Origin: Patescibacteria group bacterium
Lineage (GTDB): Bacteria > Patescibacteriota > Dojkabacteria > GCA-002793355
Assembly (NCBI GenBank): GCA_016860985.1
Contig: BOKM01000001.1
Location: forward strand, 317,716-381,715
DNA: 64,000 bases
Direction of reading: 5' to 3'
Positions within the stretch are counted from its first letter, which is position 1, and each line of letters starts with the position of its first letter. The position numbers and the translations under genes were made by a program. This document shows, one piece after another, positions 1 through 64,000 of this stretch. A model generated the notes under the pieces. That model was not told where the DNA came from. It did not search any database and saw nothing but the letters and a program-made list of their open reading frames with translations.

Positions 1-1
1 A

Positions 2-484
2 ATACGCTTGCGCTTTTGAAAGCGATGCTTGATTCTTCTCTAGAACTTGCAACACAGGATGATTAGCCGAAATGCCAACACCGATCATTACATCATAGGT
101 TTTACCATGAGTCACTGTTTTCATGTGCGTCATGTCCAGAGTTTCTTTGACTGGGACTACGGTTATCTGTAAATTTCCCTCAACAATGTCGTATGACACA
201 TCACCGATAGTTTCGCTTTTGTGAGTAATTGGAACCGAGATAACCTGACGCAGTTGCTCCAAAGAAACAACCATATCAGTTGGATACACTTCATCAACAC
301 GTTTTGGCCATCCTAGTACTTCTTGTGACACTAGTACCGTAATATCTTTGCCTTGCTTTTTTAGCAGAGAAACGACTGAAGGGACCCATAGTGCCAGTGG
401 CAACGGAAGATACTCGTGCATCAAAAACAGCACCTGTTTTGACTCTTTTAGTGTTTTGGCTACCTGTTTTGACAGTTCGAGCAT
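2..484 (-). CDS. hypothetical protein, C-terminally truncated by window edge (start codon at 482-484, no stop reached before position 1)
   Basis: Hand-translated minus-strand frame gives more than 160 aa without a stop (MLELSKQVAKTLKESKQVLFLMHEYLPL...). It is absent from the ORF track because it runs off the window edge. It follows the 515..1726 gene on the same strand. Confidence 0.4.
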   Translation of the reverse strand, partial: MLELSKQVAKTLKESKQVLFLMHEYLPLPLALWVPSVVSLLKKQGKDITVLVSQEVLGWPKRVDEVYPTDMVVSLEQLRQVISVPITHKSETIGDVSYDIVEGNLQITVVPVKETLDMTHMKTVTHGKTYDVMIGVGISANHPVLQVLEKNQASLSKAQAY

Positions 485-514
485 GCCGTATTATAGGACA
501 AATTGAGACAAAAA

Positions 515-1726
515 TCAAACCAGTTGTTCTATTCTCTTTGCCAACATCCCCCTGAATTCAAGGTAAGTCATCGTCACACCGTTATGGGTAAACTCAGCGC
601 CATCTCTAAAAAGAAATTTTGAATACATCTCTGGATTATAGTTCATCGTAGTAAAAAACTTATTCCAAAACTCTCTCCCATAAGTTTTAACCATCTGTTC
701 GGCGGCATAATACCCCAGTACAGACATTTCTCCGTAATTTTGAGGCTCGTTTTTACTCATTTTACTCGCATTACTCTCCAAGAGCACCTCTACAACACGT
801 TCCATACCAACCTCTTCCGCCCACTGTTTCATAAGTTTTAATACTTTTGGTTGAAATACTCGAGCATCGTAGCTCTCCCCCACTTCACCGACTGCAATAT
901 GCGCATCACCTTCAACGAAAAATAAATTACTCTGTTTTTCTGTGCTTTTATCATGGAATACATGTGCAAACTCATGTGCGAGCACTTTAGGTTTCAGTGA
1001 CTCATATATACAAACGACATTTGCACTATAGTGCTCGTGCTCAGTGCCAAACAACGAATTATCGTGAGGCGACACTGTGCGCATCGCGTATGAAGGATGC
1101 AAACCCTGGAACACAACGATTGGTTTATTTGGGTCTTTAGTTAATTGCTTTCTCTCTAAAGAAACCTTTCCATAAACTTCTGCAACTGTTTCTGGAGAAA
1201 GAAATCTTTCTTGCGTTACATATCCTAACCTCTTTCGTTGCTCTGGAGTAAATTCCATTGCCACAATTTCACCAATACGCTCAAAATCATTCTTTTTATG
1301 ATTACCAAACAACAGATCTCCTGTAGCATTAGCTCCCCTAGGAGCGCAAGTACAGAGCAATATATCTCTTTCTTTTGTTGGAACCCTTTGCACATAAAGT
1401 TTATAATGTCTATACAGTTCTTCTGGCGTTTTCTTAGTTGATCCAAACAACGCTGCAACTGCACCTTGAGCGTCCTCAATAGTTGCAGGAGGTATGACAT
1501 CAATTCTTCCTTGCCGACTTATACCAAGCTCAAGAATGGAGTTTAATAATCGGTTTGCTCCTTTGAAAGCTGCAAGTTCAATCTTTTCTGGAATTGTCGG
1601 GCGTGTGCGTGTTTCTAGGTTATAAATTGTATGACGAAATTGCTCTGATAATGTTGCGAGGCTTAAAGAAAGATCAGCATTCTTGTGCGCTATTGTAACT
1701 GGTATACCTTCTTGCTCAAATGGCAT
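515..1726 (-). CDS. putative HExxH zinc metallopeptidase (family not identified)
   Basis: 403-aa ORF with a HEFAH motif (AHEFAHVFHD) and a downstream acidic residue (FFVEGDAH). No confident family match by eye. Confidence 0.4.
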   Translation of the reverse strand: MPFEQEGIPVTIAHKNADLSLSLATLSEQFRHTIYNLETRTRPTIPEKIELAAFKGANRLLNSILELGISRQGRIDVIPPATIEDAQGAVAALFGSTKKTPEELYRHYKLYVQRVPTKERDILLCTCAPRGANATGDLLFGNHKKNDFERIGEIVAMEFTPEQRKRLGYVTQERFLSPETVAEVYGKVSLERKQLTKDPNKPIVVFQGLHPSYAMRTVSPHDNSLFGTEHEHYSANVVCIYESLKPKVLAHEFAHVFHDKSTEKQSNLFFVEGDAHIAVGEVGESYDARVFQPKVLKLMKQWAEEVGMERVVEVLLESNASKMSKNEPQNYGEMSVLGYYAAEQMVKTYGREFWNKFFTTMNYNPEMYSKFLFRDGAEFTHNGVTMTYLEFRGMLAKRIEQLV

Positions 1727-1750
1727 AAACGATTATAGCGCACGGTGTTG

Positions 1751-3307
1751 CTACTTTGCGATAAAGGTGACAATGTCCTCTTCTTTCAACTCTGCACCCT
1801 TACCAATATTGATTCCACACTCGGAACCCTTTTTAACAATATTCTTCTCGTCTTTAAGAATTTTTAGTGACTGGATTGGAAATTCTCCAATTACTTCGCC
1901 ATCTCTAGTAAATCGTGCGATTGAGCTTCTTCGTGCCTCACCATCTGTAATCACCGTACCTGCAACAACCTCTCCATCGGAGAGTACAAATACTTTTTTG
2001 ATTTTTCCAGTTCCTAACACAACCTCTTCTACTTCGCCACCACCAGAAAGTTTCTTAATGTAATTCTGAATCAAATCATAAAGGTGGTACACAATATCAA
2101 AAGTTGAGACGGTCACACCCTGCTGCTTTGCATATTCAACAACGTCGTTTGGTGCCTTAACTCGAAAGCCGATTAATAATGCCTTAAAAGTTTTTGCACT
2201 TTCAACATCATTGATTGATAACGCACCAACACCGCTTGAGATAACTTTAACCAATACTTTTTCGTTATTGAATTTCTCGAACGTAGGGAGAATTGAATAA
2301 AGTGAAGCATTTACATCTGTTTTAAGTACAACCGGAATCACAAATTCATGCGCATCGCCGAACAAGTCATCCATAAGCTCTTGTGAACTCTTCTTTTCTG
2401 AGGTTTGAACTATCGTGAACTTCTTTTCGACTGTTGCAACGACCTCTGGGGAATCCATATCTACGATATCAACTCCGGTCATTGGCAATTCGTTTAAGCT
2501 GGTTACTATAAATGCCATTCCTGGTGTTACTTCGTTAATTGGCTTTTTGTTTGAGTCAAAGAGTAAACCAACACGCTCTTTTGTTGGACCAAAAAGTAAC
2601 TGGTCACCTTTTTTAATGGTACCCATTCGTAATACACAAAAGGCTTGCTTACCAAGCGCCTTATCTACAGAACTATCCAATACAACACCGTGAACCTTTA
2701 CTGCCGAACTTGCCTCTCCAAATGCCTCAATTAACTTTACGCGTTCATGATCTTCGTCGAGCAATTTTTCGACATCTGCGTAAAGATATACAAGATCAAG
2801 GAGAGTGTCGAGCCCAACTTTGGTTACGGCAGATACCTCAACAAACGGAACATCACCGCCAAAACCTTCCAGGTACACACCTCTGGTCATAAGCTCAGTT
2901 TTCACCTTTTCTGGATTTGCATCTTCTTTGTCACATTTCGTAATAACCACAATATATTTCATGTGGTTTGATTGGATGATATCGATAGATTCTAGTGTTT
3001 GAGGTTTTACGCCCTCGTCTGCTGCAACGATAAGAAAAGCAATATCGGCGACCTTTCCACCATTCACACGCATCAAACTAAAAACTTCGTGCCCTGGGGT
3101 ATCGACAAAGGTAATTGTATCTTGCTTCCATTGAACGTTGGAGATGTAGATATTCTGTGTAATCCCACCTGGTTCACCCTTTTGCACCGTCGTGTTTCGA
3201 ATTGCATCAAGCAAGGAGGTCTTTCCATGGTCAACATGGCCCAACACAACAACGATTGGGTTTCTTGGTAATTTTTGTGTTTCTGCCATGGTATCCTTGA
3301 TTCGCAA
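1751..3307 (-). CDS. infB: translation initiation factor IF-2 (short form lacking N-terminal domains)
   Basis: G-domain P-loop VVVLGHVDHGKTSLLDAIR, DTPGHEVF, NKCD-like TKCD, and beta-barrel domains. Lies immediately downstream of nusA on the same strand. Confidence 0.9.
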   Translation of the reverse strand: MRIKDTMAETQKLPRNPIVVVLGHVDHGKTSLLDAIRNTTVQKGEPGGITQNIYISNVQWKQDTITFVDTPGHEVFSLMRVNGGKVADIAFLIVAADEGVKPQTLESIDIIQSNHMKYIVVITKCDKEDANPEKVKTELMTRGVYLEGFGGDVPFVEVSAVTKVGLDTLLDLVYLYADVEKLLDEDHERVKLIEAFGEASSAVKVHGVVLDSSVDKALGKQAFCVLRMGTIKKGDQLLFGPTKERVGLLFDSNKKPINEVTPGMAFIVTSLNELPMTGVDIVDMDSPEVVATVEKKFTIVQTSEKKSSQELMDDLFGDAHEFVIPVVLKTDVNASLYSILPTFEKFNNEKVLVKVISSGVGALSINDVESAKTFKALLIGFRVKAPNDVVEYAKQQGVTVSTFDIVYHLYDLIQNYIKKLSGGGEVEEVVLGTGKIKKVFVLSDGEVVAGTVITDGEARRSSIARFTRDGEVIGEFPIQSLKILKDEKNIVKKGSECGINIGKGAELKEEDIVTFIAK

Positions 3308-3309
3308 AT

Positions 3310-4473
3310 TTATTTCTTTACTGCCTTTTTAACTGCAGCTTTTTTAACTGTAGTTTTTTTTACTGTAGCCTTTTTAGCTACAACTTTTTTTTCTGCTTTA
3401 ACTTCTTTTTCTTTCGCAGGTTTTAATTCTGCTTTTTCTTTAGGTTCTTCGCCTTCTTGCACAACACTAATTTCGACACCCGTAAGAAGTGATGCAAGTC
3501 TGACGTTTGTACCCTCTCGGCCGATTGCCAACGAGAGCTGATCTTCTGGCACAACAACTACTGCTGAACTTCGAGCATGGTTGTATAAGACTTTTAAGAC
3601 AGATGCTGGAGACAATGCATTCTTAATATATTCGATGATATCCAAATCCCATTTTACGATGTCAACTTTTTCTTCGCCTAATTCATTCATAATTGCGTTG
3701 ATTCGCATTCCTCTTTGTCCAATACAGGCACCTTGTGGATCAAGCCCATCTTGATTTGAGGATACTGCAACCTTTGAGCGCATTCCTGCAAATCGAGCAA
3801 TGCCCTTAATCTCTACTTGATCGTTGGAGATTTCTGGAACTTCCATTGCAAAGAGTGCTTTTACAAAGCCCTCGTCGCTTCGTGAAAGAATGACGTGTCT
3901 GTTATTTTCTTCGTTAATCAACTCCTTAACAAGGAAGCGGTATCTTTTACCAATTTCATAAAACTCTGCCTTGATTTGTTCGTTCTCTGGCATTTCACCA
4001 ACACCCTTTTCAAGTTCGACGAGTACTAAACCAGCTCGAACACCTTGGATTTTGCCGGTAACAATTTCGCCAAGTCTTTGTGAGTAGAACTCTACAACTG
4101 CCTCTCGTTCTGCGTCTCGAATTTTACCCATAACTGTGTATTTAGCTGCCTGAGCTGCAATTCTTCCGAGAGACCCCACAGGAATTTCGATTTCAAGTTC
4201 GTCGCCGACTTTGACTTCTTTTGAGAACTTCTTCGCGTCTGCAAGGGACAATTCATTTTTGTCATCCGAAACGGTTTTAACGACTTCTTTAACGATATAC
4301 ATGTGAAAAGCACCTGTTAATCGGTCAATTTCTACTTTAACTTTTGTTTCCTCTCCGTTTTCTTTTTTATAAGCATCGGCAACTGCGGTTTGTAAGGCGG
4401 TAAAAACGATATCTGGATTCACTCCGTGTTCAGCGCAAATTTGATTGACGGCAGAAATGAGTTCATTTCCCAT
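3310..4473 (-). CDS. nusA: transcription termination/antitermination factor NusA with Lys/Ala-rich C-terminal tail
   Basis: N-terminal NusA domain (ISAVNQICAEHGV...), S1 and KH regions (GxxG: AIGREGTNVR). Conserved nusA-infB order. Confidence 0.9.
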   Translation of the reverse strand: MGNELISAVNQICAEHGVNPDIVFTALQTAVADAYKKENGEETKVKVEIDRLTGAFHMYIVKEVVKTVSDDKNELSLADAKKFSKEVKVGDELEIEIPVGSLGRIAAQAAKYTVMGKIRDAEREAVVEFYSQRLGEIVTGKIQGVRAGLVLVELEKGVGEMPENEQIKAEFYEIGKRYRFLVKELINEENNRHVILSRSDEGFVKALFAMEVPEISNDQVEIKGIARFAGMRSKVAVSSNQDGLDPQGACIGQRGMRINAIMNELGEEKVDIVKWDLDIIEYIKNALSPASVLKVLYNHARSSAVVVVPEDQLSLAIGREGTNVRLASLLTGVEISVVQEGEEPKEKAELKPAKEKEVKAEKKVVAKKATVKKTTVKKAAVKKAVKK

Positions 4474-4537
4474 GAGGTAATGGCGTGATGTTAGTTACTG
4501 TGGAATTATATCACAATAGTGTGCTGTAACTAAAAAG

Positions 4538-4948
4538 TTACCCCTTTCTCCTGTCTTCGGGAACGATCTCGCTCAAACCAGAGTTTTTGTTCATTTCTCG
4601 CGCGACTTGATGCAGGAATACATGAACATCGTTATCAAGTGCTACTTTTCTATCTGCTTCGAGGCTTCTTGCTGCTTCAACCATATTTAATCCGAGCTCC
4701 CTGCCGTGAAGGGCGGAGCAAATATCGCAGAGCACCGTTTTCCAAACTGCCGGCCTCCCTCTTCGTTCTTCCGACGACTTGTTTTCTAGATCATTAACAA
4801 CAAACTCTAGTGCCTTGCGCGCATCTTGTTCTTCTAGGTATGCAACAGCAGCGTTGTAAAAGTTATCCTTACCAGTAAAATTTGCCGGTGCTCTTTTCGT
4901 CATCAAATTGTAAACAACATCAAGTGTTTGTGATACAGAACCGGCCAT
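4538..4948 (-). CDS. hypothetical protein (occupies the position where rimP is usually found, but not RimP-like)
   Basis: 136-aa ORF upstream of nusA on the same strand. No recognisable motif. Confidence 0.4.
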   Translation of the reverse strand: MAGSVSQTLDVVYNLMTKRAPANFTGKDNFYNAAVAYLEEQDARKALEFVVNDLENKSSEERRGRPAVWKTVLCDICSALHGRELGLNMVEAARSLEADRKVALDNDVHVFLHQVAREMNKNSGLSEIVPEDRRKG

Positions 4949-4968
4949 TGATTATAATACGACAAAAA

Positions 4969-5385
4969 TTATTCAACTTCTACTCCGCGGTACTTTTTTC
5001 TTGCTTCGATAATCCCTCTGTCAGCTGCACCCCCAAGCAATCCCCCAAAGGTTTCGATATGATCTTCTGTTTGGATTTCAAATGCTGGGTTTGGTTCTTC
5101 TGCATATTTTTTCCACATTGTTTTTGCTCCGAGTAAGAACGACTCTCTTAACGAAAGTCTTGCTCTCTCGTCTTCTGAAAGCCGTAGCGCTGTCAAAAAA
5201 GCCTCTCTCTGATAAAGTTCCTTTAGTTCGTTTGCTGCCTCGGTAAAATCATGAGCCTGAAGAGCCATTACCGCAGAAGCAGCCATTGCACCAGAAAAGG
5301 CAATGTAGTGTGTTGCTCCATGAGCTATTCCATCTCTGAGTGCCTGAATCGAAAGTTCTATTGAGTCCCTATTGTACGTCGCCAC
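4969..5385 (-). CDS. hypothetical protein
   Basis: 138-aa ORF between dnaJ and nusA, same orientation. Helical, Ala-rich. Confidence 0.4.
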   Translation of the reverse strand: MATYNRDSIELSIQALRDGIAHGATHYIAFSGAMAASAVMALQAHDFTEAANELKELYQREAFLTALRLSEDERARLSLRESFLLGAKTMWKKYAEEPNPAFEIQTEDHIETFGGLLGGAADRGIIEARKKYRGVEVE

Positions 5386-5397
5386 CTCAATACCTGT

Positions 5398-6525
5398 TTA
5401 TTTAATATCGCTCGCAAGCGCCTCCCATGATTTTCTTTCTTCTTTGGACACCTTTTTTGGTATCACAATCTTGACTGCCAACTTTATATCTCCTTTTGTA
5501 GAGGAACCTAGTTTATAAGCTCCCATCCCTTTAGCAGTAAGGGTATCCCCCGGTTGAGTTCCTGCCGGAATCTTTAAATCATATTCTCCGTATGGTGTTT
5601 TAAGTGTAACAATTCCACCGAGTACTGCCTTAGCAGGATGCAGCTCTAGTTCGCTAAAAAGCGTTTCTTTATCTCTTCGATACTGCAAAAACTGCGACAC
5701 ATTTAACGTCATATATAAATCACCTGCTGGTCCGTTATGACGACCGACATTGCCTCCACCTCTGAATTTGAGTGTTAGTCCATCGTATGAACCTTGTGGG
5801 ATTTTAACATCGAGATGAACTTTTTCTGCGACTCTTCCAGTCGTTTTACACTGCGTGCAGGGATCGGAAATAGTTCGCCCTGTGCCTTGACATGTAGGAC
5901 AAGGAGATTGATACATAAAGTTTCCAAGTAGGGTTGCCTGCTGATATTGCACCATGCCAGACCCACCACATTTTACACAGCTAGTTGTCTTCTGCGACAA
6001 ACTGCCGCTCCCTTTACAAGACTTACACGTTCCGTAACGCTCATATTCAACGGTTACTTCACCACCCTTGTTGGCTGTATCAAATTGTATTTTTATTGTT
6101 ACTTCGCGGTCTTCTCCCTGTTCAGCTTCAACTGACTTTCGAGTGTTGCGCCTTGAAGCACCACCCATGCCTGCTCCAAAAAAATCACCGAACACACTAC
6201 CAAAAAGGTTTGACATATCGCCCATATCAAAAACCTGCGAATACTGAGACCAATCTCCACCCATGGGACTTCCGCCTTGAGTCCCTCCAAAGCCGCCTTT
6301 TACGCCGGCTTCTCCGTACTGGTCGTACATCTGGCGTTTTTGCGTATCCGACAAAATTTCGTATGCCTCACCTACTTCCTTAAATCTCTCTTCCGCATCC
6401 TTTTCTTTGTTGCGATCCGGATGATATTTAGCTGCGAGTTTTCGGTAGGCACGTTTAATTTCATCTTGGGTTGCGTTTTTTTCGACACCCAATACCTCAT
6501 AATAGCTTTTTCCTGATTTTGACAT
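5398..6525 (-). CDS. dnaJ: molecular chaperone DnaJ
   Basis: J-domain [34 protein letters not shown]-rich region, four CxxCxGxG zinc-finger repeats ([32 protein letters not shown]). Confidence 0.9.
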
Positions 6526-6552
6526 AGTTTCTTCCTTTCTTTATACTAGACA

Positions 6553-7356
6553 ATGCTCCCGATTCTACCAAAAATCGACACCTCACTACAAGAAACAGTA
6601 CCGCAACTGCCCAAACGACGTGTAAAAGCTCCACAAAAGCAGAAAAAGAGCACCGAATCTTCGACAAAGACTATCGCTCCATTTCTTCCAAAATTGTTTT
6701 TAATTATTGGGGTTGTACTTATATTTTCGCAAATCATCCCACTCGCCTTATCGGTTTACAATGGTTATTCACTTTCAGCAAACAGCTCAACCTTTCTACC
6801 TGTTTCGGAATCTTTCATACAAAAATTAACCAATGTTACTTATATTGATCCCGGAGCTGCGTGGTTTGAAGCAGTAGTCGCACAAAATCATGCGCCTCAG
6901 ATAGACCTCAACTACAGCAAGACTATGAAAATTTCGATTGACAACGCGAACATCTCACGTGTAAACCTTGCAGCGAATATCCCCGGTAATAACCCCGCTA
7001 TTTATGACGAAGCGTTAAAGCATGGTGTTGCTCACTTGAAAGGTACCTCTGTACCCGGTGACCCTGGATTAAGCGTGATTTATGGGCACAGTGGTGTAGC
7101 AGGTTTTTTTACTGGTAGAGGCAGCCCCCAGATAATTTTTTCTCGCCTTGATACCGTATCCATTGGTGATACAATGTCCATAGATAGGGACGGCAAAGAA
7201 CTACGTTACGTCGTTTCAGGAAAGAAAATTGTCGAGCCCCAGGACCTGACATTTATGAGCGAGCAAACAGATAAGGAGCGAGCGATTCTCCTCACTTGTT
7301 GGCCACTCGGTATCGGGACTAAAAGATTAATTATTATTGCTGATCGACTACAATGA
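6553..7356 (+). CDS. sortase family transpeptidase (N-terminal membrane anchor)
   Basis: TM segment LFLIIGVVLIFSQIIPLAL; catalytic His in IYGHSG; TLxTC-type cysteine motif AILLTCWP; conserved Arg near C-terminus. Its TGA stop overlaps the start of the next gene (ATGA). Confidence 0.7.
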   Translation: MLPILPKIDTSLQETVPQLPKRRVKAPQKQKKSTESSTKTIAPFLPKLFLIIGVVLIFSQIIPLALSVYNGYSLSANSSTFLPVSESFIQKLTNVTYIDPGAAWFEAVVAQNHAPQIDLNYSKTMKISIDNANISRVNLAANIPGNNPAIYDEALKHGVAHLKGTSVPGDPGLSVIYGHSGVAGFFTGRGSPQIIFSRLDTVSIGDTMSIDRDGKELRYVVSGKKIVEPQDLTFMSEQTDKERAILLTCWPLGIGTKRLIIIADRLQ

Positions 7357-8720
7357 ATAAAAAAGGACCAGTTATCGCATTATTATTTATAGGTATTGTT
7401 GGCATCGTTGTTGTAATTGCCATTTTGGTATCACGAGTACTCAATAACGGGGGAAATAATAATACAGGAACTATTGAACTCAACTACATGGGCTTGTGGG
7501 ATGTTCCAGAAGTTTATGAACCACTCATCCAAGAATATCAAGAAAAACACCCTAATATAAAGATTACCTATACAAAGGCAAGCTTTATCAATCAAAACAA
7601 TTTTTCTTATAAAGGTGTTTACCAAACCAATGCAGAAGAAAGAATAACTAGTGGTGCCGTCGATATTGTCCGTGTTCATCAAACATGGATTCCAAAATTA
7701 CTTCCACAGCTTTACGCCGCACCTTCAGACGTTATGACAGGGACTCAAGCAAAAGAGCTTTACTACCCAGCTGTCTACGAAGCAATAACGACCTCTAACA
7801 ACCTTGTTTACGGCGCGCCACAAATTGTTGACGGTCTTGTGCTCATTTACAACAAAGAATTATTTACGCAAGCACAACTTGACCCAAGAATATCAACAAA
7901 AGACTGGGATGTTACACTTCAAACTGCAAAAAAACTTACAAAGCGAAATGCAAACGGAACAATTGCGGTGGCAGGTATTAACATGGGGAGTGTTTCCAAT
8001 GTAAGAAGCTCACCAGAAATTCTCTTAACAATGCTCACCCAATCTGCAATTCCTGTAGTGAATGTCGATGCAGGAACAGGAAAAATTCAAGCAGATTTTG
8101 CAAGCCCAGAAGGAGCTGCAGCGATTAACCGCTTCTTTGAATTTGCTAATCAGAAGAATGATAAGAAAGAAGATATTGGTGCGTGGTCATCTCGAATGGA
8201 AGATGATTTACAAGCGTTTGCAAACGGCCGACTTGCCATGCTTATTGCCCCAAGCTGGAGAGTAATCGATCTTGTAGGAATGAACTCTGCATTACAGTTT
8301 GATACATTACCACTTCCTGTTCTTCCTGGAGCAAACCCCAATGTTCCGCAATACCTCTCTTCCTTCTGGATAGATGTTGTTTCTAAAAAATCAAAAAATC
8401 CAAAGGAAGCATGGGCTTTTCTTAAGTGGCTCGGTGAACCAGAACAACTTAGACGAGTCTACAAAGTGCAGACAGAAAAGCGACTCATTGGGAACCCCTA
8501 TCCTCGAAAAGACATGGCAACAGAACAAGCAAGTGCACCTTACATTAGCGCTGTATTAGAAATGGCGCCAAAGATGAAAAGTTGGCCCTTATATGACTAC
8601 GGTGTATGGGAAGAAACCTTTCGAAAAGGCTTGCTGGAATTTGAAGACCGTGGCGGTATTACAGAAGCAGATTTAAAGAAAATACAGGATCAGATAAACA
8701 ATTTAACTTTGAAACGCTAG
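7353..8720 (+). CDS. extracellular solute-binding protein (ABC-transporter family 1 type), orphan with no permease or ATPase nearby
   Basis: N-terminal TM anchor, about 450 aa. Family-1 SBP-like segments FANGRLAMLIAPSWR and SKNPKEAWAFLKWLGEPEQ. Confidence 0.65.
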   Translation: MNKKGPVIALLFIGIVGIVVVIAILVSRVLNNGGNNNTGTIELNYMGLWDVPEVYEPLIQEYQEKHPNIKITYTKASFINQNNFSYKGVYQTNAEERITSGAVDIVRVHQTWIPKLLPQLYAAPSDVMTGTQAKELYYPAVYEAITTSNNLVYGAPQIVDGLVLIYNKELFTQAQLDPRISTKDWDVTLQTAKKLTKRNANGTIAVAGINMGSVSNVRSSPEILLTMLTQSAIPVVNVDAGTGKIQADFASPEGAAAINRFFEFANQKNDKKEDIGAWSSRMEDDLQAFANGRLAMLIAPSWRVIDLVGMNSALQFDTLPLPVLPGANPNVPQYLSSFWIDVVSKKSKNPKEAWAFLKWLGEPEQLRRVYKVQTEKRLIGNPYPRKDMATEQASAPYISAVLEMAPKMKSWPLYDYGVWEETFRKGLLEFEDRGGITEADLKKIQDQINNLTLKR

Positions 8721-8723
8721 CCC

Positions 8724-11700
8724 GTGAGAAAAGAAAGAACAAGACAGTGGTTAACACTCTTCTCCTTATTTATGTTATTGGTACTGCCAACTGCGATTGT
8801 CGGTTTCAATAATTTCTCAACCTTTGTTAATCGTGCCTTTGCAAAGCCTTTCCAGAAACAAGAGGCAACCTTTTTAGTGCAATCAGAGAGTTCTGCTGGT
8901 ATTGCAACAGGCTCAAAATTCTCCTTAAAGCTTACAGCAGCCACACCAAAAACACTTCCGCTTAAACATTTTGCTGCTTTTATTGAGTTTGATAAATCAA
9001 AAGTTGATATCTCTTCGGTTCAACTTCAAAATACAAAACTACTTAAAGTAGTTGCCTACCAAAATGGCTATCTTGTGCTTCCAGTAAATGCTGCTGTACC
9101 CACAAACTTTAGAGAGCTTTACCCCGAGACCTGCGCAGCAAACGATTCTTGTGATTTTAGCCAGTTTTCCGCAGGAACTGTCGACCTCGTTATAAATGGA
9201 GTTCTTCTTTCCGCACTTACTGAACAACAGCGCCCAATTAAGGTTACAATGCTAGGAGCCTCAGAAACAAGTACCGTTGCAATTTGGAACGAAAAAATTA
9301 TTCTCCCTTCGCTTAATTTGGGAGAGTTTGTAAAAAACAACGCACCGAGTTTTACCTCAGAACCTCAACCGTATATTCACGAAGCAAAGCTATTTGAGTA
9401 CGATATCTCAATCGCAGACAAAGATAGTGACCCTGTCACTCTATCTCTCGAATGCCCAACAACTGCATTCTGTGACAAATTGCAAACAGCACCAGAAGGT
9501 ATCACACTCGAAGGTTCAACTCTGCGATGGGATACTCCTCTCTACGCTGAATCACCTTATACCATTACTGTTTATGCGAACGACGGAAAGAGTGTATCTA
9601 CACAAACCTTTTCTTTGAAAGTTCTCCAAACAGATACATCGTACTTCTCCTGCACGTTTACCCCAGCACTGTCGGTAAAAATCCTTGATTATAGAGTAGA
9701 AACGCCTTTAATCATATTTGCTCAAAGTTCTGCAGATTTATCGAAAGCCGTAGTAACACTTGAAAAAGATGGTGTCACAGAAAAAACCTTTACATACGAC
9801 TTTACTCCCAGCAAAAAAACAATTATTCTTGATCAATCAAGTAATCCCGCACTTACCTACAAGTTTAAAGAAGGTAACTACACTGGTACCGCTACCTTTA
9901 CCTCTACAAGTGGTGCTAACTTTACCTGCGAACTAACCAACCCAACCGTTTCCTTTACCTCTTTACTGCGCCAAGCATTTATTCACACTGTCGAAAATAT
10001 AGTAGAGGTTGTGCAAGCACAGGGGCTTACCGTTGGAACAAACACTGCGCCGACCTTTACGTCAGACCCAATGGCACCTGCAACAAGTGGAGGGTCGTCA
10101 CCATCAGTCTCTTTCGTATACGGAACGCCGTACAGTTTTACACTTAAAGCGCAAGATAGCGATGGTGACCCGTTGCAACATACAATTGTTGCAAAACCAG
10201 CATGGGCATCCGTTGCAGTTTCATCTAGCACAAGTACCACGGGGCCATCGAACTATAATATCCAATTTACTGGCACTCCGGCAGAAAAACACGCAGGCAG
10301 CAACCTTTTTTCAGTTAGTATCAATGATGGTTATGGTCACTATATTACACGCACATGGGTAATCAACGTGGATTATCCAGATAACGACATCCCGAGAGTA
10401 ACCATTATTGAACCCGTAAAAGCAGTAACGCGATATCAAGGCAGCCCTTTTCTTCTCAAGTGGGAGGTTGAAGACAGACACCAAGTAGTCTCCTTTAAGA
10501 TTCAATACACAAAGAATCTTTCTTCAGGATCAAAAACGACTTACAACAACAATGTTTCGTATAAGACACGTGGGCTAACGATTAACACCTCTTCCATGCC
10601 TCCTGGTGACTACTACTTCATTGTTTCTGCAGTTGACGGATTTTCTCCACCAGCAACAGGTGCCGGATATACAGCAATGGTTAGAATACTCCCACCTAAA
10701 CCGAAACCATCTCCAACACCAAAGCCAACCAGCACACCCTCACCAACCGCTACTCCGACGGCAACGTCAACGGTAACTGCTTCACCAACACCCACACCTA
10801 CCCCCACTGCAACAGAAGAACCAACTCCTGAACCAGACGAAATTACGATTCAAATAACAACACCAAAAAATCAAGCTCAAATTGCACCAAATGAGTTCCA
10901 AGCAGTCATAACACTCGCTGCCTCAAAAGAAGGTGAACTTCAAAAATCTGGAATAACCGTTCGATTAGATACAGAAGTTATTACTGATAAATTTACCTTT
11001 TCAGCAGAAAAAGGAAAAACCCTTACCGCGAGTTATAAACCCACAACTTTATTAGAACCGGGAATACACGAACTTATCGTTACAGCAAAAGACAGTAAAG
11101 GTAAAGAGAAAGAAGCCAAAGTCTCCTTTACTGTTCTTTCAGACACTCAACCTACAGATAATAACGTAAACTTTTTGGGGTTTGATATTCCAAAACACTT
11201 ATATACGCTCTTTGTAGCGGCGCTCATACTCATCATTATTCTTATTCTGCTTCCGCTTATACTTTACTTCGCTTTTAGAAACTCAGACAAAGAATCCCCC
11301 CCTCCAAACCGCCGATTACCCGCTGCTCCAACCGGTTCAAGTGCACCACCATCACTAAAAACTCCTGGTACTGCCTTTGCTCAACCAGTCATTACCAAAG
11401 CTAACGAAGGTCCAGCATTCCAGCCCGTAGTAATACCAAAAAATGATATTCCGACGGAAGCGCCAAAGATTACACCTCCAGAAACGTTACAAAGCTTTGT
11501 TGCACAAAGTTCAATGAACGAAGCACAACAAAAAGCAGAGGGTAATCGAGTACCACAACAAGTCGCAGGACCTACGTTTACACCTCCCCCACCGGTGCAA
11601 CCAACTAAACCTTTTGTTCCAATGGTAAAAGAACAAAGTATTAAGCCAGCGACTTCGATAAAGAATGATCCACCACCACAAATAAGACCAACTCCATTTA

Positions 11701-12095
11701 CTCCAAAAGAGCAGTCCTCTCAGGAAGCACCAAAATCACCAACCTCCGGAGTTAACGTACCGAGCGCTTCCCCCCAACCGACACAAGTACAAGCACCAGC
11801 TCCCGCACAAAAAGCGCAACCTGTCCAAATGCCTAGAGTTGAGCAACAAGTTATGAACCAGAAGCCTGAACTTACGCCAAAAACTACAGTTCAGCTCCCA
11901 CCAACAATCCCTGGAAAAGTTGCAAGCACGCAGCCATCGAACGTAAAAATACCAGAACCAAAAACAGTGCCACCTATTCCATCAACTGTTTCCCAGCCAC
12001 CACAGGTGACTGCTATGCCAAAGCAACCAGCTTCACTCCCGATTCAAGCAAGCAATCTGCCACCAGAGTCACCCTCTTTACCAATCGGGAAATAG
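8724..12095 (+). CDS. large surface protein: signal anchor, Ig-like (putative Ig / cadherin-like) domains, Pro/Thr linker, TM helix, about 290-aa Pro/Gln-rich C-terminal tail
   Basis: 1123-aa ORF starting 4 nt after the SBP gene. Repeated NxAPxFTSxP...DxDxD motifs; PT-rich linker PKPKPSPTPKPTSTPSPTATPTAT; strongly hydrophobic LFVAALILIIILILLPLILYFAF near residue 830, followed by a proline-rich low-complexity tail. Confidence 0.7.
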   Translation: MRKERTRQWLTLFSLFMLLVLPTAIVGFNNFSTFVNRAFAKPFQKQEATFLVQSESSAGIATGSKFSLKLTAATPKTLPLKHFAAFIEFDKSKVDISSVQLQNTKLLKVVAYQNGYLVLPVNAAVPTNFRELYPETCAANDSCDFSQFSAGTVDLVINGVLLSALTEQQRPIKVTMLGASETSTVAIWNEKIILPSLNLGEFVKNNAPSFTSEPQPYIHEAKLFEYDISIADKDSDPVTLSLECPTTAFCDKLQTAPEGITLEGSTLRWDTPLYAESPYTITVYANDGKSVSTQTFSLKVLQTDTSYFSCTFTPALSVKILDYRVETPLIIFAQSSADLSKAVVTLEKDGVTEKTFTYDFTPSKKTIILDQSSNPALTYKFKEGNYTGTATFTSTSGANFTCELTNPTVSFTSLLRQAFIHTVENIVEVVQAQGLTVGTNTAPTFTSDPMAPATSGGSSPSVSFVYGTPYSFTLKAQDSDGDPLQHTIVAKPAWASVAVSSSTSTTGPSNYNIQFTGTPAEKHAGSNLFSVSINDGYGHYITRTWVINVDYPDNDIPRVTIIEPVKAVTRYQGSPFLLKWEVEDRHQVVSFKIQYTKNLSSGSKTTYNNNVSYKTRGLTINTSSMPPGDYYFIVSAVDGFSPPATGAGYTAMVRILPPKPKPSPTPKPTSTPSPTATPTATSTVTASPTPTPTPTATEEPTPEPDEITIQITTPKNQAQIAPNEFQAVITLAASKEGELQKSGITVRLDTEVITDKFTFSAEKGKTLTASYKPTTLLEPGIHELIVTAKDSKGKEKEAKVSFTVLSDTQPTDNNVNFLGFDIPKHLYTLFVAALILIIILILLPLILYFAFRNSDKESPPPNRRLPAAPTGSSAPPSLKTPGTAFAQPVITKANEGPAFQPVVIPKNDIPTEAPKITPPETLQSFVAQSSMNEAQQKAEGNRVPQQVAGPTFTPPPPVQPTKPFVPMVKEQSIKPATSIKNDPPPQIRPTPFTPKEQSSQEAPKSPTSGVNVPSASPQPTQVQAPAPAQKAQPVQMPRVEQQVMNQKPELTPKTTVQLPPTIPGKVASTQPSNVKIPEPKTVPPIPSTVSQPPQVTAMPKQPASLPIQASNLPPESPSLPIGK
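10686..10839 (+). repeat. low-complexity CCA/ACN-rich tract encoding the Pro/Thr linker of the surface protein
   Basis: Visible ccaaca/ccgac-type reiteration. It generates a mirror GVGVG ORF on the opposite strand. Confidence 0.5.
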
Positions 12096-12164
12096 TACCA
12101 ATACAGGTCAGAGACTCGTACCCTCGACTCGACAAACGTAAGGTCATAAGTGCTATAATTACCG

Positions 12165-13976
12165 ATGAAACAGATGACATATCTTGAGGTTAGAAATGCG
12201 TACTTAGACTTTATGAAAAGTAAAGGTCACCAAGAGGTGCCAAACGCTTCTCTCGTTCCAGAAAATGACCCAACTCTTTTGTTTGTAAATTCGGGAATGT
12301 TTCCACTTGTTCCGTTTCTACTTGGCGAGACACACCCTCTCGGCACACGCCTTGTTAATGTACAGCGTTGTGTAAGAACAGAAGATTTGGAAGAAGTTGG
12401 CGATATATCTCACGCCACTGCCTTTGAAATGATTGGCAACTGGTCTTTAGGTGACTATTTTAAAGAACAAGCATTGCAACAGACCTACGAGTTCTTTATT
12501 GAACGTCTTGGCATTCCTGTAGAACAAATATATGGTTCTGTATTTGAAGGAGACGAAGATGCGCCACAAGATACAACTTCAATTGAACTGCTAAAAGCAA
12601 TATTCAAAAAATATGGAATAGATGCAAAGGCCGGAAAGAATGAACGTATTCAGCTCTATGGTAAAAAGAAAAACTGGTGGGGGCTCGCCGGTGGTGGACC
12701 TTGCGGTACAACATCAGAAATTTTTTACGACACCGGAAAAGAACCTTGTGGCCCAGATTGTCACATAAACTGTGATTGCGGTAAGTATATCGAAATTGGA
12801 AACAACGTCTTCATGGAGTTTCTTAATAAAGACGGAAAGTACACTCCACTCGCGAAGCAAAACGTAGATTTTGGAGGCGGATTAGATCGTATTGTCATAT
12901 TACTTCAAGGAGTAACCAGCTACCACGAAACCGATATTTACAAACCGATTGGTGATTATGTCCGAAGCATTGCAAAGGTACAAAACACAAAATCAGAGAG
13001 AATTATCATTGATCACGTTAAATCAGCTACCTGGATAATAATGGATGGCGTACTTCCTGGAAAAACCGAAAAAGAGTATGTTCTTCGCAGATTAATCAGA
13101 AGGGCAATCCGTCACGGAAAAATACTTGGAATCGAAAAGCCCTTCTTGCGCGAGGTTGGAGAAGTAGCAGTTGATCAGTTTGCTCCTGTTTACTCTCAAC
13201 TGGCTGAACAAAAGGACCACATTCTCGAAGTTCTTGCCCAAGAAGAAACAAAATTCCTCAATACACTAAAAGGTGGCATGACTCAAGTAGCAAAACTGGT
13301 CGAGCAGCACAAAAATAGCGAATTTACCAATGCACAGGGAGAAAGTTTTTCGTTATACGAAAGTTTTGGATTTCCTCCCGAAATGTTCCTTGAAGAGTTA
13401 ACAAATGCGGGTATTTCTGTTTCTCAAGACCTCTTTTGGCAAAACCACAAAGCAAAGGCAATGGAACATCAAGAAAAATCACGTACTGCAACTCAAGGAT
13501 TGTTTAAAGGTGGACTCGCAGATACATCTGAAAAATCAACTCATTATCACACGACTACACACTTACTCTTAGCTGCACTGCGAAAGATTGTTGGAACTCA
13601 TATTTACCAAAAAGGGAGCAATATTACTCCCGAAAGGCTACGCTTTGACATTCCAAATCCAGAAAAACTCACACCAGAACAGATTAAAGAAGTAGAGCTA
13701 CTTATAAATCAAAAGATACAAGAAGGCTTACCCGTTGATTTTGAAGAAATGCCAAAAGATAAAGCACTTGAGCTAGTACCTTTTGCCGCTTTCGAAGGGA
13801 AATACGCCGATGTTGTCAAAGTTTATACGGTAGGAACAAAAGAAGCACCATTTTCTCAAGAACTTTGTAATGGACCACATGTAAAAAATACTTCTGAAAT
13901 ATCTGGCACCTTTCGCATCACGCAGCAGGAAAAGATAGGTAATGGAATCTTAAGAATAAAAGGAGTATTACAATAA
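12165..13976 (+). CDS. alaS: alanine--tRNA ligase, short form (603 aa) lacking the C-Ala domain
   Basis: N-terminal AlaRS signature EVRNAYLDFMKSKGH...LFVNSGM; editing-domain zinc motifs HTTTHLL and CNGPH. Followed by ruvX-mltG, as in Firmicutes. Confidence 0.85.
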   Translation: MKQMTYLEVRNAYLDFMKSKGHQEVPNASLVPENDPTLLFVNSGMFPLVPFLLGETHPLGTRLVNVQRCVRTEDLEEVGDISHATAFEMIGNWSLGDYFKEQALQQTYEFFIERLGIPVEQIYGSVFEGDEDAPQDTTSIELLKAIFKKYGIDAKAGKNERIQLYGKKKNWWGLAGGGPCGTTSEIFYDTGKEPCGPDCHINCDCGKYIEIGNNVFMEFLNKDGKYTPLAKQNVDFGGGLDRIVILLQGVTSYHETDIYKPIGDYVRSIAKVQNTKSERIIIDHVKSATWIIMDGVLPGKTEKEYVLRRLIRRAIRHGKILGIEKPFLREVGEVAVDQFAPVYSQLAEQKDHILEVLAQEETKFLNTLKGGMTQVAKLVEQHKNSEFTNAQGESFSLYESFGFPPEMFLEELTNAGISVSQDLFWQNHKAKAMEHQEKSRTATQGLFKGGLADTSEKSTHYHTTTHLLLAALRKIVGTHIYQKGSNITPERLRFDIPNPEKLTPEQIKEVELLINQKIQEGLPVDFEEMPKDKALELVPFAAFEGKYADVVKVYTVGTKEAPFSQELCNGPHVKNTSEISGTFRITQQEKIGNGILRIKGVLQ

Positions 13977-13979
13977 CGT

Positions 13980-14357
13980 ATGTACATTTTAGGTATTGAT
14001 TTTGGAACAAAGAAGCTAGGGCTTGCAATCCTTGAATCTACTACGCAGATTTGCAGTCCGCTTCCTTTGCTTCAGAACGATAAAGAGATGTGGGAGAACC
14101 TACAAAAGGTTATTTCCGAGTATCGAGTCACACATATTATTCTTGGGCTCCCCTCTTACGAAGAAACGGCAAAAAAAGTTGAGCGTTTTAAACAAAACCT
14201 TCTCAGTAAATTTGCGGTTAATGTCGATTATTCCCCCGAAGATCTCACTTCGTTAACAGTAAAAAAGCAATTGACTTCTAAAAAACAGAAGCAGAATCTA
14301 GACTCGTATAGCGCTGTCGCGATCCTCGAACAATGGGCGAGCAGCAATATTAATTAA
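13980..14357 (+). CDS. ruvX: Holliday junction resolvase-like protein RuvX/YqgF
   Basis: N-terminus MYILGIDFGTKKLGLAILE is typical of YqgF/RuvX. 125 aa. Conserved position after alaS. Confidence 0.8.
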   Translation: MYILGIDFGTKKLGLAILESTTQICSPLPLLQNDKEMWENLQKVISEYRVTHIILGLPSYEETAKKVERFKQNLLSKFAVNVDYSPEDLTSLTVKKQLTSKKQKQNLDSYSAVAILEQWASSNIN

Positions 14358-14368
14358 TACAGCAAAAA

Positions 14369-15481
14369 ATGGCATTTTACTCTGGAAAAATGGTAAAAGA
14401 ACAATCAAAAAAGCGTTCACCACTTGGAATCATACTTGCAGCATTATTTCTTATCGGAGTAGCAGCTATTGGCGTTGCGCTCAATACTCCTTCTATTAAG
14501 ACCAAGATTGACACGTACAAGTGCTATTGGGACGGAACACTAATCACAAAGAATCAAAGCGACAGAACTGACATTCAACCAATAACCATTGTTTCAGGGC
14601 AAGATCCACTTTCTGTAGGTCGTCTTCTTCAAGAAAAAGGTGTTATAAAAAATGCTAGCGACTTCCTTTGTTATGTTCATAAAATTAATGCTGGAGATAA
14701 AATACAGGCGGGCTATTACGAAATTCAACTTCCAATTTCAATCGAACAACTTGTACCATACCTTCAGAGCTCAAGAATTCCAACGGCTCGAATGACAATT
14801 CCAGAAGGACTCAGATACGACGAAGTTGCGGACAGGATAGATACAGCACTTGGGAAAGAAAACGCAATAAAGAAGTTTAATAAAGATGAGTTTCTTACCC
14901 TTGCAACTAATAGTGAAATACTTGCAGAACTCCCCTATCTTAAAGGCAAACCCTCAGCCGAAGGGTTTTTATTCCCTGATACGTATGAAGTCGCCAAAAA
15001 TGCAACAAGCAGAGAGGTTTTTGACTTGCTTATAGGCACATTCAAGAGAAAAGTAATTGACGGAAGTGAACTTTCCTCCTCTAAAGAGTTAACCCCTTAT
15101 CAGGTAATTACTCTTGCGTCGATTATCGAAAAAGAAGCTGGTAAATCCTACGAAGAAAAAAGAATAGTTGCCGGTATCTTATTGAAACGTATGAAAAATG
15201 ATTGGCTTCTTCAGGTTGATGCAACCTTTTTATACGAGAAAAAAGATTGGAAGGCAGTTATCTATCAGCAGGATAAACTAAGCAACTCTGCCTACAACAC
15301 ATACAAACGCATGGGGCTACCGCCTACTCCTATTTCAAATCCAGGCTTAGACAGTATCAACGCAGTACTTGACCCGCAAGAGAGTAAATATTGGTACTAT
15401 CTTCATGGCACAGACGGGGGCATCAGATATGCGCAAACAAACGAAGAACATATACGAAACATAGACTTGTATTTGCGTTAA
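14369..15481 (+). CDS. mltG: endolytic murein transglycosylase MltG (YceG family)
   Basis: N-terminal TM, then a YceG-like domain with a conserved GLPPTPISNPG-type motif and LYSM-like fold. Conserved alaS-yqgF-yceG order. Confidence 0.8.
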   Translation: MAFYSGKMVKEQSKKRSPLGIILAALFLIGVAAIGVALNTPSIKTKIDTYKCYWDGTLITKNQSDRTDIQPITIVSGQDPLSVGRLLQEKGVIKNASDFLCYVHKINAGDKIQAGYYEIQLPISIEQLVPYLQSSRIPTARMTIPEGLRYDEVADRIDTALGKENAIKKFNKDEFLTLATNSEILAELPYLKGKPSAEGFLFPDTYEVAKNATSREVFDLLIGTFKRKVIDGSELSSSKELTPYQVITLASIIEKEAGKSYEEKRIVAGILLKRMKNDWLLQVDATFLYEKKDWKAVIYQQDKLSNSAYNTYKRMGLPPTPISNPGLDSINAVLDPQESKYWYYLHGTDGGIRYAQTNEEHIRNIDLYLR

Positions 15482-15502
15482 CTTCTGTGCGACAATGACC
15501 TC

Positions 15503-16936
15503 ATGAACCTACGATTTAAACGAACAAAAAAGACGGACCCAACTCACCTTGATCCTGAGACGAGCGACCAACCAGCGATTTCAAAGGTAGCCAAAAAGAA
15601 CAACCCTGGAATGAGATTTATTGGATTAGTCCTCCGCATATTTGCTTTTCTGATTCCGCTTGCGTTAATCGGCGCTGCAGTACCGTATGCAATAATGCAA
15701 AGTTCAAACGTTTTACAACCATTTTTCAAAGCAGCAAATTTTACTGTTAATGGAAGTTCAACAGCATTTTCAACGTTGAAAAAAGAACCTACACTAAGAA
15801 AGGATGCTAATAACATGACTAACGTGCTGATTGTTGGTATCGATACCAGAGCGAAAGGCAGCAAGTTACTAAATACAGATACAATCATTCTTGCATCTTA
15901 CAATCACCGAACAAATGAGGTCGCAATGATCTCTTTTCCAAGAGACTTAAATGTAAACTATCCAAACACACCAAGTATCGGAAAGATTAACGCAACCTAC
16001 GCTTACGGAGAGATGAGAAAAGATGGTGGCGGGATTGAATATCTCAGACAGCTTATCGAATCAATTTCAGGTCAGAAAATTCAGTATCATGTTATGGTAG
16101 ATCTAAAAGGGTTTACTACAATCATAGATTTGCTAGGTGGGGTCGATGTTAATGTAGACACTGCATTTACTGGTGACTATCCGACCGAAACATATGGATG
16201 GACAACTGTCACTTTCAAGAAGGGTGTCGTGCATATGAATGGAAACAAAGCACTCCAATACGCCCGAATACGACATGCTTACCCTTACTCAGAAGCTTCT
16301 GACTTTGCTCGTGCAAAAAGACAGCAAAAAGTTATTCAAGCTGTAATTGATAAAGCCACTAAAGTAGACACGCTTCAAAATACAAAGAAGATTTTTGAAA
16401 TCCTTGGTGCGGTAGCACAAAATATCAAGATAAACCGAGTGACTCCAGAAGACATTGAAGCAGGACTTATGATCTTAAAAGACAAAGGCAAGCCAGTATC
16501 GTACTCAATGGTTCTTGACCCTGCTGCCGGTGGTTATGGCCGCTTAATTAAGCGTGGCGCAGGTTATCTTTACACACTTGAACCAACCGCAGGCAAAAAC
16601 AACTGGAGCCAAGTAAAATCGTTTATAAAAGATTATGCTGCCGCTCCTGGGCTTGTTACTCTGAAATCTCCAATTTATGTTTATAACAACGGAAAAGATA
16701 ACTATAACTCTGCCTTTAGCAACATGAGCAATCGCTATTATTATGCCGACTTCCGCAACGGCGGTTCTCAAAAGAATTTACCGAAAACAGGAGTTTACAA
16801 TATTGGTGGAAGTAAGTCGGCAACCGCGGCACAATATCTTGCCAACACATACAAAATTCCATTGCAAACTGTTGACGATACTGTTTCTGTTCCAAAACCA
16901 AAGGGAGCAGCAATTGTCATAGTGTTAGGAAAATAA
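15503..16936 (+). CDS. LytR-CpsA-Psr (LCP) family cell-wall polymer transferase
   Basis: TM anchor followed by LCP core NVLIVGIDTRA...RTDTIILASYN...SFPRD. Confidence 0.75.
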   Translation: MNLRFKRTKKTDPTHLDPETSDQPAISKVAKKNNPGMRFIGLVLRIFAFLIPLALIGAAVPYAIMQSSNVLQPFFKAANFTVNGSSTAFSTLKKEPTLRKDANNMTNVLIVGIDTRAKGSKLLNTDTIILASYNHRTNEVAMISFPRDLNVNYPNTPSIGKINATYAYGEMRKDGGGIEYLRQLIESISGQKIQYHVMVDLKGFTTIIDLLGGVDVNVDTAFTGDYPTETYGWTTVTFKKGVVHMNGNKALQYARIRHAYPYSEASDFARAKRQQKVIQAVIDKATKVDTLQNTKKIFEILGAVAQNIKINRVTPEDIEAGLMILKDKGKPVSYSMVLDPAAGGYGRLIKRGAGYLYTLEPTAGKNNWSQVKSFIKDYAAAPGLVTLKSPIYVYNNGKDNYNSAFSNMSNRYYYADFRNGGSQKNLPKTGVYNIGGSKSATAAQYLANTYKIPLQTVDDTVSVPKPKGAAIVIVLGK

Positions 16937-16939
16937 CGC

Positions 16940-17860
16940 ATGCTTACGTTAATAGCTACAGGAGACAGAGAATCTGACTTGTACCATTGGTACGAAGTAC
17001 GTGAAAAACATCCGGAGTTAAAAAGTATTCCAAGTATCGACGCCTCGACACCTCAAGGCGCAGCAGAGTTTGCACGTCGAGTTGAAACTATCTCATTTTT
17101 TGGTAACACAGATATCATTGTTGCTCATTCTGTTGAGATAACCCCGCAATTAGTTCACCTCATCCATGAATATACAGGCACTATTTACATTGTGACAACG
17201 GTAGGAAAAGTACCAAAAACACTACAAGCAAAAAGCGCTTTTGACAAATGCACCGACCAGATGCTAAAGAACCTCATTTCAACAAGACTTCGAACACTAT
17301 CCCTCTCGCCGACGAAAGAAGATATGGCAAAGCTCTATTTTACACTCTCAATTGAGGAGTATTCCGGTAAAGAAAGACTCTCACCACTTCGTTGCCGTAC
17401 GTTAGTAAGACAGCTTATGACTATAGAAGGAAGCACACCAGAAGATGCAAGAAAGTTATTCACAAATTTGATTGGCTTAGTGGAAGGCAAAGCTAGCCAA
17501 TGGGAACTTCTTGCTAACTTGTTTACAACGCAAAAAAGAAAACAAAAAGAGTACTTTCAGTCGCTGTCCGAACTCATGACACCCTACGAAATCATGTCTC
17601 ATGCGAAATCAACATTGCTCTTGGTATATGCCATCATGCTTGGACGCAAAGACCATCTCGATTCAGCATCAATTGCAACAAAACTTGGTAAGCACCCCTT
17701 TTATATAAGTTCCCTACTTAGGACTGTAGAAGAAAAAGGCATTACCATAGACAAGGTCAAGAAAATACTAAGCCGTCTTCTGAATTTAGAAATGGCTTTA
17801 AAGTCAGGAAAATTCGATGACGAGTATTTTGGTTTCGAAGTGCTGCTCGCAACAATGTAG
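16940..17860 (+). CDS. hypothetical protein (weakly reminiscent of DNA polymerase III delta subunit)
   Basis: 306 aa, helical. The N-terminal LIATGDRESDL loosely resembles the holA N-terminus. Not confirmed. Confidence 0.3.
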   Translation: MLTLIATGDRESDLYHWYEVREKHPELKSIPSIDASTPQGAAEFARRVETISFFGNTDIIVAHSVEITPQLVHLIHEYTGTIYIVTTVGKVPKTLQAKSAFDKCTDQMLKNLISTRLRTLSLSPTKEDMAKLYFTLSIEEYSGKERLSPLRCRTLVRQLMTIEGSTPEDARKLFTNLIGLVEGKASQWELLANLFTTQKRKQKEYFQSLSELMTPYEIMSHAKSTLLLVYAIMLGRKDHLDSASIATKLGKHPFYISSLLRTVEEKGITIDKVKKILSRLLNLEMALKSGKFDDEYFGFEVLLATM

Positions 17861-17861
17861 A

Positions 17862-18281
17862 CTACCTAAGTTGGAATGGATTCCCATTAATTCCATACCA
17901 CTCGCCCTCCGATACGACGATAACATACCGATAGGACAATTCATCTTGTTTTAGTAAAGAAACCGAATGAGATGTTGATGGTGATTCTCCATTCGCAGAA
18001 AGTACCTTATATGGCAATGATGAGAAATCTGCATATGATTTGCCCAGCAAAATAAACCCTGTGCAAGCTTCGCGTGTTTCCCAAGTTATCTTCATTCGTC
18101 CGACGTCATCTGTATCTATCGTGAATTGCGAGGGCTCACAAGGCTGTTTGACGGTATTGTCTGAACTTACTAAATACTCTTGTTCTCGTACGTATTTTAC
18201 CCACAAAAATGCCATTATTAAGGGAATTAGCAATGATAAGACTACGCCAATTAACGCAATTTTTCTTAGTAACTGCTTCAT
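17862..18281 (-). CDS. membrane-anchored/secreted small protein with FN3-like (purple-acid-phosphatase-N-like) motif
   Basis: N-terminal TM helix IALIGVVLSLLIPLIMAFLWV; motif MKITWETREACTGFILLGKSY. Confidence 0.4.
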   Translation of the reverse strand: MKQLLRKIALIGVVLSLLIPLIMAFLWVKYVREQEYLVSSDNTVKQPCEPSQFTIDTDDVGRMKITWETREACTGFILLGKSYADFSSLPYKVLSANGESPSTSHSVSLLKQDELSYRYVIVVSEGEWYGINGNPFQLR

Positions 18282-19006
18282 TATCTGTGACCGCGTTCAA
18301 TAACGATGCCCTTTGGTAATTTACTTCGGTTGCCCATCGCGTTTTTCATTATTTTTACCAAGATAGAACCTACGGTAAAAATCAGCACAATACCTACAAC
18401 TAAAAGAAGATATGTTTGTTGTCTATCAGACAAAAATGGTTGAGCTGTCGCTACTGTAGATTCTCCTAATACTTCTTCTAGCTCCGAAGTTGTTGCGTCT
18501 GGCAATACCTGAGCATTTCTTGTTGGAATTACTACACTATTAGGATGGAAGGGATCTTGCCAAATAGCGACTGTTTTTGCACCTTTAACATCTGCTTCTG
18601 GGGTATCAATCGTTACAGTGAACGTTTGATCTTGCACATCACCGGCAATAGTTGCTGCTCGAACGGTAATTGTGAATACTCCACCAACAGAAGGGACCGT
18701 GCCGGTTAACTGTTGTGTCTCAGGAATCCAACTGACCCAATCTGGCTTTGCGAGTACAGATAGTGTCACTTCACTACCTGAAAGTGAGGTCGCTAACACT
18801 TTATAGACAAAGGTTGAATCTGCAGAAACAAGGATTGGAGGGACTGAAATATATCGAATATCGTCGACCACAGCGACCTCAGTAGGTGTAGGTGTAACTG
18901 TTGCTGTATTTTTTGTGGGATTAAGCACTTGCTGAAGCAACATCGGTAAACCAAACGTTACCATAAGAATAAGTAAAACGACGAAAAACTTCAGACCTGA
19001 CCTCAT
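18281..19006 (-). CDS. cell-surface protein with Ig-like domain and C-terminal TM anchor
   Basis: Signal/TM at N-terminus and a Thr/Pro spacer. Motif LAKPDWVSW resembles AKPAWASV of the 1123-aa protein. C-terminal hydrophobic helix plus basic tail. Confidence 0.45.
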   Translation of the reverse strand: MRSGLKFFVVLLILMVTFGLPMLLQQVLNPTKNTATVTPTPTEVAVVDDIRYISVPPILVSADSTFVYKVLATSLSGSEVTLSVLAKPDWVSWIPETQQLTGTVPSVGGVFTITVRAATIAGDVQDQTFTVTIDTPEADVKGAKTVAIWQDPFHPNSVVIPTRNAQVLPDATTSELEEVLGESTVATAQPFLSDRQQTYLLLVVGIVLIFTVGSILVKIMKNAMGNRSKLPKGIVIERGHR

Positions 19007-19052
19007 AATGAATTAGTGTAGCACAGATGTTTCAAGTAAGGTATACTTTGTT

Positions 19053-19607
19053 ATGAATGATTTTTTGAAGCGCTTTATCGAACACTCACTGTTCGCAGCT
19101 ACCTTTATGGTGCTTCTAAAAATTGTTGGGGTATGGGTCGCTTTGCTGGCAACAAAAACAGATTTTGCCTTAGAAAGTGCTGCACAAGTTTTCACGTACA
19201 TTACAGTACAATCGACACAGCAAGTTACCCAAATAACAACCTTTGCCGACGCATTTTTTGTCGTTGCACTCATCCTTGCTGGAATAACAGTACTTGTAAA
19301 AACAACCTATTTTAACGACTTAACACGTCATCCAAGAGTGCTCGTAAAAGTAATTCACTACAACCTTACCGGCTGGTTAGAAGACGGACAAGGCATGTAC
19401 CCTAAACTTTTTGCATGGGGAACCTTTCTTTGGCTTGCAACTGTGCTCGTTATACGCGACTACATGACTGCGGGTATTCCTATTGCACTGCCATTTGGGA
19501 TGGGTACATTTGCAGTGCTCTACACTTATCAAGTATTCCGATTCTTAGATACACATATTTCAGATATGATAAGCTACCTATATGGCACAAAACGAAAAAT
19601 CACCTAA
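19053..19607 (+). CDS. integral membrane protein (4 predicted TM helices)
   Basis: Hydrophobic segments throughout the 184-aa ORF. Confidence 0.4.
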   Translation: MNDFLKRFIEHSLFAATFMVLLKIVGVWVALLATKTDFALESAAQVFTYITVQSTQQVTQITTFADAFFVVALILAGITVLVKTTYFNDLTRHPRVLVKVIHYNLTGWLEDGQGMYPKLFAWGTFLWLATVLVIRDYMTAGIPIALPFGMGTFAVLYTYQVFRFLDTHISDMISYLYGTKRKIT

Positions 19608-20160
19608 TGCCCCTCATATTTTTGGCGACCTCGCACTCACCGCGGTCGCAGTAAGTGTCGTTGCACTCACCTACTTTGGCGTTGCAGGACTTACTCCAAA
19701 GTCCACACAGCAAATAGCATTGAACAACAATGTACTTGGGGTGACTACAAAACAAAAAGTGCTCAACTATTTTCCCGCCACCACAACCAATCTCGCATTT
19801 GTAAGCAATTATACACTCTCTGGAAATACCACAATGTCGGGCGACGCTTCACTTGTAATTAGCTTTTCACCCCTTGAAGCAACCAACTACTCATTTACTG
19901 CGTTAACAATTAAAAACACCTCATCGGAATATCGAAAAGTTCAACTTACCCCAACCTTCTCGCTCGACGGTTCATATACTTCAATTCAAGTGACGTATGC
20001 AGGCGCAACAACTGAGATTATCACGCCACAGGGGGTAGTTAATCCTATCGATTTGGTTGTTCCTCCTTCTTCTGCAACAGACATTTCGCTGACACTTCAA
20101 CCAACTATTCGACTCGCAACACCTGTTTCGTTAACGTTGGACTTTACGGAAGCCCCTTAA
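19582..20160 (+). CDS. membrane-anchored secreted hypothetical protein (beta-rich)
   Basis: N-terminal TM LALTAVAVSVVALTYFGVAG, then a Thr/Ser-rich beta-like domain. Overlaps the upstream gene by 26 nt. Confidence 0.4.
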   Translation: MAQNEKSPNAPHIFGDLALTAVAVSVVALTYFGVAGLTPKSTQQIALNNNVLGVTTKQKVLNYFPATTTNLAFVSNYTLSGNTTMSGDASLVISFSPLEATNYSFTALTIKNTSSEYRKVQLTPTFSLDGSYTSIQVTYAGATTEIITPQGVVNPIDLVVPPSSATDISLTLQPTIRLATPVSLTLDFTEAP

Positions 20161-20178
20161 TTTGGCATAATTCGCCTA

Positions 20179-21981
20179 ATGACAGAGTTAGACAAGATTC
20201 GTAATTTTTGTATTATCGCGCATATTGATCACGGCAAGACGACCTTAACCGATAGAATACTTGAGTTAACATCAACCCATCACAAGCGGCAACTTGAACA
20301 ACAAGACCGTCTTACCGATGTTTTAGAAATAGAACAAGAAAGAGGAATTACAATTAAACTGCAGCCAGCAACGATGCCATGGAAAGGGCATCTCCTGAAC
20401 TTAATCGATACCCCAGGACATATTGACTTTACTTACGAAGTATCGCGATCGATGAAAGCCTGTGAAGGTGCACTCCTTTTAATTGATGTGACTCAAGGGG
20501 TTCAGGCACAAACCATTTCGAACATGTTGCTCGCAATGGAGGCAAATTTGGAAATAATCCCCGTGCTCAACAAAATAGACATTGGGGAACATCTTATAGA
20601 AGAGCGCCTAGAGGAGATTGAGCAAATACTCGGATTTAAACGCCACGAGGTCATTTTGGCATCGGGTAAATCTGGGCAAGGCGTTGCCGAAATGTTGGAC
20701 GAAGTAGTTTCGAAAGTTAAGCCTCCTACCGCCTCAGCAATACCTACTACACAAGCCCTTGTATTTGATTCAATATTCGATGAGCACAAGGGTATTATTG
20801 CCGCTATAAGGCTTTTTTCGGGAACAATCAAAAAGGGTGAACCGTACACCTTGATTAATACACAGACAAAGTTTATTGCAAAGAGTGTCGGCACCTTCTC
20901 CCCCAAAATGGTAGAAACTGAAGAGCTTACCGAAGGCATGGTTGGCTATATAGCAACAGGAATAAAAGATGTTAAGCAGGTACGTATTGGCGACACAATT
21001 GCACTCAAAGCGACAGACACTGCAATCTCAGGCTTTGATAAGCCAGCCCCAAAAGTATTTGCTTCACTTTACCCTGAAAATAAAGAAGATTATATTTTGC
21101 TTAAAGAGAGTATCCAAAAACTCTCCCTTAACGACGCTTCGTTGAGCATTCAAGAAGATTATTCCCCACTCCTTGGGCAAGGATACCGTGTTGGGTATTT
21201 AGGGCTGCTGCATCTTGAAATCACAAAAGAAAGATTAGAAAGAGAATTTTTAGTTGATACTGTTGTTACCGTACCAAGCGTCGAATACCATGCAACGTTA
21301 CATAACGGTGAAAAGATTCAGATTAAGTCTGCCTTTGATTTACCACCGTTGCCCTCAATAAAACTACTGGAAGAACCCTTTATCAAAGCGGAAATCCTAA
21401 CTCCAAGTGACACGATGTCATCCATATACGACATCATTATGGAATATAGAGGAGTCATAATGAATACGAAAGATACCTTTACTTCGCACGTGAGTAACTT
21501 GAATTACGTAACACTGGAAATTGATATGCCATATGCAGAACTGCTTAAGGGGTTCTTTTCCGTTATGAAGAGTGCAAGTCACGGTTATGCCTCGTTACAA
21601 TATGGGAACTTTACATACAAGCCAACCCAACTTGTGAAGGTTGATGTTCACGTGAATCATGATATTGTTCCTCCACTTTCGTTTCTTGAGATTCCTGAGC
21701 GCGCTAGGGACCGAGCCGTTTCAATGCTCGAGACACTAAAGAAATCTATTCCCCCACATATCTTCTCTATTCCACTACAAGCAATGGTTGGAGGAAAAGT
21801 ACTGGCACGAGAAGATGTTGCCGCTTACAAGAAAGACGTGACTGCGAAACTTTATGGTGGTGATATTACACGAAAAATGAAGCTTAGAAACAATCAGCAA
21901 AAGAAGAAACGCGAAATGAAAATTACTGGCAAAGTAAGAATTCCGAGCGAAGCCTTTATCAAGATTATCAACTCGAATTAA
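20179..21981 (+). CDS. lepA: elongation factor 4 (LepA)
   Basis: NFCIIAHIDHGKTTLTDRIL, DTPGHIDF, NKID, and LepA C-terminal domain. 600 aa. Confidence 0.9.
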   Translation: MTELDKIRNFCIIAHIDHGKTTLTDRILELTSTHHKRQLEQQDRLTDVLEIEQERGITIKLQPATMPWKGHLLNLIDTPGHIDFTYEVSRSMKACEGALLLIDVTQGVQAQTISNMLLAMEANLEIIPVLNKIDIGEHLIEERLEEIEQILGFKRHEVILASGKSGQGVAEMLDEVVSKVKPPTASAIPTTQALVFDSIFDEHKGIIAAIRLFSGTIKKGEPYTLINTQTKFIAKSVGTFSPKMVETEELTEGMVGYIATGIKDVKQVRIGDTIALKATDTAISGFDKPAPKVFASLYPENKEDYILLKESIQKLSLNDASLSIQEDYSPLLGQGYRVGYLGLLHLEITKERLEREFLVDTVVTVPSVEYHATLHNGEKIQIKSAFDLPPLPSIKLLEEPFIKAEILTPSDTMSSIYDIIMEYRGVIMNTKDTFTSHVSNLNYVTLEIDMPYAELLKGFFSVMKSASHGYASLQYGNFTYKPTQLVKVDVHVNHDIVPPLSFLEIPERARDRAVSMLETLKKSIPPHIFSIPLQAMVGGKVLAREDVAAYKKDVTAKLYGGDITRKMKLRNNQQKKKREMKITGKVRIPSEAFIKIINSN

Positions 21982-22592
21982 TCGAGCGACGTGAGTGAGG
22001 CGTAAAAAGCAACGACCGCAAGTGCAACATGTACATTGATGGATCCGCCTTTTCCATACATTGGTATCACCACCGCTCGATCAACTGCTGAGATTGTCTT
22101 TTTCGAGAGTCCGAACATTTCACTGCCCACCACAAATGCAATTTTTGTTGGGTAAGATATTTCTGTATACAATTGTGACTCTTCGCACTGTTCAATGGCA
22201 ACTACTTCGTATCCTTCTTTTTTAATTTCAGCAATCGCTTCTAAAGTCGACTCTCTATATTCCCACGAAACAACTTTCTCCTTTCCTCTTGATACTTTTG
22301 ATAAGTCTTTTCCAAACGGTGGGCGGTGAGATTCTCCTGTTAGGAATATCTTTTTTGCTTTTAACGCGTCTGCAATTCGGAACAAGCTCCCTACATTTCG
22401 GGCATAAGACATATTTTCGGCAATCAAAACTATCTCTCGCTGCTGCTTATATTGCTTATTGGTCTTTTTGACCGCTTTTGGTGAAAGTTTCGTCATCATA
22501 TCGTGAGAGTATACGAGGTGTTCCCCATGTTGTAAACTCTGAACGAAAAACTTTCGCAGGAGAAAACGTAAGTTGACGCTCTGCCTTAGCAA
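21978..22592 (-). CDS. SpoU/TrmH-family RNA 2'-O-methyltransferase (true start likely at internal Met near 22499)
   Basis: SPOUT motifs: VLIAENMSYARNVGSLFRIADA, VVGSEMFGLS, VVIPMYGKGGSINVHVALAVV. The first 31 codons overlap the upstream gene. Confidence 0.7.
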   Translation of the reverse strand: MLRQSVNLRFLLRKFFVQSLQHGEHLVYSHDMMTKLSPKAVKKTNKQYKQQREIVLIAENMSYARNVGSLFRIADALKAKKIFLTGESHRPPFGKDLSKVSRGKEKVVSWEYRESTLEAIAEIKKEGYEVVAIEQCEESQLYTEISYPTKIAFVVGSEMFGLSKKTISAVDRAVVIPMYGKGGSINVHVALAVVAFYASLTSLD

Positions 22593-23277
22593 TCATCAAT
22601 ACACCAGCAATGTAATCGAGCGCATCAAAAAATACATCCCAAACAGACTTCTTATGAGAAGCTGAGGTTGCATTCTTTATCACCTCTAGATTTCGGGTAT
22701 ACCAGGTCGGAAAATATTTTTCTATCCATTGGTTCTGCTCAAGCAGTAACCGATACTCTCCAATATCTTTAATGTAAAGAGGGATTGCATCTACAAATTG
22801 CATCGCATAAGACGCCGTTTCTTTTTTCAGATGTAGGGAATCAAGCGTTGAGTAGAAATTAAAACAAAGCTTATCGTTTACCCGCGACTCTTCAACTCCA
22901 TCACGTGCCAAACGACGTTTTCCGATTAATGTATAAAGAAAAAAATCAATTGCTCTTGTTAGCCAAATTCTCCTAGGATTTACGATAATCCATACATCGA
23001 TATCATCCTGTGGTTCAGCGTTAAGTGAGGCAACAGAACCTGTAATAAAGAGCATTCGTACCCAAGGAAGGTAGGTTAACCATTTTAAAACTTTTCTTGC
23101 CGCGTCGATTTTGGCCAATGAATATCTGACTTTCTTTTGCAAGGACTCATCCAGCTCATTTGTGCTAGATTCATTACCAATATAGCGTGGGTATTCAATT
23201 CTCGTGTACCTCCAGCAATCAACTGGCCATCCAAAAGAATGTTTAACCTCTTGAAGTATTTCAAATTCTCTAGTCAT
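22456..23277 (-). CDS. Pol-beta-superfamily nucleotidyltransferase-like protein
   Basis: GS-x(n)-DxD signature ITGSVASLNAEPQDDIDVWIIV followed by a helical C-terminal region. 273 aa. Confidence 0.4.
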   Translation of the reverse strand: MTREFEILQEVKHSFGWPVDCWRYTRIEYPRYIGNESSTNELDESLQKKVRYSLAKIDAARKVLKWLTYLPWVRMLFITGSVASLNAEPQDDIDVWIIVNPRRIWLTRAIDFFLYTLIGKRRLARDGVEESRVNDKLCFNFYSTLDSLHLKKETASYAMQFVDAIPLYIKDIGEYRLLLEQNQWIEKYFPTWYTRNLEVIKNATSASHKKSVWDVFFDALDYIAGVLMIAKAERQLTFSPAKVFRSEFTTWGTPRILSRYDDETFTKSGQKDQ

Positions 23278-23317
23278 TACTCGCAGATTTCCAATATTTT
23301 TGCTACACTAGCGTAAC

Positions 23318-24136
23318 ATGTATGAACACGCAATTCCACAGAACATCATGGAGTATGAGTTTGAGCTTTTTGCAGGCTTAACTCTCAAGCAATTTATCTA
23401 CGTCGCAGTATCGGGCGGGTTTGCCTTTGGTTTATACGAATTAAACAGAGCTGGCCTTTTTCCCGCTTTCTTTGCATGGATTACTATTCCAATAATCCTT
23501 TTGGTTGGCGTCACACTTGGCTTAGGCTCGTATCAAAAACGAACAATGGAAGATTGGTTCAATGCATTTGCCAAAGCAAATGCGCTAACCCTTCGCCGAG
23601 TATGGAAAAAAGATACAAAAGCAGTTACTCACGATAATTTTCATGCGACAAAACCGCACTCGCTTCCTTCGTACCTTGCGGTGTATTTTATGAACCAAGA
23701 CGAGTTTACGCGATTAATGCGCAACAAAGGGGCAATAGAGGATTCTCATGAACCTACCACTATCGTACAGCCACTTCTTCACGCAGAGAATATCCCAACC
23801 ATTCAAGAGGTTATTCAACTTACTCAAGCTAATGCCTCAGATTTTGCGGAACCTGGTGTAACGCTTCCAGCAATACCAAACACGATTGCCTTCAAGTTAC
23901 AAGAAGATAATCTTCCAATGGAAGGTGTAGTCGCCTATGTAAAAGATGCCAATATGAGCGTCGTCGGTGCGCTTCGAAGTAACAAAGATGGCATTGTTTA
24001 TTTTAATCAAGGATTTCAGAACGGAGATTACGAAATCGAATTTCAATCGCCAGAAGCTGCAACGTTTCCGAAAGTGAGAGTGCAATTTCAAGGTCTCACT
24101 TACCCACTTATTAATATATCACCAACAGGTTCATAA
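23318..24136 (+). CDS. VirB3/PrgI-like membrane protein with C-terminal extracytoplasmic domain (T4SS-like module)
   Basis: Two adjacent N-terminal TM helices (FIYVAVSGGFAFGLY and FFAWITIPIILLVGVTLGLG). Lies immediately upstream of the VirB4-like genes. Confidence 0.4.
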   Translation: MYEHAIPQNIMEYEFELFAGLTLKQFIYVAVSGGFAFGLYELNRAGLFPAFFAWITIPIILLVGVTLGLGSYQKRTMEDWFNAFAKANALTLRRVWKKDTKAVTHDNFHATKPHSLPSYLAVYFMNQDEFTRLMRNKGAIEDSHEPTTIVQPLLHAENIPTIQEVIQLTQANASDFAEPGVTLPAIPNTIAFKLQEDNLPMEGVVAYVKDANMSVVGALRSNKDGIVYFNQGFQNGDYEIEFQSPEAATFPKVRVQFQGLTYPLINISPTGS

Positions 24137-24138
24137 TT

Positions 24139-24768
24139 ATGGCACTCGGTCCAGGGCAAAGCCCCATAACTCAAGGTACGCAAGATATTCTTGAAGTAGC
24201 GGACATCATGAATGATTTGCTCATTACTCGAAATGGAACCGTTTGTTTAATCTTAAAAACTTCTTCAGTAAACTTTGACCTTTTATCCGAAGACGAGCAA
24301 GACATTAAAATTGCATCCTTCGGTTCTATGGTTAACTCACTCGACTTTCCTCTACAAATTCTTATTGAAACAAAGAAAATTAACATCAGTAAATATGCTG
24401 ACTTTCTAGATACAATGGACACTCCAGACCTTAGCCCCGGACTAAAGCGCCAATTTACGGTTTATAAACAGTTTATAAGAAACCTTATTACAAATAAGGA
24501 AATCCTCGATAAACGTTTTATGATTGTGATTCCCTATAGAACAGGTACCTCTGTTGCGCCAAACGCAACAATCGAGCAAAAACAGAAGCTAATCGAGAGC
24601 GCGACAGGCTATTTGTATCCAAAAAAATATCACGTGATAAAAATGTTAAAAGGCATGTCGCTTGAAGCTGAGCAGATGTCGAACAGCGAAATTGCCAAGT
24701 ATCTTTATTCAGTTTACAACCCAGCGGACTCAATCCGTTTAGATGATTTACCTCAAATATACGTATAA
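24139..24768 (+). CDS. VirB4 N-terminal-domain-like protein (first part of a split VirB4, or separate accessory)
   Basis: LLITRNGTVCLILKTSSVNFDLLSEDEQD resembles the N-terminal region of VirB4/TrbE ATPases. Its stop TAA is followed 1 nt later by the ATG (24770) of the ATPase gene. Confidence 0.45.
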   Translation: MALGPGQSPITQGTQDILEVADIMNDLLITRNGTVCLILKTSSVNFDLLSEDEQDIKIASFGSMVNSLDFPLQILIETKKINISKYADFLDTMDTPDLSPGLKRQFTVYKQFIRNLITNKEILDKRFMIVIPYRTGTSVAPNATIEQKQKLIESATGYLYPKKYHVIKMLKGMSLEAEQMSNSEIAKYLYSVYNPADSIRLDDLPQIYV

Positions 24769-26638
24769 TATGGCACTCCTCGACTTATTCAATAAAAAAA
24801 AACCAACTCAAACTGCAGAACAAGGAGCACAACCTCAAGTTGAGCAGCAGCAATCAGATCCAAACCCTGACTTTAGTATTCAGGACCTGCTTGCTCCGCA
24901 ATATTACGAGATTGATTTTAATCACGTGCAGATTAACAAGCGTTATTACAGAATTCTCATGATTACGGACTTTCCTCGTGTAGTCCGTTCTACATGGCTT
25001 TCTCCACTAGTAAACTTTGAATCTTCACTTGCAATCAGTACGTTCTACTACATCGTTGATTCAGACGAAGTTATTGATAAGCTCAAGAAAAAAATTGCAG
25101 AACTCGAAGCAACTCTTTCGACACAATACGAAAAAGGTGTAGTTCTTGATCCTAAGAGTAAAGTCGCCTATCAAGATGCCCAAGAACTTATCGACAATGT
25201 TGCATCAGGCAAGGAAAAATTCTTTAACATGGGAATGTATATTCGTCTTAATGCAGACGATCTTACAACACTTGAGAATATTTCTAAGAATGTTATCTCG
25301 ACACTCAAGGCAATCGGACTTTCTGCAGTCCCACTTACGCTAAAAATGCACGACGGATTCGATACAACACTTCCATATGCACTCGACAAAATATATCGTG
25401 TTCGAAACATGGATACGACCTCTATTGCAATGACCTTTCCCTTTGTTACGTCGGACCTTACCATGGACAGAGGAATTCTTTACGGCGTCAACATGCACAA
25501 CAACAGTATGGTTATTTTCGATAGGTTTAGCATGCCTAACCTAAACGAAGTAGTTTTCGCGACTTCTGGTGCAGGAAAGAGCTATTTTGTAAAACTTGAA
25601 GCCTTGAGATATTTGCTTACAGGTACGCAAGTGATGATTATCGACCCTGAAAACGAGTATGAAAAACTTGCTAAATCGGTAGATGGCGAATACATTACCT
25701 TTACTCAAGACGAAGGCGCAAAAATTAATCCCTTTGAGTTCCTAAAGTCTTCAAAAGATGGCGTAAGAAACGTCCTTCGCGACAAAGTATTAAGCCTCCA
25801 CTCGTTTATTAAATTACTCCTTGGAGAACTAACAAATGTCGAAGTTTCAATTCTCGACCGCGCCTTTATCCTTACGTATAACGAAAAAGGCATCAACAAC
25901 GACCCTGAAACATGGAATAACAAGCCACCACTGCTCGAAGATTTGTATAAGATTCTCAAAGGTATGGCAGAACCTGAGGCGCGAGCACTTTCAGGCCGGT
26001 TAGAAAAGTATGTTTTTGGAAGTGCTGCCGGCGTCTTTAACCAAGAGACAAATATCGACATCAAGAACAAATTTACAGTATTTAGCATTCGTGACCTTCA
26101 AGATGATCTCCGTCCAATCGCCATGTATATGGTGCTCGATTTCATCTGGACTCGAGTACGTGAAGATATAAGACCAAGAATCCTTGTTGTCGACGAAGCC
26201 TGGACCATGATGCAATACGAAGATTCCGCACGCTTTATTTACGGTATCGCAAAGCGAGGCCGAAAATATTACCTTGGGCTAACGACTATCAGTCAAGATG
26301 TTGATGAATTCTTAACGTCAAAATATGGAAAAGCGGTAGTAACCAACTCAAGCTTGTCGCTTCTACTTAAACAGAGCCCTGCTGCGGTTGATTTAGTCGT
26401 AAAAACCTTTAACCTCTCTTCCGGAGAGCGATCATTCGTATTGAGCGCTAAAACAGGAGAAGGGCTATTCTTTGCCGGAAGAAGCCATGTAGGAGTTTCA
26501 ATTATTGCAAGTAGAGCCGAACATAGACTTATCACCTCAAATCCAAAAGAACTCGCAAAAATGAAATCACAGAGTACAGAATTTTCTGAGGACGATATTT
26601 CAGAGGGAGCCTTAGTTTTTGAGCAAGGAAGTGAATGA
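24743..26638 (+). CDS. VirB4/TraE-like type IV secretion ATPase (probable true start ATG at 24770)
   Basis: Central VirB4 segment RYYRILMITDFPRVVRSTWLSPL; Walker A FATSGAGKSYF; Walker B ILVVDEAWTMM; sensor LTTISQ. Confidence 0.8.
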   Translation: MIYLKYTYNMALLDLFNKKKPTQTAEQGAQPQVEQQQSDPNPDFSIQDLLAPQYYEIDFNHVQINKRYYRILMITDFPRVVRSTWLSPLVNFESSLAISTFYYIVDSDEVIDKLKKKIAELEATLSTQYEKGVVLDPKSKVAYQDAQELIDNVASGKEKFFNMGMYIRLNADDLTTLENISKNVISTLKAIGLSAVPLTLKMHDGFDTTLPYALDKIYRVRNMDTTSIAMTFPFVTSDLTMDRGILYGVNMHNNSMVIFDRFSMPNLNEVVFATSGAGKSYFVKLEALRYLLTGTQVMIIDPENEYEKLAKSVDGEYITFTQDEGAKINPFEFLKSSKDGVRNVLRDKVLSLHSFIKLLLGELTNVEVSILDRAFILTYNEKGINNDPETWNNKPPLLEDLYKILKGMAEPEARALSGRLEKYVFGSAAGVFNQETNIDIKNKFTVFSIRDLQDDLRPIAMYMVLDFIWTRVREDIRPRILVVDEAWTMMQYEDSARFIYGIAKRGRKYYLGLTTISQDVDEFLTSKYGKAVVTNSSLSLLLKQSPAAVDLVVKTFNLSSGERSFVLSAKTGEGLFFAGRSHVGVSIIASRAEHRLITSNPKELAKMKSQSTEFSEDDISEGALVFEQGSE

Positions 26639-27477
26639 CCCCGCGAATCAAATTACAAGAGTTTGTTTTTATCGGTAGTCTTATTTGCGTTTCTGTTATT
26701 GGGATTGTTCTGCTCTCTTCACAAAAAGATTTAAGCTCAAAAGACTCACAAGCTGCAAGCGGAAATATATTCGACGTAACAGTACCGGCCAATCAACCAA
26801 CCAATACTCCTACTCCCTCAGTTACCAAAAGCGCAAAGGCTCAAGACGTGCCACTTAAAGTACTAGGCCGAAAAGAGATTGGAGAACAATCGTACTTGTA
26901 CACAGAGCTCGCAAGCAAAGGACTAATCTCAAATGTTGCTGCAGACAACGTTACCATACACTGGTTAACAGAAGCTCCACAACAAACAAAATTATATTAC
27001 GGAAAAAAGGAAAACCTACTCATTAAACAGTTTTCCGACTCAGATTACAGCTATATTCATACCGCTAAATTGGAAACACTTACCCCAAATACACTCTATT
27101 ATTACTCTGGTCACGCGCCAATTACCGAAAGCTTTGTTTCAGCTCCGCAACTTCCCGTTGCCCCAGCACTCTTAACCTTGCAAGGCACAATTTCGAAACA
27201 GGCCGGCGAATGTCTGATTCGCGCCATAATAAGCAATGAAAACAAAGCTTCTTCTTCAATGACTGCTGCATTTAAAGGGAGTGAATGGAAACTTGATTTG
27301 AAAGGGATTAGGAGCGCCGATTATTCTGCATATTACACACCTAATAGCAACGACTCCGTTGAGTTTGACGTACTTTGTATCGATAATAATAAATCCGTAT
27401 CTAGCGCCAAAAAGAAAGTTTTATACCGCCAAGCAGTGTCACAAACTACCAGTATTGTGCTTGTTAATGAGGATTGA
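26635..27477 (+). CDS. membrane-anchored secreted protein with FN3-like (purple-acid-phosphatase N-terminal type) domain
   Basis: N-terminal TM; VTIHWLTEAPQQTKLYYGKK...LTPNTLYYY pattern. Its start overlaps the VirB4 stop (ATGA). Confidence 0.45.
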   Translation: MTPRIKLQEFVFIGSLICVSVIGIVLLSSQKDLSSKDSQAASGNIFDVTVPANQPTNTPTPSVTKSAKAQDVPLKVLGRKEIGEQSYLYTELASKGLISNVAADNVTIHWLTEAPQQTKLYYGKKENLLIKQFSDSDYSYIHTAKLETLTPNTLYYYSGHAPITESFVSAPQLPVAPALLTLQGTISKQAGECLIRAIISNENKASSSMTAAFKGSEWKLDLKGIRSADYSAYYTPNSNDSVEFDVLCIDNNKSVSSAKKKVLYRQAVSQTTSIVLVNED

Positions 27478-27510
27478 GCGCGAATCGCAAATTTGGTATA
27501 ATACGCAGTT

Positions 27511-27597
27511 GGAGGGGTGGCCGAGTGGTTGATGGCGTCAGTCTTGAAAACTGATGTAGGGTTTTCCCTACCGTGAGTTCGAATCTCTCCCCCTCCG
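27511..27597 (+). tRNA. tRNA-Ser (anticodon TGA), class II with long variable arm
   Basis: Hand-folded: acceptor GGAGGGG/CCCCTCC, 3-bp D stem, anticodon stem TCAGT/ACTGA with loop CTTGAAA, 19-nt variable arm, T loop TTCGAAT (one U-U mismatch in T stem). No encoded CCA. Followed by a T-run. Confidence 0.85.
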
Positions 27598-27731
27598 TTT
27601 TTTTCTTGCTGTGACCTGAGCAAATTATCCTCCTTCCATTTATTCTCGGGCACTTAAACACCTTGATTCACCTTCAATACTCTGCTATAAAGACCTTCCA
27701 AGTGAATAATCTATAAAAAAAGCCCTATAAC

Positions 27732-27995
27732 ATGACAAAAGATACCGTAACATACAATGAACATCCAGGACTAGAAGTCGTGAGAGAAAAGTTGAGTGCA
27801 TACGGAGAGGTTGTACTCACCCCAGATGAACGCAATTCTCTACGGCGAAATGGTCATATAATGGCAACGAGAACAGATTTGGATTGCGATGCGATGAAAG
27901 AAGAATTAGAAAAAAGCGAACACATCGAAAAATTCAAAATTAGATACGACGGGATGGTACCAATCTATTATTTTGACGTACAGCTATCAAAGTAA
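27732..27995 (+). CDS. hypothetical protein
   Basis: 87-aa ORF; no motif recognised. Confidence 0.3.
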   Translation: MTKDTVTYNEHPGLEVVREKLSAYGEVVLTPDERNSLRRNGHIMATRTDLDCDAMKEELEKSEHIEKFKIRYDGMVPIYYFDVQLSK

Positions 27996-28033
27996 AATAT
28001 AGCCGAGAATTTCTTCTACCGGTATAATCAGCA

Positions 28034-28792
28034 ATGATTGACGAAACACTTCGAATATCTACACCTTCTGGGCAGCAAGTACTCGGCAGAATAACAGGTA
28101 ACGAAGATGGTGATCAAATTATCGTTTTTTCTCACGGATTTGGCGTAAAAAGTGATTCGAGAGGAATGTTCAATCTTCTCGTCGATGTCATCAAAGAAAA
28201 ACACCTCACCGTACGCTTTCATTATGTAGTTGTTGATGATCTAACACAAGAAACAATCGCAAGTTCCTACACAGAGCAGGCCGAAAAACTTCAAACAGTC
28301 GTTGAACGGGTACGACAACGCTTCGGGAATAAAGAGATTGTGCTTATTGCTCACTCACAAGGTTGCTTTATCTCTAGCATGGCCCTCGTTCAAGGGCTAG
28401 CAAATGTTGCTTGGCACGTATTACTCGCACCTCCACCAACCGAAAACGTAAGTGAACGTACAAAAGCGAAATTCAAATCGAGAAAAGGTGCAATTTTGAA
28501 CGAAGCTGGCAGAAGCATATACCCTCGAACAGACGGCTCAAAAACAATTATTCTTCCAAGTTATTGGAAAGATGCTGAAAACATTCACCCACTAGAACTT
28601 TATCGCGACGCATTTCCACTTGTTCACACGACAGTTATTTGGGGAACACAAGATACAACGATTCAACAAGAAAATTTCGCTCGAATCCAAGAACTACATC
28701 CCTCCGAACTATATCAACTGCCTAATGGGCATGAGTTTATGGAAGACAAACTGAAAGGGGTTATTGATATTCTTTCCAAGAAAATTCTTTAG
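28034..28792 (+). CDS. alpha/beta-hydrolase fold protein
   Basis: Nucleophile elbow LIAHSQGCF (GxSxG-like), HGFG oxyanion region, 252 aa. Confidence 0.55.
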   Translation: MIDETLRISTPSGQQVLGRITGNEDGDQIIVFSHGFGVKSDSRGMFNLLVDVIKEKHLTVRFHYVVVDDLTQETIASSYTEQAEKLQTVVERVRQRFGNKEIVLIAHSQGCFISSMALVQGLANVAWHVLLAPPPTENVSERTKAKFKSRKGAILNEAGRSIYPRTDGSKTIILPSYWKDAENIHPLELYRDAFPLVHTTVIWGTQDTTIQQENFARIQELHPSELYQLPNGHEFMEDKLKGVIDILSKKIL

Positions 28793-29076
28793 CAATTTGC
28801 TTCAATGTCCGATCTACTTAGCATTAGAGATGCATGGCAATTCGCACAATGTCCAAAATAGCACTGGCACTGTGGAGTATTCCGCTCATCAAACACATCA
28901 ATTATAAACTGCTTTCCTCTTTTACGATCTTGTTCGGGTAATTCACAGGCAATTCCTTCCGGCGTGAGATGAGGCGTTAAAATATACATTTGTCCAACAC
29001 AATTTAGAAACGCTTTGCATTCTTGCGTTTCCGTTGGTACGTGTGAAGACTTACCCAACATTGATTCCATACACAA
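28789..29076 (-). CDS. small Cys/His-rich hypothetical protein (possible metal binding)
   Basis: 95 aa with 9 Cys, including CQCYFGHCANCH. Convergent with the hydrolase gene. Confidence 0.3.
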   Translation of the reverse strand: MCMESMLGKSSHVPTETQECKAFLNCVGQMYILTPHLTPEGIACELPEQDRKRGKQFIIDVFDERNTPQCQCYFGHCANCHASLMLSRSDIEANC

Positions 29077-29095
29077 TAATTATACTCTACTTACA

Positions 29096-29123
29096 AAAAG
29101 AAGGGGCAACCGCCCCTTCTTTT
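29096..29123. terminator. bidirectional rho-independent terminator hairpin
   Basis: aaaaaGAAGGGGCaaccGCCCCTTCttttt: 8-bp GC stem extended by A/T pairs, with T-runs on both strands. Lies directly downstream of the 29144..29698 minus-strand gene. Confidence 0.5.
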
Positions 29124-29143
29124 CCTAATCGAAAGGAATATAC

Positions 29144-29698
29144 CTACTCCATTCGGTCACAGACACCATCTTTGTCAGTATCGACAAATCCGGCACCGTT
29201 TCTTCCTTGTCCTTGTCCTTGACCTTGGCCTTTACCTGAGCCGCGTGTCCCTTGTCCAAGTCCAAGCTCTGCTCTTAATTTTGCTGCTTCTGCAGTTTTA
29301 CCTTCTTTTGAAAGAAGCCATGCTTGCGCAAATTTATCGAACTCAGACTGAGTGTCAATTTTGCTCAAGACACCTGGAGTTCTTCCATTTTCGGTCATTA
29401 ATTTTTTCCATCCTGCAAAATCCTTATTTTTCATGACCTTCTCTAAGGCAGCCTCTCGTTCTTCTGTATGATATGGTCCGACTTTGGTCATATCACCTCG
29501 ATATGCAGCTACGTGTGGCATCCCGAAATAAGTGACACCTGCGATTGCAGTAATTGCGACCGCACCAAGAAGTAGTGTTTTATTCATTTTCATAAGTAAA
29601 TCAATTATTTTATCTTTATGAGATGAGCTCTCTCTACCTATGTATACGCAATCTGTTACCGTTTCCTTGCATCCCCTTTCCTTTTCCTTCCCACTCAA
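29144..29698 (-). CDS. secreted protein with (GQ)n repeat and thrombospondin-type-3-like Ca-binding motif
   Basis: Internal Met MKMNKTLLLGAVAITAIAG signal-like. C-terminus GQGTRGSGKGQGQGQGQGRNGAGFVDTDKDGVCD. Confidence 0.45.
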   Translation of the reverse strand: MSGKEKERGCKETVTDCVYIGRESSSHKDKIIDLLMKMNKTLLLGAVAITAIAGVTYFGMPHVAAYRGDMTKVGPYHTEEREAALEKVMKNKDFAGWKKLMTENGRTPGVLSKIDTQSEFDKFAQAWLLSKEGKTAEAAKLRAELGLGQGTRGSGKGQGQGQGQGRNGAGFVDTDKDGVCDRME

Positions 29699-30359
29699 TT
29701 ACTTCTGAAGCAGTAAACTCCCCCTCTCGTTCCTTTTGTCCAAGTACTTTTACAAAGGTCCCCGATGTAACAGTTGGTGTAAGTGCTTCAGGGGCAGCAA
29801 GGTTCACATTCCATATTTCGCCATACATATCACTTAAAACAAAACTGCTTTCAGAGTGTATTTTGGTGATTCGCCCCGCAATCCTTCCATCTTCAACACT
29901 CATCCATCGGCGGCCACGAGTATCCCCAAATTGTGAATATCCTGGAACAGTCGACAATAAGCCAACATTAACGATTCGTCCTATGCCATAAACGAACAAC
30001 CCTACACCTGCGATTAAGGAAATAGTTATAGCAAGGAGGAGCATTTTTAAGGTCTTCCAACGATAGCCGCCTTCAGAATGAACAAAATTGTGATACGCAA
30101 CAAAAAGAAAGATCAGAATTACAGCAAACCATAGATAGGGAATATTTGATGCAGTTCCGAGGATCCCAACTGGTTGTGCTCCTTCAAAAGGCGAAAACCA
30201 TACATGCAACATAACCGCGATTGAAATTATTCCCAAAATCGCACTGATTAGGGAAAGACTAAAGACAACACGGTTTCGTAAAAGGATTTTCCATTTGGGG
30301 ACTGGAACAATCTTCTGCTCCTTAATGTTTTGTAAAATTTTGCTACTGAGTTCGCTCAT
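29634..30359 (-). CDS. 4-TM membrane protein co-transcribed with ECF sigma factor (possible non-canonical anti-sigma/regulator)
   Basis: Overlaps the sigma gene end by 17 nt. Four hydrophobic helices, then a soluble C-terminal domain. No classic HxxxCxxC anti-sigma motif. Confidence 0.45.
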   Translation of the reverse strand: MSELSSKILQNIKEQKIVPVPKWKILLRNRVVFSLSLISAILGIISIAVMLHVWFSPFEGAQPVGILGTASNIPYLWFAVILIFLFVAYHNFVHSEGGYRWKTLKMLLLAITISLIAGVGLFVYGIGRIVNVGLLSTVPGYSQFGDTRGRRWMSVEDGRIAGRITKIHSESSFVLSDMYGEIWNVNLAAPEALTPTVTSGTFVKVLGQKEREGEFTASEVIEWEGKGKGMQGNGNRLRIHR

Positions 30360-30909
30360 GATGTAGCCCCTTTTTTAGTTTATTTTTTGCTCTATGTAAC
30401 AGCGAAGCGATTGAACCTTCGGGCATTTTTAAGATATTTGAAATCTCTGAATATTCTTTTTCTTCGCAATATCGTAAGACCAAAACTTCTCTTTCAAGTA
30501 CAGAGAGAGACTCCATCTCTTTTTTTACGCTCTCTAGCTCTAGTAATTTCGCAACTTGTGCTTCTACATCAAAATCACTTTCAATGTTTTCCCATTGATT
30601 TTCTTCCTCCTCGTTGTTTTGAAGTTCTACCGAGAATTTCTTACGGTTTCGTCTCAAAAAAGACATTGCTTTGTTATGTGCGATGGCATAAAGCCACGTA
30701 GAAAGTGAGTACGCTGGATTGTAACTATTGAGATAGCGATATGCTGCAATAAAGATTTCTTGTAAAAGATCTTCTCTATCTTCTTTCACCGCAAAAATGA
30801 TTCGTTGCAAATATGCATCTAATTGATACTCGAACTTTACAACGATTGCTCCAAAAGCATCGGCCGAAGCTAGTGCATTCTTAACCAATTCTCTGTCTGA
30901 CGGATTCAT
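30343..30909 (-). CDS. RNA polymerase sigma-70 family (ECF-type) sigma factor
   Basis: Region 2 QEIFIAAYRYLNSYNPAYSLSTWLYAIAHNKAMSFLRR; region 4 HTH EREVLVLRYCEEKEYSEISNILKMPEGSIASLLHRAKNKL. Confidence 0.8.
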   Translation of the reverse strand: MNPSDRELVKNALASADAFGAIVVKFEYQLDAYLQRIIFAVKEDREDLLQEIFIAAYRYLNSYNPAYSLSTWLYAIAHNKAMSFLRRNRKKFSVELQNNEEEENQWENIESDFDVEAQVAKLLELESVKKEMESLSVLEREVLVLRYCEEKEYSEISNILKMPEGSIASLLHRAKNKLKKGLHHERTQ

Positions 30910-30941
30910 CGTTTTATTATACGCTTAAATGTAGCAAAAAA

Positions 30942-31532
30942 TTGCAACATGAAATGTACGGTATAATACATATGCAGCTCATTTTAGTGCGGCATTCAAA
31001 AACCTTACAAGAAAAATCAAAGTCGAACCTTTTGTGGCAGCTTTCTTCCGAAGGCATACAACTTGCCGACGCATTGTCCCAGAACCAACTTATCAAAAAC
31101 ATAGAGTGCTTATACACAAGTGATCAAACAAAGGCGCTGCAAACCGCACTTTTGCTCGCAAAGGATAATTACATTCCGATAAAAATCTTCCCTCAGCTTA
31201 CAGAAGCGACCTCAATTACAAACGGGTACTTTGAAAACTACGAATCGCGAGTTACACAATGGCACAACACAAAAGAAGACCGCATTAACAATGGCGAAAC
31301 TGCAAAAGAGGCACTCGCACGTTTTAACGAAACAATCAAAAATATTGTAGAATCGTCACAGAGTATTTATCCCTGTATTGGTATTGTGAGTCACGCGAAT
31401 GTTTTATCGCTTTATACTGCACAATTCGAAGATAGGACTTCTTCAGAAATTCATTCACACATTCGAATGCCTGACATTGCTGTTCTAGACTGGGATGAAC
31501 ATAGATTAATTAAAAGATTTGGTTATGATTAA
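30942..31532 (+). CDS. histidine phosphatase (phosphoglycerate mutase) family protein
   Basis: N-terminal LILVRHSKT (RHG-type catalytic His motif) and a later conserved His (GIVSHANV). Confidence 0.55.
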   Translation: MQHEMYGIIHMQLILVRHSKTLQEKSKSNLLWQLSSEGIQLADALSQNQLIKNIECLYTSDQTKALQTALLLAKDNYIPIKIFPQLTEATSITNGYFENYESRVTQWHNTKEDRINNGETAKEALARFNETIKNIVESSQSIYPCIGIVSHANVLSLYTAQFEDRTSSEIHSHIRMPDIAVLDWDEHRLIKRFGYD

Positions 31533-32130
31533 AGGAATATGCTTTGACCTTGATGGTGTATATTTCAAAAGCACTGGAATTAAAGGATTCGTTCAAGAAT
31601 TAACCAAGCTTTGCGGTGATGAGCAAAAAGCACTCCATGCAATGTTGTGGGATGAAGAAATTAATCAATTTAAGCAAGGAATATTATCCGAACAGGATTT
31701 TTGGAGCTACGTGAACACTTATCTTGGATTATCACTTACCGTTCCGGAATACGCTTCATTACTCGGTAAACATTACGAAATCGATTCGAATATTCAAAAA
31801 ATCGTGCAAAAAGTTAGAAAGCTCGGATACAAAACTCTAATTTGCTCAAACAACTACCCGACACGAATACGGATACTTCAAGAAAAGTTTGATTTTTTTA
31901 GCGACTTTGATGTTCGTATTTTCTCGTACGAAGTTGGCATTACAAAACCAGATATCAGAATTTTTAAAAAACTGATAGAAGCAAGCGGTTTGGAAGCAAA
32001 CGAGATAGTGTACGCAGATGACCAAGAAAACAAACTCACTGGAGCAAATGCGTTAGGCATCAACACAACACTCTATACGACTTTTGAGGCCTACCAGCAG
32101 TATCTTATCTCTCTAGGAGTGCTCTTATGA
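31519..32130 (+). CDS. HAD-superfamily hydrolase
   Basis: Motif I ICFDLDGVYF (DxDG); downstream motifs, including D near YADDQEN. Confidence 0.65.
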   Translation: MVMIKGICFDLDGVYFKSTGIKGFVQELTKLCGDEQKALHAMLWDEEINQFKQGILSEQDFWSYVNTYLGLSLTVPEYASLLGKHYEIDSNIQKIVQKVRKLGYKTLICSNNYPTRIRILQEKFDFFSDFDVRIFSYEVGITKPDIRIFKKLIEASGLEANEIVYADDQENKLTGANALGINTTLYTTFEAYQQYLISLGVLL

Positions 32131-32729
32131 AGCCGTTGTTAACTATCTTAACTCCTGGGTACGCACATCAGGGGAACGGCGATACTTACGTTGCTTCGCC
32201 GACCTGTTCACTTTTGCAATATAATGACAAGAATTACATTATCGACCCTGCTTGCAACCCCGAACTACTTCTCAGCGCACTTACTAAACATTCGCTGGCT
32301 ACAAACGATATTCACGCAATCTTTTTGACCCATTATCATCTTGATCACTTGCTCAACATCCGACTTTTCCCGCACACTCCGCTGTACGACGGCTCAATGA
32401 AATGGGATAGCGATAATGAAACTCCCTATACTGACTATTGGCTCACCCCCGAATTTAAGGTATTGCATACACCAGGTCATGCAAGTGAGCAATATTCATT
32501 GTTAGTCGATACTGAAAATTACGGATTAGTATGTATCGCACAAGATGTATTTTGGTGGGAAGATGGAAAACAGCGTTCAGATACGGTTTCCGACCTGCTT
32601 GACTTGGTAGACCCGTTTGCTGCAAATACCACCGAGTTAAGAGCCTCACGACAACTCGTTTTAGAAAGTGGCGCCACATGGATAATTCCCGGTCACGGAA
32701 CTATATTCAAAAATCCATATAATGGTTAG
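32127..32729 (+). CDS. MBL-fold metallo-hydrolase
   Basis: HxHxDH motif LTHYHLDH; additional His (HTPGH) and Asp ligands. Confidence 0.65.
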   Translation: MKPLLTILTPGYAHQGNGDTYVASPTCSLLQYNDKNYIIDPACNPELLLSALTKHSLATNDIHAIFLTHYHLDHLLNIRLFPHTPLYDGSMKWDSDNETPYTDYWLTPEFKVLHTPGHASEQYSLLVDTENYGLVCIAQDVFWWEDGKQRSDTVSDLLDLVDPFAANTTELRASRQLVLESGATWIIPGHGTIFKNPYNG

Positions 32730-33063
32730 TCGGTTTGGTGGCGAACTGAGGTTTGAAAGTGATTACTTTCCAGAAACTGTTGCTGCTGGAATAGAAAACG
32801 AGCTAAGAGATGCACTTGAATCAATTGCTGCTGAAGGAGCGAATGCGAGTGCTGCATACCAAGGGAAACAAAATTACCTGGCAATTGGCGAGGTTGGAAG
32901 ATTAAAAGATGAACATGTTGGAAAAGAAATGAAAGTCATTTCACAAGTTGTCGGAGAAGCCCTAGATTGCGCACCAAGCAGTGTACGAGTCTCTTTTACA
33001 GACGACGTTTGGGTATTATCCGTTCATCTCACGCGTTACACGATAGAACCTAAGACGGACTAG
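32722..33063 (+). CDS. hypothetical protein
   Basis: 113-aa ORF overlapping the MBL stop; no motif. Confidence 0.3.
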   Translation: MVSRFGGELRFESDYFPETVAAGIENELRDALESIAAEGANASAAYQGKQNYLAIGEVGRLKDEHVGKEMKVISQVVGEALDCAPSSVRVSFTDDVWVLSVHLTRYTIEPKTD

Positions 33064-33970
33064 ACATCAACAGCTTTATCCATTCTTTTCGAAGGCGCAA
33101 GGCTTGCAGTTTGTTTCCAGAAAGTCCAAATTGCTCTAAAATTTCCCGCGTTTTCATATTTTTAGCCTGAACAAAGGTTAGACCCTGCTTAATACTTGGA
33201 ACAGTGATAAAGGCATATTTTTGCTCGCACTCTCCTAACAGTTTTTGGAATTCAGCTTGATATTGTTGAAAGATTTCTGCCCCATTCCATAACTCGAGCT
33301 GACCAATTACCCATGACTCGCCCTCCACCTCGAGGATTTTCAAATCTCTTTTGACTGCCGAAATTGGGTCATTTAAAATGCCTTGCTGCAATGATTCAAA
33401 GTACGTTTCGTGCCAATTTTGATCGAGATTAGCAAGAGGAGACAGTAGCTCCAGCGCTTTAATATCTCTCTCAGTGGTAACCGAAGCTTTCAGATTAAGA
33501 GAATTTGCAAATATCGCAGTGTATAACAACCGAAGGCTCGACAATTCTATCGAAGCAAGAAGATTCTTTTGCACTGCCTCCTCTACAATAAAGGTCGCGC
33601 AAGCACCCATCTTTTCAACATGAGCATTTTCCCCCAACTTCTCATTCCAGTACTTTTCAAATCCAAAATGATGATCGTATACCGCAATCACCTTATCTTC
33701 ATTAACAAACTGTGCAAAATATTCTTTTTCAGAAATGTCTTGCAGAACAAACTTATCTTCTGGTTGTTCGGAATACTCGGTCTCAAACGCACCGCCCCAA
33801 GCTTTAACTTCGGGAATAATTGACTCATTTAATACACCAGGAAGAATGGCGACCGCTTCTTTTCCCTCTTTTCTCAATAAGTCTGCATACGCAATACAAC
33901 AGGCGTAGCCATCCAATTCAGTATAACTTTTGCCAGTAGTTACAATTATCCTCATGAACGATTGTAGCAC
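33050..33970 (-). CDS. DHH-family phosphoesterase (possibly family-II inorganic pyrophosphatase-like)
   Basis: 306 aa; DHH motif in AVYDHHFG; N-terminal Asp/His-rich region. Confidence 0.45.
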   Translation of the reverse strand: MLQSFMRIIVTTGKSYTELDGYACCIAYADLLRKEGKEAVAILPGVLNESIIPEVKAWGGAFETEYSEQPEDKFVLQDISEKEYFAQFVNEDKVIAVYDHHFGFEKYWNEKLGENAHVEKMGACATFIVEEAVQKNLLASIELSSLRLLYTAIFANSLNLKASVTTERDIKALELLSPLANLDQNWHETYFESLQQGILNDPISAVKRDLKILEVEGESWVIGQLELWNGAEIFQQYQAEFQKLLGECEQKYAFITVPSIKQGLTFVQAKNMKTREILEQFGLSGNKLQALRLRKEWIKLLMSSPS

Positions 33971-33978
33971 TTGGCGAA

Positions 33979-34215
33979 TTAGACTGTGATATCTACAGTC
34001 ATTGCCCTAAAGGGATTCCCAGTATAAATGCGAATACTCGAGTGGTCTGCTGGGAGCTTGTCTTCGGGCTGTACGTACATTCTTTTTACGATTTCGTCTC
34101 CCTCAACAATTATTGGCTCATCTTCGTTGAAAGTTTGACTCCCGGGGATGTAAGAAAACTGCCCATCTACCTGGGTTTCTCGTTTCTTTCGTTTGAATAA
34201 GTCAAACAACCACAT
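33979..34215 (-). CDS. hypothetical small protein
   Basis: 78-aa ORF between the DHH gene and the dnaK terminator. Confidence 0.25.
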   Translation of the reverse strand: MWLFDLFKRKKRETQVDGQFSYIPGSQTFNEDEPIIVEGDEIVKRMYVQPEDKLPADHSSIRIYTGNPFRAMTVDITV

Positions 34216-34248
34216 AGTAACATGATAGCAGAATTACAAATGGGTTTG

Positions 34249-34278
34249 GTAAGCGGCCCCCGTGCGGGGGCCGCTTAC
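34249..34278. terminator. GC-rich perfect 13-bp hairpin downstream of dnaK (probable terminator)
   Basis: GTAAGCGGCCCCC gtgc GGGGGCCGCTTAC. Strikingly GC-rich in an AT-leaning region. Lacks a strong U-tract. Confidence 0.45.
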
Positions 34279-34285
34279 TCTTAAA

Positions 34286-36184
34286 CTACTGAACGACTTC
34301 GCCTTCTACTGGACCTTGTTTTGGCTCTTCTGGCTTTGCTTCTTCAGTTGGTTGGCTTTCGGTTGGTGCGCTTGCTTTGTAAGCTCGTTCACCAATTTCT
34401 TGCAGTGTTTTGCTCAGGTCTTCAGCTTTAGTTTTTAGTTCTTCTTTGTCGAGCTGAGCAACGTCTTTTGCCAACAATTCCCGAACTTCTTTGACTTTCT
34501 CCTCGACCTTCTTTTTGTCGTCTTCCGTGACCTTATCTTTAAGGTCGTTCATCGTTTTTTCTGCAATGAAGGTAAGGGAGTCTGCGTTGTTGCGAATTTC
34601 AGCCACTTCTTTTCGCTGCTTATCATCTTCTGCATGCTTCTCTGCTTCTTCGACAAGCTTTGTTACTTCATCGTCTGAAAGACCGGTAGAAGCGGTAATT
34701 GTAACTTTCTGCTCTTTACCAGTAGCGGTATCTTTTGCGCTTACGTTCAAAATACCGTTTGCATCGATTTTATACATAATCTCAATCTGTGGTACTCCTC
34801 TAGGAGCAGGTGGAATACCATCAAGTATAAACTTTGCGAGTGTTTTGTTATCGGGTGCCATTGGGCGTTCACCTTGAAGAACATGCACTTCTGCCGATGG
34901 TTGATTGTCTGATGCTGTAGTAAAAGTTTGCTTCTTTTCCGTTGGAATTGTAGTGTTTCGCGGAATAAGTACCGTCATAACTCCACCCATTGTTTCAATT
35001 CCGAGGGAGAGCGGTGTGACATCAAGTAATGTAATGTCGGTTACTTCGCCCTTTAACACGCCAGCTTGAACTGCTGCTCCAAGAGCAACAACTTCGTCTG
35101 GGTTTACATCTTGCTTTGGTTCCTTACCAAAAATCTTGGTTACTTTTTCTCTGATTGCGGGCATTCGGGTCATACCACCAACAAGAATCACTTCGTCGAT
35201 ATCCGACGTACTTAACTTTGCGTCTGAAAGTGCTTTTTTACAAGGAGCTTCAACGCGTTCAATAAGCTCATTCGTTAATTTTTCTAACTCTGAACGAGTC
35301 ATTTTGCGCATGAGATGCTTTGGACCTTCTTTTGTAGCGGTTATGTATGGAATATTGATGTTGGTTTCTTGCGCTTGCGAAAGTTCAATCTTTGCTTTTT
35401 CGGCTGCTTCTTTAAGTCTTTGCAAGGCAGCGCTATCATCTTTCAAATCAATACCCTCTTTATCTTTAAACTCCTTTGCGAGCATATCGATGAGTAACTG
35501 ATCCCAGTCGTCTCCACCAAGATGAGTGTCACCATTAGTCGAAAGTACCTCAAATACGCCATCTCCGACTTCGAGAATAGACACGTCAAACGTTCCACCT
35601 CCAAGGTCAAATACAACTATTTTTCCATCTTTCTTTTTATCAATTCCATAGGCAAGTGCTGCAGCAGTTGGCTCATTTACAATTCGAAGGACGTTAAGCC
35701 CTGCAATCTTTCCTGCGTCTTTTGTTGCTTGTCGTTGTGAGTCGTCAAAGTATGCTGGAACGGTAATAACTGCTTCGGTCACTTTTTCTCCAAAATAGTT
35801 TTCGGCATCTTGTTTCATTTTCTGCAATACGCGTGCGGAGATTTCTTGTGGTTTGTACCACTTGTCATTCATTTTTAACTCTACTCCCCCGTGCTTGTCT
35901 TCTCGCATTTCGAATGGAAAGAGTTTGATATCTCGCTGAACTTCTTCATCCTTCCAACGTCGTCCAATAAGTCGCTTAATTGAATAAATTGTGTTCTTTG
36001 GGTTTAAAACTGCCTGGTTTTTTGCGGTAACTCCAACAATTGACTCATGGTCATTCCCTTCTGCTACAACCGAAGGAGTGAGGTTAGAGCCTTGTTGGTT
36101 TGGTATCACCCGAGGAGTACCACCCTGCATAACGGCCATTACGGAGTTTGTTGTTCCGAGGTCAATTCCTAATATTTTTCCCAT
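34286..36184 (-). CDS. dnaK: molecular chaperone DnaK (Hsp70)
   Basis: [41 protein letters not shown]; full-length 632 aa. Confidence 0.95.
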
Positions 36185-36201
36185 ATTTTTATAATAATAA
36201 A

Positions 36202-36726
36202 TTATGCTGTTTTTCTATAAATCATGACGCGTGCTGGTTTAATAAGCACATCGCCAATACGGTAGCCAGGCTGAATTGTCTGAGCCACTTTGTTGTCATA
36301 TGTTTCGTGATTAACAATACCAAGTACTTCGGCATGCTTTGCCTCATACTCACTCCCTTCTTCAAAGGAAATTTCTGTTACTCCATGATTTTTGAGTAAG
36401 TCTTTATACTTTGACATAATATGAAGAATCCCGTGAATATGACTTTCTTCCTTCAAATTTGTTGGTAATTGTTCAACTGCAAAGAACAAGTCAGAAAAAA
36501 TTTCGATAAGATCGTTAAAAACATGTTTTTTAAGCATTGATTCCCGTAAATCTTGCTGCTTTTCAATTTCTTTTCTTATATTTTGATAATCTGCCAAAGC
36601 AGTTTTGAGTTTTGTGTCGAGATCGGTTACTTGCTCGGAGAGCTGTTCCACTTTGATTTGCAGTTCTTCTTGTTGTTTTTTCATTTCTAGCAGTCGCAAT
36701 ATAAGACTGCTAATAGGATAGCACAA
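36202..36726 (-). CDS. grpE: nucleotide exchange factor GrpE
   Basis: Coiled-coil N-terminus, [11 protein letters not shown] (GrpE DFxNxRKR-like), C-terminal beta region [14 protein letters not shown]. Immediately upstream of dnaK. Confidence 0.8.
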
Positions 36727-36772
36727 AAAAAGATTGTGTCAAGATTTCGTGAGCTCTCAAATACAATTCTCT

Positions 36773-37315
36773 CTATTTTACCGAGCTCACTTTTGATGCT
36801 GGGATATTAAATCCACCAATTTCAAAAACGTCGACTCCAAGGACATACCCTTTGTTCAAGTCTCCGGTTGCACTATTAAACTCAAGGACCGTTCGGTCAA
36901 TAGCACGCTGAGCTTCACCTTCAGTAGCAAGACTGGCTACAGAAAGCGAAACATTTCCATCACTTTTTTCAAGAATGCCCACCTGAACTTCTTTACCGTC
37001 GATATCCTTTAGCACTGCAGTGGTAACTCGCGCTTGCAGTGTTGGACCATAAAGATTCTCACGAAGTGCACGAACTTGAATCTCACTTTCAATTTGCGGT
37101 GCTTTACCTAATTGACATAATTCTATTATTACTGCGTTAATCAATTTTAAGTCATGTTGCTGTTGAGAATCGAGCTCAAGCTCATTTGCCTTTTGTTGTT
37201 CAGCTATAGAAAGTTTATTCCACATTGAAAGAAATACACCTCGTACTTCTGCAATTTCAGCATTCCTAACCGCTGGCTCATACGACTCAATTCTTTTTGG
37301 TAGCGCTTTAATCAT
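36773..37315 (-). CDS. hypothetical protein (in hrcA position, not HrcA-like)
   Basis: 180 aa, co-oriented and tightly spaced with grpE. No motif. Confidence 0.4.
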   Translation of the reverse strand: MIKALPKRIESYEPAVRNAEIAEVRGVFLSMWNKLSIAEQQKANELELDSQQQHDLKLINAVIIELCQLGKAPQIESEIQVRALRENLYGPTLQARVTTAVLKDIDGKEVQVGILEKSDGNVSLSVASLATEGEAQRAIDRTVLEFNSATGDLNKGYVLGVDVFEIGGFNIPASKVSSVK

Positions 37316-37326
37316 TTGATTTCTAA

Positions 37327-38763
37327 TTAACTTAATTGAGAAAGTAATTTATTTTTTAAAAACAGTGATTTTTCTTCAAATCGCCCTGTGCCCGATTTCA
37401 ATTCAAATCTTATAGAAATTCGCTCAGCCACACCATCTCCTTTCTGGTCTAAAGTTGTTAGCACAACATCAACAGTGTTTCCCACTAATCCGTTGGGACC
37501 TGGGTTCTCAATAAACTCTACGCGATAACCAGGAATTTTATTTCTTCCTTTTTTCTTAGGTCCTCCAACATCCTTAAGCGAACAAATCTGTGCGTCTTCC
37601 TCAGGGTAATGCTCTACAACTGAAACTAAAGATTGAGTATCAGGCGAATTACTAACAATCTTTCGTGGAGTATGCGTAAAAAATGCACTTTTGCGATTTT
37701 CAGGAATCGTTGAGAGAAGTGCATGAAATGCGTCAAGAATATAGCCGTATGGAGTCTGGTCTTCAGCAACATTTCCTTTTTGTGCAACTTGATTACCGAT
37801 TTCGAGTATTCTTCCGTACATCTTGCCCACCTGTTCTTTGTGTGAGTCAACTTTTAATTTTCTAAGTGTATTTCCAGCAAGATATGGTTCGATAATTTTT
37901 CCAGTTTTTGACTTTAGGTCAAACTGAATACTGACCAAGCGAAGACTTGTTCTCTGATATTTCTCGTCCAATCTGTACGCATTTACTTGACACATTCCAT
38001 CGTTATTTCGTTCAATAACTTCATATTCGACAAAGTTATCACGAAATTTATTACGAGAAACACGAGTTTCGCCATCGACTTCATCAAAAGCATCAATAAA
38101 GTTACGCATTTTTACCATGTATCGCAACGCTTCTGCGATATCTGAATAAACAGATACATGCATTCCGGGGCCGTATTTTTTCAAAAACTCTTCTGATTCC
38201 TCTTCAATAGCTTTTCGGTCCAATATATTGGAGACAATACTCATAGTTTTTACATGCGTAGCATGTGGATCGACTTCCTCACTATGAGGTTCCGTTACAA
38301 AAACCACAAGATTGTCACTCGCCGTACTAACTGCATATGCAGTACCTGTTGAGGGAGCAGCTGTCAGCGAAAAGATTTTCACTCCAAATGAATCAACCCC
38401 TCGTTCTAATTCTTGTTCAAGTGATTGACCAGTAACATCATGTGCAACAACTGCATATTCCTTCTCGGTATCTTCGAATATATCAAACCTGTAGTCGTGC
38501 CCCTCAACGTGTGTAAAAAAAGTTGTTCTTCGATATCCCCTCCTTGGAACTTTCTTAGTTAACAGCACTTTTGGACTAATCTCATCGGGAGCAGCTAACA
38601 AGCGGTTAAATCCCTGCCTAAAGGATACGAGCGCAGTTTGAGTAATTGAATCTGTTGCACTTACATGGGTAACGGCCTCTTCTAATGCTAAAAACCTATG
38701 AACAGTCGCAATATCCAACATTGTTTCTCCATCCGAAACATTCGGCTGGGGCATATTTAGCAT
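37327..38763 (-). CDS. hypothetical protein (478 aa, soluble)
   Basis: Long ORF with good coding texture, 11 nt upstream of the 180-aa gene. No recognisable family. Confidence 0.45.
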   Translation of the reverse strand: MLNMPQPNVSDGETMLDIATVHRFLALEEAVTHVSATDSITQTALVSFRQGFNRLLAAPDEISPKVLLTKKVPRRGYRRTTFFTHVEGHDYRFDIFEDTEKEYAVVAHDVTGQSLEQELERGVDSFGVKIFSLTAAPSTGTAYAVSTASDNLVVFVTEPHSEEVDPHATHVKTMSIVSNILDRKAIEEESEEFLKKYGPGMHVSVYSDIAEALRYMVKMRNFIDAFDEVDGETRVSRNKFRDNFVEYEVIERNNDGMCQVNAYRLDEKYQRTSLRLVSIQFDLKSKTGKIIEPYLAGNTLRKLKVDSHKEQVGKMYGRILEIGNQVAQKGNVAEDQTPYGYILDAFHALLSTIPENRKSAFFTHTPRKIVSNSPDTQSLVSVVEHYPEEDAQICSLKDVGGPKKKGRNKIPGYRVEFIENPGPNGLVGNTVDVVLTTLDQKGDGVAERISIRFELKSGTGRFEEKSLFLKNKLLSQLS

Positions 38764-38794
38764 TCAGAATTATACCATTTTAGCCCTATAGCAA

Positions 38795-39889
38795 TCAACT
38801 TTTCTTCTCAAAACCCAGAATTGCTGCTAACTGCTTAACTAATTGAATAACAACGGCAGGTGGCAACAAACTGTAGAATTCTTGTGTTCCATCTTGTACA
38901 GTCCAAAGTTCCTTGTGTATTTCAACTTTCCCCTCTGCGTCATGCGTATAGCGACATCCGGACGTGCATTCATACTCATCTACGTACGAGAGAGCTTTTT
39001 CTTTTTCAAGAGAATTAAACAGCTCAATTTTTGGTATTCCGTATAACTTTCGCGCACGCTTCATTACTTCGATATCGGCAAGCACTCGTGATTTAATCGT
39101 TTCGATCCCTAAATGGTCGCCTTCTTTTGTTACCATACGCCCACCTTTACAATCAGGAAGATCACAAATCAGGTAGTATTCATCTTTTTCTGCATCGTAT
39201 CCAAGTTCTTTTGTTGGAAGGAGCGCAATATTTCGGGAGTTACCACATGTTAAGCAGGTGCGTCGCTGCTTCATTCGCTCGTCTAGTACCGTAATTGGAG
39301 CATTTATAAGAATAAAGACGTCGGGATCATTTCGATAATTAACGAGCTCTCTAAAATAAAGTGAATAAGAGACCTGATCCAGGTTTCGTGGAAAACCATC
39401 AATAAAAAGTGTCTTCTTCTCGTATTTTTCGATTGCTCTACGAAGCATAACCATAACTAACTCTGTAGGGACCAATTTCTCTGTAGTACGCCCGCTTAAG
39501 GCATCAAAAGCTTCATCTAAATGCATATCACCACGATAGTTAGCCTTTGCATATGCGTAAATTTCTGAATCTTTGCCACCTTCTCTATATTCGATATCTG
39601 CGGCACGAACTAAATCTCCCACACTTATATGTGTAAAAAGCTCAGTGCCGAAAATCTCTTTTAACCCATTCATGTACGTACCTTTGCCCGCTTGTTTTGG
39701 CGCAAGCCAGTAGCCAAGAAAAGTCTTTTCACGAAAATAATCACGTAAGTACTCGATTTCTGGGCCAACCTTTTCTTGATAGTATTCCCTTCTTCCCACA
39801 TATGAGTCTAAATCGTAAGTTTTCCCGTTCTTTGTTGAAGATTGCAACCAATCATAAGAGACTGAATATTCGTACCATGGTTCCTTCAT
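38795..39889 (-). CDS. nucleoside-monophosphate (adenylate) kinase-like protein with about 130-aa N-terminal extension and Zn-finger LID
   Basis: P-loop-like AGKGTY; NMP-kinase signature LFIDGFPRNLDQ; LID with four Cys (CLTCGN...CDLPDC). 364 aa, versus about 190-220 for adk. Confidence 0.5.
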   Translation of the reverse strand: MKEPWYEYSVSYDWLQSSTKNGKTYDLDSYVGRREYYQEKVGPEIEYLRDYFREKTFLGYWLAPKQAGKGTYMNGLKEIFGTELFTHISVGDLVRAADIEYREGGKDSEIYAYAKANYRGDMHLDEAFDALSGRTTEKLVPTELVMVMLRRAIEKYEKKTLFIDGFPRNLDQVSYSLYFRELVNYRNDPDVFILINAPITVLDERMKQRRTCLTCGNSRNIALLPTKELGYDAEKDEYYLICDLPDCKGGRMVTKEGDHLGIETIKSRVLADIEVMKRARKLYGIPKIELFNSLEKEKALSYVDEYECTSGCRYTHDAEGKVEIHKELWTVQDGTQEFYSLLPPAVVIQLVKQLAAILGFEKKS

Positions 39890-40033
39890 GTGAAAAAGTG
39901 TGAAATTAAAGGTATTGTAGCACGAGATTTGTGATTCAGAAAAAATGCGTTACAATAACCTCCCTAATAGCCTGTCCCGAGTATAAACTACTCTGGAGAG
40001 TCAATTCGGAAGGATAAAATTAATAGAAAAGGT

Positions 40034-40342
40034 ATGCCCCTACCGGGAGCTTCAGCTGATAGACTTTCACGCTTGCGCGAAATACAACGTAATCGACCGA
40101 TGTTACTTGAACCAATGTCAAATCGAGTACACGAAATACTCGAGGAATCAGAAAGAGTTGTGATTATCGACAATATCTGGATAAGCGCGGATAACACGCA
40201 CGTAATTGCTACAGGGCAAGCGGCACACGGCACAGACAAAGGACATCTACAAGCGATACTATTTGCAGCGGGTGACCCTAAAGATGTAAAAATGACAGCA
40301 GACTCTTTGTTTTTGGTAAGGGTGTACCCAAAGACGCTTTAG
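40034..40342 (+). CDS. hypothetical small protein
   Basis: 102-aa ORF. Competes with an antisense 83-aa ORF. Convergent 4-nt overlap with the receiver gene. Confidence 0.3.
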   Translation: MPLPGASADRLSRLREIQRNRPMLLEPMSNRVHEILEESERVVIIDNIWISADNTHVIATGQAAHGTDKGHLQAILFAAGDPKDVKMTADSLFLVRVYPKTL

Positions 40343-40779
40343 TGTGCAATTTCTTTGATAGCTGGAGGAGCAAAACGCTCAATAAACTCTCTTGTGACTT
40401 CTTCCAAACCACCTTCTTTTGTTGAACCTGCACGTGAGATACGAACTTCTAATACATCCTTCTCCATTAAATTGCGATACAAGTATTTTTCTACAAGAAT
40501 TCGCATTCGAGATTCCCAGTTTAGCTCATCATGTTGAGTATTCACCAATACGGGGATTTTATTCTCTACACAGACGGCTATTACACCAGCGACATGTTCT
40601 TCGTTCTCTAGGTCAAAATCAACGAGTGCCATATTAATAGCAATCGAATTTTCTGCAACCATTCGAGATGCATCATCAACCGTTTGAGGTAGAAAGACTG
40701 TATTACCAGCACTTAAAAGAAGTTTTGCCGCAAGCATTGCTTCTTGTTTATTTGTATCACACACTAATATCGTTGCCAT
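40339..40779 (-). CDS. stand-alone CheY-like receiver-domain protein
   Basis: 146 aa. Acidic pocket ILVCDTN, phospho-acceptor-like VDFDL, conserved Lys region. No output domain. Confidence 0.5.
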   Translation of the reverse strand: MATILVCDTNKQEAMLAAKLLLSAGNTVFLPQTVDDASRMVAENSIAINMALVDFDLENEEHVAGVIAVCVENKIPVLVNTQHDELNWESRMRILVEKYLYRNLMEKDVLEVRISRAGSTKEGGLEEVTREFIERFAPPAIKEIAH

Positions 40780-40839
40780 ACTCTTTATTTATGCAGGGCA
40801 GCATAATATTAGATTTTCGCCGAAGCAAAAAACAAAATA

Positions 40840-40913
40840 TGCACCCAGAGGGACTCGAACCCCCAACCCTCAGTTCCGAAGACTGATGCTCTATCCAATT
40901 GAGCTATGGATGC
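40840..40913 (-). tRNA. tRNA-Arg (anticodon TCG)
   Basis: Hand-folded from the reverse complement: acceptor GCATCCA/TGGGTGC (one G-U), D arm GCTC/GAGC, anticodon stem TCAGT/ACTGA with loop CTTCGGA, T loop TTCGAGT. 74 nt, no CCA. Confidence 0.85.
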
Positions 40914-41014
40914 AATACGGAATTATACTACAAAATCACTTTTTCTTGAATTTCCATAAAAACGCAGACTTCGGGATTGAAGACGAAATTACCTTGTTTG
41001 ATGTATACTGATAC

Positions 41015-42808
41015 ATGAAAATCACCTATCGAGTAAATAAAGACAAGGCGAGCAAGAAGCAGATACTTGAAGGTGTTCGCAAGGGTAACCAACCGACACA
41101 AGAACAAGTACAAAAGATTCGCACAGAAAAGCTTAAAAGATTTGACCCTACACGCGTTTTTCTTTCGGTTATATTGGTCTTTCTTGTCGAAATTCTTGTA
41201 CTCTACCTTGTCAACTTCCCTGTTGTTCGTTGGTCTTTAGACTATTTTAAAAATCCCGAAGGGCAGCTGCCTAAAGTCGTATATCAAACTATTAAACTTC
41301 AATTTGGCAATGAGATTTCAACCGAGACTCAAACAGAAGTTAAAAACAAACTCTCTGAACTTACATTCGAGGGTAAAAAACGTTTTGAATTTGTAACTGA
41401 AAATGCCGATGTAACACTAACCTACACGGCAGAAAAACCAGAGGGCACCTATTTGCTTGGGGAATATTACATCGTTCCTGTTGGGCATCTTTACTGGCTC
41501 AGAGACTCCATGACCAAAGGGAACTTACAGCAAGACGAAGTGTTAGTGCCTGCAGGTACCAAGACTTTATATGATGAGGTACTCAAGAAATTTGGCGAAA
41601 AAGCGCCTAAAACAAAAGAAGCTCCTGATTTACTTGCTGCCTTAAAGGGGCAAGAAAAATCGGTGGGATTCATTTCGGTAAACGACATCAATGCCCAGTA
41701 CAAGCTCCTTTCTTTGGAGGGTTCATATTTTTACGAAGATGCACCAAAAGGTGGCATTCCATACTACCTCACATTAACTGGTAATTCTGTAGTTGCTAAA
41801 AATCTTATCAAAACGAGAGCGAGTGCTGTTTTTCCTGAGTCTTTTAACGCAGACTCACTACTTTCGGTAAGAATGACTGGTGTAACTGCGATTACAAGAG
41901 GGCTTGGTATCAAAACAAATGCCTCGAAAGACCCTTCGTACGCTGCACGAAAAATTGGTGATTTTCTCAGTAAAGCAGATCTTACTCATGTATCAAACGA
42001 GATTTCAATGACAAATGGTTGTGTACCAACTGGTGGAGTTTCTTTCTGTATGGTTTCTTCTCACCTTGCTGCGCTAAAAAAGAGTGGCGTTGATATTGTC
42101 GAACTTACCGGAAATCACAATAACGACAAAGGTGCAATTTACAACGAATCTTCAATTAAAACATATAAAGGACTTGGTTGGGATTACTTTGGTGGGGGTT
42201 TAAACTCTACCGACGCAGCAAAGATTCTCTATAAAGAGTTAAAAGGTTCAAAGGTTGCGTTCGTTGGCTATAACTACTACGACACTGTATTAGGAACAGG
42301 AGCAATTGCCGGCAAAACCCGAGCAGGTGCAAACTCTTGGTCAGCCTCGAAGATAACTAAAGATGTTGATACTGCCAGAAAGAATGGTGCAGATACCGTA
42401 ATCGTTACTTTTCAGTATCAAGAGTGCTGGAGCTATACCTCCGACGGTTCAACGGTACAGCAATGCTACGGACCAATTTCATCACCAAATCAGAAAAAAG
42501 ATTTTAGGCAGGCAGTCGACGCAGGTGCTGACATTGTAATTGGTACGCAAGCGCATCAACCCCAAACCTACGAAATTTATAAAGGCAAGATTATCTTTTA
42601 TGGTTTAGGGAACCTTTATTTTGATCAAACCGAACAACTTGGTACAAGGCAAGGGCTCATCCTTACACATTACCTCTACAAAGGCGAATACTTGGGAACT
42701 CATATAACAACAACCATTTATGATGGTGACCTTCTCACATACGTCACCACAGGTTCACAACGAACTTCCCTTCTAAAATCGCTCCAAACTTGGAGACCAA
42801 AGAATTAA
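41015..42808 (+). CDS. CapA/PGA_cap-family metallophosphatase-like protein (poly-gamma-glutamate capsule-type), membrane anchored
   Basis: N-terminal TM. C-terminal half carries the PGA_cap-like pattern (GNHNNDKG, GTQAHQPQ, GLGNLYFDQ). Confidence 0.5.
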   Translation: MKITYRVNKDKASKKQILEGVRKGNQPTQEQVQKIRTEKLKRFDPTRVFLSVILVFLVEILVLYLVNFPVVRWSLDYFKNPEGQLPKVVYQTIKLQFGNEISTETQTEVKNKLSELTFEGKKRFEFVTENADVTLTYTAEKPEGTYLLGEYYIVPVGHLYWLRDSMTKGNLQQDEVLVPAGTKTLYDEVLKKFGEKAPKTKEAPDLLAALKGQEKSVGFISVNDINAQYKLLSLEGSYFYEDAPKGGIPYYLTLTGNSVVAKNLIKTRASAVFPESFNADSLLSVRMTGVTAITRGLGIKTNASKDPSYAARKIGDFLSKADLTHVSNEISMTNGCVPTGGVSFCMVSSHLAALKKSGVDIVELTGNHNNDKGAIYNESSIKTYKGLGWDYFGGGLNSTDAAKILYKELKGSKVAFVGYNYYDTVLGTGAIAGKTRAGANSWSASKITKDVDTARKNGADTVIVTFQYQECWSYTSDGSTVQQCYGPISSPNQKKDFRQAVDAGADIVIGTQAHQPQTYEIYKGKIIFYGLGNLYFDQTEQLGTRQGLILTHYLYKGEYLGTHITTTIYDGDLLTYVTTGSQRTSLLKSLQTWRPKN

Positions 42809-42824
42809 ATTAATACTCAGTCAT

Positions 42825-43424
42825 ATGAAATACAAACTTTTGCCACTCCCCTATGCTTACAATGCTCTTTCCCCGGTTATTTCGGAAGAAATCATGACAC
42901 TTCATCACGATAAGCATCACGCAGCCTACGTGACAGGAGCGAATGCAGCGCTAGAAAAGCTAGAGAAAAACCGCTTAGGAGAACTCCCCGAACTAGATAT
43001 AAAAGCAACACTCCGAGACTTAAGTTTCCACGTATCTGGACATCTACTTCATGAACTATTCTGGAAGTGCATGGTACCAGCTAGCGGAGCAGATATCCCT
43101 GATGTAGTAGTACAGCAACTTAACAACTCATTCGGAAGCGTGGACGCCTTTAAAAAACAATTTAGTGCCACAGCAAAAAGCGTAGAAGGATCTGGTTGGG
43201 TAGTTTTATATCAAACGCCACAAAACGAACTTCTCCTATCTAGTGTCGAAAAGCACAATCTCAACCACCTTCCTGGGTATACTCCTGTGCTCGCACTGGA
43301 TGTCTGGGAACATGCTTATTACCTTGACTACAAAAATGATCGCGGAGCATATGTCGAAAAATGGTGGGAAATTGTGAATTGGCAATATCTTGCGACCTTA
43401 CTTACCACTTCGTCACATGCTTGA
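42825..43424 (+). CDS. sodA: Fe/Mn superoxide dismutase
   Basis: LPYAYNALSPVISEEIMTLHHDKHH and metal-ligand signature DVWEHAYYLDYKN. Confidence 0.9.
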   Translation: MKYKLLPLPYAYNALSPVISEEIMTLHHDKHHAAYVTGANAALEKLEKNRLGELPELDIKATLRDLSFHVSGHLLHELFWKCMVPASGADIPDVVVQQLNNSFGSVDAFKKQFSATAKSVEGSGWVVLYQTPQNELLLSSVEKHNLNHLPGYTPVLALDVWEHAYYLDYKNDRGAYVEKWWEIVNWQYLATLLTTSSHA

Positions 43425-43920
43425 GGCAATCGAACTTCCCAAGAGTGTGACCTTGACATCGACTGAGCCAGGAAATACCCGTTACCTACGTGTAGAAGGC
43501 GATACACTGCAATCGTCCAGAACCCCAGATTTTGTGAAGCCACGAGCCATCGGGATTATGGTTTTCCTTGGAAAAGGTGAGCACCCAGAGTTAGTACAAT
43601 TGTTAAAAGAAAAACAGTACGACTCAGGAGTTGTACGTATTGTCGAAATGAGAGAGGGCCAACCAGTTATTATTTCATCGTATAGAGAAATCAAAGACCC
43701 TGACAATCTCTGTGTGGGTTTATATGACAAAGGAACGGAGCAGGTTACACAAACGTTTACTGCTCATATCGAACCCCAAGCCGGTGATTATGCTATTGGT
43801 ACAACCTACTATGTACCTGGCGCCACATGGAATATGCGAGAATACCGATATATTGTTAATGAAGTAACTGATATTTCTACAGCACGCGCTCAAATTCGCT
43901 TGGCAAAGGCATTTCAATAG
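43390..43920 (+). CDS. hypothetical protein
   Basis: 176-aa ORF overlapping the sodA end by 35 nt; no motif. Confidence 0.35.
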   Translation: MRPYLPLRHMLEAIELPKSVTLTSTEPGNTRYLRVEGDTLQSSRTPDFVKPRAIGIMVFLGKGEHPELVQLLKEKQYDSGVVRIVEMREGQPVIISSYREIKDPDNLCVGLYDKGTEQVTQTFTAHIEPQAGDYAIGTTYYVPGATWNMREYRYIVNEVTDISTARAQIRLAKAFQ

Positions 43921-43925
43921 CTTTT

Positions 43926-44600
43926 TTACGATACATTTTCGACTTTATACTGCCCTACCACTCCAGCCATAATGAACTGTGACACGACTGCCGCAGGCAA
44001 AATGCCAATGCAGCACGCGACAAAGCCCGCAAACGAAAGAGCTGAGCTTACTGCCATAAAGATAAAGTATCCAACAACAATGCTCCACGTATTCTGCTGC
44101 CAAACTTTTTTGTAATTTTCAATTTCAAATAAACTTGAGATAGTATTTGTTTTTGCATAGATCGCATATGCCATAAAGTAAACAAAGGGGAGCACTAAGG
44201 AGGTAAGAGTTTGGACAAGAAGAGACAAAAGTTGAATCCCCAAAGAGAACACCAATTGATACGATGAAGAGACCTCTGCAAGTATGCCCCCCAATATCGC
44301 GCCACCAAACATTACAATACTAAAGAGTAAACCAACAATCATAGAAAGCGCAAAAGTTAGCAATATCAAGGGGAGACCGTCTTTCCAGTAATTCCCTGTG
44401 ACATCTGGCAAAGTGTAATCCCCTTTTTGGATATTTCGAATCAAGGCGAGCAAATAGCCCGTCATATAAGGCACTACATAGAAAATAGGCAAGAATAAGA
44501 AGCAGGAGAGTATGTAAAGAGATAAGGTGAGCACCGTTGGCCAAAACTTTGCATCTTTGGTGTACCATGTGAGTGCTTTTGAGTAATCCATTGTTTCCAT
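43926..44600 (-). CDS. polytopic membrane protein (DUF4013-like)
   Basis: Five or six hydrophobic helices; no catalytic motif. Confidence 0.4.
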   Translation of the reverse strand: METMDYSKALTWYTKDAKFWPTVLTLSLYILSCFLFLPIFYVVPYMTGYLLALIRNIQKGDYTLPDVTGNYWKDGLPLILLTFALSMIVGLLFSIVMFGGAILGGILAEVSSSYQLVFSLGIQLLSLLVQTLTSLVLPFVYFMAYAIYAKTNTISSLFEIENYKKVWQQNTWSIVVGYFIFMAVSSALSFAGFVACCIGILPAAVVSQFIMAGVVGQYKVENVS

Positions 44601-44618
44601 TCTATGTTTTGTAAAAAT

Positions 44619-45188
44619 TTACACTGGTTCCAGTATTCTACCCGCTTTGTGTTGACAATCCAATAGTGACATTGCAGTTTTCGTACCACTTTGCGGACGA
44701 TAATAATACACAACTGCTCTAGGAGTATTCATATGGTTTTCTGCCACTCCTAAAATATGGAATACATCGTTACTGTCTACAACTTTTTGCGTTCCGCACG
44801 TTGCTGACTCCACTTGAATCGCACCACTTATATGCTCGTTTCTAAAATCAATACAGTGCGACAATCTTTTAGGATTCACATTGTAAGGAGCCACAAAGGA
44901 GTCAATATGAAATCGACACTCTCCCCCATTAATTGCTCCGACAGTAAATTTCGAAAGCCCCCTTGTAAATGTAATTCTCCCTAAAAAAGGAAGACCTTTG
45001 CTTACTGCGTAATTTACCATATTAAGGGCAGAAGCACCGGTTATGTGTATTCTTGCAGCCTCAACTACCGACGTAAGTGTAAGTTCGGGCAGAGAAGAAT
45101 ATTCAACCGACTCACCGAAAAGTGCAGCAACAACCTCACAATCAGTTGGGCAGCGATACTCAGGTGATGGTTCCGTTATCCGCGACAT
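44619..45188 (-). CDS. hypothetical protein
   Basis: 189 aa, Cys/His-containing; no family recognised. Confidence 0.35.
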   Translation of the reverse strand: MSRITEPSPEYRCPTDCEVVAALFGESVEYSSLPELTLTSVVEAARIHITGASALNMVNYAVSKGLPFLGRITFTRGLSKFTVGAINGGECRFHIDSFVAPYNVNPKRLSHCIDFRNEHISGAIQVESATCGTQKVVDSNDVFHILGVAENHMNTPRAVVYYYRPQSGTKTAMSLLDCQHKAGRILEPV

Positions 45189-45226
45189 GCTATTTTGAAT
45201 TAACAGTTCAGAGCGAGTTAAAGATC

Positions 45227-46543
45227 TTAATACTTATACTCTTCTCTCTTAAACGGTCCCTCTATTTGCACGCTCAAATATTTTGCCTGTTCCGGAGTTA
45301 GTGTCGTAAGTTTTTTTGTAATTTCAGGAAAAGAGTAACGAGCAACATCTTCATCTACCTTTCGTGGAATTTGATATATCCCCACCTTCTCAAACTCCTC
45401 CGGATGCTCTTCCACATAGAGTAAAGAAAGTATATGTGTTGTATAGGTTGTACCCATTACCGTTGGCGGATGTCCATACCCTGCATACAGGTTCAGAACA
45501 TAGCCATCACATAAAATATAGAACTGCTTGCCGTTGTAGGTATAACGCACGCAACTTTCGTTTAATCTTACCGCCTCTATACTCTTCTGATTTGAAACCC
45601 ATGCCGCGTTAACTTCTTGATTATGCTCACTCATATTCATAAGTACTGCATTATCCTTCACATCTAGGAAATCCTGCTGATCAATGGTATTGATACAACC
45701 AGTAGCAGTAACAACAATATCGCTATTTCGCAATGCAGTCTTTTTGTCTTCGATTCGATAACCTTCCATATGTGCTTGCATCGCCATTATTGGGTCAATT
45801 TCAACTATTGAAACGTGGGCCCCCATACCTCTTAACGCTTGTGCTGCGCCTTTTCCGACTTCTCCAAAGCCGAAGACAACGGCTTCGGTTCCTGCAATCT
45901 GAATATTAAGAGAACGTTGTATTCCTTCTAACATTGATTCTCTACTTCCATAAATATTGTCAAACTTTGATTTTGTAACACATCCATTGATATCAACAAC
46001 TCTGAAGTATAGTCCCGATTGATTGATAAACTCGCTAAAGTATTTATTTACACCACAGGTCGTTTGCTCAAATATTACCTTTATTTCAGGTAATATCTCT
46101 GGGTAGTTTTTATGGAGAAACATTGGGAGCTCAGCTCCATCGCTAATAATATAGCGCGGGGCAATAACTTTACCGTTACCGTCTCTAAACTGTGCTAGAT
46201 GATATGCTTCATCGTAATCTTCCTCAGTCATATGGCGATAGCCATACACAGAAATACCGTTACTCACAAGGTATGCCGCAGCCGCATCAATAGTGTAGTG
46301 TAAACTGTCAGTGACCCAACGCAAATCTGCACCAAGATCTTTTAGTAACATCGCGAAGTTTGCACATTCGTAGGTAATCACCCCTGCACCAAGGATTTTT
46401 ATCCCTTTTAATGGCTGTGTACCCATATACTTTTCGCGCACAACCCTTAATCCCGGCATTTGCTTTAAGGCTTCTTCACAATAAAGCTTTCCAGATGCTG
46501 CTAGAGAAATATCTTTAATCCAGTACCCTTCGGTCTTATCCAT
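45227..46543 (-). CDS. ahcY: adenosylhomocysteinase (S-adenosyl-L-homocysteine hydrolase)
   Basis: NAD-binding VVFGFGEVGKGAAQALRGMGAHVSIVEIDPIMAMQAHMEGY and downstream DIVVTATGC, closely matching SAHH. Confidence 0.9.
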   Translation of the reverse strand: MDKTEGYWIKDISLAASGKLYCEEALKQMPGLRVVREKYMGTQPLKGIKILGAGVITYECANFAMLLKDLGADLRWVTDSLHYTIDAAAAYLVSNGISVYGYRHMTEEDYDEAYHLAQFRDGNGKVIAPRYIISDGAELPMFLHKNYPEILPEIKVIFEQTTCGVNKYFSEFINQSGLYFRVVDINGCVTKSKFDNIYGSRESMLEGIQRSLNIQIAGTEAVVFGFGEVGKGAAQALRGMGAHVSIVEIDPIMAMQAHMEGYRIEDKKTALRNSDIVVTATGCINTIDQQDFLDVKDNAVLMNMSEHNQEVNAAWVSNQKSIEAVRLNESCVRYTYNGKQFYILCDGYVLNLYAGYGHPPTVMGTTYTTHILSLLYVEEHPEEFEKVGIYQIPRKVDEDVARYSFPEITKKLTTLTPEQAKYLSVQIEGPFKREEYKY

Positions 46544-46619
46544 AAGTAGGTATTTTAAAATAGTACGGGATTATCTTCGTTTTCATAAACATTGTAAAGA
46601 GGGAGAGTGAACTGTGAAA

Positions 46620-46693
46620 TGGACCTGAGGGGAGTCGAACCCCTGACCCCTTCAATGCGAATGAAGTGCTCTACCAAACTGAGCTACAGGCCC
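46620..46693 (-). tRNA. tRNA-Ala (anticodon CGC) with G3:U70 identity pair
   Basis: Hand-folded: acceptor GGGCCTG/CAGGTCC with G3-U70; D arm GCTC AGTTTGGTA GAGC; anticodon stem CTTCA/TGAAG with loop TTCGCAT; T loop TTCGACT. A TATAAT box lies about 18-23 nt upstream. Confidence 0.8.
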
Positions 46694-46769
46694 GTAAAAG
46701 ACATTTCGTAATTATACAGGAAACGCAGCGACCATAAAATGGCCGCTGCGAATACCCTGCACCCGTTTG

Positions 46770-48242
46770 TTATTTGAACAACTGGCCGTATACACTATCA
46801 AACCTGATAGTTGCTGCGGTCGTGGTTTTTGGACCACCATCGAGCCCAGTATACCCTGCACTAAGCATGAACTTACCGTTCTCACCTAAAGTTTCTTCTG
46901 CAGCATCGCCGAGATCAATCCATGCAGAATCATCGTTTGCCGCTCGGTACATTGCACGATACTTGGTGTCAGTTCTCGCTAATCGCACATACACTTTATT
47001 TAATGTAATCGGTGCGCTTACCTTTTCAACTGCCTCGCCCTTTCGGTTCTTTACCACAAATACCAGTTTGGATTCAGTACCAGTAACAACCCAACGAACG
47101 GAGGCAGATTCCTTGTTCTGCGCATCGGCAGATACAAATGAGAGAGCTGCCCAACCGGTGCCTCTACCTGATACAACTGGTTTGAACATCGAGGCAACAA
47201 TGCCAAAGTTCTGCTCAACTCCGACTGTTGGAGAGTTTCTTACTACACGTGCATAAGATGTTTCTTTTGCTGTGTTCGTATCTGGTAATTTCATAACCAA
47301 ATTGTCGGCTTTTGTTTCGGTAATCGTTGAATCTTTTGATACAGCTTTTGTCCACTTCTTGGAAACAACTCCATTTGCAAAGGCATCGCTAAAGCTTGTT
47401 GCGACGGGAGACTCGTACTTTCCATCTTCCCATCTGATTGATGCCATATCTACGCGGCTAACTGCTAATGGATACTTGTCTTTTTCAATGCCATTGTTGG
47501 TGTAGATAATCAAATTTCCAGATTTTCCGAGCCCTTTGTTACAATTATCTAACTTGTCACAGAGACCAAGTTGCTGCCAGGGAGTGTCTCCCGACGTGTC
47601 CGTACCATTCTTGAAATATGCATCGTAGGTATTATCAACGCGTCTTAGCTTTAAGACAGCTGCTTTGGTAGAAATCTTTTGTGTTTTGGTAATTCTTCGC
47701 TTACCCGTTGAGTCGTTTACAAAGAAAACAATTCTATCTTCTGTTGTTGAACCACCGGTAACTTCCCAGAATAAGCCTGCGGTTTCATCATTTTCTGTGC
47801 CAGCTGAGCGGAATTGAAGCCCTGTACGAGCGCTACCTTCTCCAGTTACTGTTGGACGATATAATACGATTTCAAAGGCAAAATCGGCAAGATTTGCAAG
47901 CGTGGGCTTATATTTTAGTCCTGCCCAAGAACTTTCTTTATCTTTTGGCAACGTAATTCGAAGATTATCTGTTGAAGTAGCGGCGAATACTATTTTTGCT
48001 GAATCTCCTTTTGTAACTTTCATCGTTTCCCAAATAGTTGAATCGATTTCTCCTTCATTAAAACGATCAAGCACTCGTCGTGTGATTTTTGGTGTAAGCG
48101 ACGCAGCTTGAGGGTTAATAATATTGAAACCAGAAACTGTCGCAATCATAGCGGAAAGCGCAACGACCGCAACAAGGCTTACTCCTAACAATACTGCATT
48201 CTTAGGAAGTAGCTTTACCTTAGAGGATTTTAAAGCTGACAC
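46770..48242 (-). CDS. membrane-anchored secreted protein with two tandem homologous beta-sandwich (lectin/LamG-like) domains
   Basis: N-terminal TM. Internal duplication: TGLQFRSAG...IVFFVNDSTGKRR...LKLRRVDNTYDAYFKNG versus WAALSFVSAD...LVFVVKNRKGEAV...VYVRLARTDTKYRAMYRAAND. Confidence 0.45.
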   Translation of the reverse strand: MSALKSSKVKLLPKNAVLLGVSLVAVVALSAMIATVSGFNIINPQAASLTPKITRRVLDRFNEGEIDSTIWETMKVTKGDSAKIVFAATSTDNLRITLPKDKESSWAGLKYKPTLANLADFAFEIVLYRPTVTGEGSARTGLQFRSAGTENDETAGLFWEVTGGSTTEDRIVFFVNDSTGKRRITKTQKISTKAAVLKLRRVDNTYDAYFKNGTDTSGDTPWQQLGLCDKLDNCNKGLGKSGNLIIYTNNGIEKDKYPLAVSRVDMASIRWEDGKYESPVATSFSDAFANGVVSKKWTKAVSKDSTITETKADNLVMKLPDTNTAKETSYARVVRNSPTVGVEQNFGIVASMFKPVVSGRGTGWAALSFVSADAQNKESASVRWVVTGTESKLVFVVKNRKGEAVEKVSAPITLNKVYVRLARTDTKYRAMYRAANDDSAWIDLGDAAEETLGENGKFMLSAGYTGLDGGPKTTTAATIRFDSVYGQLFK

Positions 48243-48307
48243 ATGGGCAAATGTGAAATTATTGTGAACAGCGTACTATTTTTTGAAACGGCAGTCAAGA
48301 ATTTTTT

Positions 48308-48904
48308 CTAAAGATAGTCAATAATCATCCTAGACCAATATGTGAGCTCATCTCGATGTTCCTTCAAATACTCTATCGTCATCCAACCAACAGTCTCTAA
48401 ACCTTCTTCCCTAACTTTGGCCGAATTATTACTAACTTCAAATACATACACGACACCGACATGAACACTGTTTACAGGATTATCATCGAGATAGATTACC
48501 CCTAGAAAGGTCTTTTTTATCACGTCAAAGTCTGTTGTCACCTCTTCACGCAATTCACGTTGCAGTGCTTGTTGGATACTGTCCTCTGTCGAATTTTTGT
48601 CGAGTTCAAACTCAGAAACATGACCCCCTAAAGGTAAAGGACATAATGAATTTAAGCGTTTTTCGTTTCTGTTCACTTGTTTGTGCAGGTAGTAAGTCTC
48701 GCCAAATTTTAATACGACTTGAGGGATGATTTGAAGGTATTCTCGGTTTTCTTCCAAATCTGCTCGCAGTTTGAATTCAGACTCAGTGAGCAACAACTTA
48801 TAAATCTCGTCAAGATTTTCCTGCTGAAAGCCTTCCCAAGAACCTGACCTAAAGAAAGTATCCTTTTTTATACACAAAATTTCTTTATCAAATTTTCCTG
48901 CCAT
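48308..48904 (-). CDS. NUDIX hydrolase
   Basis: Nudix box GGHVSEFELDKNSTEDSIQQALQRELREEV (Gx5Ex7REUxEE). Confidence 0.7.
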   Translation of the reverse strand: MAGKFDKEILCIKKDTFFRSGSWEGFQQENLDEIYKLLLTESEFKLRADLEENREYLQIIPQVVLKFGETYYLHKQVNRNEKRLNSLCPLPLGGHVSEFELDKNSTEDSIQQALQRELREEVTTDFDVIKKTFLGVIYLDDNPVNSVHVGVVYVFEVSNNSAKVREEGLETVGWMTIEYLKEHRDELTYWSRMIIDYL

Positions 48905-48943
48905 CAGGAAGTTTAAACAATATGTTACTTAATTGCAAAAGTT

Positions 48944-49381
48944 CTAACCTTTTAGATCTCCTCGTAATTCTGCAGTATCTTCAGACTCACCTTTATGACG
49001 TCTCGTAACACCAGTAACACGTATGGTGTCACCTGAACATTCTATATATGACCCCTCATCAACATTCAACTCTCTTTCAAACACCTCTTTTTGCTTATCT
49101 CTCCATGCCTCTAAAAAGGCATCTTCTGATTCAAACGTTTGCGGAAAGTTATAAGAATCGCGAAGGTGGAGCCACTGGTTATGTGGTGATATGGCAATAC
49201 AAAGTGGCCGAGTTCTTATCTGGCGGTTCACAAAATAGTTTCGGGACACTCTTGCATCACGCTTTAAATCAAACATCACAGAAGATTCGTCTTCAGCAGA
49301 AACTAAAATTTCCGTCAAAGTGAGATACTTTTCAACGGTACCAGTTTGTTCGTGTAATACAAGAACAGAAAATTTTGCCAT
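48944..49381 (-). CDS. hypothetical protein
   Basis: 145-aa ORF; no motif. Confidence 0.35.
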   Translation of the reverse strand: MAKFSVLVLHEQTGTVEKYLTLTEILVSAEDESSVMFDLKRDARVSRNYFVNRQIRTRPLCIAISPHNQWLHLRDSYNFPQTFESEDAFLEAWRDKQKEVFERELNVDEGSYIECSGDTIRVTGVTRRHKGESEDTAELRGDLKG

Positions 49382-49403
49382 ACAAATTTGAACTGTTAAT
49401 CAA

Positions 49404-50069
49404 CTAGGCTGCTGCTTCTGCACCTTCTGCTGGAGCTGCTTCTGCACCTTCTGCTGTTGCTGTAGTATCGGTTCTTAAGAATGCTTCAACCTTTTGGAGT
49501 GGTCTGATGGTTACAACAGTGAGTGTTCGGTCTTTCTCACTTGCGAGTTTGATTTTCTCAATTCCAGGAAGTTCAGAAACAAGTACGCGAGCACCAACAT
49601 CTGTAAGCTTCGAAATATCAATAACGATCTTTGAAACGATATTTTCACTGTTTGCAGTAATTCGAAGCTCTGGAAGGTTGGTAATAAGAACACCAAGGTT
49701 GTTCTTTACAGCTGGCGAGACACCTTCGGTTACAATTGGAACTCGTACGGTTACGTGGCTCTTTGGTGTAAGCTCTGTGAGTGAGAAGGCTTCTACTTTA
49801 TTGTTGAGTGGGTTCACATACAATTCTGAAACGACAGTTGTGTAAGAATCTTTCTCGTCAACAATAAGTTTGATTACTTCTGATCCAGGTGCTTTTACCA
49901 AAGCGAGCAATGCTGTTTGATCTGCCTGTACCAATACTGTGTCTGCACCACTTCTGCTAACACTACCTGGGGCAATACTCTGAGCGAGTAACCCTCTGTT
50001 GCTTTTTCCGAGTACAGTTCTTGTTTGTGCTTTAAGTTCAATCATAATGTTTCTTCGTAGGTTTACCAC
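49404..50069 (-). CDS. rplY: 50S ribosomal protein L25 / general stress protein Ctc, with Ala/Glu-rich C-terminal tail
   Basis: N-terminal LKAQTRTVLGKSNRGLL, central beta-barrel, VIDISKLTDVGARVLVSELPGIEKIK typical of L25/Ctc. Confidence 0.6.
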   Translation of the reverse strand: MVNLRRNIMIELKAQTRTVLGKSNRGLLAQSIAPGSVSRSGADTVLVQADQTALLALVKAPGSEVIKLIVDEKDSYTTVVSELYVNPLNNKVEAFSLTELTPKSHVTVRVPIVTEGVSPAVKNNLGVLITNLPELRITANSENIVSKIVIDISKLTDVGARVLVSELPGIEKIKLASEKDRTLTVVTIRPLQKVEAFLRTDTTATAEGAEAAPAEGAEAAA

Positions 50070-50533
50070 TTAAATTGTGCAAAGGCTTTGTTTGCTTCTG
50101 CCATCTTTTCTACCATTTCACGCTTCTTAACTGCTGCACCTTCATTCTTGTAGCCAGCAATAAGCTCTTCTGCCAAGAATTTGTGAACAGGCTTTCCCTG
50201 CTTTTCTCGAACAACAGTAACAATCCACTTCAATGCAAGTGCAAGACCTCTGTGTTCGGTTACTGGAACAGGTACCTGATAGTTTGCACCACCGATACGT
50301 CGTGTTCTGACTTCGAGCTTTGGCATTACGTTTGCAATAACTTGGTCAATAAGATCTTTTACTTCAATCTTTAATGTTCCAGCTGCTGATTCTAGCGCTT
50401 CATACACAATCTTTGTTGAAGTTGCCTTTTGACCATCTTGCATCATGTAATTGATGAATTTGGTAACAGTTGCAGAACCGTACTTTGGATCTGGTTGGGC
50501 TTTTCTTGCGAGTGATACTTTCTTTCCTCTCAT
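50063..50533 (-). CDS. rpsG: 30S ribosomal protein S7
   Basis: MRGKKVSLARKAQPDPKYGS...FINYMMQDGQKATS. Confidence 0.95.
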   Translation of the reverse strand: MRGKKVSLARKAQPDPKYGSATVTKFINYMMQDGQKATSTKIVYEALESAAGTLKIEVKDLIDQVIANVMPKLEVRTRRIGGANYQVPVPVTEHRGLALALKWIVTVVREKQGKPVHKFLAEELIAGYKNEGAAVKKREMVEKMAEANKAFAQFKW

Positions 50534-50548
50534 ATTCTCTTCAATAAA

Positions 50549-50971
50549 CTAAGATTCTGCTCTGTCTGATTTTTTACCGTAGAGTGATCGGCCTTGCTTT
50601 CGGTCCTTTACGCCTTGAGTATCAAAGGTACCACGTACGATTGTGTACTTAACACCTGGCAAGTCAGGCCTTCTTCCGCCTCTAATCATAACGACAGAGT
50701 GTTCCTGAAGGTTGTGACCTTCTCCCGGAATATAAGCAATGACACGCGCACCATTTGAAAGACGAATCTTTGCAACTTTTCGTTGCGCTGAGTTTGGCTT
50801 TCTTGGCGTCTGAATGTACACCTTAAGACAAACACCCTTTTTAAAAGGTGCCTTTGTTTTAACAACTTTATTTTCAAGTTTGTTAAACGAGAACGCCAGG
50901 GCTGGACGCTTAGATTTTTTAACGCGCTTCTGGGATCGACCCTTTCGCACGAGTTGGTTAATTGTTGGCAT
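50549..50971 (-). CDS. rpsL: 30S ribosomal protein S12
   Basis: [12 protein letters not shown]...PKKPNSA; start overlaps the rpoC stop by 1 nt (TAATG). Confidence 0.95.
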
Positions 50972-53900
50972 TAGACCGATAGTTCTTCAAGCTTATCTAT
51001 CTCGCTGATTATAGCCCTTTTTCCCACTGGAATCAAGCGACCGATAATGACATTCTCCTTCAAACCACGGAGGAAGTCAGTTCGACCGACAACTGCAGCT
51101 TCAGAAAGGACCTTTACCTGTTCCTGGAACGACATCGCAGCGAGGATACTTTCTGCGTTCAAGGAAATGACGGTAACACCGAGCAATCTGGTGACATACG
51201 TCATCGGTTTCTTCTCTTGCTTTTCTAATTGCTCATTATGGAAGTCAGCCAAGAATCGGTTTACAAAGGTACCTCTTGTGTACCCTGTGCCACCTGCATC
51301 CACAATCTTTGCAAGTTTTGTCATTTGACGGGTAATAATTTCAAGATGAATATCTCGAAGGTTTACTCCATAGTCAAGGAAGACTCTCTGACACTCGTCG
51401 AGCACATATTTTTGTGCTGCGTAGAGGCCTTTGTAGTCTGACAATACCTTTGGATCAACGCTTCCACTCGTCAATTGCTGACCTCTTTCGACCGTATCTC
51501 CGTCGTGTACTAACACTTCGCCGTAAGATGGGATTGTAAGTGTTTCTTGCGCTTTTGTTGACCCAACCACATAAATGGCATTACCATTGATTTGGATTTC
51601 TCCATCAAATGGCGATTTAACTTCTTTGCCATTACTCATGGTAAAGATAACATCACCAAGTGATACTTCTTTTTTATCTTCTACATGCACTGTGTCATTC
51701 TCTTGCACAACGTACCCTTTTTTCTGTTGACGTTCACCGGCGATAATAATGTTCTTTTCGGTTACTTGTACTTTTCCAGAGATTGAAGCAAGAAGTGCGG
51801 GGAACTTTGGTTCACGTGCTTCGATGAGCTCAACAATACGTGGAATACCCGACGTAATGTCAGAACCTACACCACCTGCGTGGAAGGTTCGGAGCGTCAT
51901 CTGTGTCATAGGCTCAGAAATTGACTGAGCTGCGATAACACCGACCGCTTTTCCGAGTTCAACTGTTTTATAAAGTCCGAAGTCGTAGCCGTAACATTTT
52001 GCACACATGCCGACTGGTGCTTTACAAAGCATTGGTGATCGAACCCACACCTCGTTAACCTTTGCATCTTCGATTTCTTTTGCAAGTTCAACAGTAATCA
52101 ATTCGCCTGTTTTTGCAAGTACAGTCTTCTTTTTATCATCTGCAACGACATCTTGTGTTAAGAATCGACCACTAATTCGCTTTTCAAACGACATGTCTCG
52201 AATATCTGAGCGGCTGATAACATGACCGTGCCCTTCGTAACCACAATCTTCCATTCTGACGATTACATCTTGCGATACATCGGTAAGCTTACGAGTCATA
52301 TACCCTGATTGTGCTGTTTTAAGCGCAGTATCGACTGCACCTTTACGAGCTCCACGTGCAGAAACAAAGTACTCATAGGAGTTCAAACCTTCTGCGTAGT
52401 TACCCAAAATTGGGAACTGAACATAGTTACCCATAGGATCAGTAACAACACCCTGCATGGCGAGGATCTGCGCTGCCTGAGATTTGTCTCCGTTTGCACC
52501 TGCAGTAACCTGCAACTTAAGTGGGTTTTCGTCTTTCAATTCTGACCACACCAAGTTGGAGAGTCTTTCTGTTACATCTTTCCAGAGTTTAACAACTGCT
52601 CTTCCCTTTTCTTTTGCATCCAACATACCCATAAGGTATTGTTCTTGAATTGCGAGTTCTTTGTCCTTTCCTTCATCGATGATTGCTTTCTTCTCTTTAG
52701 AGGTTACAAGGTCAGTTTTTGACATGGTAAAGCCGGAGAGAGTTGCGTATTTGAAGGCAAGTCGCTTTGCTTCGTCAAGGAATTCAATTGCCTCTTCGAG
52801 TGTGTGAGAGATAACAATTTCTTGCAAGATATTGTTTCCTGCTTTCTTTGTCATAATCTCGTTTACAAAGCGGAAGTCTTTTGGTAGCAATTCGTTGAAG
52901 ATCAATCGACCAGCGCTGGTTACAACGGTGCCAATCTTTTCGTCAATAAAGACTCTGACTGGTTGTCGTAACTCGAGTTCTCCCATGTAGTGAGCGCGGA
53001 TTGCATCGTATCGAGTTGCGTACACTGGGTAATCTGTCTCGTTTTCTTTTTCGAGTTCAACATCAAAGCTTGTAAGGTTGTACAACCCAAGTACCATGTC
53101 CTTAGCAAAGGAGATGATTGGTGTACCGTCTGCAACCTTAAGCAAGTTATAACGTGACAACATCTTGTCTTTTGTTTCTTCCAAGGCTTCATTGCTGAGT
53201 ACCAAGAAGACTGACATCTGGTCACCGTCGAAGTCTGCGTTATAGCCAGGGCCAACCAACTGGTTAATACGGATTGCGCTTCCTTCTACCAAGATTGGTT
53301 TAAAGGCTTGAATGTTGTATTTGTGAAGCGTTGGAGGTCGGTTCAAAAGTACTGTTCGAGTACTGATGACTTCTTCGAGAATATCCCACAAACGGCTGTC
53401 ATATGCCTCGATAAGGTCTTTTGCTTCTTTGATAGTTGCTGCAATACCCTTTGCAATCATTTTGTGAACAACAAATGGTTTGAACATCTCTAAAGCCAAA
53501 AGTTTCGGAAGACCACACTGCTCAAGCGACATGTTTGTATCTGGAATAATAACGGCACGACCAGAGTAGTCGACACGCTTTCCAAGCAAGTTTCTTCGGA
53601 ATCGACCTTTTTTACCACGAAGCCCTTCTGTAAGTGACTTATAAGGAATGCCCATTCGGTTAAGAACTGGCTTGTTAAAGCGGTGCTGGTTATCAATCAA
53701 CGCATCAAACGCTTCTTGAAGCATTCGCTTTTCGTTTCGGAGGATAATATCTGGTGCACCAATTTCCATCAATTCTTTCAAACGATTGTTTCGGTTAATG
53801 ACACGTCGGTACAAATCGTTTACGTCAGAGATTGCAAAACGACCACCGGCTAACGCGACGATTGGTCGAAGATCTGCAGGAAGAACGGGAACAACTTTAA

Positions 53901-54849
53901 GAACTAGCCACTGTGGGTTAAGACCGTTTCGAAGGAAGCCTTCGACAAGTTTTAGTCTTCGCTCAACCTGAATTCGTGCTGCACCTTTTGTGGTGTTGTA
54001 CAAATCTTCGAGTTGCTGCTTTAACGCGGCAAGGTCAAGGTCTCCGAGTAATTTCTCGATTGCTTCTGCACCCATTCCAACCGTAAAGAATTTGGTTCCG
54101 AGTTGGATAAGTTCTCGATAGCTCTCTTCAGACACTACTGATTTGTAGTGTAATTCTTGAACTGAAACTTTGAGCGCTTCGTATTTCTTGGTGATTTCAT
54201 CTTTTGCATCAACAACTTCCTTTTTGAGAAGTGCATTCTGCTTTGAAATCATGTCTGCATCTTTTTCGAGTTCTGCTCTATCTGCATCTGCGAGTTTTTT
54301 ACTCTCAAGTTTCTTACGTGCATCTGCAAGTTTTGCACCAAGCTCTTGAAGACGTGTTGCGTATTCGTTATCAACTCGCTCAAGTTCTGACTTAAGAATT
54401 TCTTCAACCTCTTTAAGGGCTGCTTCTTGCTTTTCTCGATCAATTTCGGTGACGACATAACGAATGTAGTAAATGACAGAAACAAGCTTCTTTGAAGGAA
54501 TGTTCAAGAGGATTGCAAGTTTTGCTGGAACACCGTAGGCATACCACACGTGAACGACTGGAACGGCGAGCTTAATATGCCCCATTCTTTCTCGGCGGAC
54601 TTTCGCTGGTGCGATTTCAACACCACACTTGTCACATACAATACCCTTATACTTCTTCTTTCTGTACTTTCCACAGTAACACTCGTAATCTTTGATTGGA
54701 CCAAAGATTCTTTCACACATTAACCCACCTGGTTCTGCTTTTAAACTTCGGTAGTTAATTGTTTCTGCGGTTTGGACTTCACCGTATGACCAGGAGAGCA
54801 TATCTTCTGGTGACGCAAGAAGCAATTTAATTGCTGAAAAGTCTTGCAT
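50971..54849 (-). CDS. rpoC: DNA-directed RNA polymerase subunit beta'
   Basis: Zn-finger [20 protein letters not shown], catalytic NADFDGDQM, trigger-loop and jaw regions. 1292 aa. GGAGGAGGAG Shine-Dalgarno-like run upstream. Confidence 0.97.
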
Positions 54850-54851
54850 GT

Positions 54852-57800
54852 TTACTCCTCCTCCTTCATGTTAACTTCTTCTTCAGGCAACTCGTCTGCT
54901 ACGAGTACTTCCTTGTTTTCTGACATTGGAACATCATCGTCGTCTGCTTGCGCATCTTCTCGAATCAATTCTTCTGCAGCTTCTTCTCGTTCTCCTTTTA
55001 AGAGTTCGACTTTAATACCAAGAGAATTCAATTCTTTAACCAAGACATGGAACGACTCAGGAATATTGACCATCTTGATTGGATCTCCTTGAATGATGGA
55101 CTTGTAAGCTTGGGTTCTTCCTCGAATATCGTCTGACTTAATAGTCAAGATTTCTTGCAAGGTATAAGGAACTCCGTGTGCTTGCAATGCCCATACTTCC
55201 ATTTCTCCGAATCGCATACCACCGAGTTGAGCTTTACCACCAACTGGTTGTTGTGTGACAACAGAGTAAGGTCCTGTAGATCGTGCGTGCATCTTGTCTG
55301 CTGCAATGTGCTTTAAGCGGATGAAGTATCGCCAACCGACTGCAACTTTGTTTTGCAATGGTTCGCCAGTTCGTCCGTCGTAAAGAACCTGCTTTTCTAA
55401 TTTTTCGACACCAACCTTTTCGAGCAATTTTTCAAATTGCTCTTCGTCTAAATCTTCAAAGTTTGGAACTTCGAGCATTTCGCCTGCTTCCTTTGCAAGT
55501 GTTGAGTAGTACATTTGGTACAAAATACCCATGTTCATACGCTTAACCAACAACGGAGTCATAACGACATCTACAGGTGTACCATCGGCCAAGTACGGCA
55601 TATCTTCGACTGGAAGAATTGCAGATACTGTACCTTTGTCTCCATAGAATCCGGAGAATTTATCACCGTAGTCTACTCGCTTAAGCTCAGAAACCCATAC
55701 TTTAACTCTTCTCAATACGCCAGCTGGAAGTTTATACCCATCTTCTCGTGAGAGAATCTGTGTTTTTACGACAATACCTTCTGAGCCGTATGGCATTCGA
55801 AGTGAGTTATTCTTAACTTCTTTTGCTGATTCACCGAAGACAGCGTGTAAGAGTGCTTCTTCTGGAGAAAGCTGCTTTTCCGCTTTTTGCGAGATAATAC
55901 CTGCCAAAATGTCTCCACCTCGAGCAACGCTACCCGTTCGAACAATACCATCTGCGGTAAGGTTTCGAAGGAGTTTGTAGTTCAAACCTGGAATGTCTGA
56001 GGTAAGAATTTCTGGACCGGTTTTTGTCTCTCGAAGATCTTGCGTGTAAAGTTTCAATTGCACTGTGCTGAACATATCGTTTTGGATCATTCGCTCAGAT
56101 ACGACGAAACCGTCATCGTAGTTATAACCTTCGTAGGAGAGAACTGCGACCAATACGTTTCTACCAAGAGAAAGTTCACCTTGATCCATGCTTGGACCAT
56201 CGACCAGAAGGTCACCTTTTGTTACTTTTTCTCCAGGGCTTACCAATACTTTTTGAGTCATGACCGTGTTATCGTTGGTTCTAAAGAAGTTCTGTAATCG
56301 ATACTCCTTCTTTTCACCGTCTTTGTACTTCACAATCACATAGTTCGCGTCTGCATATTCAACAACACCATCGTGCTCTGCATATAATGCCATACCACTT
56401 TGTCGAGCAATTTCTTTTTCGACACCGGTTGCGACATATGGCGCCTCTGGGAATACCAATGGAAGCGCCTGCCTCTGCATGTTGCTACCCATCATTGTAC
56501 GGTATGAGTTGGTTCTATCTGCGAATGGAATAAGTGCCAAACCAAGTGAACCAATCTGCCAACCGTGAACATCTACATACTGAATTTTTTCTGAAGACTC
56601 TAAATGATAATCACCATCGTGTCGCGCAGTGATGATACCTGGCAAGTAGTTGCCGTACTCATCGTGTGGCGCACTATACATTGCGATGTATTTACCCTTT
56701 TCGTCGTGATAGCTAAAGTATTCAACTTCGTCGGTAAGGAATGGATACACTGCGATTACTTCATTCTTTGCCTTTGCAATTTCTTTTGCTATTTTTTCAT
56801 CGATAAAGGTACCTTTTGCAATTGTTTTCTTTCCGATTTCTAGATCTTCTCTCAAAATCTTATTGATCAATGCTTTTTCGGTGTTCTTTACTTCACTCTG
56901 TACTTTTCTAAACGGAGCTTCGATAAAACCATATTTGTTTAATCGTGCATATACAGAGAAGTGAGTGACCAAACCTGCGTTAATACCTTCTGGTGATGTA
57001 ACAGGACAAATTCGTGAATAGTGTGAAAAGTGAACGTCACGAACTGAAAAGCCTGCGTTCTTTGTTTGAAGACCACCTGGACCCTTTGCGGTTAATCGTC
57101 GGAGTTCTTCGATTTGACCGAAGATATTTTGCTGTTCCATGAATTTTGACAACTGAGACATGCTGAAGAAAGACTCCAACTGTGCAGAGATTGTCTTTGT
57201 ATTCATAAGGCTCGCCGGCATGACACCCTTTTCGTTTCCTAGTCGGCTCATACGATCCTTCACATTTCTTTCAAAACGAGTCATTGCATCGTTTGCAACC
57301 TCGAAAAGAATTTCACCAACACTCTTTACGCGTCGGTTCATCAAGCTATCGACATCGTCTACTGATGCCTTTCCTTCGTTTACTAATACAAGTTGTCGAA
57401 GAATTGCAATAAGGTCTTTCGTGTAGAGTTTTGGCTTCTTAAAGCTTGAGCCGAGTTTTTGATTCAATTGATAACGACCGACTGGACCGAGCGAGAATCG
57501 TCGTGAATCAAAGAAGAATCCTCTAACGTAACGGTTTGCGCGATCATAGGTTGCAACTTCGTTTGGACGAAGTTTTGCATAAATATCCATGACTGCTTCT
57601 TCTTTTGTTGTCGTGCGATCGTGTTCGAGCGTTTGTTTAATATACTTACCATTTGGATCAACATTCTTGAACAAATCGATAATTTGCTGATTGCTATAAC
57701 CCTTTAAGGCTCGAAGTAAGGTGGTTACTAGAATCTTTACACGCTGTCGGATAAGTCGAATAGTGACAACATTCTTCTTGTTAACGTCGAATAAATACCA

Positions 57801-58301
57801 TGCACCGCGTGCTGGGATTAATCGTGCAACGACTTTATTAACTTCACCTGCGGAGACCAATAATGGATTTTTCTCTTCTTGGAAAATGACACCTTCTGAT
57901 CGGACCATTTGATGTCGAACTGTACGAACAACACCGTTAATAACAAAGTGCCCTTGGTCGGTAAGAACAGGAACATCCATGAAGTAAACATCTTGGGTTT
58001 TGACTTCGTTGTCTTTAAGGTTGGTAAGTTTTGCCTTAACAAACATTGGTTTGCTATACGTAAGATCATATTCCAATGCCTCATTAAGTGTGACTTCTGG
58101 TTCTTTAAAATAGTAATCAAGAAGTTCCAGGCTCCACATCTTTTCAAGGCTATCCTTAATAGGACTTACCCCTGTAAGAAGTTGCTTAATACCTTCTTCT
58201 AAAAACCAATTGTAGGAGCGGTGATGTGCTTCGAAAAAGTCCGGGAATGAAAACTCGAACTTATTCTTTGCAAGGCTGAGTCTTTGTCGTACTTTTGCCA
58301 T
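54852..58301 (-). CDS. rpoB: DNA-directed RNA polymerase subunit beta
   Basis: Rifampicin-cluster region (GPGGL...), fork loop, C-terminal GQRFGEMEVWAL-type motif. 1149 aa. Confidence 0.97.
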   Translation of the reverse strand: MAKVRQRLSLAKNKFEFSFPDFFEAHHRSYNWFLEEGIKQLLTGVSPIKDSLEKMWSLELLDYYFKEPEVTLNEALEYDLTYSKPMFVKAKLTNLKDNEVKTQDVYFMDVPVLTDQGHFVINGVVRTVRHQMVRSEGVIFQEEKNPLLVSAGEVNKVVARLIPARGAWYLFDVNKKNVVTIRLIRQRVKILVTTLLRALKGYSNQQIIDLFKNVDPNGKYIKQTLEHDRTTTKEEAVMDIYAKLRPNEVATYDRANRYVRGFFFDSRRFSLGPVGRYQLNQKLGSSFKKPKLYTKDLIAILRQLVLVNEGKASVDDVDSLMNRRVKSVGEILFEVANDAMTRFERNVKDRMSRLGNEKGVMPASLMNTKTISAQLESFFSMSQLSKFMEQQNIFGQIEELRRLTAKGPGGLQTKNAGFSVRDVHFSHYSRICPVTSPEGINAGLVTHFSVYARLNKYGFIEAPFRKVQSEVKNTEKALINKILREDLEIGKKTIAKGTFIDEKIAKEIAKAKNEVIAVYPFLTDEVEYFSYHDEKGKYIAMYSAPHDEYGNYLPGIITARHDGDYHLESSEKIQYVDVHGWQIGSLGLALIPFADRTNSYRTMMGSNMQRQALPLVFPEAPYVATGVEKEIARQSGMALYAEHDGVVEYADANYVIVKYKDGEKKEYRLQNFFRTNDNTVMTQKVLVSPGEKVTKGDLLVDGPSMDQGELSLGRNVLVAVLSYEGYNYDDGFVVSERMIQNDMFSTVQLKLYTQDLRETKTGPEILTSDIPGLNYKLLRNLTADGIVRTGSVARGGDILAGIISQKAEKQLSPEEALLHAVFGESAKEVKNNSLRMPYGSEGIVVKTQILSREDGYKLPAGVLRRVKVWVSELKRVDYGDKFSGFYGDKGTVSAILPVEDMPYLADGTPVDVVMTPLLVKRMNMGILYQMYYSTLAKEAGEMLEVPNFEDLDEEQFEKLLEKVGVEKLEKQVLYDGRTGEPLQNKVAVGWRYFIRLKHIAADKMHARSTGPYSVVTQQPVGGKAQLGGMRFGEMEVWALQAHGVPYTLQEILTIKSDDIRGRTQAYKSIIQGDPIKMVNIPESFHVLVKELNSLGIKVELLKGEREEAAEELIREDAQADDDDVPMSENKEVLVADELPEEEVNMKEEE

Positions 58302-58320
58302 GACTTATTCTTGCGTCAAG

Positions 58321-59268
58321 TTAATTTGCTTTAGGCGCGTCTGTGCCCAAATAATTATCAATAACCTTCTCCATATCTGCATAAGGCCAAGCACCAACAT
58401 AGGCCTTCCCAACACAAGTAGTTGGATTATCTGCAGCGAGTTTACACACCGCGAATGCCGGAGTCCCAAAATTTTGAGCTCCGAACTTATCACCCCACGG
58501 TGTTTTGATTTCTTTGTTAATTTGCTCCTGAACACGATCTATTGCTACAAAATCACGTTTTTGCAAGCAAGTAGTAAAATCAGAAGTGTTAAGCCCTAAG
58601 TCTTTTGCAATATTTATTAATGATGATTCTTCAGAACCTTTATTATCTATTCCGAGTCCATTACCGCTTGTTAATTCAAAAATCTTTTTGTGGTAATCAA
58701 ATCCTCTGCCTTGTTCTGCTGCACAATAAAACGCAAGCGTTTCGTTTGTTGCTGCCGGTTTATGGCTTGCAACAGCGATGTATGGGGCATATGCAAACTG
58801 CATGATGCCAGAATCAATATACTTTTTCTTAATCTGATCAAAGCTTGATGGCTTTCCATCTCCGTAACCGCTTGTAAAAAGTTTACAGTAAGGGCATTCA
58901 AAATCGCTAAACTCTACAAACATATACTTGGCACCCTCTTTCTTTTCTATAGTAAGGTATGAGGTCGAAACGGTTACATCAACCAAACCTTGCTCTAACG
59001 TATCTGGAGGTGTTTTAGGCGTGTTGTCTGAACTTTTCTTACCGAAAAAGGTGAATAAACCATACCCAACAATACCTACTGCGAGTACAAGAAGTACAAG
59101 CATGGGAAGACTAAGCTCAAGTTCTACTGCATCCATTGACTTTTGGGGAGGTGTCACATCTGTCGGACGCAATTTACTTTGTTCCCGAAATTTCGAGGTT
59201 TCTGGTAATGCGTTGGTGTGAATAGACATGGCTGAGGGGATTATACACTGCGATTGTGACGAAGTCAA
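58321..59268 (-). CDS. DsbA-like thioredoxin-fold thiol:disulfide oxidoreductase, membrane anchored
   Basis: TM LVLLVLAVGIVGYGLFTFF, then CPYC active site (EFSDFECPYCKLF). Confidence 0.7.
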   Translation of the reverse strand: MTSSQSQCIIPSAMSIHTNALPETSKFREQSKLRPTDVTPPQKSMDAVELELSLPMLVLLVLAVGIVGYGLFTFFGKKSSDNTPKTPPDTLEQGLVDVTVSTSYLTIEKKEGAKYMFVEFSDFECPYCKLFTSGYGDGKPSSFDQIKKKYIDSGIMQFAYAPYIAVASHKPAATNETLAFYCAAEQGRGFDYHKKIFELTSGNGLGIDNKGSEESSLINIAKDLGLNTSDFTTCLQKRDFVAIDRVQEQINKEIKTPWGDKFGAQNFGTPAFAVCKLAADNPTTCVGKAYVGAWPYADMEKVIDNYLGTDAPKAN

Positions 59269-59284
59269 CAGGCCAAAACAACTA

Positions 59285-59749
59285 CTAGTCCATTCCTAAC
59301 AATTCGCGGACACCACTTGAAACATTAGAGAGTACATTACCGCCATTTCTGTATAATTCAGAAACAATCGCCACACTCAACAAGTCATTATCTTTTGGTG
59401 ATTGATAACCAACCTTTCTTTTTAGATTAGTCATCAATTGTTCTTCGTCTACACCATCACCAAATATACTGTTACGTCGAAGAGGTTCAGCACATACACT
59501 ATCCGCAGCTACACTATCCTGAACTGCGATTTTTAGCATATTCAATTTCCCAACATGCTTTAGTGCCTCTTGTACTTCCAAGGTTTGCAAACCAAATATC
59601 GCCCCCGAATCACGCTCTTTGAGTTTGGCAATTCGCTCAAGTTCAACTCCAAGAGCTCCTAAAGAAGCCACACCTTCTCTAAATTTTACTTCTCCAAGCG
59701 CTCTAAACGAGCTTTCCTCTGTGGGTTCACTTAAATGTGGTGTTGTCAT
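59285..59749 (-). CDS. hypothetical protein
   Basis: 154 aa, helical; no motif. Confidence 0.35.
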   Translation of the reverse strand: MTTPHLSEPTEESSFRALGEVKFREGVASLGALGVELERIAKLKERDSGAIFGLQTLEVQEALKHVGKLNMLKIAVQDSVAADSVCAEPLRRNSIFGDGVDEEQLMTNLKRKVGYQSPKDNDLLSVAIVSELYRNGGNVLSNVSSGVRELLGMD

Positions 59750-59773
59750 ATCGAATTATACAATACCGAACCA

Positions 59774-60478
59774 TTACACTTCTACCTGTATACCTATAAC
59801 CGACGCCTCAACTGCCTGCTTAAAGGCTTCTCCCATAGTTGCATCACCAACAACTGAACCGTAATGCATAGGCACGACTACAAGTGGTGAAAGCGTCTGC
59901 GTTACACCAACGGCCTCCTCAAGGTTCATTACATATACGCCAGAAACAGGAACAAAGAGGACCTCTACCATTCCTGTAAGTGCCTCCATTTCTGGAATTG
60001 GATCAGAATCGCCAACAAAGTAAACTCCTACCCCACCAATATCAACCACATATCCTACAAATTCCTTTTCTTTTGGATGATATAAATTGCCCTGAGGCGA
60101 TTTTTTATCGATATTGTACGCTGGTACAGCCATTGCCGTAACTTGAGTGTTTTTTGTTGTTATTTTGTATTCTTCAAGTGGCACAACAGGAATCAATCTC
60201 TCTTGGTTTACATCTAAAAATGTTTGCACTTTGTCTAATATCGAGGCCGGAAAAACAAATACTGTCTCCCGTGAAGCAATCGATTGCAAATCTTTTGGTG
60301 AAAAATGATCGAAATGGTCATGGGTAATAAACACAATATCTGCCTTAATTTGAGATCGAAACGCGCCTTGCGCCTGAAACGGGTCAAAGACAACAGTAAC
60401 CGAGGGACTTTCAGCAGAAACCACTACTGTATCATGCTCATGCTTGGTAATTGAAAGATTTTTATAGGTAAAGTTCAT
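59774..60478 (-). CDS. MBL-fold metal-dependent hydrolase
   Basis: DIVFITHDHFDHF (HxHxDH) plus a downstream His. Confidence 0.65.
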   Translation of the reverse strand: MNFTYKNLSITKHEHDTVVVSAESPSVTVVFDPFQAQGAFRSQIKADIVFITHDHFDHFSPKDLQSIASRETVFVFPASILDKVQTFLDVNQERLIPVVPLEEYKITTKNTQVTAMAVPAYNIDKKSPQGNLYHPKEKEFVGYVVDIGGVGVYFVGDSDPIPEMEALTGMVEVLFVPVSGVYVMNLEEAVGVTQTLSPLVVVPMHYGSVVGDATMGEAFKQAVEASVIGIQVEV

Positions 60479-61119
60479 TCCTTTTCAGTTGTTTCCACTT
60501 TAGCCGGTCGTACACCGCGTGGGGCTTCTAGCTCACCAAAAAATACAGTTGGCTCAATATATGTACCTTCTAAAAGTTTATCCATACTTGTTTGTGGAGA
60601 ACGCAAATATCGGTACTCAATTTTTTCTGACAAAAGCATAGCAATTCGGTATGCTTCTTGATAACTTTCAACCAAGAAAATAAGCCGTGAAGGAAAGTTT
60701 AACCTTGAGTCAATATACAGCATGATTGTACCGTCTTTTTCGGCCATCCAATAGGTTTTCAAATCATCCCAACTGTACAAAACATCAAGTGTTCTAATGC
60801 CGATTTTCTCAATATTATGAACCACTCTCTGTGGCGGGATACTAATAAACACAAAAAGAATAAAGAAGACTGCAGCAGCAACAAGCGTGAGAACCGGCTG
60901 GCCTATCCAAAAGAAATATAAACCGAAGATAACGACCGCACTTGTAAACACGGCCTTTTGCGTTCCGTTGAAAATATAGGTTGGTCGGTCGTTTGCTTCC
61001 CAAGAAAAAAGTACCTTGTTGTAGTCGTATTTAGTAGCAGTTTTACTTCTCTCTTGCTCCACTACTTGCCTCAAGGTATTTTTTGTATCTGTTTCTTGCT
61101 TTGTACTTGCCATACTCAA
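60475..61119 (-). CDS. membrane protein with bacterial PH-like C-terminal domain (hypothetical)
   Basis: Two TM helices (FTSAVVIFGLYFFWIG, LTLVAAAVFFILFVFISI), then a soluble domain. Confidence 0.4.
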   Translation of the reverse strand: MSMASTKQETDTKNTLRQVVEQERSKTATKYDYNKVLFSWEANDRPTYIFNGTQKAVFTSAVVIFGLYFFWIGQPVLTLVAAAVFFILFVFISIPPQRVVHNIEKIGIRTLDVLYSWDDLKTYWMAEKDGTIMLYIDSRLNFPSRLIFLVESYQEAYRIAMLLSEKIEYRYLRSPQTSMDKLLEGTYIEPTVFFGELEAPRGVRPAKVETTEKE

Positions 61120-61492
61120 CTATACCCCAAATCAGGCAGTAACTCAATAAAGTTACCCAATAGCTTACAAGTGTAAATACATGCAAGACGAGCAAAAGTA
61201 TTGCCGCAACAGTTACTGTAAAAAAAGTAGTCCATACCCACGTTCCACTTTCTTCGCGCGATTCCTTTTTAACCCAAGAGACAATTGAACGAAAAAGTGA
61301 AGCAACAATAGCAAAAATAGCAGCTACGAGTAAGCTGACCAAGGAAATAACAATAAATATATTACCAATTTGGGGGACGCTATTTTGTGAATATGGAAGA
61401 AAATTGCCTGTTGCGAGCAGTGACCAGAAAAAATAACCGACTATCCCACCAACCGCACCAATAGAAGCAGTTGCCTGCTGCTGTGTAATCAT
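61043..61492 (-). CDS. small polytopic membrane protein
   Basis: Three or four hydrophobic helices. 3' end overlaps the next gene by 77 nt. Confidence 0.35.
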   Translation of the reverse strand: MITQQQATASIGAVGGIVGYFFWSLLATGNFLPYSQNSVPQIGNIFIVISLVSLLVAAIFAIVASLFRSIVSWVKKESREESGTWVWTTFFTVTVAAILLLVLHVFTLVSYWVTLLSYCLIWGIVEYGKYKARNRYKKYLEASSGAREK

Positions 61493-61968
61493 TAACGATT
61501 AAACAAGCTTATAAACTCTAGCCATGCAGCCTTCATGCCACCATGGCGCCTAATTTCGACGAGCGAAATGATCATAAGGAAAATGGTCAAAAAGGTTGAC
61601 ACGGTACACCATGAACAAAAAGCCTTAATAGGTACTATCTCTAGATATAAGAAATAAAGACTCGCAAGAATTCCAATCCCCGACATTTTCCATGTCGCAA
61701 TTCGCAAAATTGGGCGGTCATCAATCAACCGAAAAACAGTAATAAGCGCGTTCACACCATAAAAAGCGAGCCCATAGGCAGCAATTGGTACTGCAAAAAT
61801 CTTTGAGTATGGACTATGTAACACAATTTCACAGCCGCCGCCCGTAAGGCAACCAATAACTTTTTGGGTAATTGCGGTATGCCACATAAAAATTGACAGT
61901 GCCATTCCGGCAATATTAACGAATAGCATCCATTGCGTAAGTGTAGGCGTAACAAGCTTTATCTTCAT
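61492..61968 (-). CDS. vitamin K epoxide reductase (VKOR)-family membrane oxidoreductase
   Basis: Loop Cys pair CLTGGGC and TM-embedded CxxC (AFCSWCTVS), in a 4-5 TM scaffold of 158 aa. Adjacent to DsbA-like genes. Confidence 0.6.
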   Translation of the reverse strand: MKIKLVTPTLTQWMLFVNIAGMALSIFMWHTAITQKVIGCLTGGGCEIVLHSPYSKIFAVPIAAYGLAFYGVNALITVFRLIDDRPILRIATWKMSGIGILASLYFLYLEIVPIKAFCSWCTVSTFLTIFLMIISLVEIRRHGGMKAAWLEFISLFNR

Positions 61969-62007
61969 ACTCTATTATAATTGCTTAGTTAAAAATAGCA
62001 ACGAACG

Positions 62008-62904
62008 CTATTTGCCTAATTGCTCTTCAATAATGTTCTTGAACGCAACAATTGGGTACGCTCCTTCTACCAATCTGCCCTGCAAAACTCCGTCTTTTAC
62101 CACACCAATCACAAAGGTTGGTGTACCAAGCCCTTGGGTTACACCTTTTTGTACAATATCTTGCTCGAATGTAGAAAGTTCTGCGCTGTCATCTTTAACG
62201 CGATTTGCAGCCTCGGTAGTCTTTATACAATTCTTAATTTTGTTTGAATCGACTCCCAATTCACCAAATAGTGCATAAAATTGTTTGTCTTTGATGTTTA
62301 CCACAGGTTGATTATTATCGTCGTAAGCATTTTGCGTAATCGTGCTGCTTTTGGCAAAGAAAAGATTGTTAAAGCTATACATTTTTTCTGCACTGTAGAG
62401 TGTTTCTACACAATAGGCCGCTTGTGCAGAAATAGTTGCTGCAGGGTTGTGGAAGGCAAGAGGATAGTGTTTGTATACGAATTGAACCTTCCCAGTCTCG
62501 ATATAATCTTTATTGATAGTTGCAAAACTTTCATCATGGAACTTCTTACAGTAAGGGCAGACCAAATCGCTAAATTCCAAGACAACGACCTTTGCACTTT
62601 TATCGCCAAGTGTTGGGCCACCCTTAAATGGAATACTCACTTCTGCAAATTCATTAGCAGCAAACGTTTGAACGGTTGGAGTTGGTGTTGCACCGGCGCC
62701 TGTAGGGGTTACTGGTCGAGCCTTTAATCCGAAATAGAGTGCTGATCCTATTCCTGCAGTAAAAATGATTACACTCAACAAAATTGCCCATGGAAGAGAC
62801 AATCCTTTAAGATTTAACGTTACATATTCTGAAGAATCATTTTTTTCTACTGACTTTACTTCTCTTTTCTCATCTACTACTTTGGTCATGCCACGAGATA
62901 TCAA
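62008..62904 (-). CDS. DsbA-like thioredoxin-fold thiol:disulfide oxidoreductase, membrane anchored
   Basis: TM AILLSVIIFTAGIGSALYFGL and CPYC active site (EFSDLVCPYCKKFH). Confidence 0.7.
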   Translation of the reverse strand: MISRGMTKVVDEKREVKSVEKNDSSEYVTLNLKGLSLPWAILLSVIIFTAGIGSALYFGLKARPVTPTGAGATPTPTVQTFAANEFAEVSIPFKGGPTLGDKSAKVVVLEFSDLVCPYCKKFHDESFATINKDYIETGKVQFVYKHYPLAFHNPAATISAQAAYCVETLYSAEKMYSFNNLFFAKSSTITQNAYDDNNQPVVNIKDKQFYALFGELGVDSNKIKNCIKTTEAANRVKDDSAELSTFEQDIVQKGVTQGLGTPTFVIGVVKDGVLQGRLVEGAYPIVAFKNIIEEQLGK

Positions 62905-62969
62905 CTTATGAAGGCTACTGTATCAGATACCCTATATCACTGTCAAAGAAAAGCAGGTATAATCACCGC

Positions 62970-63704
62970 ATGCAACGTAATTATTCGTTATTTCTTGGAG
63001 GTATCGCGCTGCTGATTGTTGTTGCGATTCTTTCCCTAAACCGAGGAACAACTGGTGCGCTCAAACTTTCATCAAGCGAGGGAATTCCAACCTCTGGGAT
63101 CCTTGGAGCCACTGCGATTCCAACAAACGACATTCAAAACACACCTATTCCAACGACTTTTCCGACAGTATCAATTACGGTAACCATAACACCAACCCCA
63201 ACAAAAACTGTCGAACCCTCACCTTCGCTCAGAACACCAAGCCCGACTCAAACTCCAATGGTACCCACTTGCAGTGCTTATACCTCAAAACTCAAAATTC
63301 GAGCAACCGAATTTATGAATACACACAAGGCAAAAGACGCTTACGATGTGCTTGCCCTTATCTCTGATCCATACGACTCCGAAGAGCAAGAAGAATTAGA
63401 TTTTTGGCTCGGCACCGGTGATGAAAATGCAGGAGGGCTCTACCAAACCGCAAGCACTAGCTATACGACCACAAAATTCACCATCGGAACGTTATCTGAC
63501 AGAGGTGATGATCCACGAGAACGCGGAAACAAATCGTGCCAAATGACGATCTCCGAAGAACGAAAACAAATAGAGCCTGACCAAACAGCGACCACGGACA
63601 GCTACGCACGATATATTGATTTTTCACTCTCCCCAGACGGAACATTTACTTTGACTGGATTTAAATCTTCAAAAGACGGTAGTAAATATTCAGGATTTAA
63701 CTAA
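62970..63704 (+). CDS. secreted hypothetical protein with Thr/Pro-rich linker
   Basis: N-terminal TM/signal, PT-rich stretch, TATAAT box just upstream (aggtataatcaccgc ATG). Confidence 0.4.
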   Translation: MQRNYSLFLGGIALLIVVAILSLNRGTTGALKLSSSEGIPTSGILGATAIPTNDIQNTPIPTTFPTVSITVTITPTPTKTVEPSPSLRTPSPTQTPMVPTCSAYTSKLKIRATEFMNTHKAKDAYDVLALISDPYDSEEQEELDFWLGTGDENAGGLYQTASTSYTTTKFTIGTLSDRGDDPRERGNKSCQMTISEERKQIEPDQTATTDSYARYIDFSLSPDGTFTLTGFKSSKDGSKYSGFN

Positions 63705-63999
63705 ACCGTTTTAAGAAAACGTTCGCCGCAAAGTAGAACGTCACCTTTATCACAGCAATAGCCACGACCAATACCTTTAAGACCGTCAAAAGGGGAATAT
63801 TGGTAGCAATAACCAATAAAACCATTCCGCCGAGTAGCATCCGGGCGAGCGTATACACGAATTCCTGATACACATTAAGTTCAACACTCATTTCGCTTTT
63901 TGCGTCAATTTTATTGGTCATGTTTACTGCTAAGTCATATTCGACTGGTGTAACAACTGCTGCAGCAATAGTTAAAAGGACGGAATTCACGTACAACAT
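63697..63999 (-). CDS. membrane protein, partial (runs toward the window edge)
   Basis: 100-aa hydrophobic ORF at the window end. Confidence 0.3.
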   Translation of the reverse strand: MLYVNSVLLTIAAAVVTPVEYDLAVNMTNKIDAKSEMSVELNVYQEFVYTLARMLLGGMVLLVIATNIPLLTVLKVLVVAIAVIKVTFYFAANVFLKRFS

Positions 64000-64000
64000 A

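Follow-up and report, generated by a model that had tools for sequence, protein, structure and literature searches.

A sortase, a membrane-tethered solute-binding protein and a large Ig-like surface protein: a conserved gene trio of Candidatus Dojkabacteria

Related systems and the layout of the locus

In Gram-positive bacteria class C sortases are found with LPXTG pilins, and the housekeeping sortases A or E with LPXTG/LAXTG proteins. Solute-binding proteins (SBPs) of the CUT1 (MalE-like) type serve importers, e.g. Thermotoga Tlet_1705 (5ci5), the beta-1,2-glucooligosaccharide SBP Lin1841 of Listeria (5ysb), Clostridium thermocellum CbpB (7x0i) and CpMnBP1 (4r9f). SBP-fold proteins that are orphans or have non-transport roles also exist, such as the orphan SBPs of the Bug/TTT family and the SBPs of sensor kinases or chemoreceptors. 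Archaea offer two further references: the haloarchaeal S-layer glycoprotein with PGF-CTERM/ArtA, and the “bindosome” of Sulfolobus, made of surface-anchored sugar-binding proteins. Genomes of the CPR/Patescibacteria are tiny and encode few transporters, and little is understood of the envelope biology of these bacteria or of how they depend on hosts; one of the few transporters that they retain, according to surveys, is a “multiple sugar transport SBP” (K02027).

We analyzed a 64-kb stretch of a genome of Candidatus Dojkabacteria (CPR), hereafter the window. Positions 6553-12095 of its plus strand carry three genes, for a sortase, an SBP and a 1123-aa surface protein (BIG), with open reading frames exactly as a first-pass annotation had given them. 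The features of the region are the following.

6519..6547, plus strand: promoter-like site TTGACA-17-TATACT (11/12), by consensus match only; top score in 6300-18000
6553..7356, plus strand: membrane-anchored sortase, 267 aa (Pfam Sortase, NCBIfam, conservation in 42 orthologues)
7353..8720, plus strand: TM-tethered family-1 (CUT1/MalE-fold) SBP, 455 aa
8724..12095, plus strand: type-I membrane surface protein BIG, 1123 aa, GTG start
12165-13976, plus strand: AlaRS (Pfam)
13980-14357, plus strand: RuvX (Pfam)
14369-15481, plus strand: YceG/MltG (Pfam)
15503-16936, plus strand: LytR-CpsA-Psr (LCP) protein (Pfam)
16940-17860, plus strand: HolA-like protein (Pfam)

The trio resembles Gram-positive sortase-pilin/adhesin loci in that a His-Cys-Arg sortase, whose best solved relatives are class C, lies beside a large Ig-like surface protein, and in that sister Dojkabacteria have xPxTG DUF11 proteins in the same neighbourhood. 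It differs from them in that the proteins downstream of the sortase lack an LPXTG or pilin-type signal and in that an SBP gene lies in between.

The three genes are co-directional and lie downstream of a single strong promoter-like site, whose 3' end is 5 nt ahead of the sortase ATG, so that a transcript would be leaderless or nearly so. An ATGA overlap joins the stop of the sortase gene to the start of the SBP gene, and 3 nt (not 4, as first proposed) separate the SBP stop from the GTG of BIG. This overlap alone is not beyond chance, because tight gaps and overlaps are the norm in this genome: in the window the median same-strand gap is 12 nt, 17/53 pairs overlap and 97.7% of the sequence is coding. 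No plus-strand terminator-like site was found ahead of 15213, and BIG is followed, after 69 nt, by the co-directional genes AlaRS to HolA, with internal gaps of 3-21 nt. The three-gene operon of the first-pass annotation thus holds as regards common direction and one promoter-like site, but not as a discrete unit, since equally tight spacing runs through AlaRS, RuvX, YceG/MltG, LCP and HolA to 17860. The order of these five genes is identical in 40+ loci; AlaRS-RuvX-MltG is a widespread ancestral cluster (cf. alaS-yrrK-mltG of Bacillus subtilis). The trio would be the part closest to the promoter in a gene string for the cell envelope that Candidatus Dojkabacteria have conserved.

Conservation of the trio in related genomes, a check named in the first-pass annotation, extends to 42 loci including the window (41 others), in the same order and with tight spacing (mostly -61 to +23 nt), which is more than chance. 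The three proteins diverge in parallel, with identities to those of the window of 33-71% (sortase), 30-73% (SBP) and 24-64% (BIG), and for most of this range it is the SBP that has changed least. Such adjacency may nevertheless reflect frozen gene order and not function, because synteny across Dojkabacteria extends over the entire stretch between PNPase and HolA. The trio would then be three independent envelope proteins without coupling in a compact, slowly rearranging genome, as the coding density and the short gaps would allow, and the flanking housekeeping genes (DnaJ, NusA, IF-2, AlaRS, RuvX, HolA) do keep their order too. Three kinds of rearrangement make this rather improbable: in L070 and L074 the SBP-BIG pair has moved jointly, without the sortase, to a different context; in L046 and L052 insertions part the sortase from the SBP, yet all three genes remain within a few kb; and in L005, an intermediate lineage, the third gene is replaced by a non-homologous 274-aa protein that keeps an IAGF-TM signature.

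The conservation of a trio whose SBP has no transporter genes nearby suggests for this protein a role at the cell envelope and not in the usual import of nutrients. Our preferred reading, which we hold tentatively and rate a little below an even chance, is a conserved envelope string in which the SBP is a non-importer glycan-binding ectodomain coupled to BIG and the sortase has a housekeeping role; gene structure, domains and folds, conservation, the lack of permeases nearby and the other partners of the family are observed, and from these we infer a glycan as ligand, a role outside transport and a coupling of SBP and BIG.

The sortase and its candidate substrates

The sortase matches Pfam Sortase (PF04203) with E=1.9e-18 and 66.9 bits (cut-off 26.6), and the generic NCBIfam sortase model TIGR01076 with 65.4 bits (cut-off 39.35). 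The catalytic residues His179 (VIYGHSG), Cys249 (LLTCWPLG), which is the sole Cys of the protein, and Arg258 are each 100% conserved in 42 orthologues, and the region that holds them aligns with the catalytic region of the best solved relative, the class C sortase 8t28 (E=1.2e-15). The membrane sortase with a TLxTC-type Cys and a His that had been proposed for this gene is therefore borne out. A basic, Pro-rich, cytoplasmic N-terminus of 45 aa is followed by a single TM at ~46-66.

The score is below every NCBIfam class cut-off. A class C (pilin-polymerising) assignment gets no support from the NCBIfam model NF033745 (79.9 bits against a cut-off of 160), which aligns by the C-terminal half of its profile only. 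The protein also differs from class C enzymes in having no C-terminal TM, as it ends 9 residues past Arg258. A DPGxxWF segment conserved at residues 99-105 in the 42 orthologues could, from its sequence, be lid-like, as in class C sortases.

No C-terminal LPxTG-type sorting signal was found in the SBP, in BIG or in any ORF of the 64-kb window, in agreement, for the two downstream proteins, with the earlier statement that neither carries LPxTG/LAxTG. In sister Dojkabacteria clades xPxTG proteins adjoin the gene cluster: 21/22 DUF11 proteins whose C-terminal region falls inside the locus have xPxTG, and L052 has an LPQTGEG signal. One of the sister-clade DUF11 xPxTG proteins carries the NCBI name “isopeptide-forming fimbrial”. 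The sortase would be the N-terminally anchored, general housekeeping enzyme of the lineage, and its canonical-type substrates (xPxTG followed by a TM) would be encoded near the trio in sister clades, not in this window.

A solute-binding protein apart from permease genes

The SBP consists of a TM helix at ~5-31, a linker of ~9 residues and a two-lobe domain at 40-455; it has no Cys, no lipobox and 10 Trp. Its match to SBP_bac_1 (E=3e-27; SBP_bac_8, E=2e-19) and its MalE-type two-lobe fold place it among family-1/CUT1 SBPs and, with the N-terminal anchor, uphold the first assignment. The tether of ~9-12 residues between helix and domain should keep the SBP beneath the wall, at the surface of the membrane. 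P0018 and P0019 do not share its KKG|P start. From the ligands of its structural neighbours and from invariant Trp and Tyr residues, it presumably binds an oligosaccharide.

An exhaustive search of 1.84 billion representatives gave 293 family members at E<=1e-30 and 3190 at E<=1e-3, and the family appears here as a small, divergent clade, seen only in CPR genomes. Identity to the importer SBPs named above is only 13-23%, and several traits set the family apart from them: a Cys-less TM anchor instead of a lipobox in 81/87 members, a sortase or VanW-type gene as neighbour, no permease or ATPase neighbour in CPR and, in many members, a Pro-rich pre-TM region of 100-500 aa. Most members are bitopic with such a region ahead of the TM (median 102 aa, up to >500); it is short in the trio-type SBPs (median 12 aa) and longer in those next to a VanW-type gene (median 59 aa).

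A CUT1 permease was found within 10 kb of the SBP gene in 0/87 CPR loci (1.40 Mb), and the window as a whole holds no ABC permease or ATPase (no ABC ATPase signature, no ORF matching a CUT1 permease). The same search did detect two permeases directly downstream of the SBP in L008, the nearest non-CPR relative and the first with permeases, whose SBP is only 26% identical, which serves as a positive control. The SBP is thus an orphan by gene context, at +/-10 kb and over the 64-kb window, as the term “decoupled” had implied. In shape it nevertheless remains compatible with transport: its structural matches are all genuine transporter SBPs, and nothing in its model argues against docking to a permease. 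As an ordinary sugar-uptake receptor it would feed a CUT1 permease and ATPase encoded elsewhere in the ~1-Mb genome, its position being incidental. Apart from the gene context, the long Pro-rich pre-TM region of most family members, which is not a feature of transporter SBPs, speaks against this. In the same direction, the supplementary KEGG tables of Patescibacterium (10 genomes, two of them closed) list K02027 while K02025 and K02026 are absent (PMC11809585). We judge such a receptor unlikely.

The SBP shares with the orphan SBPs of the Bug/TTT type the lack of a cognate transporter gene nearby; those belong to other SBP families, are soluble or lipoproteins and not bitopic, and have neither Pro-rich cytoplasmic regions nor a link to genes for cell-wall transpeptidases. 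Its anchoring in the envelope by an N-terminal helix recalls the Sulfolobus bindosome. On the preferred reading it would be a membrane-surface, MalE-fold oligosaccharide-binding protein of a clade never encoded beside ABC permeases, most likely not the receptor of a dedicated importer; it would form a glycan-binding ectodomain within a few nanometres of the membrane, acting with its envelope neighbours and binding an oligosaccharide that is either scavenged or a glycan, or glycan precursor, of the cell wall.

In Microgenomates neither sortase nor BIG accompanies the SBP; its gene lies head-to-head with one for a PG4-VanW protein (L,D-transpeptidase type) in 28 loci, and the SBP has its own Pro-rich cytoplasmic extension N-terminal to the TM. 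The family thus does not depend on sortase or BIG. No VanW gene was found in the window or in any trio locus. Bollinger et al. 2024 (PMC11348318) showed that VanW domains are L,D-transpeptidases of peptidoglycan. PG4-VanW enzymes are, like the sortase, cysteine transpeptidases acting on peptidoglycan, and they are linked to the trio by neighbourhood only, via the orthologous Microgenomates SBP gene. A bolder proposal, to which we give little credence, is that the family consists of bitopic non-transport receptors whose MalE-fold domain would bind a cell-wall glycan or lipid-linked precursor and present substrate to, or regulate, cysteine transpeptidases directed at peptidoglycan, which would be the sortase for Dojkabacteria and the VanW-type L,D-transpeptidase for Microgenomates. 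A disordered, Pro-rich tail in the cytoplasm would link it to the cell interior either in cis (Microgenomates) or via BIG (Dojkabacteria).

The surface protein BIG and the significance of the locus

The GTG start of BIG is supported by an N-terminal MKKxxxRQxLTxFSLFMLLVLP conserved in homologues; one database copy is annotated 16 aa shorter. After a signal or h-region (aa 10-28), the AlphaFold model (AF2, mean pLDDT 73) has six beta-sandwich domains at ~aa 50-200, 205-305, 308-405, 445-550, 555-660 and 705-805, and the protein has three invariant Cys pairs. Foldseek with this model retrieves multi-Ig and cadherin ectodomains, including DSCAM and contactin; the Pfam match to Big_9 is marginal (24.6 bits, cut-off 23.6), and Cadherin_5 and Big_13 are below their cut-offs. 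Tandem beta-sandwich domains together with an N-terminal export signal place BIG among bacterial Ig-like/cadherin-like proteins, as had been proposed for this 1123-aa protein. Its C-terminal part contains the following elements.

10701..10835, plus strand: Pro/Thr-rich linker, aa 660-704, between domains 5 and 6 (sequence; pLDDT <50 at 663-704)
11172..11201, plus strand: juxtamembrane motif FLGFDIPKHL (conservation)
11208..11282, plus strand: TM helix, aa 829-853 (hydropathy; AF2 helix 824-853)
11283..12092, plus strand: Pro-rich tail, 270 aa, P 23%, Q 10% (composition)

The tail is predicted to be cytoplasmic and is probably disordered; in the orthologues tails span 16-417 aa. BIG was rejected as a wall-anchored adhesin, its architecture being that of a type-I membrane protein that a TM holds in place and whose long tail lies in the cytoplasm. 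On the preferred reading BIG would span the wall from its TM anchor, with six Ig-like domains and, inside the cell, the disordered Pro-rich tail.

The first-pass annotation had proposed ligand binding or adhesion for the SBP. Recruited as an adhesin or lectin, it would act jointly with the sortase and BIG in attaching the cell to a host or partner. CPR are thought to be episymbionts, with CPR-enriched families tied to surface functions (PMC6744442). The distal Ig-like stack of BIG, past the 45-residue Pro/Thr linker, diverges fast and varies in domain number, as expected for an exposed adhesin. But the SBP is held ~10 residues from its own membrane and has neither a sorting signal nor a linker that could span the wall, so that it is badly placed to be a host adhesin. 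It is better conserved than sortase and BIG over most of the range and is found in Microgenomates with neither of them, a pattern more in keeping with a housekeeping role than with adhesion to a specific host. We consider adhesion by the SBP improbable; for BIG alone the idea is plausible.

The juxtamembrane motif, with the family consensus [IF][FL]G[YFLM]x[IV][SP]K[RK] at 7-13 residues ahead of the TM helix, forms in the model a short hairpin that lies outside domain 6. It is kept in the Dojkabacteria-type downstream genes with a sortase nearby (42), the sole exception being L052, where GF is left; it is missing in L070 and L074 and present in the non-homologous gene of L005. BIG shares with the haloarchaeal S-layer glycoprotein its multiple Ig domains, a Thr/Pro-rich stretch and a Gly-Phe-containing motif ahead of a C-terminal TM. 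It differs from the PGF-CTERM/ArtA system in that the family motif is not PGF, the post-TM tail is 90-400 aa and the enzyme is a true sortase, not an archaeosortase. BIG as a PGF-CTERM/archaeosortase substrate was rejected: FLGF is followed by a TM and a 270-aa tail, and the sole NCBIfam match, non-significant at E=0.057 and of low complexity, is between the Pro/Thr linker and a Thr-rich part of a haloarchaeal S-layer glycoprotein.

The motif could instead be a non-canonical signal by which the sortase processes BIG, the SBP being an accessory of the reaction. It is the best conserved segment of the fast-evolving BIG, and its spacing to the TM is fixed in 42 genes; the alignment was anchored by a regular expression, which makes the Gly of the motif look more conserved than it is. 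It is followed by short tails like those of sorting signals in L005 (5 aa) and L015 (16 aa), and the two loci that lack it are the two without a nearby sortase, a correlation that stems from a single clade. The motif has no Pro-x-Thr core, whereas sister-clade Dojkabacteria retain a recognisable xPxTG, and cleavage would discard the TM and a tail of up to 417 aa. We regard processing of BIG through this signal as most improbable. As a corollary of the non-transport receptor proposal, the IFG-x-I-x-KR motif would be a docking or processing site.

Under the preferred reading, coupling would consist in BIG providing in trans the TM and Pro-rich tail that Microgenomates SBPs carry in cis. The likeness between the tail of BIG and the region N-terminal to the TM of these SBPs is one of Pro-rich composition, not of homology, and membrane proteins of CPR may simply have such tails often.

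For first biochemical tests of a CPR sortase system the trio offers three expressible targets: the ectodomain of the SBP, the domain of the sortase and D4-D6 of BIG. Should the K02027 SBP lack a permease, sugar uptake has been wrongly deduced from it in metabolic reconstructions. We know of no cell-wall accessory factors in the lineages concerned. If there is no permease, the recurrent pairing of this SBP family with two unrelated wall-directed cysteine transpeptidases, along with its disordered tails in the cytoplasm, would point to an undescribed module of envelope assembly or sensing.

Organization and conservation of the gene trio

The trio lies on the forward strand, behind a promoter-like site and ahead of a co-directional gene string:

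6519-6547 (+): promoter-like site TTGACA-17-TATACT
6553-7356 (+): sortase, 267 aa
7353-8720 (+): solute-binding protein (SBP), 455 aa
8724-12095 (+): surface protein, here called BIG, 1123 aa, GTG start
to 17860 (+): AlaRS, RuvX, YceG/MltG, LCP protein and HolA-like protein

The promoter-like site, the top-scoring one in 6300-18000, is 5 nt upstream of the sortase ATG, and no terminator-like site was found on the + strand before 15213. A divergent DnaJ gene lies upstream of the sortase. The first-pass annotation had described an ATGA overlap or a 4-nt spacing between the genes: the overlap is present at the sortase/SBP junction, but the SBP-BIG gap measures 3 nt. The gap from BIG to AlaRS is 69 nt and the later ones in the string are 3-21 nt. 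In the window the median gap is 12 nt, 17 of 53 pairs overlap and 97.7% of the sequence is coding. Short gaps and overlaps are therefore usual in this genome, and the ATGA overlap was dropped as a sign of coupling. Rfam and tRNA scans of 6553-12095 gave no match.

The public NCBI copy of BIG (P0033) is 100% identical; it has 1107 aa and begins 16 codons downstream, at an ATG (window position 8772 as against 8724). The basic n-region that homologues conserve supports the GTG at 8724 as the probable start. Two further observations concern the genes that follow. The AlaRS (12165-13976, +) has 603 aa, i.e. a catalytic core plus tRNA_SAD, and this length is conserved in related loci (580-647 aa); typical bacterial AlaRSs are much longer, about 870 aa. 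Convergent with the gene string (17862-19006, -) are two small membrane proteins of 139 aa and 241 aa, the latter with a He_PIG Ig-like domain. Three relative loci (L001, L002 and L003) keep the pair at the same position, with lengths of 135-139 aa and 240-246 aa.

A scan with the SBP alignment, one genome per GTDB species, returned 80 loci labelled Dojkabacteria, Microgenomates lineages, WWE3 and, for some, Saccharibacteria, Gammaproteobacteria or Clostridia, all taken as belonging to the candidate phyla radiation (CPR). With 7 loci fetched earlier the CPR set comprises 87 loci, labelled by our own ORF calls and phmmer. Conservation of the trio in related genomes, which had been proposed as a check, was found: in 42 loci (window counted) a divergent DnaJ gene is followed by sortase, SBP, BIG, AlaRS, RuvX, YceG and LCP genes in the same direction, with gaps mostly between -61 and +23 nt. 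The three proteins diverge in parallel, identity to the window ranging from 73% down to 30% for the SBP, 33-71% for the sortase and 24-64% for BIG. In the second arrangement the SBP gene, followed by those for a nucleotidyltransferase-like protein, GroES and GroEL, is preceded by a divergent PG4-VanW gene, which is head-to-head with it in 28 of the 29 VanW-bearing Microgenomates-lineage loci. Sortase and VanW never occur together in the 87 CPR loci, nor is BIG ever found in a VanW locus. Both the sortase and VanW families were previously reported as CPR-enriched (PMC6744442).

The entire trio region is syntenic across Dojkabacteria. The arrangement could thus be frozen synteny with no coupling among the genes, a reading that we consider improbable. 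The alaS-ruvX-mltG genes form an old conserved cluster. SBP and BIG are retained together in L070 and L074, in another context and with the sortase absent nearby; insertions separate sortase from SBP in L046 and L052, and the third gene of L005 encodes a non-homologous protein of 274 aa.

Further along the window are type IV secretion or conjugation-like genes (23318-26638, +), which in L005 come after LepA:

23318-24136 (+): PrgI-family protein
between the two (+): unannotated ORF, 209 aa
24743-26638 (+): VirB4/TraG-like ATPase

The window also encodes (41015-42808, +) a 597-aa membrane-anchored, envelope-related protein with a PGA_cap (capsule synthesis, CapA-like) domain.

Features of the sortase and of BIG

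The initial description of the three proteins was accurate, with one revision: BIG is a type-I membrane protein held by a TM helix and is not anchored in the wall. The sortase (Pfam match 66.9 bits) has a basic N-terminus of 45 aa and a single TM helix; a C-terminal TM is absent. His179, Cys249 (LLTCWPLG, its single Cys) and Arg258 are invariant in 42 orthologues, and DPGxxWF at 99-105 is conserved. Among solved structures it is closest to class C sortases (8t28, E=1.2e-15). Membership of class C was nevertheless rejected because in NCBIfam the protein matches the generic family only, all class models being under cut-off (class C, 79.9 against 160).

For BIG, Pfam gives a marginal match to Big_9 and sub-threshold matches to Cadherin_5 and Big_13, and Foldseek retrieves generic multi-Ig and cadherin ectodomains. 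The protein has an N-terminal h-region followed by six beta-sandwich domains, of which domains 5 and 6 are separated by a Pro/Thr linker of 45 residues. A short hairpin then leads to the TM helix (829-853) and to a tail of 270 aa, 23% of them Pro; the model is of moderate confidence (pLDDT 73, pTM 0.40). Three invariant Cys pairs indicate that the ectodomain is extracytoplasmic. A juxtamembrane motif, [IF][FL]G[YF]x[IV][SP]K[RK], lies 7-13 residues ahead of the TM in 42 downstream genes, among them those of L005 and L015, whose tails have 5 aa and 16 aa; L052, L070 and L074 lack the motif. It may serve for docking or processing. It might also act as a non-canonical sorting signal, but the probability of this is low, since it has no Pro-x-Thr core and a regular expression was used to anchor its alignment. 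The NCBIfam profile matches and the alignment of this motif led us to reject BIG as a PGF-CTERM or S-layer glycoprotein.

Candidate sortase substrates

A scan for C-terminal LPxTG-like signals covered all ORFs of the window and of 88 loci. In the window all matches were in spurious frames and neither SBP nor BIG carries an LPxTG, as the first-pass annotation had stated; genuine signals were found in sister loci only. One is in L052 (8200-10416, +), where a 738-aa NHL-repeat/Big_13 protein ending in LPQTGEG-TM-KNK is encoded directly 3' of the BIG homologue. The L052 SBP carries a lipobox, and the L052 sortase has TLMTCAPPG where that of the window has LLTCWPLG. Others are DUF11/TIGR01451 proteins of ~590 aa, encoded just after the HolA-like gene in the main Dojkabacteria clade (23 loci), for example:

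L045 18911-20683 (+): DUF11 protein
L051 18967-20730: DUF11 protein
L041 19030-20775: DUF11 protein

Each carries a conserved xPxTG (TPQTG, QPQTG, VPETG and others), followed by IFDS, a TM and a conserved 45-aa basic tail ending KYFEE...KK. One NCBI copy carries the name "isopeptide-forming fimbrial", and these proteins are probable sortase substrates or pilins. A phmmer search found no orthologue of the DUF11/xPxTG protein in the window, and none was seen in the window-type clade among the matches listed (120 of 132). From the xPxTG and LPQTG proteins of the sister clades we infer that Dojkabacteria sortases probably use PxTG-type signals. The trio neighbourhood is a place where probable sortase substrates are encoded; the clade of the window appears to be without them locally.

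The SBP and its possible role

The SBP matches SBP_bac_1 (96.8 bits) and SBP_bac_8 (71 bits) in Pfam. Its AF2 model (pLDDT 86) has a TM helix (5-31), a low-confidence linker of ~9 residues and a two-lobe domain; 6 Trp and 5 Tyr are among the invariant alignment columns. The structural check proposed for its ligand class points to oligosaccharides, but the matches do not discriminate any further. Type IV prepilin-like processing of the N-terminus (MNKKG|P) was rejected, the site being unconserved in the homologues P0018 and P0019 and lacking a Glu at +5. In a minority of CPR members of the SBP family (WWE3 and others) a lipobox (LTGC, LTAC or LSGC) replaces the Cys-less TM anchor, as in L083 (9875-11245), L086, L087 and L061; lipoprotein processing therefore exists in some such lineages.

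When 1.84 billion representatives were searched exhaustively with phmmer, only 293 matches reached E<=1e-30 and 3190 reached E<=1e-3; by these counts the SBP clade is small and remote from mainstream SBPs. Relatives of the SBP are annotated as Candidatus Dojkabacteria or Patescibacteria, which places the window in a CPR bacterium of the former WS6 group. In many family representatives the SBP domain begins at residue 100-520, behind a Pro-rich low-complexity region and then a TM helix. Among the 95 representatives where both TM and SBP domain could be placed, the pre-TM region has a median length of 102 aa and 19% Pro, and reaches at least 100 aa in 49 and at least 300 aa in 9. Its median is 12 residues in trio-type SBPs and 59 (maximum 166, 22% Pro) in VanW-type ones. 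Five family members of 820-914 aa (P0247, P0229, P0256, P0265 and P0235) carry ~400-520 Pro/Gln/Ser-rich low-complexity residues ahead of TM and SBP domain. Classical transporter SBPs are not known to have a large cytoplasmic region. The post-TM tail of BIG matches these Pro-rich regions in composition. Composition and neighbourhood give a hint that SBP ectodomain, TM and Pro-rich cytoplasmic tail may function as a single unit, with its parts joined in one protein in Microgenomates but distributed over SBP and BIG in Dojkabacteria.

No permease match and no ABC ATPase signature was found in the 64-kb window, in agreement with the initial observation, and CUT1 permease matches were absent from all 87 CPR loci (1.40 Mb; +/-10 kb around each match). 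The positive control was L008, a 26%-identical non-CPR relative with two CUT1 permeases directly downstream. The SBP could still be that of an ordinary importer with distal permeases, which seems unlikely to us. Two published sources lend indirect support to an orphan SBP. The KEGG SBP entry K02027 is among the few transporters that Patescibacteria retain (Tian et al., PMC7137472). The supplementary KEGG tables of Patescibacterium (10 genomes, 2 closed) list K02027 and K02035 SBPs; the permease entries K02025 and K02026 are absent from these files, in which permease rows were found for FtsX and an ABC.CD type and for no others (PMC11809585).

The first-pass annotation had also suggested a ligand-binding or adhesion function for the SBP. 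The short tether would hold the SBP at the membrane surface, which speaks against its taking a direct part in host adhesion, and we regard the adhesion model as very unlikely. The repeated neighbours of the SBP are the sortase, the VanW-type L,D-transpeptidase gene, MltG and LCP. All four act on membrane-proximal cell-wall intermediates. For the VanW-type L,D-transpeptidase the function has been demonstrated (PMC11348318).

Our literature search found no description of the trio, of the SBP-VanW pairing or of Pro-rich bitopic SBPs. Every part of the trio belongs to a known family, and orphan SBPs occur in other families. Our tentative preference is that the SBP may be a glycan-binding component of the envelope, with BIG and the wall machinery as its partners, and would not be the receptor of a dedicated importer.

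Follow-up and report, generated by a model that had tools for sequence, protein, structure and literature searches.

We lean towards reading the product of gene X as a transmembrane (TM)-anchored, adhesin-like receptor, the tail of which would be a flexible tether that presents short motifs to putative cytoplasmic partners. The reading frame, the domain anatomy and the orthology of the gene are established, as are the disorder of the tail, the conservation of motifs in it and the triad that X forms with a sortase gene and a solute-binding protein (SBP) gene. The role as an adhesin is suggested, with moderate confidence, by resemblance in fold.

In the arrangement that we propose, a Sec-type N-terminal signal would export about 800 aa, which would form a rod of six β-sandwich domains, and a single proline-containing TM helix would stop the transfer and leave the last 272 aa in the cytoplasm. 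The tail may serve as a flexible tether that is free to drift in sequence outside four short linear motifs, M1–M4, which are most likely docking sites for at least one cytoplasmic partner. Such docking would couple whatever the ectodomain binds, be it a host cell or part of the wall, to the cell interior, or would set the location of the protein within the membrane. The protein would be made together with the sortase and the membrane-anchored SBP, from a tightly packed three-gene cluster that appears to be conserved in the phylum. The features are listed here with their positions in the window, the whole stretch of 64,000 nucleotides that was analysed.

6553..7356, plus strand: sortase gene, first of the triad (Pfam Sortase, 1.9e-18; synteny)
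7353..8720, plus strand: TM-anchored solute-binding protein (SBP_bac_1), second of the triad (ORF, Pfam, synteny)
8724..12095, plus strand: gene X, for a multi-Ig surface protein of 1123 aa anchored in the membrane (begins with GTG, coordinates include the stop; 13 full-length homologues)
8724..8846, plus strand: Sec-type signal or signal anchor, aa 1–41 (basic n-region MRKERTRQ, hydrophobic core aa 10–28)
8847..9338, plus strand: distal domain D1, aa 42–205, cohesin-, pilin- or MSCRAMM-like β-sandwich (invariant Cys137/Cys143 pair)
9339..9938, plus strand: domains D2–D3, aa 206–405, two Ig-like β-sandwiches (invariant Cys244/250 and Cys310/402; AF2/Foldseek)
10056..10694, plus strand: domains D4–D5, aa 445–657, Big_9/cadherin-like, then Ig/FN3-like
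10695..10841, plus strand: Pro/Thr-rich extracellular linker, aa 658–706, predicted disordered
10842..11192, plus strand: membrane-proximal Ig-like domain D6 and β-hairpin, aa 707–823 (weak Big_13; AF2; homologues)
11208..11276, plus strand: transmembrane helix, aa 829–851 (invariant mid-helix Pro, LLP)
11277..12092, plus strand: Pro/Gln-rich, non-repetitive, Cys-free disordered tail, 272 aa, probably cytoplasmic
11355..11378, plus strand: motif M1, LKTPGTAF, aa 878–885 (family form LKTPxxSF)
11469..11507, plus strand: motif M2, ITPPETLQSFVAQ, aa 916–928 (family form ALxSFVAQ; homologues, AF2, shuffles)
11898..11912, plus strand: motif M3, PPTIP, aa 1059–1063
12057..12083, plus strand: motif M4, LPPESPSLP, aa 1112–1120

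The gene and its family

The original prediction described a reading frame with a hydrophobic helix followed by a proline-rich region, and this is confirmed at 8724–12095 on the plus strand, encoding 1123 aa. Judged by its sequence, gene X is neither a chance ORF nor an assembly artefact, since the same layout of TM helix plus tail is found in 13/13 homologues and in dozens of distant relatives. The identity of the 13 homologues ranges from 36 to 100%, and no ORF of at least 80 aa overlaps the tail region on either strand. The helix is as hydrophobic as was claimed (LFVAALILIIILILLPLILYFAF, aa 829–851, Kyte-Doolittle 19-mer maximum 3.49), and a second hydrophobic segment lies at the N-terminus, aa 10–28, after MRKERTRQ. 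The tail had been put at about 290 residues and a quarter of the protein; the share is right (24%), but the length is 272 aa. A PT linker and the helix are both present as described, but the one does not directly succeed the other, as an Ig-like domain (aa 707–805) and a β-hairpin lie between them.

Members of the family are annotated only as "hypothetical", and a full-text search of the literature returned no description of the protein family or of the sortase-SBP-X triad. The family profile found no relative among PDB sequences at E≤0.01, and the NCBIfam scan of X gave only a sub-threshold match to "tandem-95 repeat". X thus belongs to an uncharacterised family, and its role as given here is inferred rather than shown.

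Ectodomain and topology

The N-terminus has the build of a secretion signal throughout the family, a basic n-region followed by a hydrophobic core of 19 aa, and this combination is kept in 54/58 relatives. The n-regions of the 58 family members have on average 4.5 K+R and 0.2 D+E. LLVLPTAIVG is invariant within the core, and the junction of VNRAFA and KP that comes after it is a possible signal-peptidase site.

The AF2 model of full-length X shows six β-sandwich domains (pLDDT 70–93), a TM helix at aa 824–853 and a tail with pLDDT of about 30. The top Foldseek matches to the whole model were strings of Ig/FN3/cadherin domains. D4–D5 is the portion that X has in common with all the distant relatives. 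The Pfam Big_9 (PF17963) threshold was exceeded marginally, 24.6 as compared to a cut-off of 23.6 bits, at aa 461–546, and the β-sandwich fold of that region is borne out in the AF2 model. The distal domain varies or is swapped between clades, while the membrane-proximal module is constant and is interrupted by the Pro/Thr linker, in which the sole weak tandem repeat found in X by TRF is located (10783–10807). The region of D6 and the hairpin ends in a conserved juxtamembrane FLGFDIPKH, and both hydrophobic segments of the family contain an invariant helix-breaking proline.

We strongly infer that the N-terminal ~800 aa of X are outside the cell and that the tail is cytoplasmic, from the Sec-type signal, the six β-sandwiches, the six invariant cysteines and the genes for VKOR and DsbA-like oxidoreductases encoded in the same 64-kb window. 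All six cysteines are N-terminal to the TM helix; the cysteine count is even in 56/58 relatives, and the tails are without cysteine in 58/58. The original prediction had considered this orientation, and it is supported by the basic n-region, the Ig-type folds, the cysteine pattern, VKOR/DsbA and the K/R distribution in the query clade, where these residues are commoner after the C-terminal TM helix than before it. The positive-inside rule at this helix was discarded as decisive evidence of topology: it lends support within the query clade but does not decide the matter across the family, with more K/R after the helix in 25 members, equal numbers in 14 and fewer in 19.

The tail and its motifs

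The tail, aa 852–1123, consists of 22.4% P, 10.3% Q, 8.8% S and 8.5% T, has a net charge of +10 and lacks both Cys and Trp. It is disordered, with pLDDT of about 30 (aa 854–1123), a biased composition and a fast evolution rich in indels. It had been described as a low-complexity polyproline sequence; the composition is indeed biased, but the tail is neither repetitive nor polyproline, as no 5-mer recurs and the longest proline run is PPPP. TRF found no tandem repeats in the tail DNA.

Tails of the 13 close homologues are 166–335 aa long, contain 17–30% Pro and are of net positive charge. A TM helix followed by a Cys-free disordered tail of 80–545 aa is present in nearly all of the ~60 distant relatives, where the basic, P/Q-rich composition gives way in other clades to an acidic one rich in S/T/D/E and the net charge ranges from +35 to −65. 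The absence of the tail from orthologues, which would have spoken against the original prediction, was not observed apart from the P0023 lineage. One lineage at least can do without the tail, since that of the P0023 orthologue is just 13 aa long. Strains that are at least 90% identical differ in the tail by indels of 1–4 aa only, all strain-level indels fall within the tail, and its substitutions per residue are ~5 times those of the ectodomain. The tail lengths of the strains were compared for the repeat expansion expected of a wall spacer, and none was seen; there are neither repeats nor variation in copy number between strains. The tail of X is thus not a repeat-based wall spacer, and it is not a sorting signal.

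Within this drifting sequence there are islands of conservation. Motifs M1–M4 occur in 12–13 of the 13 tails, as compared to maxima of 2–6 in composition-preserving shuffles (M1 12/13 against at most 2, M3 13/13 against 6, M4 12/13 against 2), a significance that is overstated, as the patterns were picked once the alignment had been viewed and come from sequences related to one another. Their order along the tail is fixed. The spacing between the TM helix and M1 is constant at ~25 aa, and in all close homologues M4 lies 9–12 aa short of the C-terminus. The location of M2 floats; it has moved in two homologues and yet is kept, and the single helical turn that AF2 predicts for the tail falls within it. 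The dN of the motif codons is 0.15 and that of the remaining tail codons 0.52, a contrast in dN only, as saturation of the synonymous sites (pS 0.72–0.82 with the closest available gene) makes dN/dS unusable. The conserved motifs in a disordered tail fit the binding of putative partners, which we hold with moderate confidence from the sequence comparisons.

Other clades have a helix motif of their own, found in 29/39 and 8/11 tails as compared to shuffle maxima of 9 and 4. An HMM of the amphipathic motif of a distant clade, xxELxxLAxxLxxE, gave no signal at M2 when run on the query clade and only a weak one in the second clade. We do not claim the identity of the two, because the cross-clade HMM missed M2. 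An FtsZ-C-terminal-peptide-like DPYAFL was seen in only 5/39 members of one distant clade and is absent from the query. A tail-only profile built from the 13 tails had no match at E≤0.01 among 5.8 billion proteins, the family itself included, a test weakened by the low complexity of the tail. Within the window, neither the tail motifs nor a comparable tail turned up in any other protein.

The gene triad

X is a single positional orthologue, located at the same locus in every genome examined. The sortase gene overlaps the SBP gene by 4 nt, and the SBP stop codon is 3 nt upstream of the X start. The triad is intact across three different flanking contexts in which both flanks change. The sortase scores above the cut-off of TIGR01076; class C is the nearest class but stays below its cut-off.

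As the original prediction stated, there is no sorting motif, and nothing LPXTG-like is found anywhere in the protein; searches for [LIV]P.T[GASN], [LI][PA].T[GASN] and NP.TG through the whole of X gave no match. The "LPTA" of the N-terminal hydrophobic segment was dismissed as a sortase motif, as relatives have IPIS, LPLF or IPLA and only the proline is conserved. The same applies to "IPK" as a pilin-type acceptor lysine for the class C-like sortase, since many relatives have R, T, S or N in place of the lysine.

Alternative explanations

A passive tail would also be in line with several of the observations. It is unlikely, in our estimation, that the tail is a disordered spacer or "entropic bristle" which aids stop-transfer, membrane retention or the exclusion of macromolecules without any specific partner, and equally so that the motifs are leftover similarity among related sequences. 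Both would agree with the fast evolution and the concentration of all indels in the tail, with the wide ranges in length (80–545 aa) and charge (+35 to −65) across clades, with one lineage being almost tail-less, with the tail-only profile having no relatives at E≤0.01 and with the cross-clade motif HMM missing the query clade. It is difficult to reconcile with them, however, that LPPESPSLP is held 9–12 aa from the C-terminus in tails that are otherwise ~30% identical, that M2 is kept even after moving and that the dN of the motifs is ~3.5 times below that of the rest. The strongly enriched helix motif in other clades and the maintenance of 150–500 aa in a genome of ~1 Mb also speak against a passive tail. 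The inverted topology, with the large N-terminal part in the cytoplasm and a proline-rich tail spanning the cell wall outside, appears hardly credible. The charges on either side of the C-terminal TM helix give no clear signal in distant clades, and the wall-spanning regions of Gram-positive surface proteins are typically Pro/Thr- and Pro-rich, which the stretches in X would suit. But a PT linker is already present on the ectodomain side, the large part has even and invariant cysteine pairs and cohesin- or Ig-type folds, the N-terminal signal is kept in 54/58 relatives, and an N-terminal segment inserted N-in makes this orientation geometrically inconsistent. The original prediction had offered such a wall-spanning tail as its alternative, and the lack of repeats and of repeat-number variation, with strains differing by indels of 1–4 aa only, disfavours it.

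The conserved neighbourhood brings in the sortase. There is a slim chance that it cleaves X as a non-canonical substrate at a conserved juxtamembrane I-P-x-x just outside the TM helix (candidate stretch FLGFDIPKHLYT), and chances just as slim that the ectodomain is then attached to the wall or a second protein, and that the TM helix and tail are a sorting signal of unusual size or a peptide left behind in the membrane, which may itself have a signalling function. At class B and class C loci, dedicated sortases are usually found beside their substrates, the triad is conserved through three genomic contexts, the sortase is nearest the pilus-type class C, and a cell-wall sorting signal has a similar arrangement of motif, hydrophobic helix and basic residues next to the membrane. 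On the other hand, X has no LPXTG-like pentapeptide, position 4 is without a conserved Thr/Ser (variants IPKH, IPKR, IPRR, IPTA and IPSS), and the lysine of IPK is not universal and hence not a pilin-type acceptor. Classical signals moreover end in 5–10 basic residues, as compared to 272 aa with conserved motifs far towards the C-terminus. A Notch-like regulated intramembrane proteolysis, where binding by the ectodomain leads to cleavage in the proline-containing TM helix and release of the tail as a signal, is very unlikely. The invariant helix-breaking proline in both hydrophobic segments would suit it, and conserved tail motifs could act once freed, but the locus has no linked protease gene, neither a DNA-binding nor an anti-sigma domain occurs in the tail, and the reading is pure conjecture.

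Comparison with known systems

According to one report (PMC12206443), work on host recognition and attachment in CPR bacteria has centred on the type IV pili of Saccharibacteria. X is a second kind of candidate for the way in which CPR/Patescibacteria recognise and hold their hosts, being a core, single-copy surface protein that evolves fast and is found throughout one CPR lineage (Candidatus Dojkabacteria). If its tail binds cytoplasmic proteins, X would be among the few bacterial cases of SLiM-based transmembrane coupling by an adhesin; if the tail binds nothing, X would still be a useful phylum marker and a likely host-range determinant. M1–M4 can be synthesised as short peptide baits for fishing out partners. 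The invariant triad also poses the question of what a sortase does where there is no LPXTG substrate. In a more far-reaching picture, which we consider doubtful, X would be a phylum-wide single-copy Dojkabacteria adhesion receptor built by the logic of cadherins and IgCAMs, with a distal binding domain that varies by clade on top of a constant Ig stalk, with tail motifs, the LPPESPSLP tip at the C-terminus among them, that recruit partners and couple host contact to the cytoplasm of the ultra-small episymbiont, and with the co-translated sortase and orphan SBP as parts of the same surface machine.

That logic, a rod of Ig/cadherin domains, one TM helix and a disordered, motif-bearing tail, is shared with cadherins and IgCAMs (contactin, DSCAM, DCC), but the likeness is one of analogy and not of ancestry, with 8–13% identity and generic matches to Ig strings. 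We know of no catenin- or FAK-like partners in bacteria. The likeness of X to the cohesins of cellulosomal and non-cellulosomal scaffoldins is in fold alone (7–14% identity), and by Pfam sequence and dockerin partner X does not belong to the Cohesin family.

Like LPXTG surface adhesins and pilins (MSCRAMMs, BcpA, RrgB), X carries an N-terminal signal of the secretory type, but it lacks the LPXTG-type motif and has a juxtamembrane I-P-K-H, with no Thr conserved in the relatives. It also carries 272 aa with conserved motifs after the helix where those proteins have 5–10 basic residues. Beyond the weak Big_9 match, no sequence homology to them is detectable. Unlike them, X is probably held by its own TM helix rather than by the wall.

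The tail was called atypical for bacteria by the original prediction, which is fair but overstated, as P/Q-rich tethers and the tails of mycoplasma adhesins are known. The P/Q domain of ZipA and the linker of FtsK are P/Q-rich cytoplasmic tethers of bacterial division proteins, and ZipA/FtsK, the FtsZ linker with its peptide and the SSB tail all resemble X in having a long, membrane-attached linker that is disordered, rich in Pro/Gln, quick to evolve and variable in length, and a short conserved end that would do the binding. There is no homology to the ZipA/FtsK tethers, however, and the tether of X hangs from a large surface protein and ends in a peptide motif instead of a globular domain; nor do its motifs match the tips of FtsZ and SSB. 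Much like X in our reading, mycoplasma cytadhesins of the P1/MgpB and P110 type are large type I membrane adhesins in which a single C-terminal TM helix precedes a proline-rich cytoplasmic tail that is thought to contact internal structures, in organisms that are wall-less or reduced and attached to other cells. No Pfam, NCBIfam or sequence relationship was found between X and the P1/MgpB-type proteins. The tail of X is several times longer than theirs, its ectodomain is a string of Ig-like domains, and the organism has, alongside the sortase, the wall-related genes LCP and MltG.

Domain structure of X

Protein X is encoded by an ORF of 1123 codons with GTG as the start codon (8724-12095, + strand). 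A Kyte-Doolittle scan showed two hydrophobic segments, residues 10-28 and 829-851, and the second of them contains the 19-mer hydropathy maximum, 3.49. This is the stretch pointed out in the original prediction, which described a hydrophobic helix followed by a Pro/Gln-rich tail of roughly 290 residues. The helix and the tail are both there, the tail being 272 residues long (852-1123). The only Pfam family above cut-off was Big_9, and marginally so (residues 461-546, 24.6 bits, cut-off 23.6), with Cadherin_5 and Big_13 as sub-threshold matches. The AlphaFold2 model, based on the 14-sequence family alignment, gives the following arrangement.

Domain structure of X in the AlphaFold2 model
Residues about 43-200, 205-305, 308-405, 445-552 and 556-657: five confident beta-sandwich domains, block pLDDT mostly 70-93
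Residues 658-706: disordered Pro/Thr linker
Residues 707-805: sixth beta-sandwich domain
Residues 814-823: short beta-hairpin
Residues 824-853: long helix, the TM segment
Residues 854-1123: tail, pLDDT about 30, with one helical turn (923-926)

The tail consists of 22.4% Pro, 10.3% Gln, 8.8% Ser and 8.5% Thr, with no Cys or Trp, and has a net charge of +10 as compared to -14 for the ectodomain. It is compositionally biased without being repetitive: no 5-mer occurs twice in it, and Tandem Repeats Finder found no array in its DNA, the sole report being a weak 12-nt array of 2.1 copies in the Pro/Thr linker. On neither strand does an ORF of at least 80 residues overlap the tail. The window's strongest negative GC skew (-0.245) and highest AT skew (+0.22) were found at 10001-12000. 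This is a compositional effect of the gene and not a replication signal, since the linker and the tail are rich in CCN (Pro), ACN (Thr) and CAA (Gln) codons.

Topology

We are highly confident that the tail of X is cytoplasmic. The protein starts with a basic n-region, MRKERTRQ, and among 58 relatives the 15 residues before the N-terminal hydrophobic segment hold on average 4.5 K/R as compared to 0.2 D/E. The roughly 800 residues that follow this segment belong to domain types known from cell surfaces. The six Cys residues (137/143, 244/250, 310/402) are all invariant, and all precede the TM helix; in the relatives the number of ectodomain Cys is even in 56 of 58, and none of the 58 tails has any. 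The window also encodes proteins for disulfide formation:

61492-61968 (-): VKOR
62008-62904 and 58321-59268 (-): two membrane-anchored DsbA-like thioredoxins

These genes constitute an extracytoplasmic disulfide machinery, in agreement with the ectodomain's invariant Cys pairs. Such machinery in CPR has previously been noted alongside sortase pathways (PMC6744442).

The signal, the fold types, the Cys distribution and the disulfide genes are indirect evidence, all of it consistent with the orientation favoured from the start, in which the N-terminal part is exported and the tail stays inside. An inverted topology is extremely improbable, as the N-terminal signal would have to be ignored and disulfide-type domains would sit in the cytoplasm. 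The charges flanking the C-terminal TM helix are not decisive across the family; in the query clade K/R are more common after the helix than before it.

The N-terminal segment may be cleaved, possibly after VNRAFA or at a family-wide D-(I/T)-R-(N/S)-x-A motif, or it may be retained as a second TM helix, which is hinted at by its unusual conservation, including an invariant Pro. The tail ends inside both ways. For a signal peptide the conservation of this region (8724-8846, residues 1-41; relatives P0002-P0148) is unusual. A K/R-rich start is followed by a hydrophobic core with the invariant Pro (L-x-I/L-P), and 6-12 residues past the core comes the motif that in X reads VNRAFA, common to relatives that are otherwise very divergent. 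It could be a lineage-specific type of signal; alternatively, it is a helix that stays in the membrane and forms a pair with the C-terminal TM helix.

Relatives of X and retention of the tail

A word-indexed search found only 13 relatives, 1013-1204 residues long and 36-100% identical to X. The genomes of the matches are from Candidatus Dojkabacteria (WS6, CPR/Patescibacteria) and measure about 0.9-1.1 Mb. In all 13 the TM helix is kept and is followed by a tail of 166-335 residues, 17-30% Pro, net positive and free of Cys. A HMMER profile search among 1.84 billion representatives gave 3110 matches, many of them giant multi-Ig proteins in which a single generic domain is matched. The C-terminal module of X is shared by about 60 proteins of 600-1150 residues, in the order Big_9-like and Ig domains, linker, Ig domain, conserved FGFxIPKR junction, TM helix with a Pro, and long tail. 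The N-terminal domains of these proteins are unlike those of X. The tails of these distant relatives are 80-545 residues long and without Cys, and in many cases they are acidic and rich in S/T instead of basic and rich in P/Q. The net charge of the tail is +5 to +35 in the query clade, and elsewhere, where tails are rich in S/T/D/E, it is as low as -65. Between clades (P0024-P0148 as compared to window 11277-12092) the composition of the tail is thus flipped, while its length and disorder are retained.

Loss of the tail from orthologues, which would have spoken against the original prediction, was generally not seen. The exception is the lineage of the orthologue P0023 (locus L016, GCA_027002255.1), where the tail is 13 residues only, so the tail is not absolutely indispensable. 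In this locus alaS is also absent between X and ruvX. The genome offers a natural tail-less comparison for finding partners through phylogenetic profiling.

Motifs and evolution of the tail

Averaged over columns, conservation is 0.73 for the TM helix and 0.65 for the ectodomain as compared to 0.32 for the tail. Within the tail, four conserved islands nevertheless occur in a fixed order. Their patterns were written post hoc from the alignment and the shuffles ignore relatedness, which limits how the counts should be read.

Conserved islands in the tail (number of the 13 tails; shuffle maximum)
Residues 878-885, M1, LKTPGTAF: about 25 residues past the helix (12/13; 2)
Residues 916-928, M2, ITPPETLQSFVAQ: floating, 73-148 residues past the helix (12/13; 2)
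Residues 1059-1063, M3, PPTIP: variable, 21-168 residues before the C-terminus (13/13; 6)
Residues 1112-1120, M4, LPPESPSLP: always 9-12 residues from the C-terminus (12/13; 2)

Each island has a Ser or Thr adjoining Pro. In an unbiased 6-mer test allowing one mismatch M4 alone passed, found in 8-10 of 11 tails with a shuffle maximum of 6. In distant clades an amphipathic motif, xxELxxLAxxLxxE, was found in 29/39 and 8/11 tails (shuffle maxima 9 and 4), and a Pro-rich terminal motif is likewise enriched. An HMM of the amphipathic motif did not recognise M2 of the query, and we therefore do not claim that the two are one element. Five distant-clade members have the sequence DPY(A/S)FL, reminiscent of the FtsZ C-terminal peptide.

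Between strains in one 90% cluster the substitutions number 35-40 in the 272 residues of the tail and 20-25 in the 812 of the ectodomain, about a five-fold difference per residue. All indels in this cluster, 1-4 residues long, are within the tail; the repeat expansion between strains expected of a wall spacer is absent. Compared with P0002, the closest gene available, for which synonymous sites are saturated, dN is 0.12 for the ectodomain and 0.43 for the whole tail, and within the tail 0.15 for the motif islands and 0.52 for the rest.

The sortase-SBP-X triad

The gene of X is the last in a packed set of three:

6553-7356: sortase, first gene of the triad
7353-8720: TM-anchored SBP_bac_1 solute-binding protein (SBP), overlapping the sortase gene by 4 nt
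8724-12095 (+): X, with its start codon 3 nt past the SBP stop codon

Downstream follow AlaRS, RuvX, MltG/YceG, an LCP protein and holA, and divergently upstream are DnaJ, NusA and IF-2. Collinearity extends over more than 20 kb in five species-level genomes, which taken alone is little proof. In the distant relatives P0040, P0024 and P0065 the gene sits at precisely this position, and they are therefore positional orthologues. In loci L009 and L014 the intact triad is followed by a glycosyltransferase and HrcA-GrpE-DnaK, and in L015 both flanks have changed, to MutL upstream and a PilM/FtsA-like gene downstream. Across Dojkabacteria (window 6553-12095; L006-L009, L014, L015) the triad is thus kept whole in three different flanking contexts, and its survival through rearrangements is genuine evidence of a connection between the three genes. 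No ABC permease, ATPase or LPXTG substrate adjoins it. The sortase passes the general model TIGR01076, with class C nearest and every class cut-off missed.

The region's best sigma-70-like promoter match (6519-6547, 11/12; TTGACA, 17 nt, TATACT) ends 5 nt ahead of the sortase ATG and overlaps the start of the divergent DnaJ gene. Its position suggests that the operon transcript is leaderless or near-leaderless. Promoter-like sites in the region are in total no more numerous than in shuffles.

A possible role for X

The analysis shows that X is a rod of Ig-like domains anchored by a TM helix, that its distal domain varies by clade, and that its disordered tail has conserved short motifs. The tail would function as a flexible tether presenting short linear motifs, chiefly the one at its C-terminal tip. 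We have moderate confidence that such motifs are presented to one or more cytoplasmic partners, and likewise that the ectodomain serves in binding, as an adhesin-like or surface-layer-like module. Signalling or cytoskeleton-like scaffolding, hinted at in the original prediction, may be what the tail serves. The design recalls bacterial linker-plus-tip arrangements: FtsZ, whose linker ends in a C-terminal peptide, the tail of SSB, the P/Q domain of ZipA and the linker of FtsK. It also recalls the Pro-rich cytoplasmic tails of mycoplasma cytadhesins, and the likeness to eukaryotic cadherin and IgCAM receptors is one of analogy only.

That the tail, with its slowly evolving islands, is a passive spacer is unlikely. 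Conservation of the triad is the reason why another explanation deserves attention, namely that X is a non-canonical substrate of the sortase, its TM helix and tail together making up an oversized sorting signal, with NFLGFDIPKHLYT as a candidate junction. However, the defining pentapeptide is absent, a scan of the whole protein for LPXTG-type motifs having borne out the early remark that there is no sorting motif, and the short basic C-terminal tail is absent as well, which makes this explanation quite improbable. Regulated intramembrane proteolysis of X is very doubtful.

Every family member found is annotated as a hypothetical protein, the PDB holds no relative of X by sequence, and full-text literature searches turned up neither the family nor the triad. 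Taken singly, a TM anchor, a disordered tail and Ig-like surface domains are ordinary; the combination is new, though not categorically so. X combines a long cytoplasmic IDR that bears motifs, a surface protein that is core and single-copy in a CPR phylum, and membership of a sortase-SBP operon without a canonical sorting motif. X is a good lead for CPR surface biology.

Other genes in the window

18281-19006 (-): second, small He_PIG Ig-domain protein, 241 residues, C-terminal TM helix
12165-13976 (+): AlaRS, 603 residues
23318-26638 (+): type IV secretion/conjugation-like cluster
62970-63704 (+): 244-residue protein with an N-terminal TM helix

The He_PIG protein has a basic tail of about 25 residues without LPXTG and is syntenic in all genomes compared; in this neighbourhood Ig proteins seem as a rule to be anchored by a TM helix. 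AlaRS ends after the catalytic core and the tRNA_SAD domain and is therefore much shorter than a typical bacterial AlaRS, about 870 residues. The same length is repeated in all Dojkabacteria loci compared. The type IV cluster encodes a PrgI-family protein, a 209-residue ORF without a Pfam match and a VirB4/TraG-type ATPase, and similar ATPases are also close to the triad in loci L008, L009 and L014. In the 244-residue protein a linker rich in Pro/Thr (60 residues, 22% Pro) and a small domain come after the TM helix; the domain matched no family at threshold and AbiEii only below it. This product is another PT-linker surface protein.

Follow-up and report, generated by a model that had tools for sequence, protein, structure and literature searches.

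Gene content and organization of the locus

The DNA analyzed, henceforth referred to as the window, is a 64-kb stretch (64,000 nucleotides) from a Candidatus Dojkabacteria (WS6; CPR/Patescibacteria) MAG, and not from the Saccharibacteria to which an earlier sequence-only reading had pointed. Four tightly packed genes, all on the + strand, span positions 23318–27477 and are followed by tRNA-Ser(UGA). Gene 1 (23318–24136) encodes a 272-aa PrgI/VirB3-family protein, recognized by HMM and an AF2 model; gene 2 (24139–24768) a 209-aa TrsD-like protein, recognized by HMM collinearity and synteny; gene 3 (24770–26638) a 622-aa VirB4-class ATPase, recognized by HMM, motifs and a PDB match; and gene 4 (26635–27477) a lineage-specific, membrane-anchored protein of 280 aa, characterized by Pfam and predicted structure. 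Genes 1 and 2 are separated by 2 nt and genes 2 and 3 by 1 nt, the latter counted from a gene 3 start at 24770, while the stop of gene 3 and the start of gene 4 overlap in an ATGA. The ORF coordinates, gaps and ATGA confirm the earlier description of four co-oriented, close-packed genes with the last two overlapping.

The mechanical ORF of gene 3 begins at 24743 and encodes 631 aa; an alternative ATG at 24770 yields 622 aa. The latter is most likely the true start because the 622-aa product matches NCBI entry MFZ6022085.1 exactly; with that start, genes 2 and 3 do not overlap.

The tRNA-Ser gene (anticodon UGA, + strand, 27510–27598) was identified by both ARAGORN and Rfam and lies directly after gene 4, as had been proposed. 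It has its own promoter-like site at 27474–27502 (TTGAGC-17-TATAAT with TG). On the other flank, a divergent gene of 273 aa (22456–23277, − strand) starts 40 bp from the start of gene 1. Its position and strand agree with the earlier description of a nucleotidyltransferase-like gene, while its family assignment is tentative: the Pfam matches to NTP_transf_2 (E = 0.011), Polbeta and Adenyl_cycl_N are weak and sub-threshold (E 0.005–0.05), a GS...DDID motif is seen, and no PDB or NCBIfam match was found. A homologue adjoins PrgI in nine genome loci and in relatives L084–L091, making it a conserved neighbor in Dojkabacteria only.

The VirB4-class ATPase

The gene 3 product scored 363.8 bits (E = 1.8e-108) against the NCBIfam model conju_CD1110 (NF045971), above the curated cut-off of 325. 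Scores against sister families were 14.4 bits for HerA, 37.8 bits for CedB (E = 8.6e-10) and 11.7 bits for SXT_TraD. An FtsK, HerA or Ced identity, which would have undone the VirB4 assignment had it scored better, was rejected on these values. Among Pfam families, CagE_TrbE_VirB (34.6 bits; cut-off 21), P-loop_TraG (86.3 bits; cut-off 25.8) and AAA_10 all exceeded their cut-offs, and PDB 4AG5, the VirB4 C-domain, was matched at 2.5e-46.

The motifs quoted in the sequence-only reading are present in the translation (SGAGKS, VVDEAW, TTISQD and YYRILMITDFP) and are invariant in 13 homologues. With residues numbered from the 631-aa ORF starting at 24743, Walker A (tested as [AG]x4GK[ST]) is ATSGAGKS at 273–280 and Walker B (tested as hhhhDE) is VVDEAW at 482–487; A273, G276–S280 and D484–W487 are unchanged in all 13 sequences, indicating intact Walker motifs.

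A total of 7890 homologues of gene 3 were found, the closest named Dojkabacteria/WS6. The best 120 of the 7890 are 54–97% identical, and where their source names carry a taxon it is always Dojkabacteria, WS6 or Patescibacteria, the few others being generic "bacterium" labels. The best plasmid matches are actinobacterial and Bacillaceae (monoderm) VirB4s at 29–37% identity. On sequence grounds, gene 3 is assigned to the monoderm, CD1110-type VirB4 ATPases.

The TrsD-like protein and the two-part VirB4

Gene 3 alone does not have the full-length architecture of a single-polypeptide VirB4, the N-terminal domain being encoded elsewhere: it covers positions 183–733 of the 752-position CD1110 model. 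On the full-length VirB4 model NF045975 (Mbov_0397, 894 positions), gene 2 aligned to 106–279 and gene 3 to 284–879. Since a TrsD-type split is known, genes 2 and 3 together account for the VirB4 architecture, and gene 2 is assigned by this collinearity as the VirB4 N-terminal domain, made as a separate, soluble, TrsD-like polypeptide. Its match to the NCBIfam TrsD/TraD model NF041427 is near full-length (model positions 15–200 of 201) but at 24.7 bits (E = 1.7e-5) falls far below the curated cut-off of 200, a point against the explanation favored below. By sequence it is a distant relative of the TrsD/TraD family and not an equivalog; homology is supported by the length of this match, the collinearity with VirB4 models, the PF26593 matches of its orthologues and its identity to a Firmicute counterpart, the last two described next. 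Gene 2 had no match in the local Pfam copy or in a PDB sequence search; its orthologues in relatives carry a precomputed match to PF26593 (TraC-like).

On a Pontibacillus plasmid, VirB4 is preceded by a 274-aa gene with which gene 2 shares 25% identity (E = 4e-24). The layout of TrsD plus VirB4, found also on this Firmicute plasmid, is ancestral and does not reflect a recent break. Recent splitting or pseudogenization of VirB4 was considered and rejected: the ~800-aa VirB4s of other Dojkabacteria are not TrsD fusions and differ instead by N- and C-terminal tails, and a separate TrsD is present at every such locus for which the data include the upstream flank. The "split VirB4" described earlier is therefore correct as a two-part protein and incorrect as a lineage-specific break, the layout being ancient.

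The PrgI/VirB3-family membrane protein

Gene 1 scored 43.5 bits against PrgI (PF12666), for which the Pfam gathering threshold is 27. Its AF2 model begins with an N-terminal helical hairpin (helices 23–44 and 50–69), of which only the second helix passed a strict hydropathy cut-off. The family score and the hairpin uphold the earlier call of a two-TM VirB3/PrgI-like protein. A low-confidence linker then leads to a C-terminal transthyretin/CnaB-like beta-sandwich at approximately aa 165–267, a domain found on PrgI Patescibacteria-wide. This sandwich is predicted to be cytoplasmic, which conflicts with the usually extracellular location of CnaB-like folds and is a point against the explanation favored below.

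Conservation of the locus in relatives

Most of 91 related loci among the matches listed, drawn from several Patescibacteria classes, have the PrgI-TrsD-VirB4 order. Of 83 loci from Dojkabacteria, Microgenomatia and Paceibacteria, again among the matches listed, 67–78 keep it: the PrgI gene adjoins TrsD-VirB4 in 67, and VirB4 has a gene 2 homologue immediately before it in 78. The relatives listed by a contig scan were at most 59% identical, and closer ones were retrieved singly. Within Dojkabacteria the wider neighborhood is conserved as lepA-(spoU)-g0-PrgI-TrsD-VirB4-tRNA-Ser, where g0 is the gene upstream of PrgI. A lack of conservation of the flanking genes would have spoken against a secretion module; PrgI and TrsD are instead conserved with VirB4 in related genomes. 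In nearly all comparisons VirB4 was at least as highly conserved as the translation factor LepA (identities of 93 vs 81%, 85 vs 79% and 57 vs 48%), and TrsD conservation was likewise equal to or above that of LepA.

tRNA-Ser and the question of an island

The earlier reading had raised the possibility that tRNA-Ser marks an island boundary. Its 3′ half has no duplicate within the window, and the tRNA is a conserved syntenic neighbor in Dojkabacteria, following VirB4 in L001 and L084–L091. GC content is flat across the window (0.40–0.42), no meaningful repeats were found there, and a search of the window for ICE or conjugative features (relaxase, T4CP, integrase/recombinase, att repeats, compositional anomaly) returned none. 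An island bounded by tRNA-Ser was rejected on the unduplicated 3′ half, the lack of repeats, the flat GC and the conserved synteny; likewise, the module is not considered an island because it has housekeeping neighbors, flat GC and no repeats, integrase, relaxase or coupling protein.

The same observations bear on the view that an integrative conjugative element once entered at tRNA-Ser and that the module is its decayed remnant. The module does adjoin a tRNA gene, only three T4SS genes are left, and in one relative (L085) a serine-recombinase element is inserted at the 3′ end of this same tRNA-Ser. However, the module lies upstream of the tRNA 5′ end, opposite to the L085 element, and Dojkabacteria keep its gene order and housekeeping flanks even where VirB4 identity falls to 57%. 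VirB4 is conserved as strongly as LepA, the reading frames are all intact with invariant catalytic motifs, and there is neither a GC shift nor a direct repeat or tRNA fragment. The remnant view is effectively refuted.

Gene 4 and the slot after VirB4

The gene 4 product is predicted to comprise a signal-anchor helix (aa 3–28), a disordered stalk rich in P and T, and a pair of beta-sandwich domains, one FN3/PAP-N-like and one macroglobulin-like, with an invariant Cys pair. The signal-anchor helix and a Pur_ac_phosph_N score of 30.8 bits (cut-off 30) agree with the membrane-anchored FN3/PAP-N-like protein described earlier. Identification as a purple acid phosphatase was rejected: the match concerns only the non-catalytic N-terminal sandwich, and the predicted model consists of two beta-sandwiches with no metallophosphatase domain, which also disposes of an enzymatic reading.

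Between VirB4 and tRNA-Ser, close relatives have gene 4, a GSDH propeller or a CYTH protein, or no gene at all. Rather than a core subunit, gene 4 probably encodes a rapidly diverging surface protein that occupies this variable slot, and its earlier inclusion as a module member gives way to that of a patchy occupant whose partnership is not demonstrated. A genuine lineage-specific T4SS component, bitopic and wall-spanning or host-contacting, is unlikely. Such a component would stand in for VirB8/PrgL-type bitopic subunits or a PrgB-like adhesin, with the FN3 pair and the GSDH propeller swapped between lineages to match hosts. The start of gene 4 overlaps the VirB4 stop and has a Shine-Dalgarno-like motif (AAGGAAG) ahead of it, but gene overlap is commonplace in these compact genomes. 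The family sits directly after VirB4 wherever it is found, down to 26% identity, and in L001 and L086 the other slot occupant is likewise N-terminally membrane-anchored and overlaps VirB4; however, L085 and L091 lack gene 4 and have an intact VirB4, a CYTH-domain protein of a usually cytoplasmic family takes its place in L089, and 80 genome loci from other Patescibacteria gave no match to it. Its very fast divergence (26–74% identity where VirB4 is 79–97%) is expected of a host-contact surface, the FN3-like domain is shared with giant surface proteins, and a VKOR/DsbA system lies within the window alongside the invariant Cys pair. Against this, the fold is unlike known T4SS subunits and the slot abuts a tRNA gene at which an element has integrated in a relative.

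Components sought in the window

Scanning of ~55 window proteins with Pfam and NCBIfam found no VirB6/TrbL, VirD4/T4CP, relaxase or integrase families, confirming the absences noted earlier. Hydropathy scanning of the whole window turned up no polytopic protein of at least five TM segments. Neither the 64-kb window nor the ±10-kb surroundings of any Dojkabacteria locus examined yielded a VirB6-, VirB2-, VirB1- or VirB8-like gene, a point against the explanation favored below. A search for VirB6, VirB2, VirB1, VirB8 or T4CP among the other window proteins, with the small membrane proteins at 17862–20160 and 60475–61968 included, likewise found none.

VirB4, TrsD (1,664 near virB4) and PrgI/VirB3 have been surveyed across Patescibacteria, where they occur without a relaxase (Quiñonero-Coronel et al. 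2025, PMC12102498). In that survey the Patescibacteria VirB4s form a monophyletic clade nested in MPF-FATA, and VirB6 and VirB2-like pilins are often encoded near virB4. Measured against it, TrsD and PrgI/VirB3 lie beside a chromosomal virB4 here with no relaxase nearby, and VirB6 with VirB2-like pilin(s) was not found within the 64-kb window; some Patescibacteria classes have few or no recognizable components of this kind (PMC12102498).

Comparison with known systems

The locus resembles the Patescibacteria-clade T4SS (PMC12102498; PMC10633639; reviewed in PMC12857230) in encoding VirB4 on the chromosome beside TrsD and PrgI/VirB3, in its housekeeping context with no nearby relaxase or coupling protein, and in its closest homologues, which among the matches listed are Patescibacteria wherever the source name gives a taxon. 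It differs in having a lineage-specific FN3-pair gene after VirB4 and in that neither VirB6 nor a VirB2-like pilin array or wall hydrolase lies within 64 kb, as is also the case within ±10 kb in other Dojkabacteria loci. Unlike SEML1_0006–0019 of Southlakia epibionticum, it adjoins lepA and tRNA-Ser and not dnaA/dnaN.

Monoderm MPF-FATA modules with a separate TrsD, such as TrsC-TrsD-TrsE of pGO1/pSK41 and the CD1110-family VirB4 of CTn2, share the series of a small PrgI/TrsC-like membrane protein, a TrsD-like protein and a ~620-aa VirB4 (29–37% identical). The Pontibacillus plasmid NZ_CP062975 (L092) is an example, with proteins of 116 aa, 274 aa (TrsD-like) and 621 aa (VirB4). Unlike the present locus, MPF-FATA clusters also contain pilin-like, VirB6-like and peptidoglycan-hydrolase genes, the true conjugative elements add a relaxase and T4CP, and their PrgI (~116 aa) has no C-terminal transthyretin-like domain. 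Classical VirB/D4 systems (A. tumefaciens VirB, R388 Trw) share the VirB3–VirB4 inner-membrane partnership and the Walker A/B core with a PDB 4AG5-type fold, whereas the present locus, from a monoderm organism, has a separate VirB4 N-domain polypeptide and no outer-membrane core (VirB7/9/10), VirB11 or VirD4. The archaeal Ced system (CedB) similarly has a VirB4/HerA-superfamily ATPase without a relaxase and a possible import role, but here CedB scored 37.8 bits against a cut-off of 700 and CedD 25.3 against 600, and no CedA/CedA1/CedA2-like partners were found.

Proposed function

The family identities, domain collinearity, synteny, conservation and absence of island marks observed at this locus accompany our main reading, held with a probability of roughly 0.8, that the genes at 23318–26638 form the cytoplasmic-membrane core of a Patescibacteria-type T4SS that is chromosomal, vertically inherited and of monoderm (MPF-FATA) descent. 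By analogy with R388/VirB and Gram-positive T4SSs, the gene 3 VirB4 would act as a hexameric assembly and translocation ATPase, the TrsD-like gene 2 product would supply its N-terminal, membrane-proximal domain in trans, and the hairpin of gene 1 would tether the ATPase to the membrane. The gaps of 2 and 1 nt fit with coupled expression and with the products being made in stoichiometric amounts. The other parts needed, namely a VirB6-like channel, VirB2-like pilins and a wall hydrolase, must lie outside the 64-kb window or be missing.

Because the window has neither an island signature nor a relaxase, coupling protein or integrase, the machine is on this reading not used for self-transfer; family scores, synteny and the literature bear out the earlier statement that this is not a classical conjugative element and favor the stripped-down apparatus of ultra-small episymbionts proposed with it. 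Most likely it forms a conduit or pilus for macromolecule exchange at the host-cell interface, by analogy with Saccharibacteria, in which the homologous genes are essential for epibiotic growth, and with the systems of Wang et al. (2023, PMC10633639) and Quiñonero-Coronel et al. (2025, PMC12102498). This function is extrapolated from a single saccharibacterial Tn-seq study, which found T4SS genes essential in Southlakia epibionticum (Wang et al. 2023, PMC10633639).

A somewhat unlikely alternative is that the PrgI-TrsD-VirB4 trio is a DNA/RNA import engine, and not an exporter or pilus machine, that feeds a nucleotide-auxotrophic epibiont in the manner of the archaeal Ced or H. pylori ComB systems. 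Patescibacteria lack nucleotide synthesis, import was proposed by the authors of PMC12102498, and a 2026 preprint ties VirB4 monophyly to host-RNA feeding; the window also has no relaxase or T4CP. The weak CedB match (8.6e-10) points the same way, but at 37.8 bits against a cut-off of 700 gene 3 is not a Ced member, and partners resembling CedA or ComB were not found. Protein export or another role was favored by Wang et al. (PMC10633639), and nothing in the window bears on direction.

The T4SS core favored here is real but already known: it matches the systems of Wang et al. (2023) and Quiñonero-Coronel et al. (2025), its proteins are already named by NCBI, and the partner set, earlier called uncharacterized, has been surveyed in both studies (PMC10633639; PMC12102498). 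A bolder and quite improbable extension is that Dojkabacteria have an unusually minimal T4SS, PrgI (with its transthyretin-like domain)-TrsD-VirB4 without a recognizable VirB6 or pilin, in which the post-VirB4 slot (FN3 pair, GSDH propeller, others) would hold membrane-anchored ectodomains that evolve rapidly, can replace one another and determine host specificity.

To date, the T4SS of Patescibacteria is the only one reported to be essential for the growth of its own carrier. The present locus is a clean Dojkabacteria example that leaves the picture published in 2023–2025 unchanged, and its details, namely the extreme conservation of VirB4 and TrsD, the PrgI sandwich and the variable slot by tRNA-Ser, are useful for modeling the minimal machine.

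Organization and identity of the genes

Four closely packed ORFs are read from the forward strand and are followed directly by tRNA-Ser(UGA) (27510-27598, +), as the sequence-only reading had described. They comprise a PrgI-family gene (gene 1, 23318-24136, 272 aa), a TrsD-like gene (gene 2, 24139-24768, 209 aa), a VirB4 ATPase gene (gene 3, 24743-26638, 631 aa) and gene 4 (26635-27477, 280 aa). Only 2 nt separate the gene 1 stop from the gene 2 start, and genes 3 and 4 share an ATGA, an overlap proposed earlier for the last two genes. Gene 2 ends at 24768, and an ATG at 24770 yields a 622-aa product; because this product is identical to NCBI protein MFZ6022085.1, the true start of gene 3 is probably 24770 and not 24743. 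The tRNA has a promoter-like site of its own (TTGAGC-17-TATAAT, 27474-27502).

Gene 3 scored 363.8 bits against the NCBIfam model "VirB4-like conjugal transfer ATPase, CD1110 family" (cut-off 325), compared to 14.4 for HerA, 37.8 for CedB and 11.7 for a coupling-protein model. P-loop_TraG, AAA_10 and CagE_TrbE_VirB were each matched above threshold in Pfam, and the only solved relative by sequence was the Thermoanaerobacter VirB4 ATPase domain 4AG5 (2.5e-46). Since neither FtsK nor HerA scored better, the VirB4 identity was retained. The VirB4 motifs quoted previously were all found in the translation and are invariant in 13 homologues. The best VirB4 homologues listed, at 54-97% identity, carry the names Candidatus Dojkabacteria, WS6 or Patescibacteria; the organism is thus a CPR bacterium, as had been supposed, and not a member of the Saccharibacteria. 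PGAP names the window proteins "VirB4-like conjugal transfer ATPase, CD1110 family" and "PrgI family protein".

Gene 2 had no match in the local Pfam copy and matched NCBIfam TrsD/TraD over its full length (15-200/201) at only 24.7 bits. On a full-length mycoplasma VirB4 model, gene 2 covers 106-279 and gene 3 covers 284-879. The two genes match one model in series and are therefore collinear with a single VirB4, gene 2 being the VirB4 N-domain encoded as a free polypeptide.

The VirB3/PrgI-like assignment of gene 1 was borne out by its PrgI-family score (43.5 bits, threshold 27) and by an AF2 model in which a helical hairpin (23-44, 50-69) precedes a C-terminal beta-sandwich (~165-267) predicted with confidence. 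Eight of the 36 residues following the second helix are Lys or Arg, and this charge distribution predicts a cytoplasmic C-terminal tail, in agreement with the known topology of VirB3. Such a placement of the sandwich is unusual for a transthyretin/CnaB-like fold. This domain, behind a variable linker, was detectable in 42 of 73 PrgI-like ORFs from the window and related loci L003-L083.

Conservation and ancestry of the gene trio

A scan of species-representative genomes returned at least 80 loci from Dojkabacteria, Microgenomatia and Paceibacteria-type MAGs; 83 were examined, 80 from the scan and 3 by exact protein look-up. VirB4 is immediately preceded by a TrsD-like ORF at 78 of these 83 loci, and at 67 a PrgI-like ORF comes before the TrsD-like one, so the flanking genes are conserved beside VirB4. 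Within Dojkabacteria the wider order lepA-(spoU)-g0-PrgI-TrsD-VirB4-tRNA-Ser is also conserved, g0 being the divergent gene upstream of gene 1. When window 20179-26638 was compared to loci L001, L003 and L084-L091, VirB4 identity equalled or exceeded that of LepA in nearly all pairs (93 vs 81%, 85 vs 79%, 57 vs 48%), with ranges of 39-98% for TrsD and 27-93% for PrgI. With order conserved and VirB4 at least as conserved as LepA in nearly all pairs, genes 1-3 bear the signature of a vertically inherited core function under strong constraint and not that of a mobile element in decay. An origin of the trio from a decayed ICE is effectively excluded.

The "split" VirB4 of the sequence-only reading stands as a two-gene arrangement, which is the ancestral layout within the monoderm MPF-FATA lineage. 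VirB4s of ~800 aa in other Dojkabacteria were considered as TrsD fusions and rejected, since 585 residues can be aligned with gene 3 and the differences are confined to the terminal tails; each such locus with a covered upstream flank has its own TrsD. The ancestral reading also rests on a Pontibacillus megaplasmid cluster (NZ_CP062975) with an identical layout, in which a 621-aa CD1110 VirB4 is preceded by a 274-aa protein that shares 25% identity with gene 2 and, before it, by a 116-aa protein whose sequence starts MYEYTVPQE. In contrast to the window, this cluster additionally encodes pilin-like, large membrane and peptidoglycan-hydrolase genes, and its short PrgI counterpart (L092:6754-7104) is devoid of the C-terminal transthyretin/CnaB-like domain.

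Genomic context

The locus is embedded among housekeeping genes, with alaS, ruvX, yceG, lytR, holA, lepA and spoU upstream and an alpha/beta hydrolase, an ECF sigma factor, dnaK-grpE and rpoBC downstream. GC content is flat (0.40-0.42), and no meaningful direct repeats were found in the window. A duplicated tRNA-Ser 3' half, raised earlier as a possible island boundary, was not found; the sequence occurs once in the window. VirB6/TrbL, VirD4, relaxase and integrase families were not detected among ~55 window proteins, in line with what had been stated, and a hydropathy scan detected no window protein with five or more TM segments. No VirB6-like or pilin-like gene was found within ±10 kb of virB4 at any Dojkabacteria locus examined.

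Gene g0 (22456-23277, -) starts 40 bp from the PrgI start and encodes a nucleotidyltransferase-fold-like protein with a GS...DDID motif; it is kept throughout Dojkabacteria and not in other classes, and comparison with protein families, PDB and NCBIfam gave it no assignment. Its 3' end is overlapped by ~137 nt by the mechanical SpoU methylase ORF (21978-22592, -, TTG start, 204 aa), the real start of which is probably further downstream because relatives are called at 169-173 aa. Between holA and lepA (17862-20160), four small membrane or secreted proteins without family assignment are kept in close Dojkabacteria: 139 aa with an FN3/PAP-N-like motif resembling gene 4, 241 aa (He_PIG), 184 aa with ~4 TM segments, and 192 aa. 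The 184-aa protein was not accepted as VirB6-like, being too small and too poorly supported. At 6553-12095, a sortase gene, a solute-binding protein and a 1,123-aa Big_9/cadherin-like surface protein (hydrophobic segment near aa 829-847) may form a sortase-substrate adhesin locus.

Gene 4 and the variable slot before tRNA-Ser

The earlier description of gene 4 as membrane-anchored and FN3-like agrees with its model, which shows a signal-anchor helix, a disordered Pro/Thr-rich stalk and two beta-sandwiches, and no enzymatic domain. A set of 5.8 billion proteins contains 8 clusters of this family, to which a profile search added only about a dozen full-length representatives. Other matches of the profile were some proteins of 500-590 aa with a C-terminal half like that of gene 4, and giant repeat proteins, in the thousands, which have just the FN3-like domain in common with it. 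The first beta-sandwich (aa 97-157) belongs to a repeat present in up to 25 copies in giant proteins of 1,000-6,321 aa. Two Cys are invariant in gene 4, and a VKOR homologue lies between two membrane-anchored DsbA/thioredoxin-like proteins at 58321-62904; this set, an extracytoplasmic disulfide-forming system, is consistent with the Cys pair.

Family members always overlap the VirB4 stop codon (L084, L087, L088, L090), and gene 4 identity is 26-74% where VirB4 identity is 79-97%. Among close Dojkabacteria relatives the slot can have another occupant: the stop is overlapped by a membrane-anchored GSDH/TrAA12 beta-propeller protein in L001 (11856-13124) and L086 (11845-13014) and by a CYTH-domain protein in L089 (6841-7491), and the slot is devoid of a gene in L085 and L091. 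The genome of L085, whose VirB4 is 85% identical to gene 3, is without a gene 4 homologue, and its tRNA-Ser(UGA) is 160 bp past VirB4. The 3' end of that tRNA is overlapped by the gene for a serine recombinase of 506 aa, with Replic_Relax, HTH_36 and HTH_26 genes after it (12048-21000), apparently a mobile element integrated at the tRNA. Given these alternative occupants and the L085 insertion, the VirB4-tRNA-Ser interval and the region past the tRNA are variable and the trio is not. By this comparison gene 4 is not a conserved partner of the trio. It is probably a fast-evolving surface protein in a variable slot, and a role as a dedicated T4SS accessory is the less likely rival.

Relation to described systems and proposed function

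Wang et al. 2023 (PMC10633639) used Tn-seq to demonstrate that Southlakia epibionticum cannot do without a T4SS in epibiotic growth; this unusual, Gram-positive-like system has pilins and is without a recognisable relaxase or coupling protein. A survey of 3,035 Patescibacteria genomes, including Dojkabacteria (Quiñonero-Coronel et al. 2025, PMC12102498), found VirB4 in 2,417, in a clade nested within MPF-FATA. TrsD was the commonest associated component (1,664 copies adjoining virB4), homologues of PrgI/VirB3 were widely distributed, there were hardly any relaxases, and location was chromosomal. The partner set, previously taken as uncharacterised, has thus been surveyed. A 2025 review (PMC12857230) lists the Patescibacteria system as a new T4SS type, and a 2026 preprint ties it to feeding on host RNA. 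From these sources and the PGAP names, the feature is an already described system, correctly recognised; the central reading of a stripped-down apparatus of ultra-small episymbionts holds with the corrections given here. Three small points may be new, namely the PrgI C-terminal domain kept across classes, the lack of VirB6-like or pilin-like genes near virB4 at the Dojkabacteria loci examined, and the variable slot beside tRNA-Ser, none strong enough to alter the classification.

That the system imports nucleic acid is a tentative possibility, rated below even odds. In the proposed mechanism, TrsD would supply in trans what a VirB4 hexamer needs to be complete and the PrgI hairpin would tether it, with channel and pilin components encoded beyond the window or undetectably divergent. 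VirB4, TrsD and PrgI would then make up the platform that energises, from the inner membrane, a non-conjugative T4SS at work at the host-cell interface.
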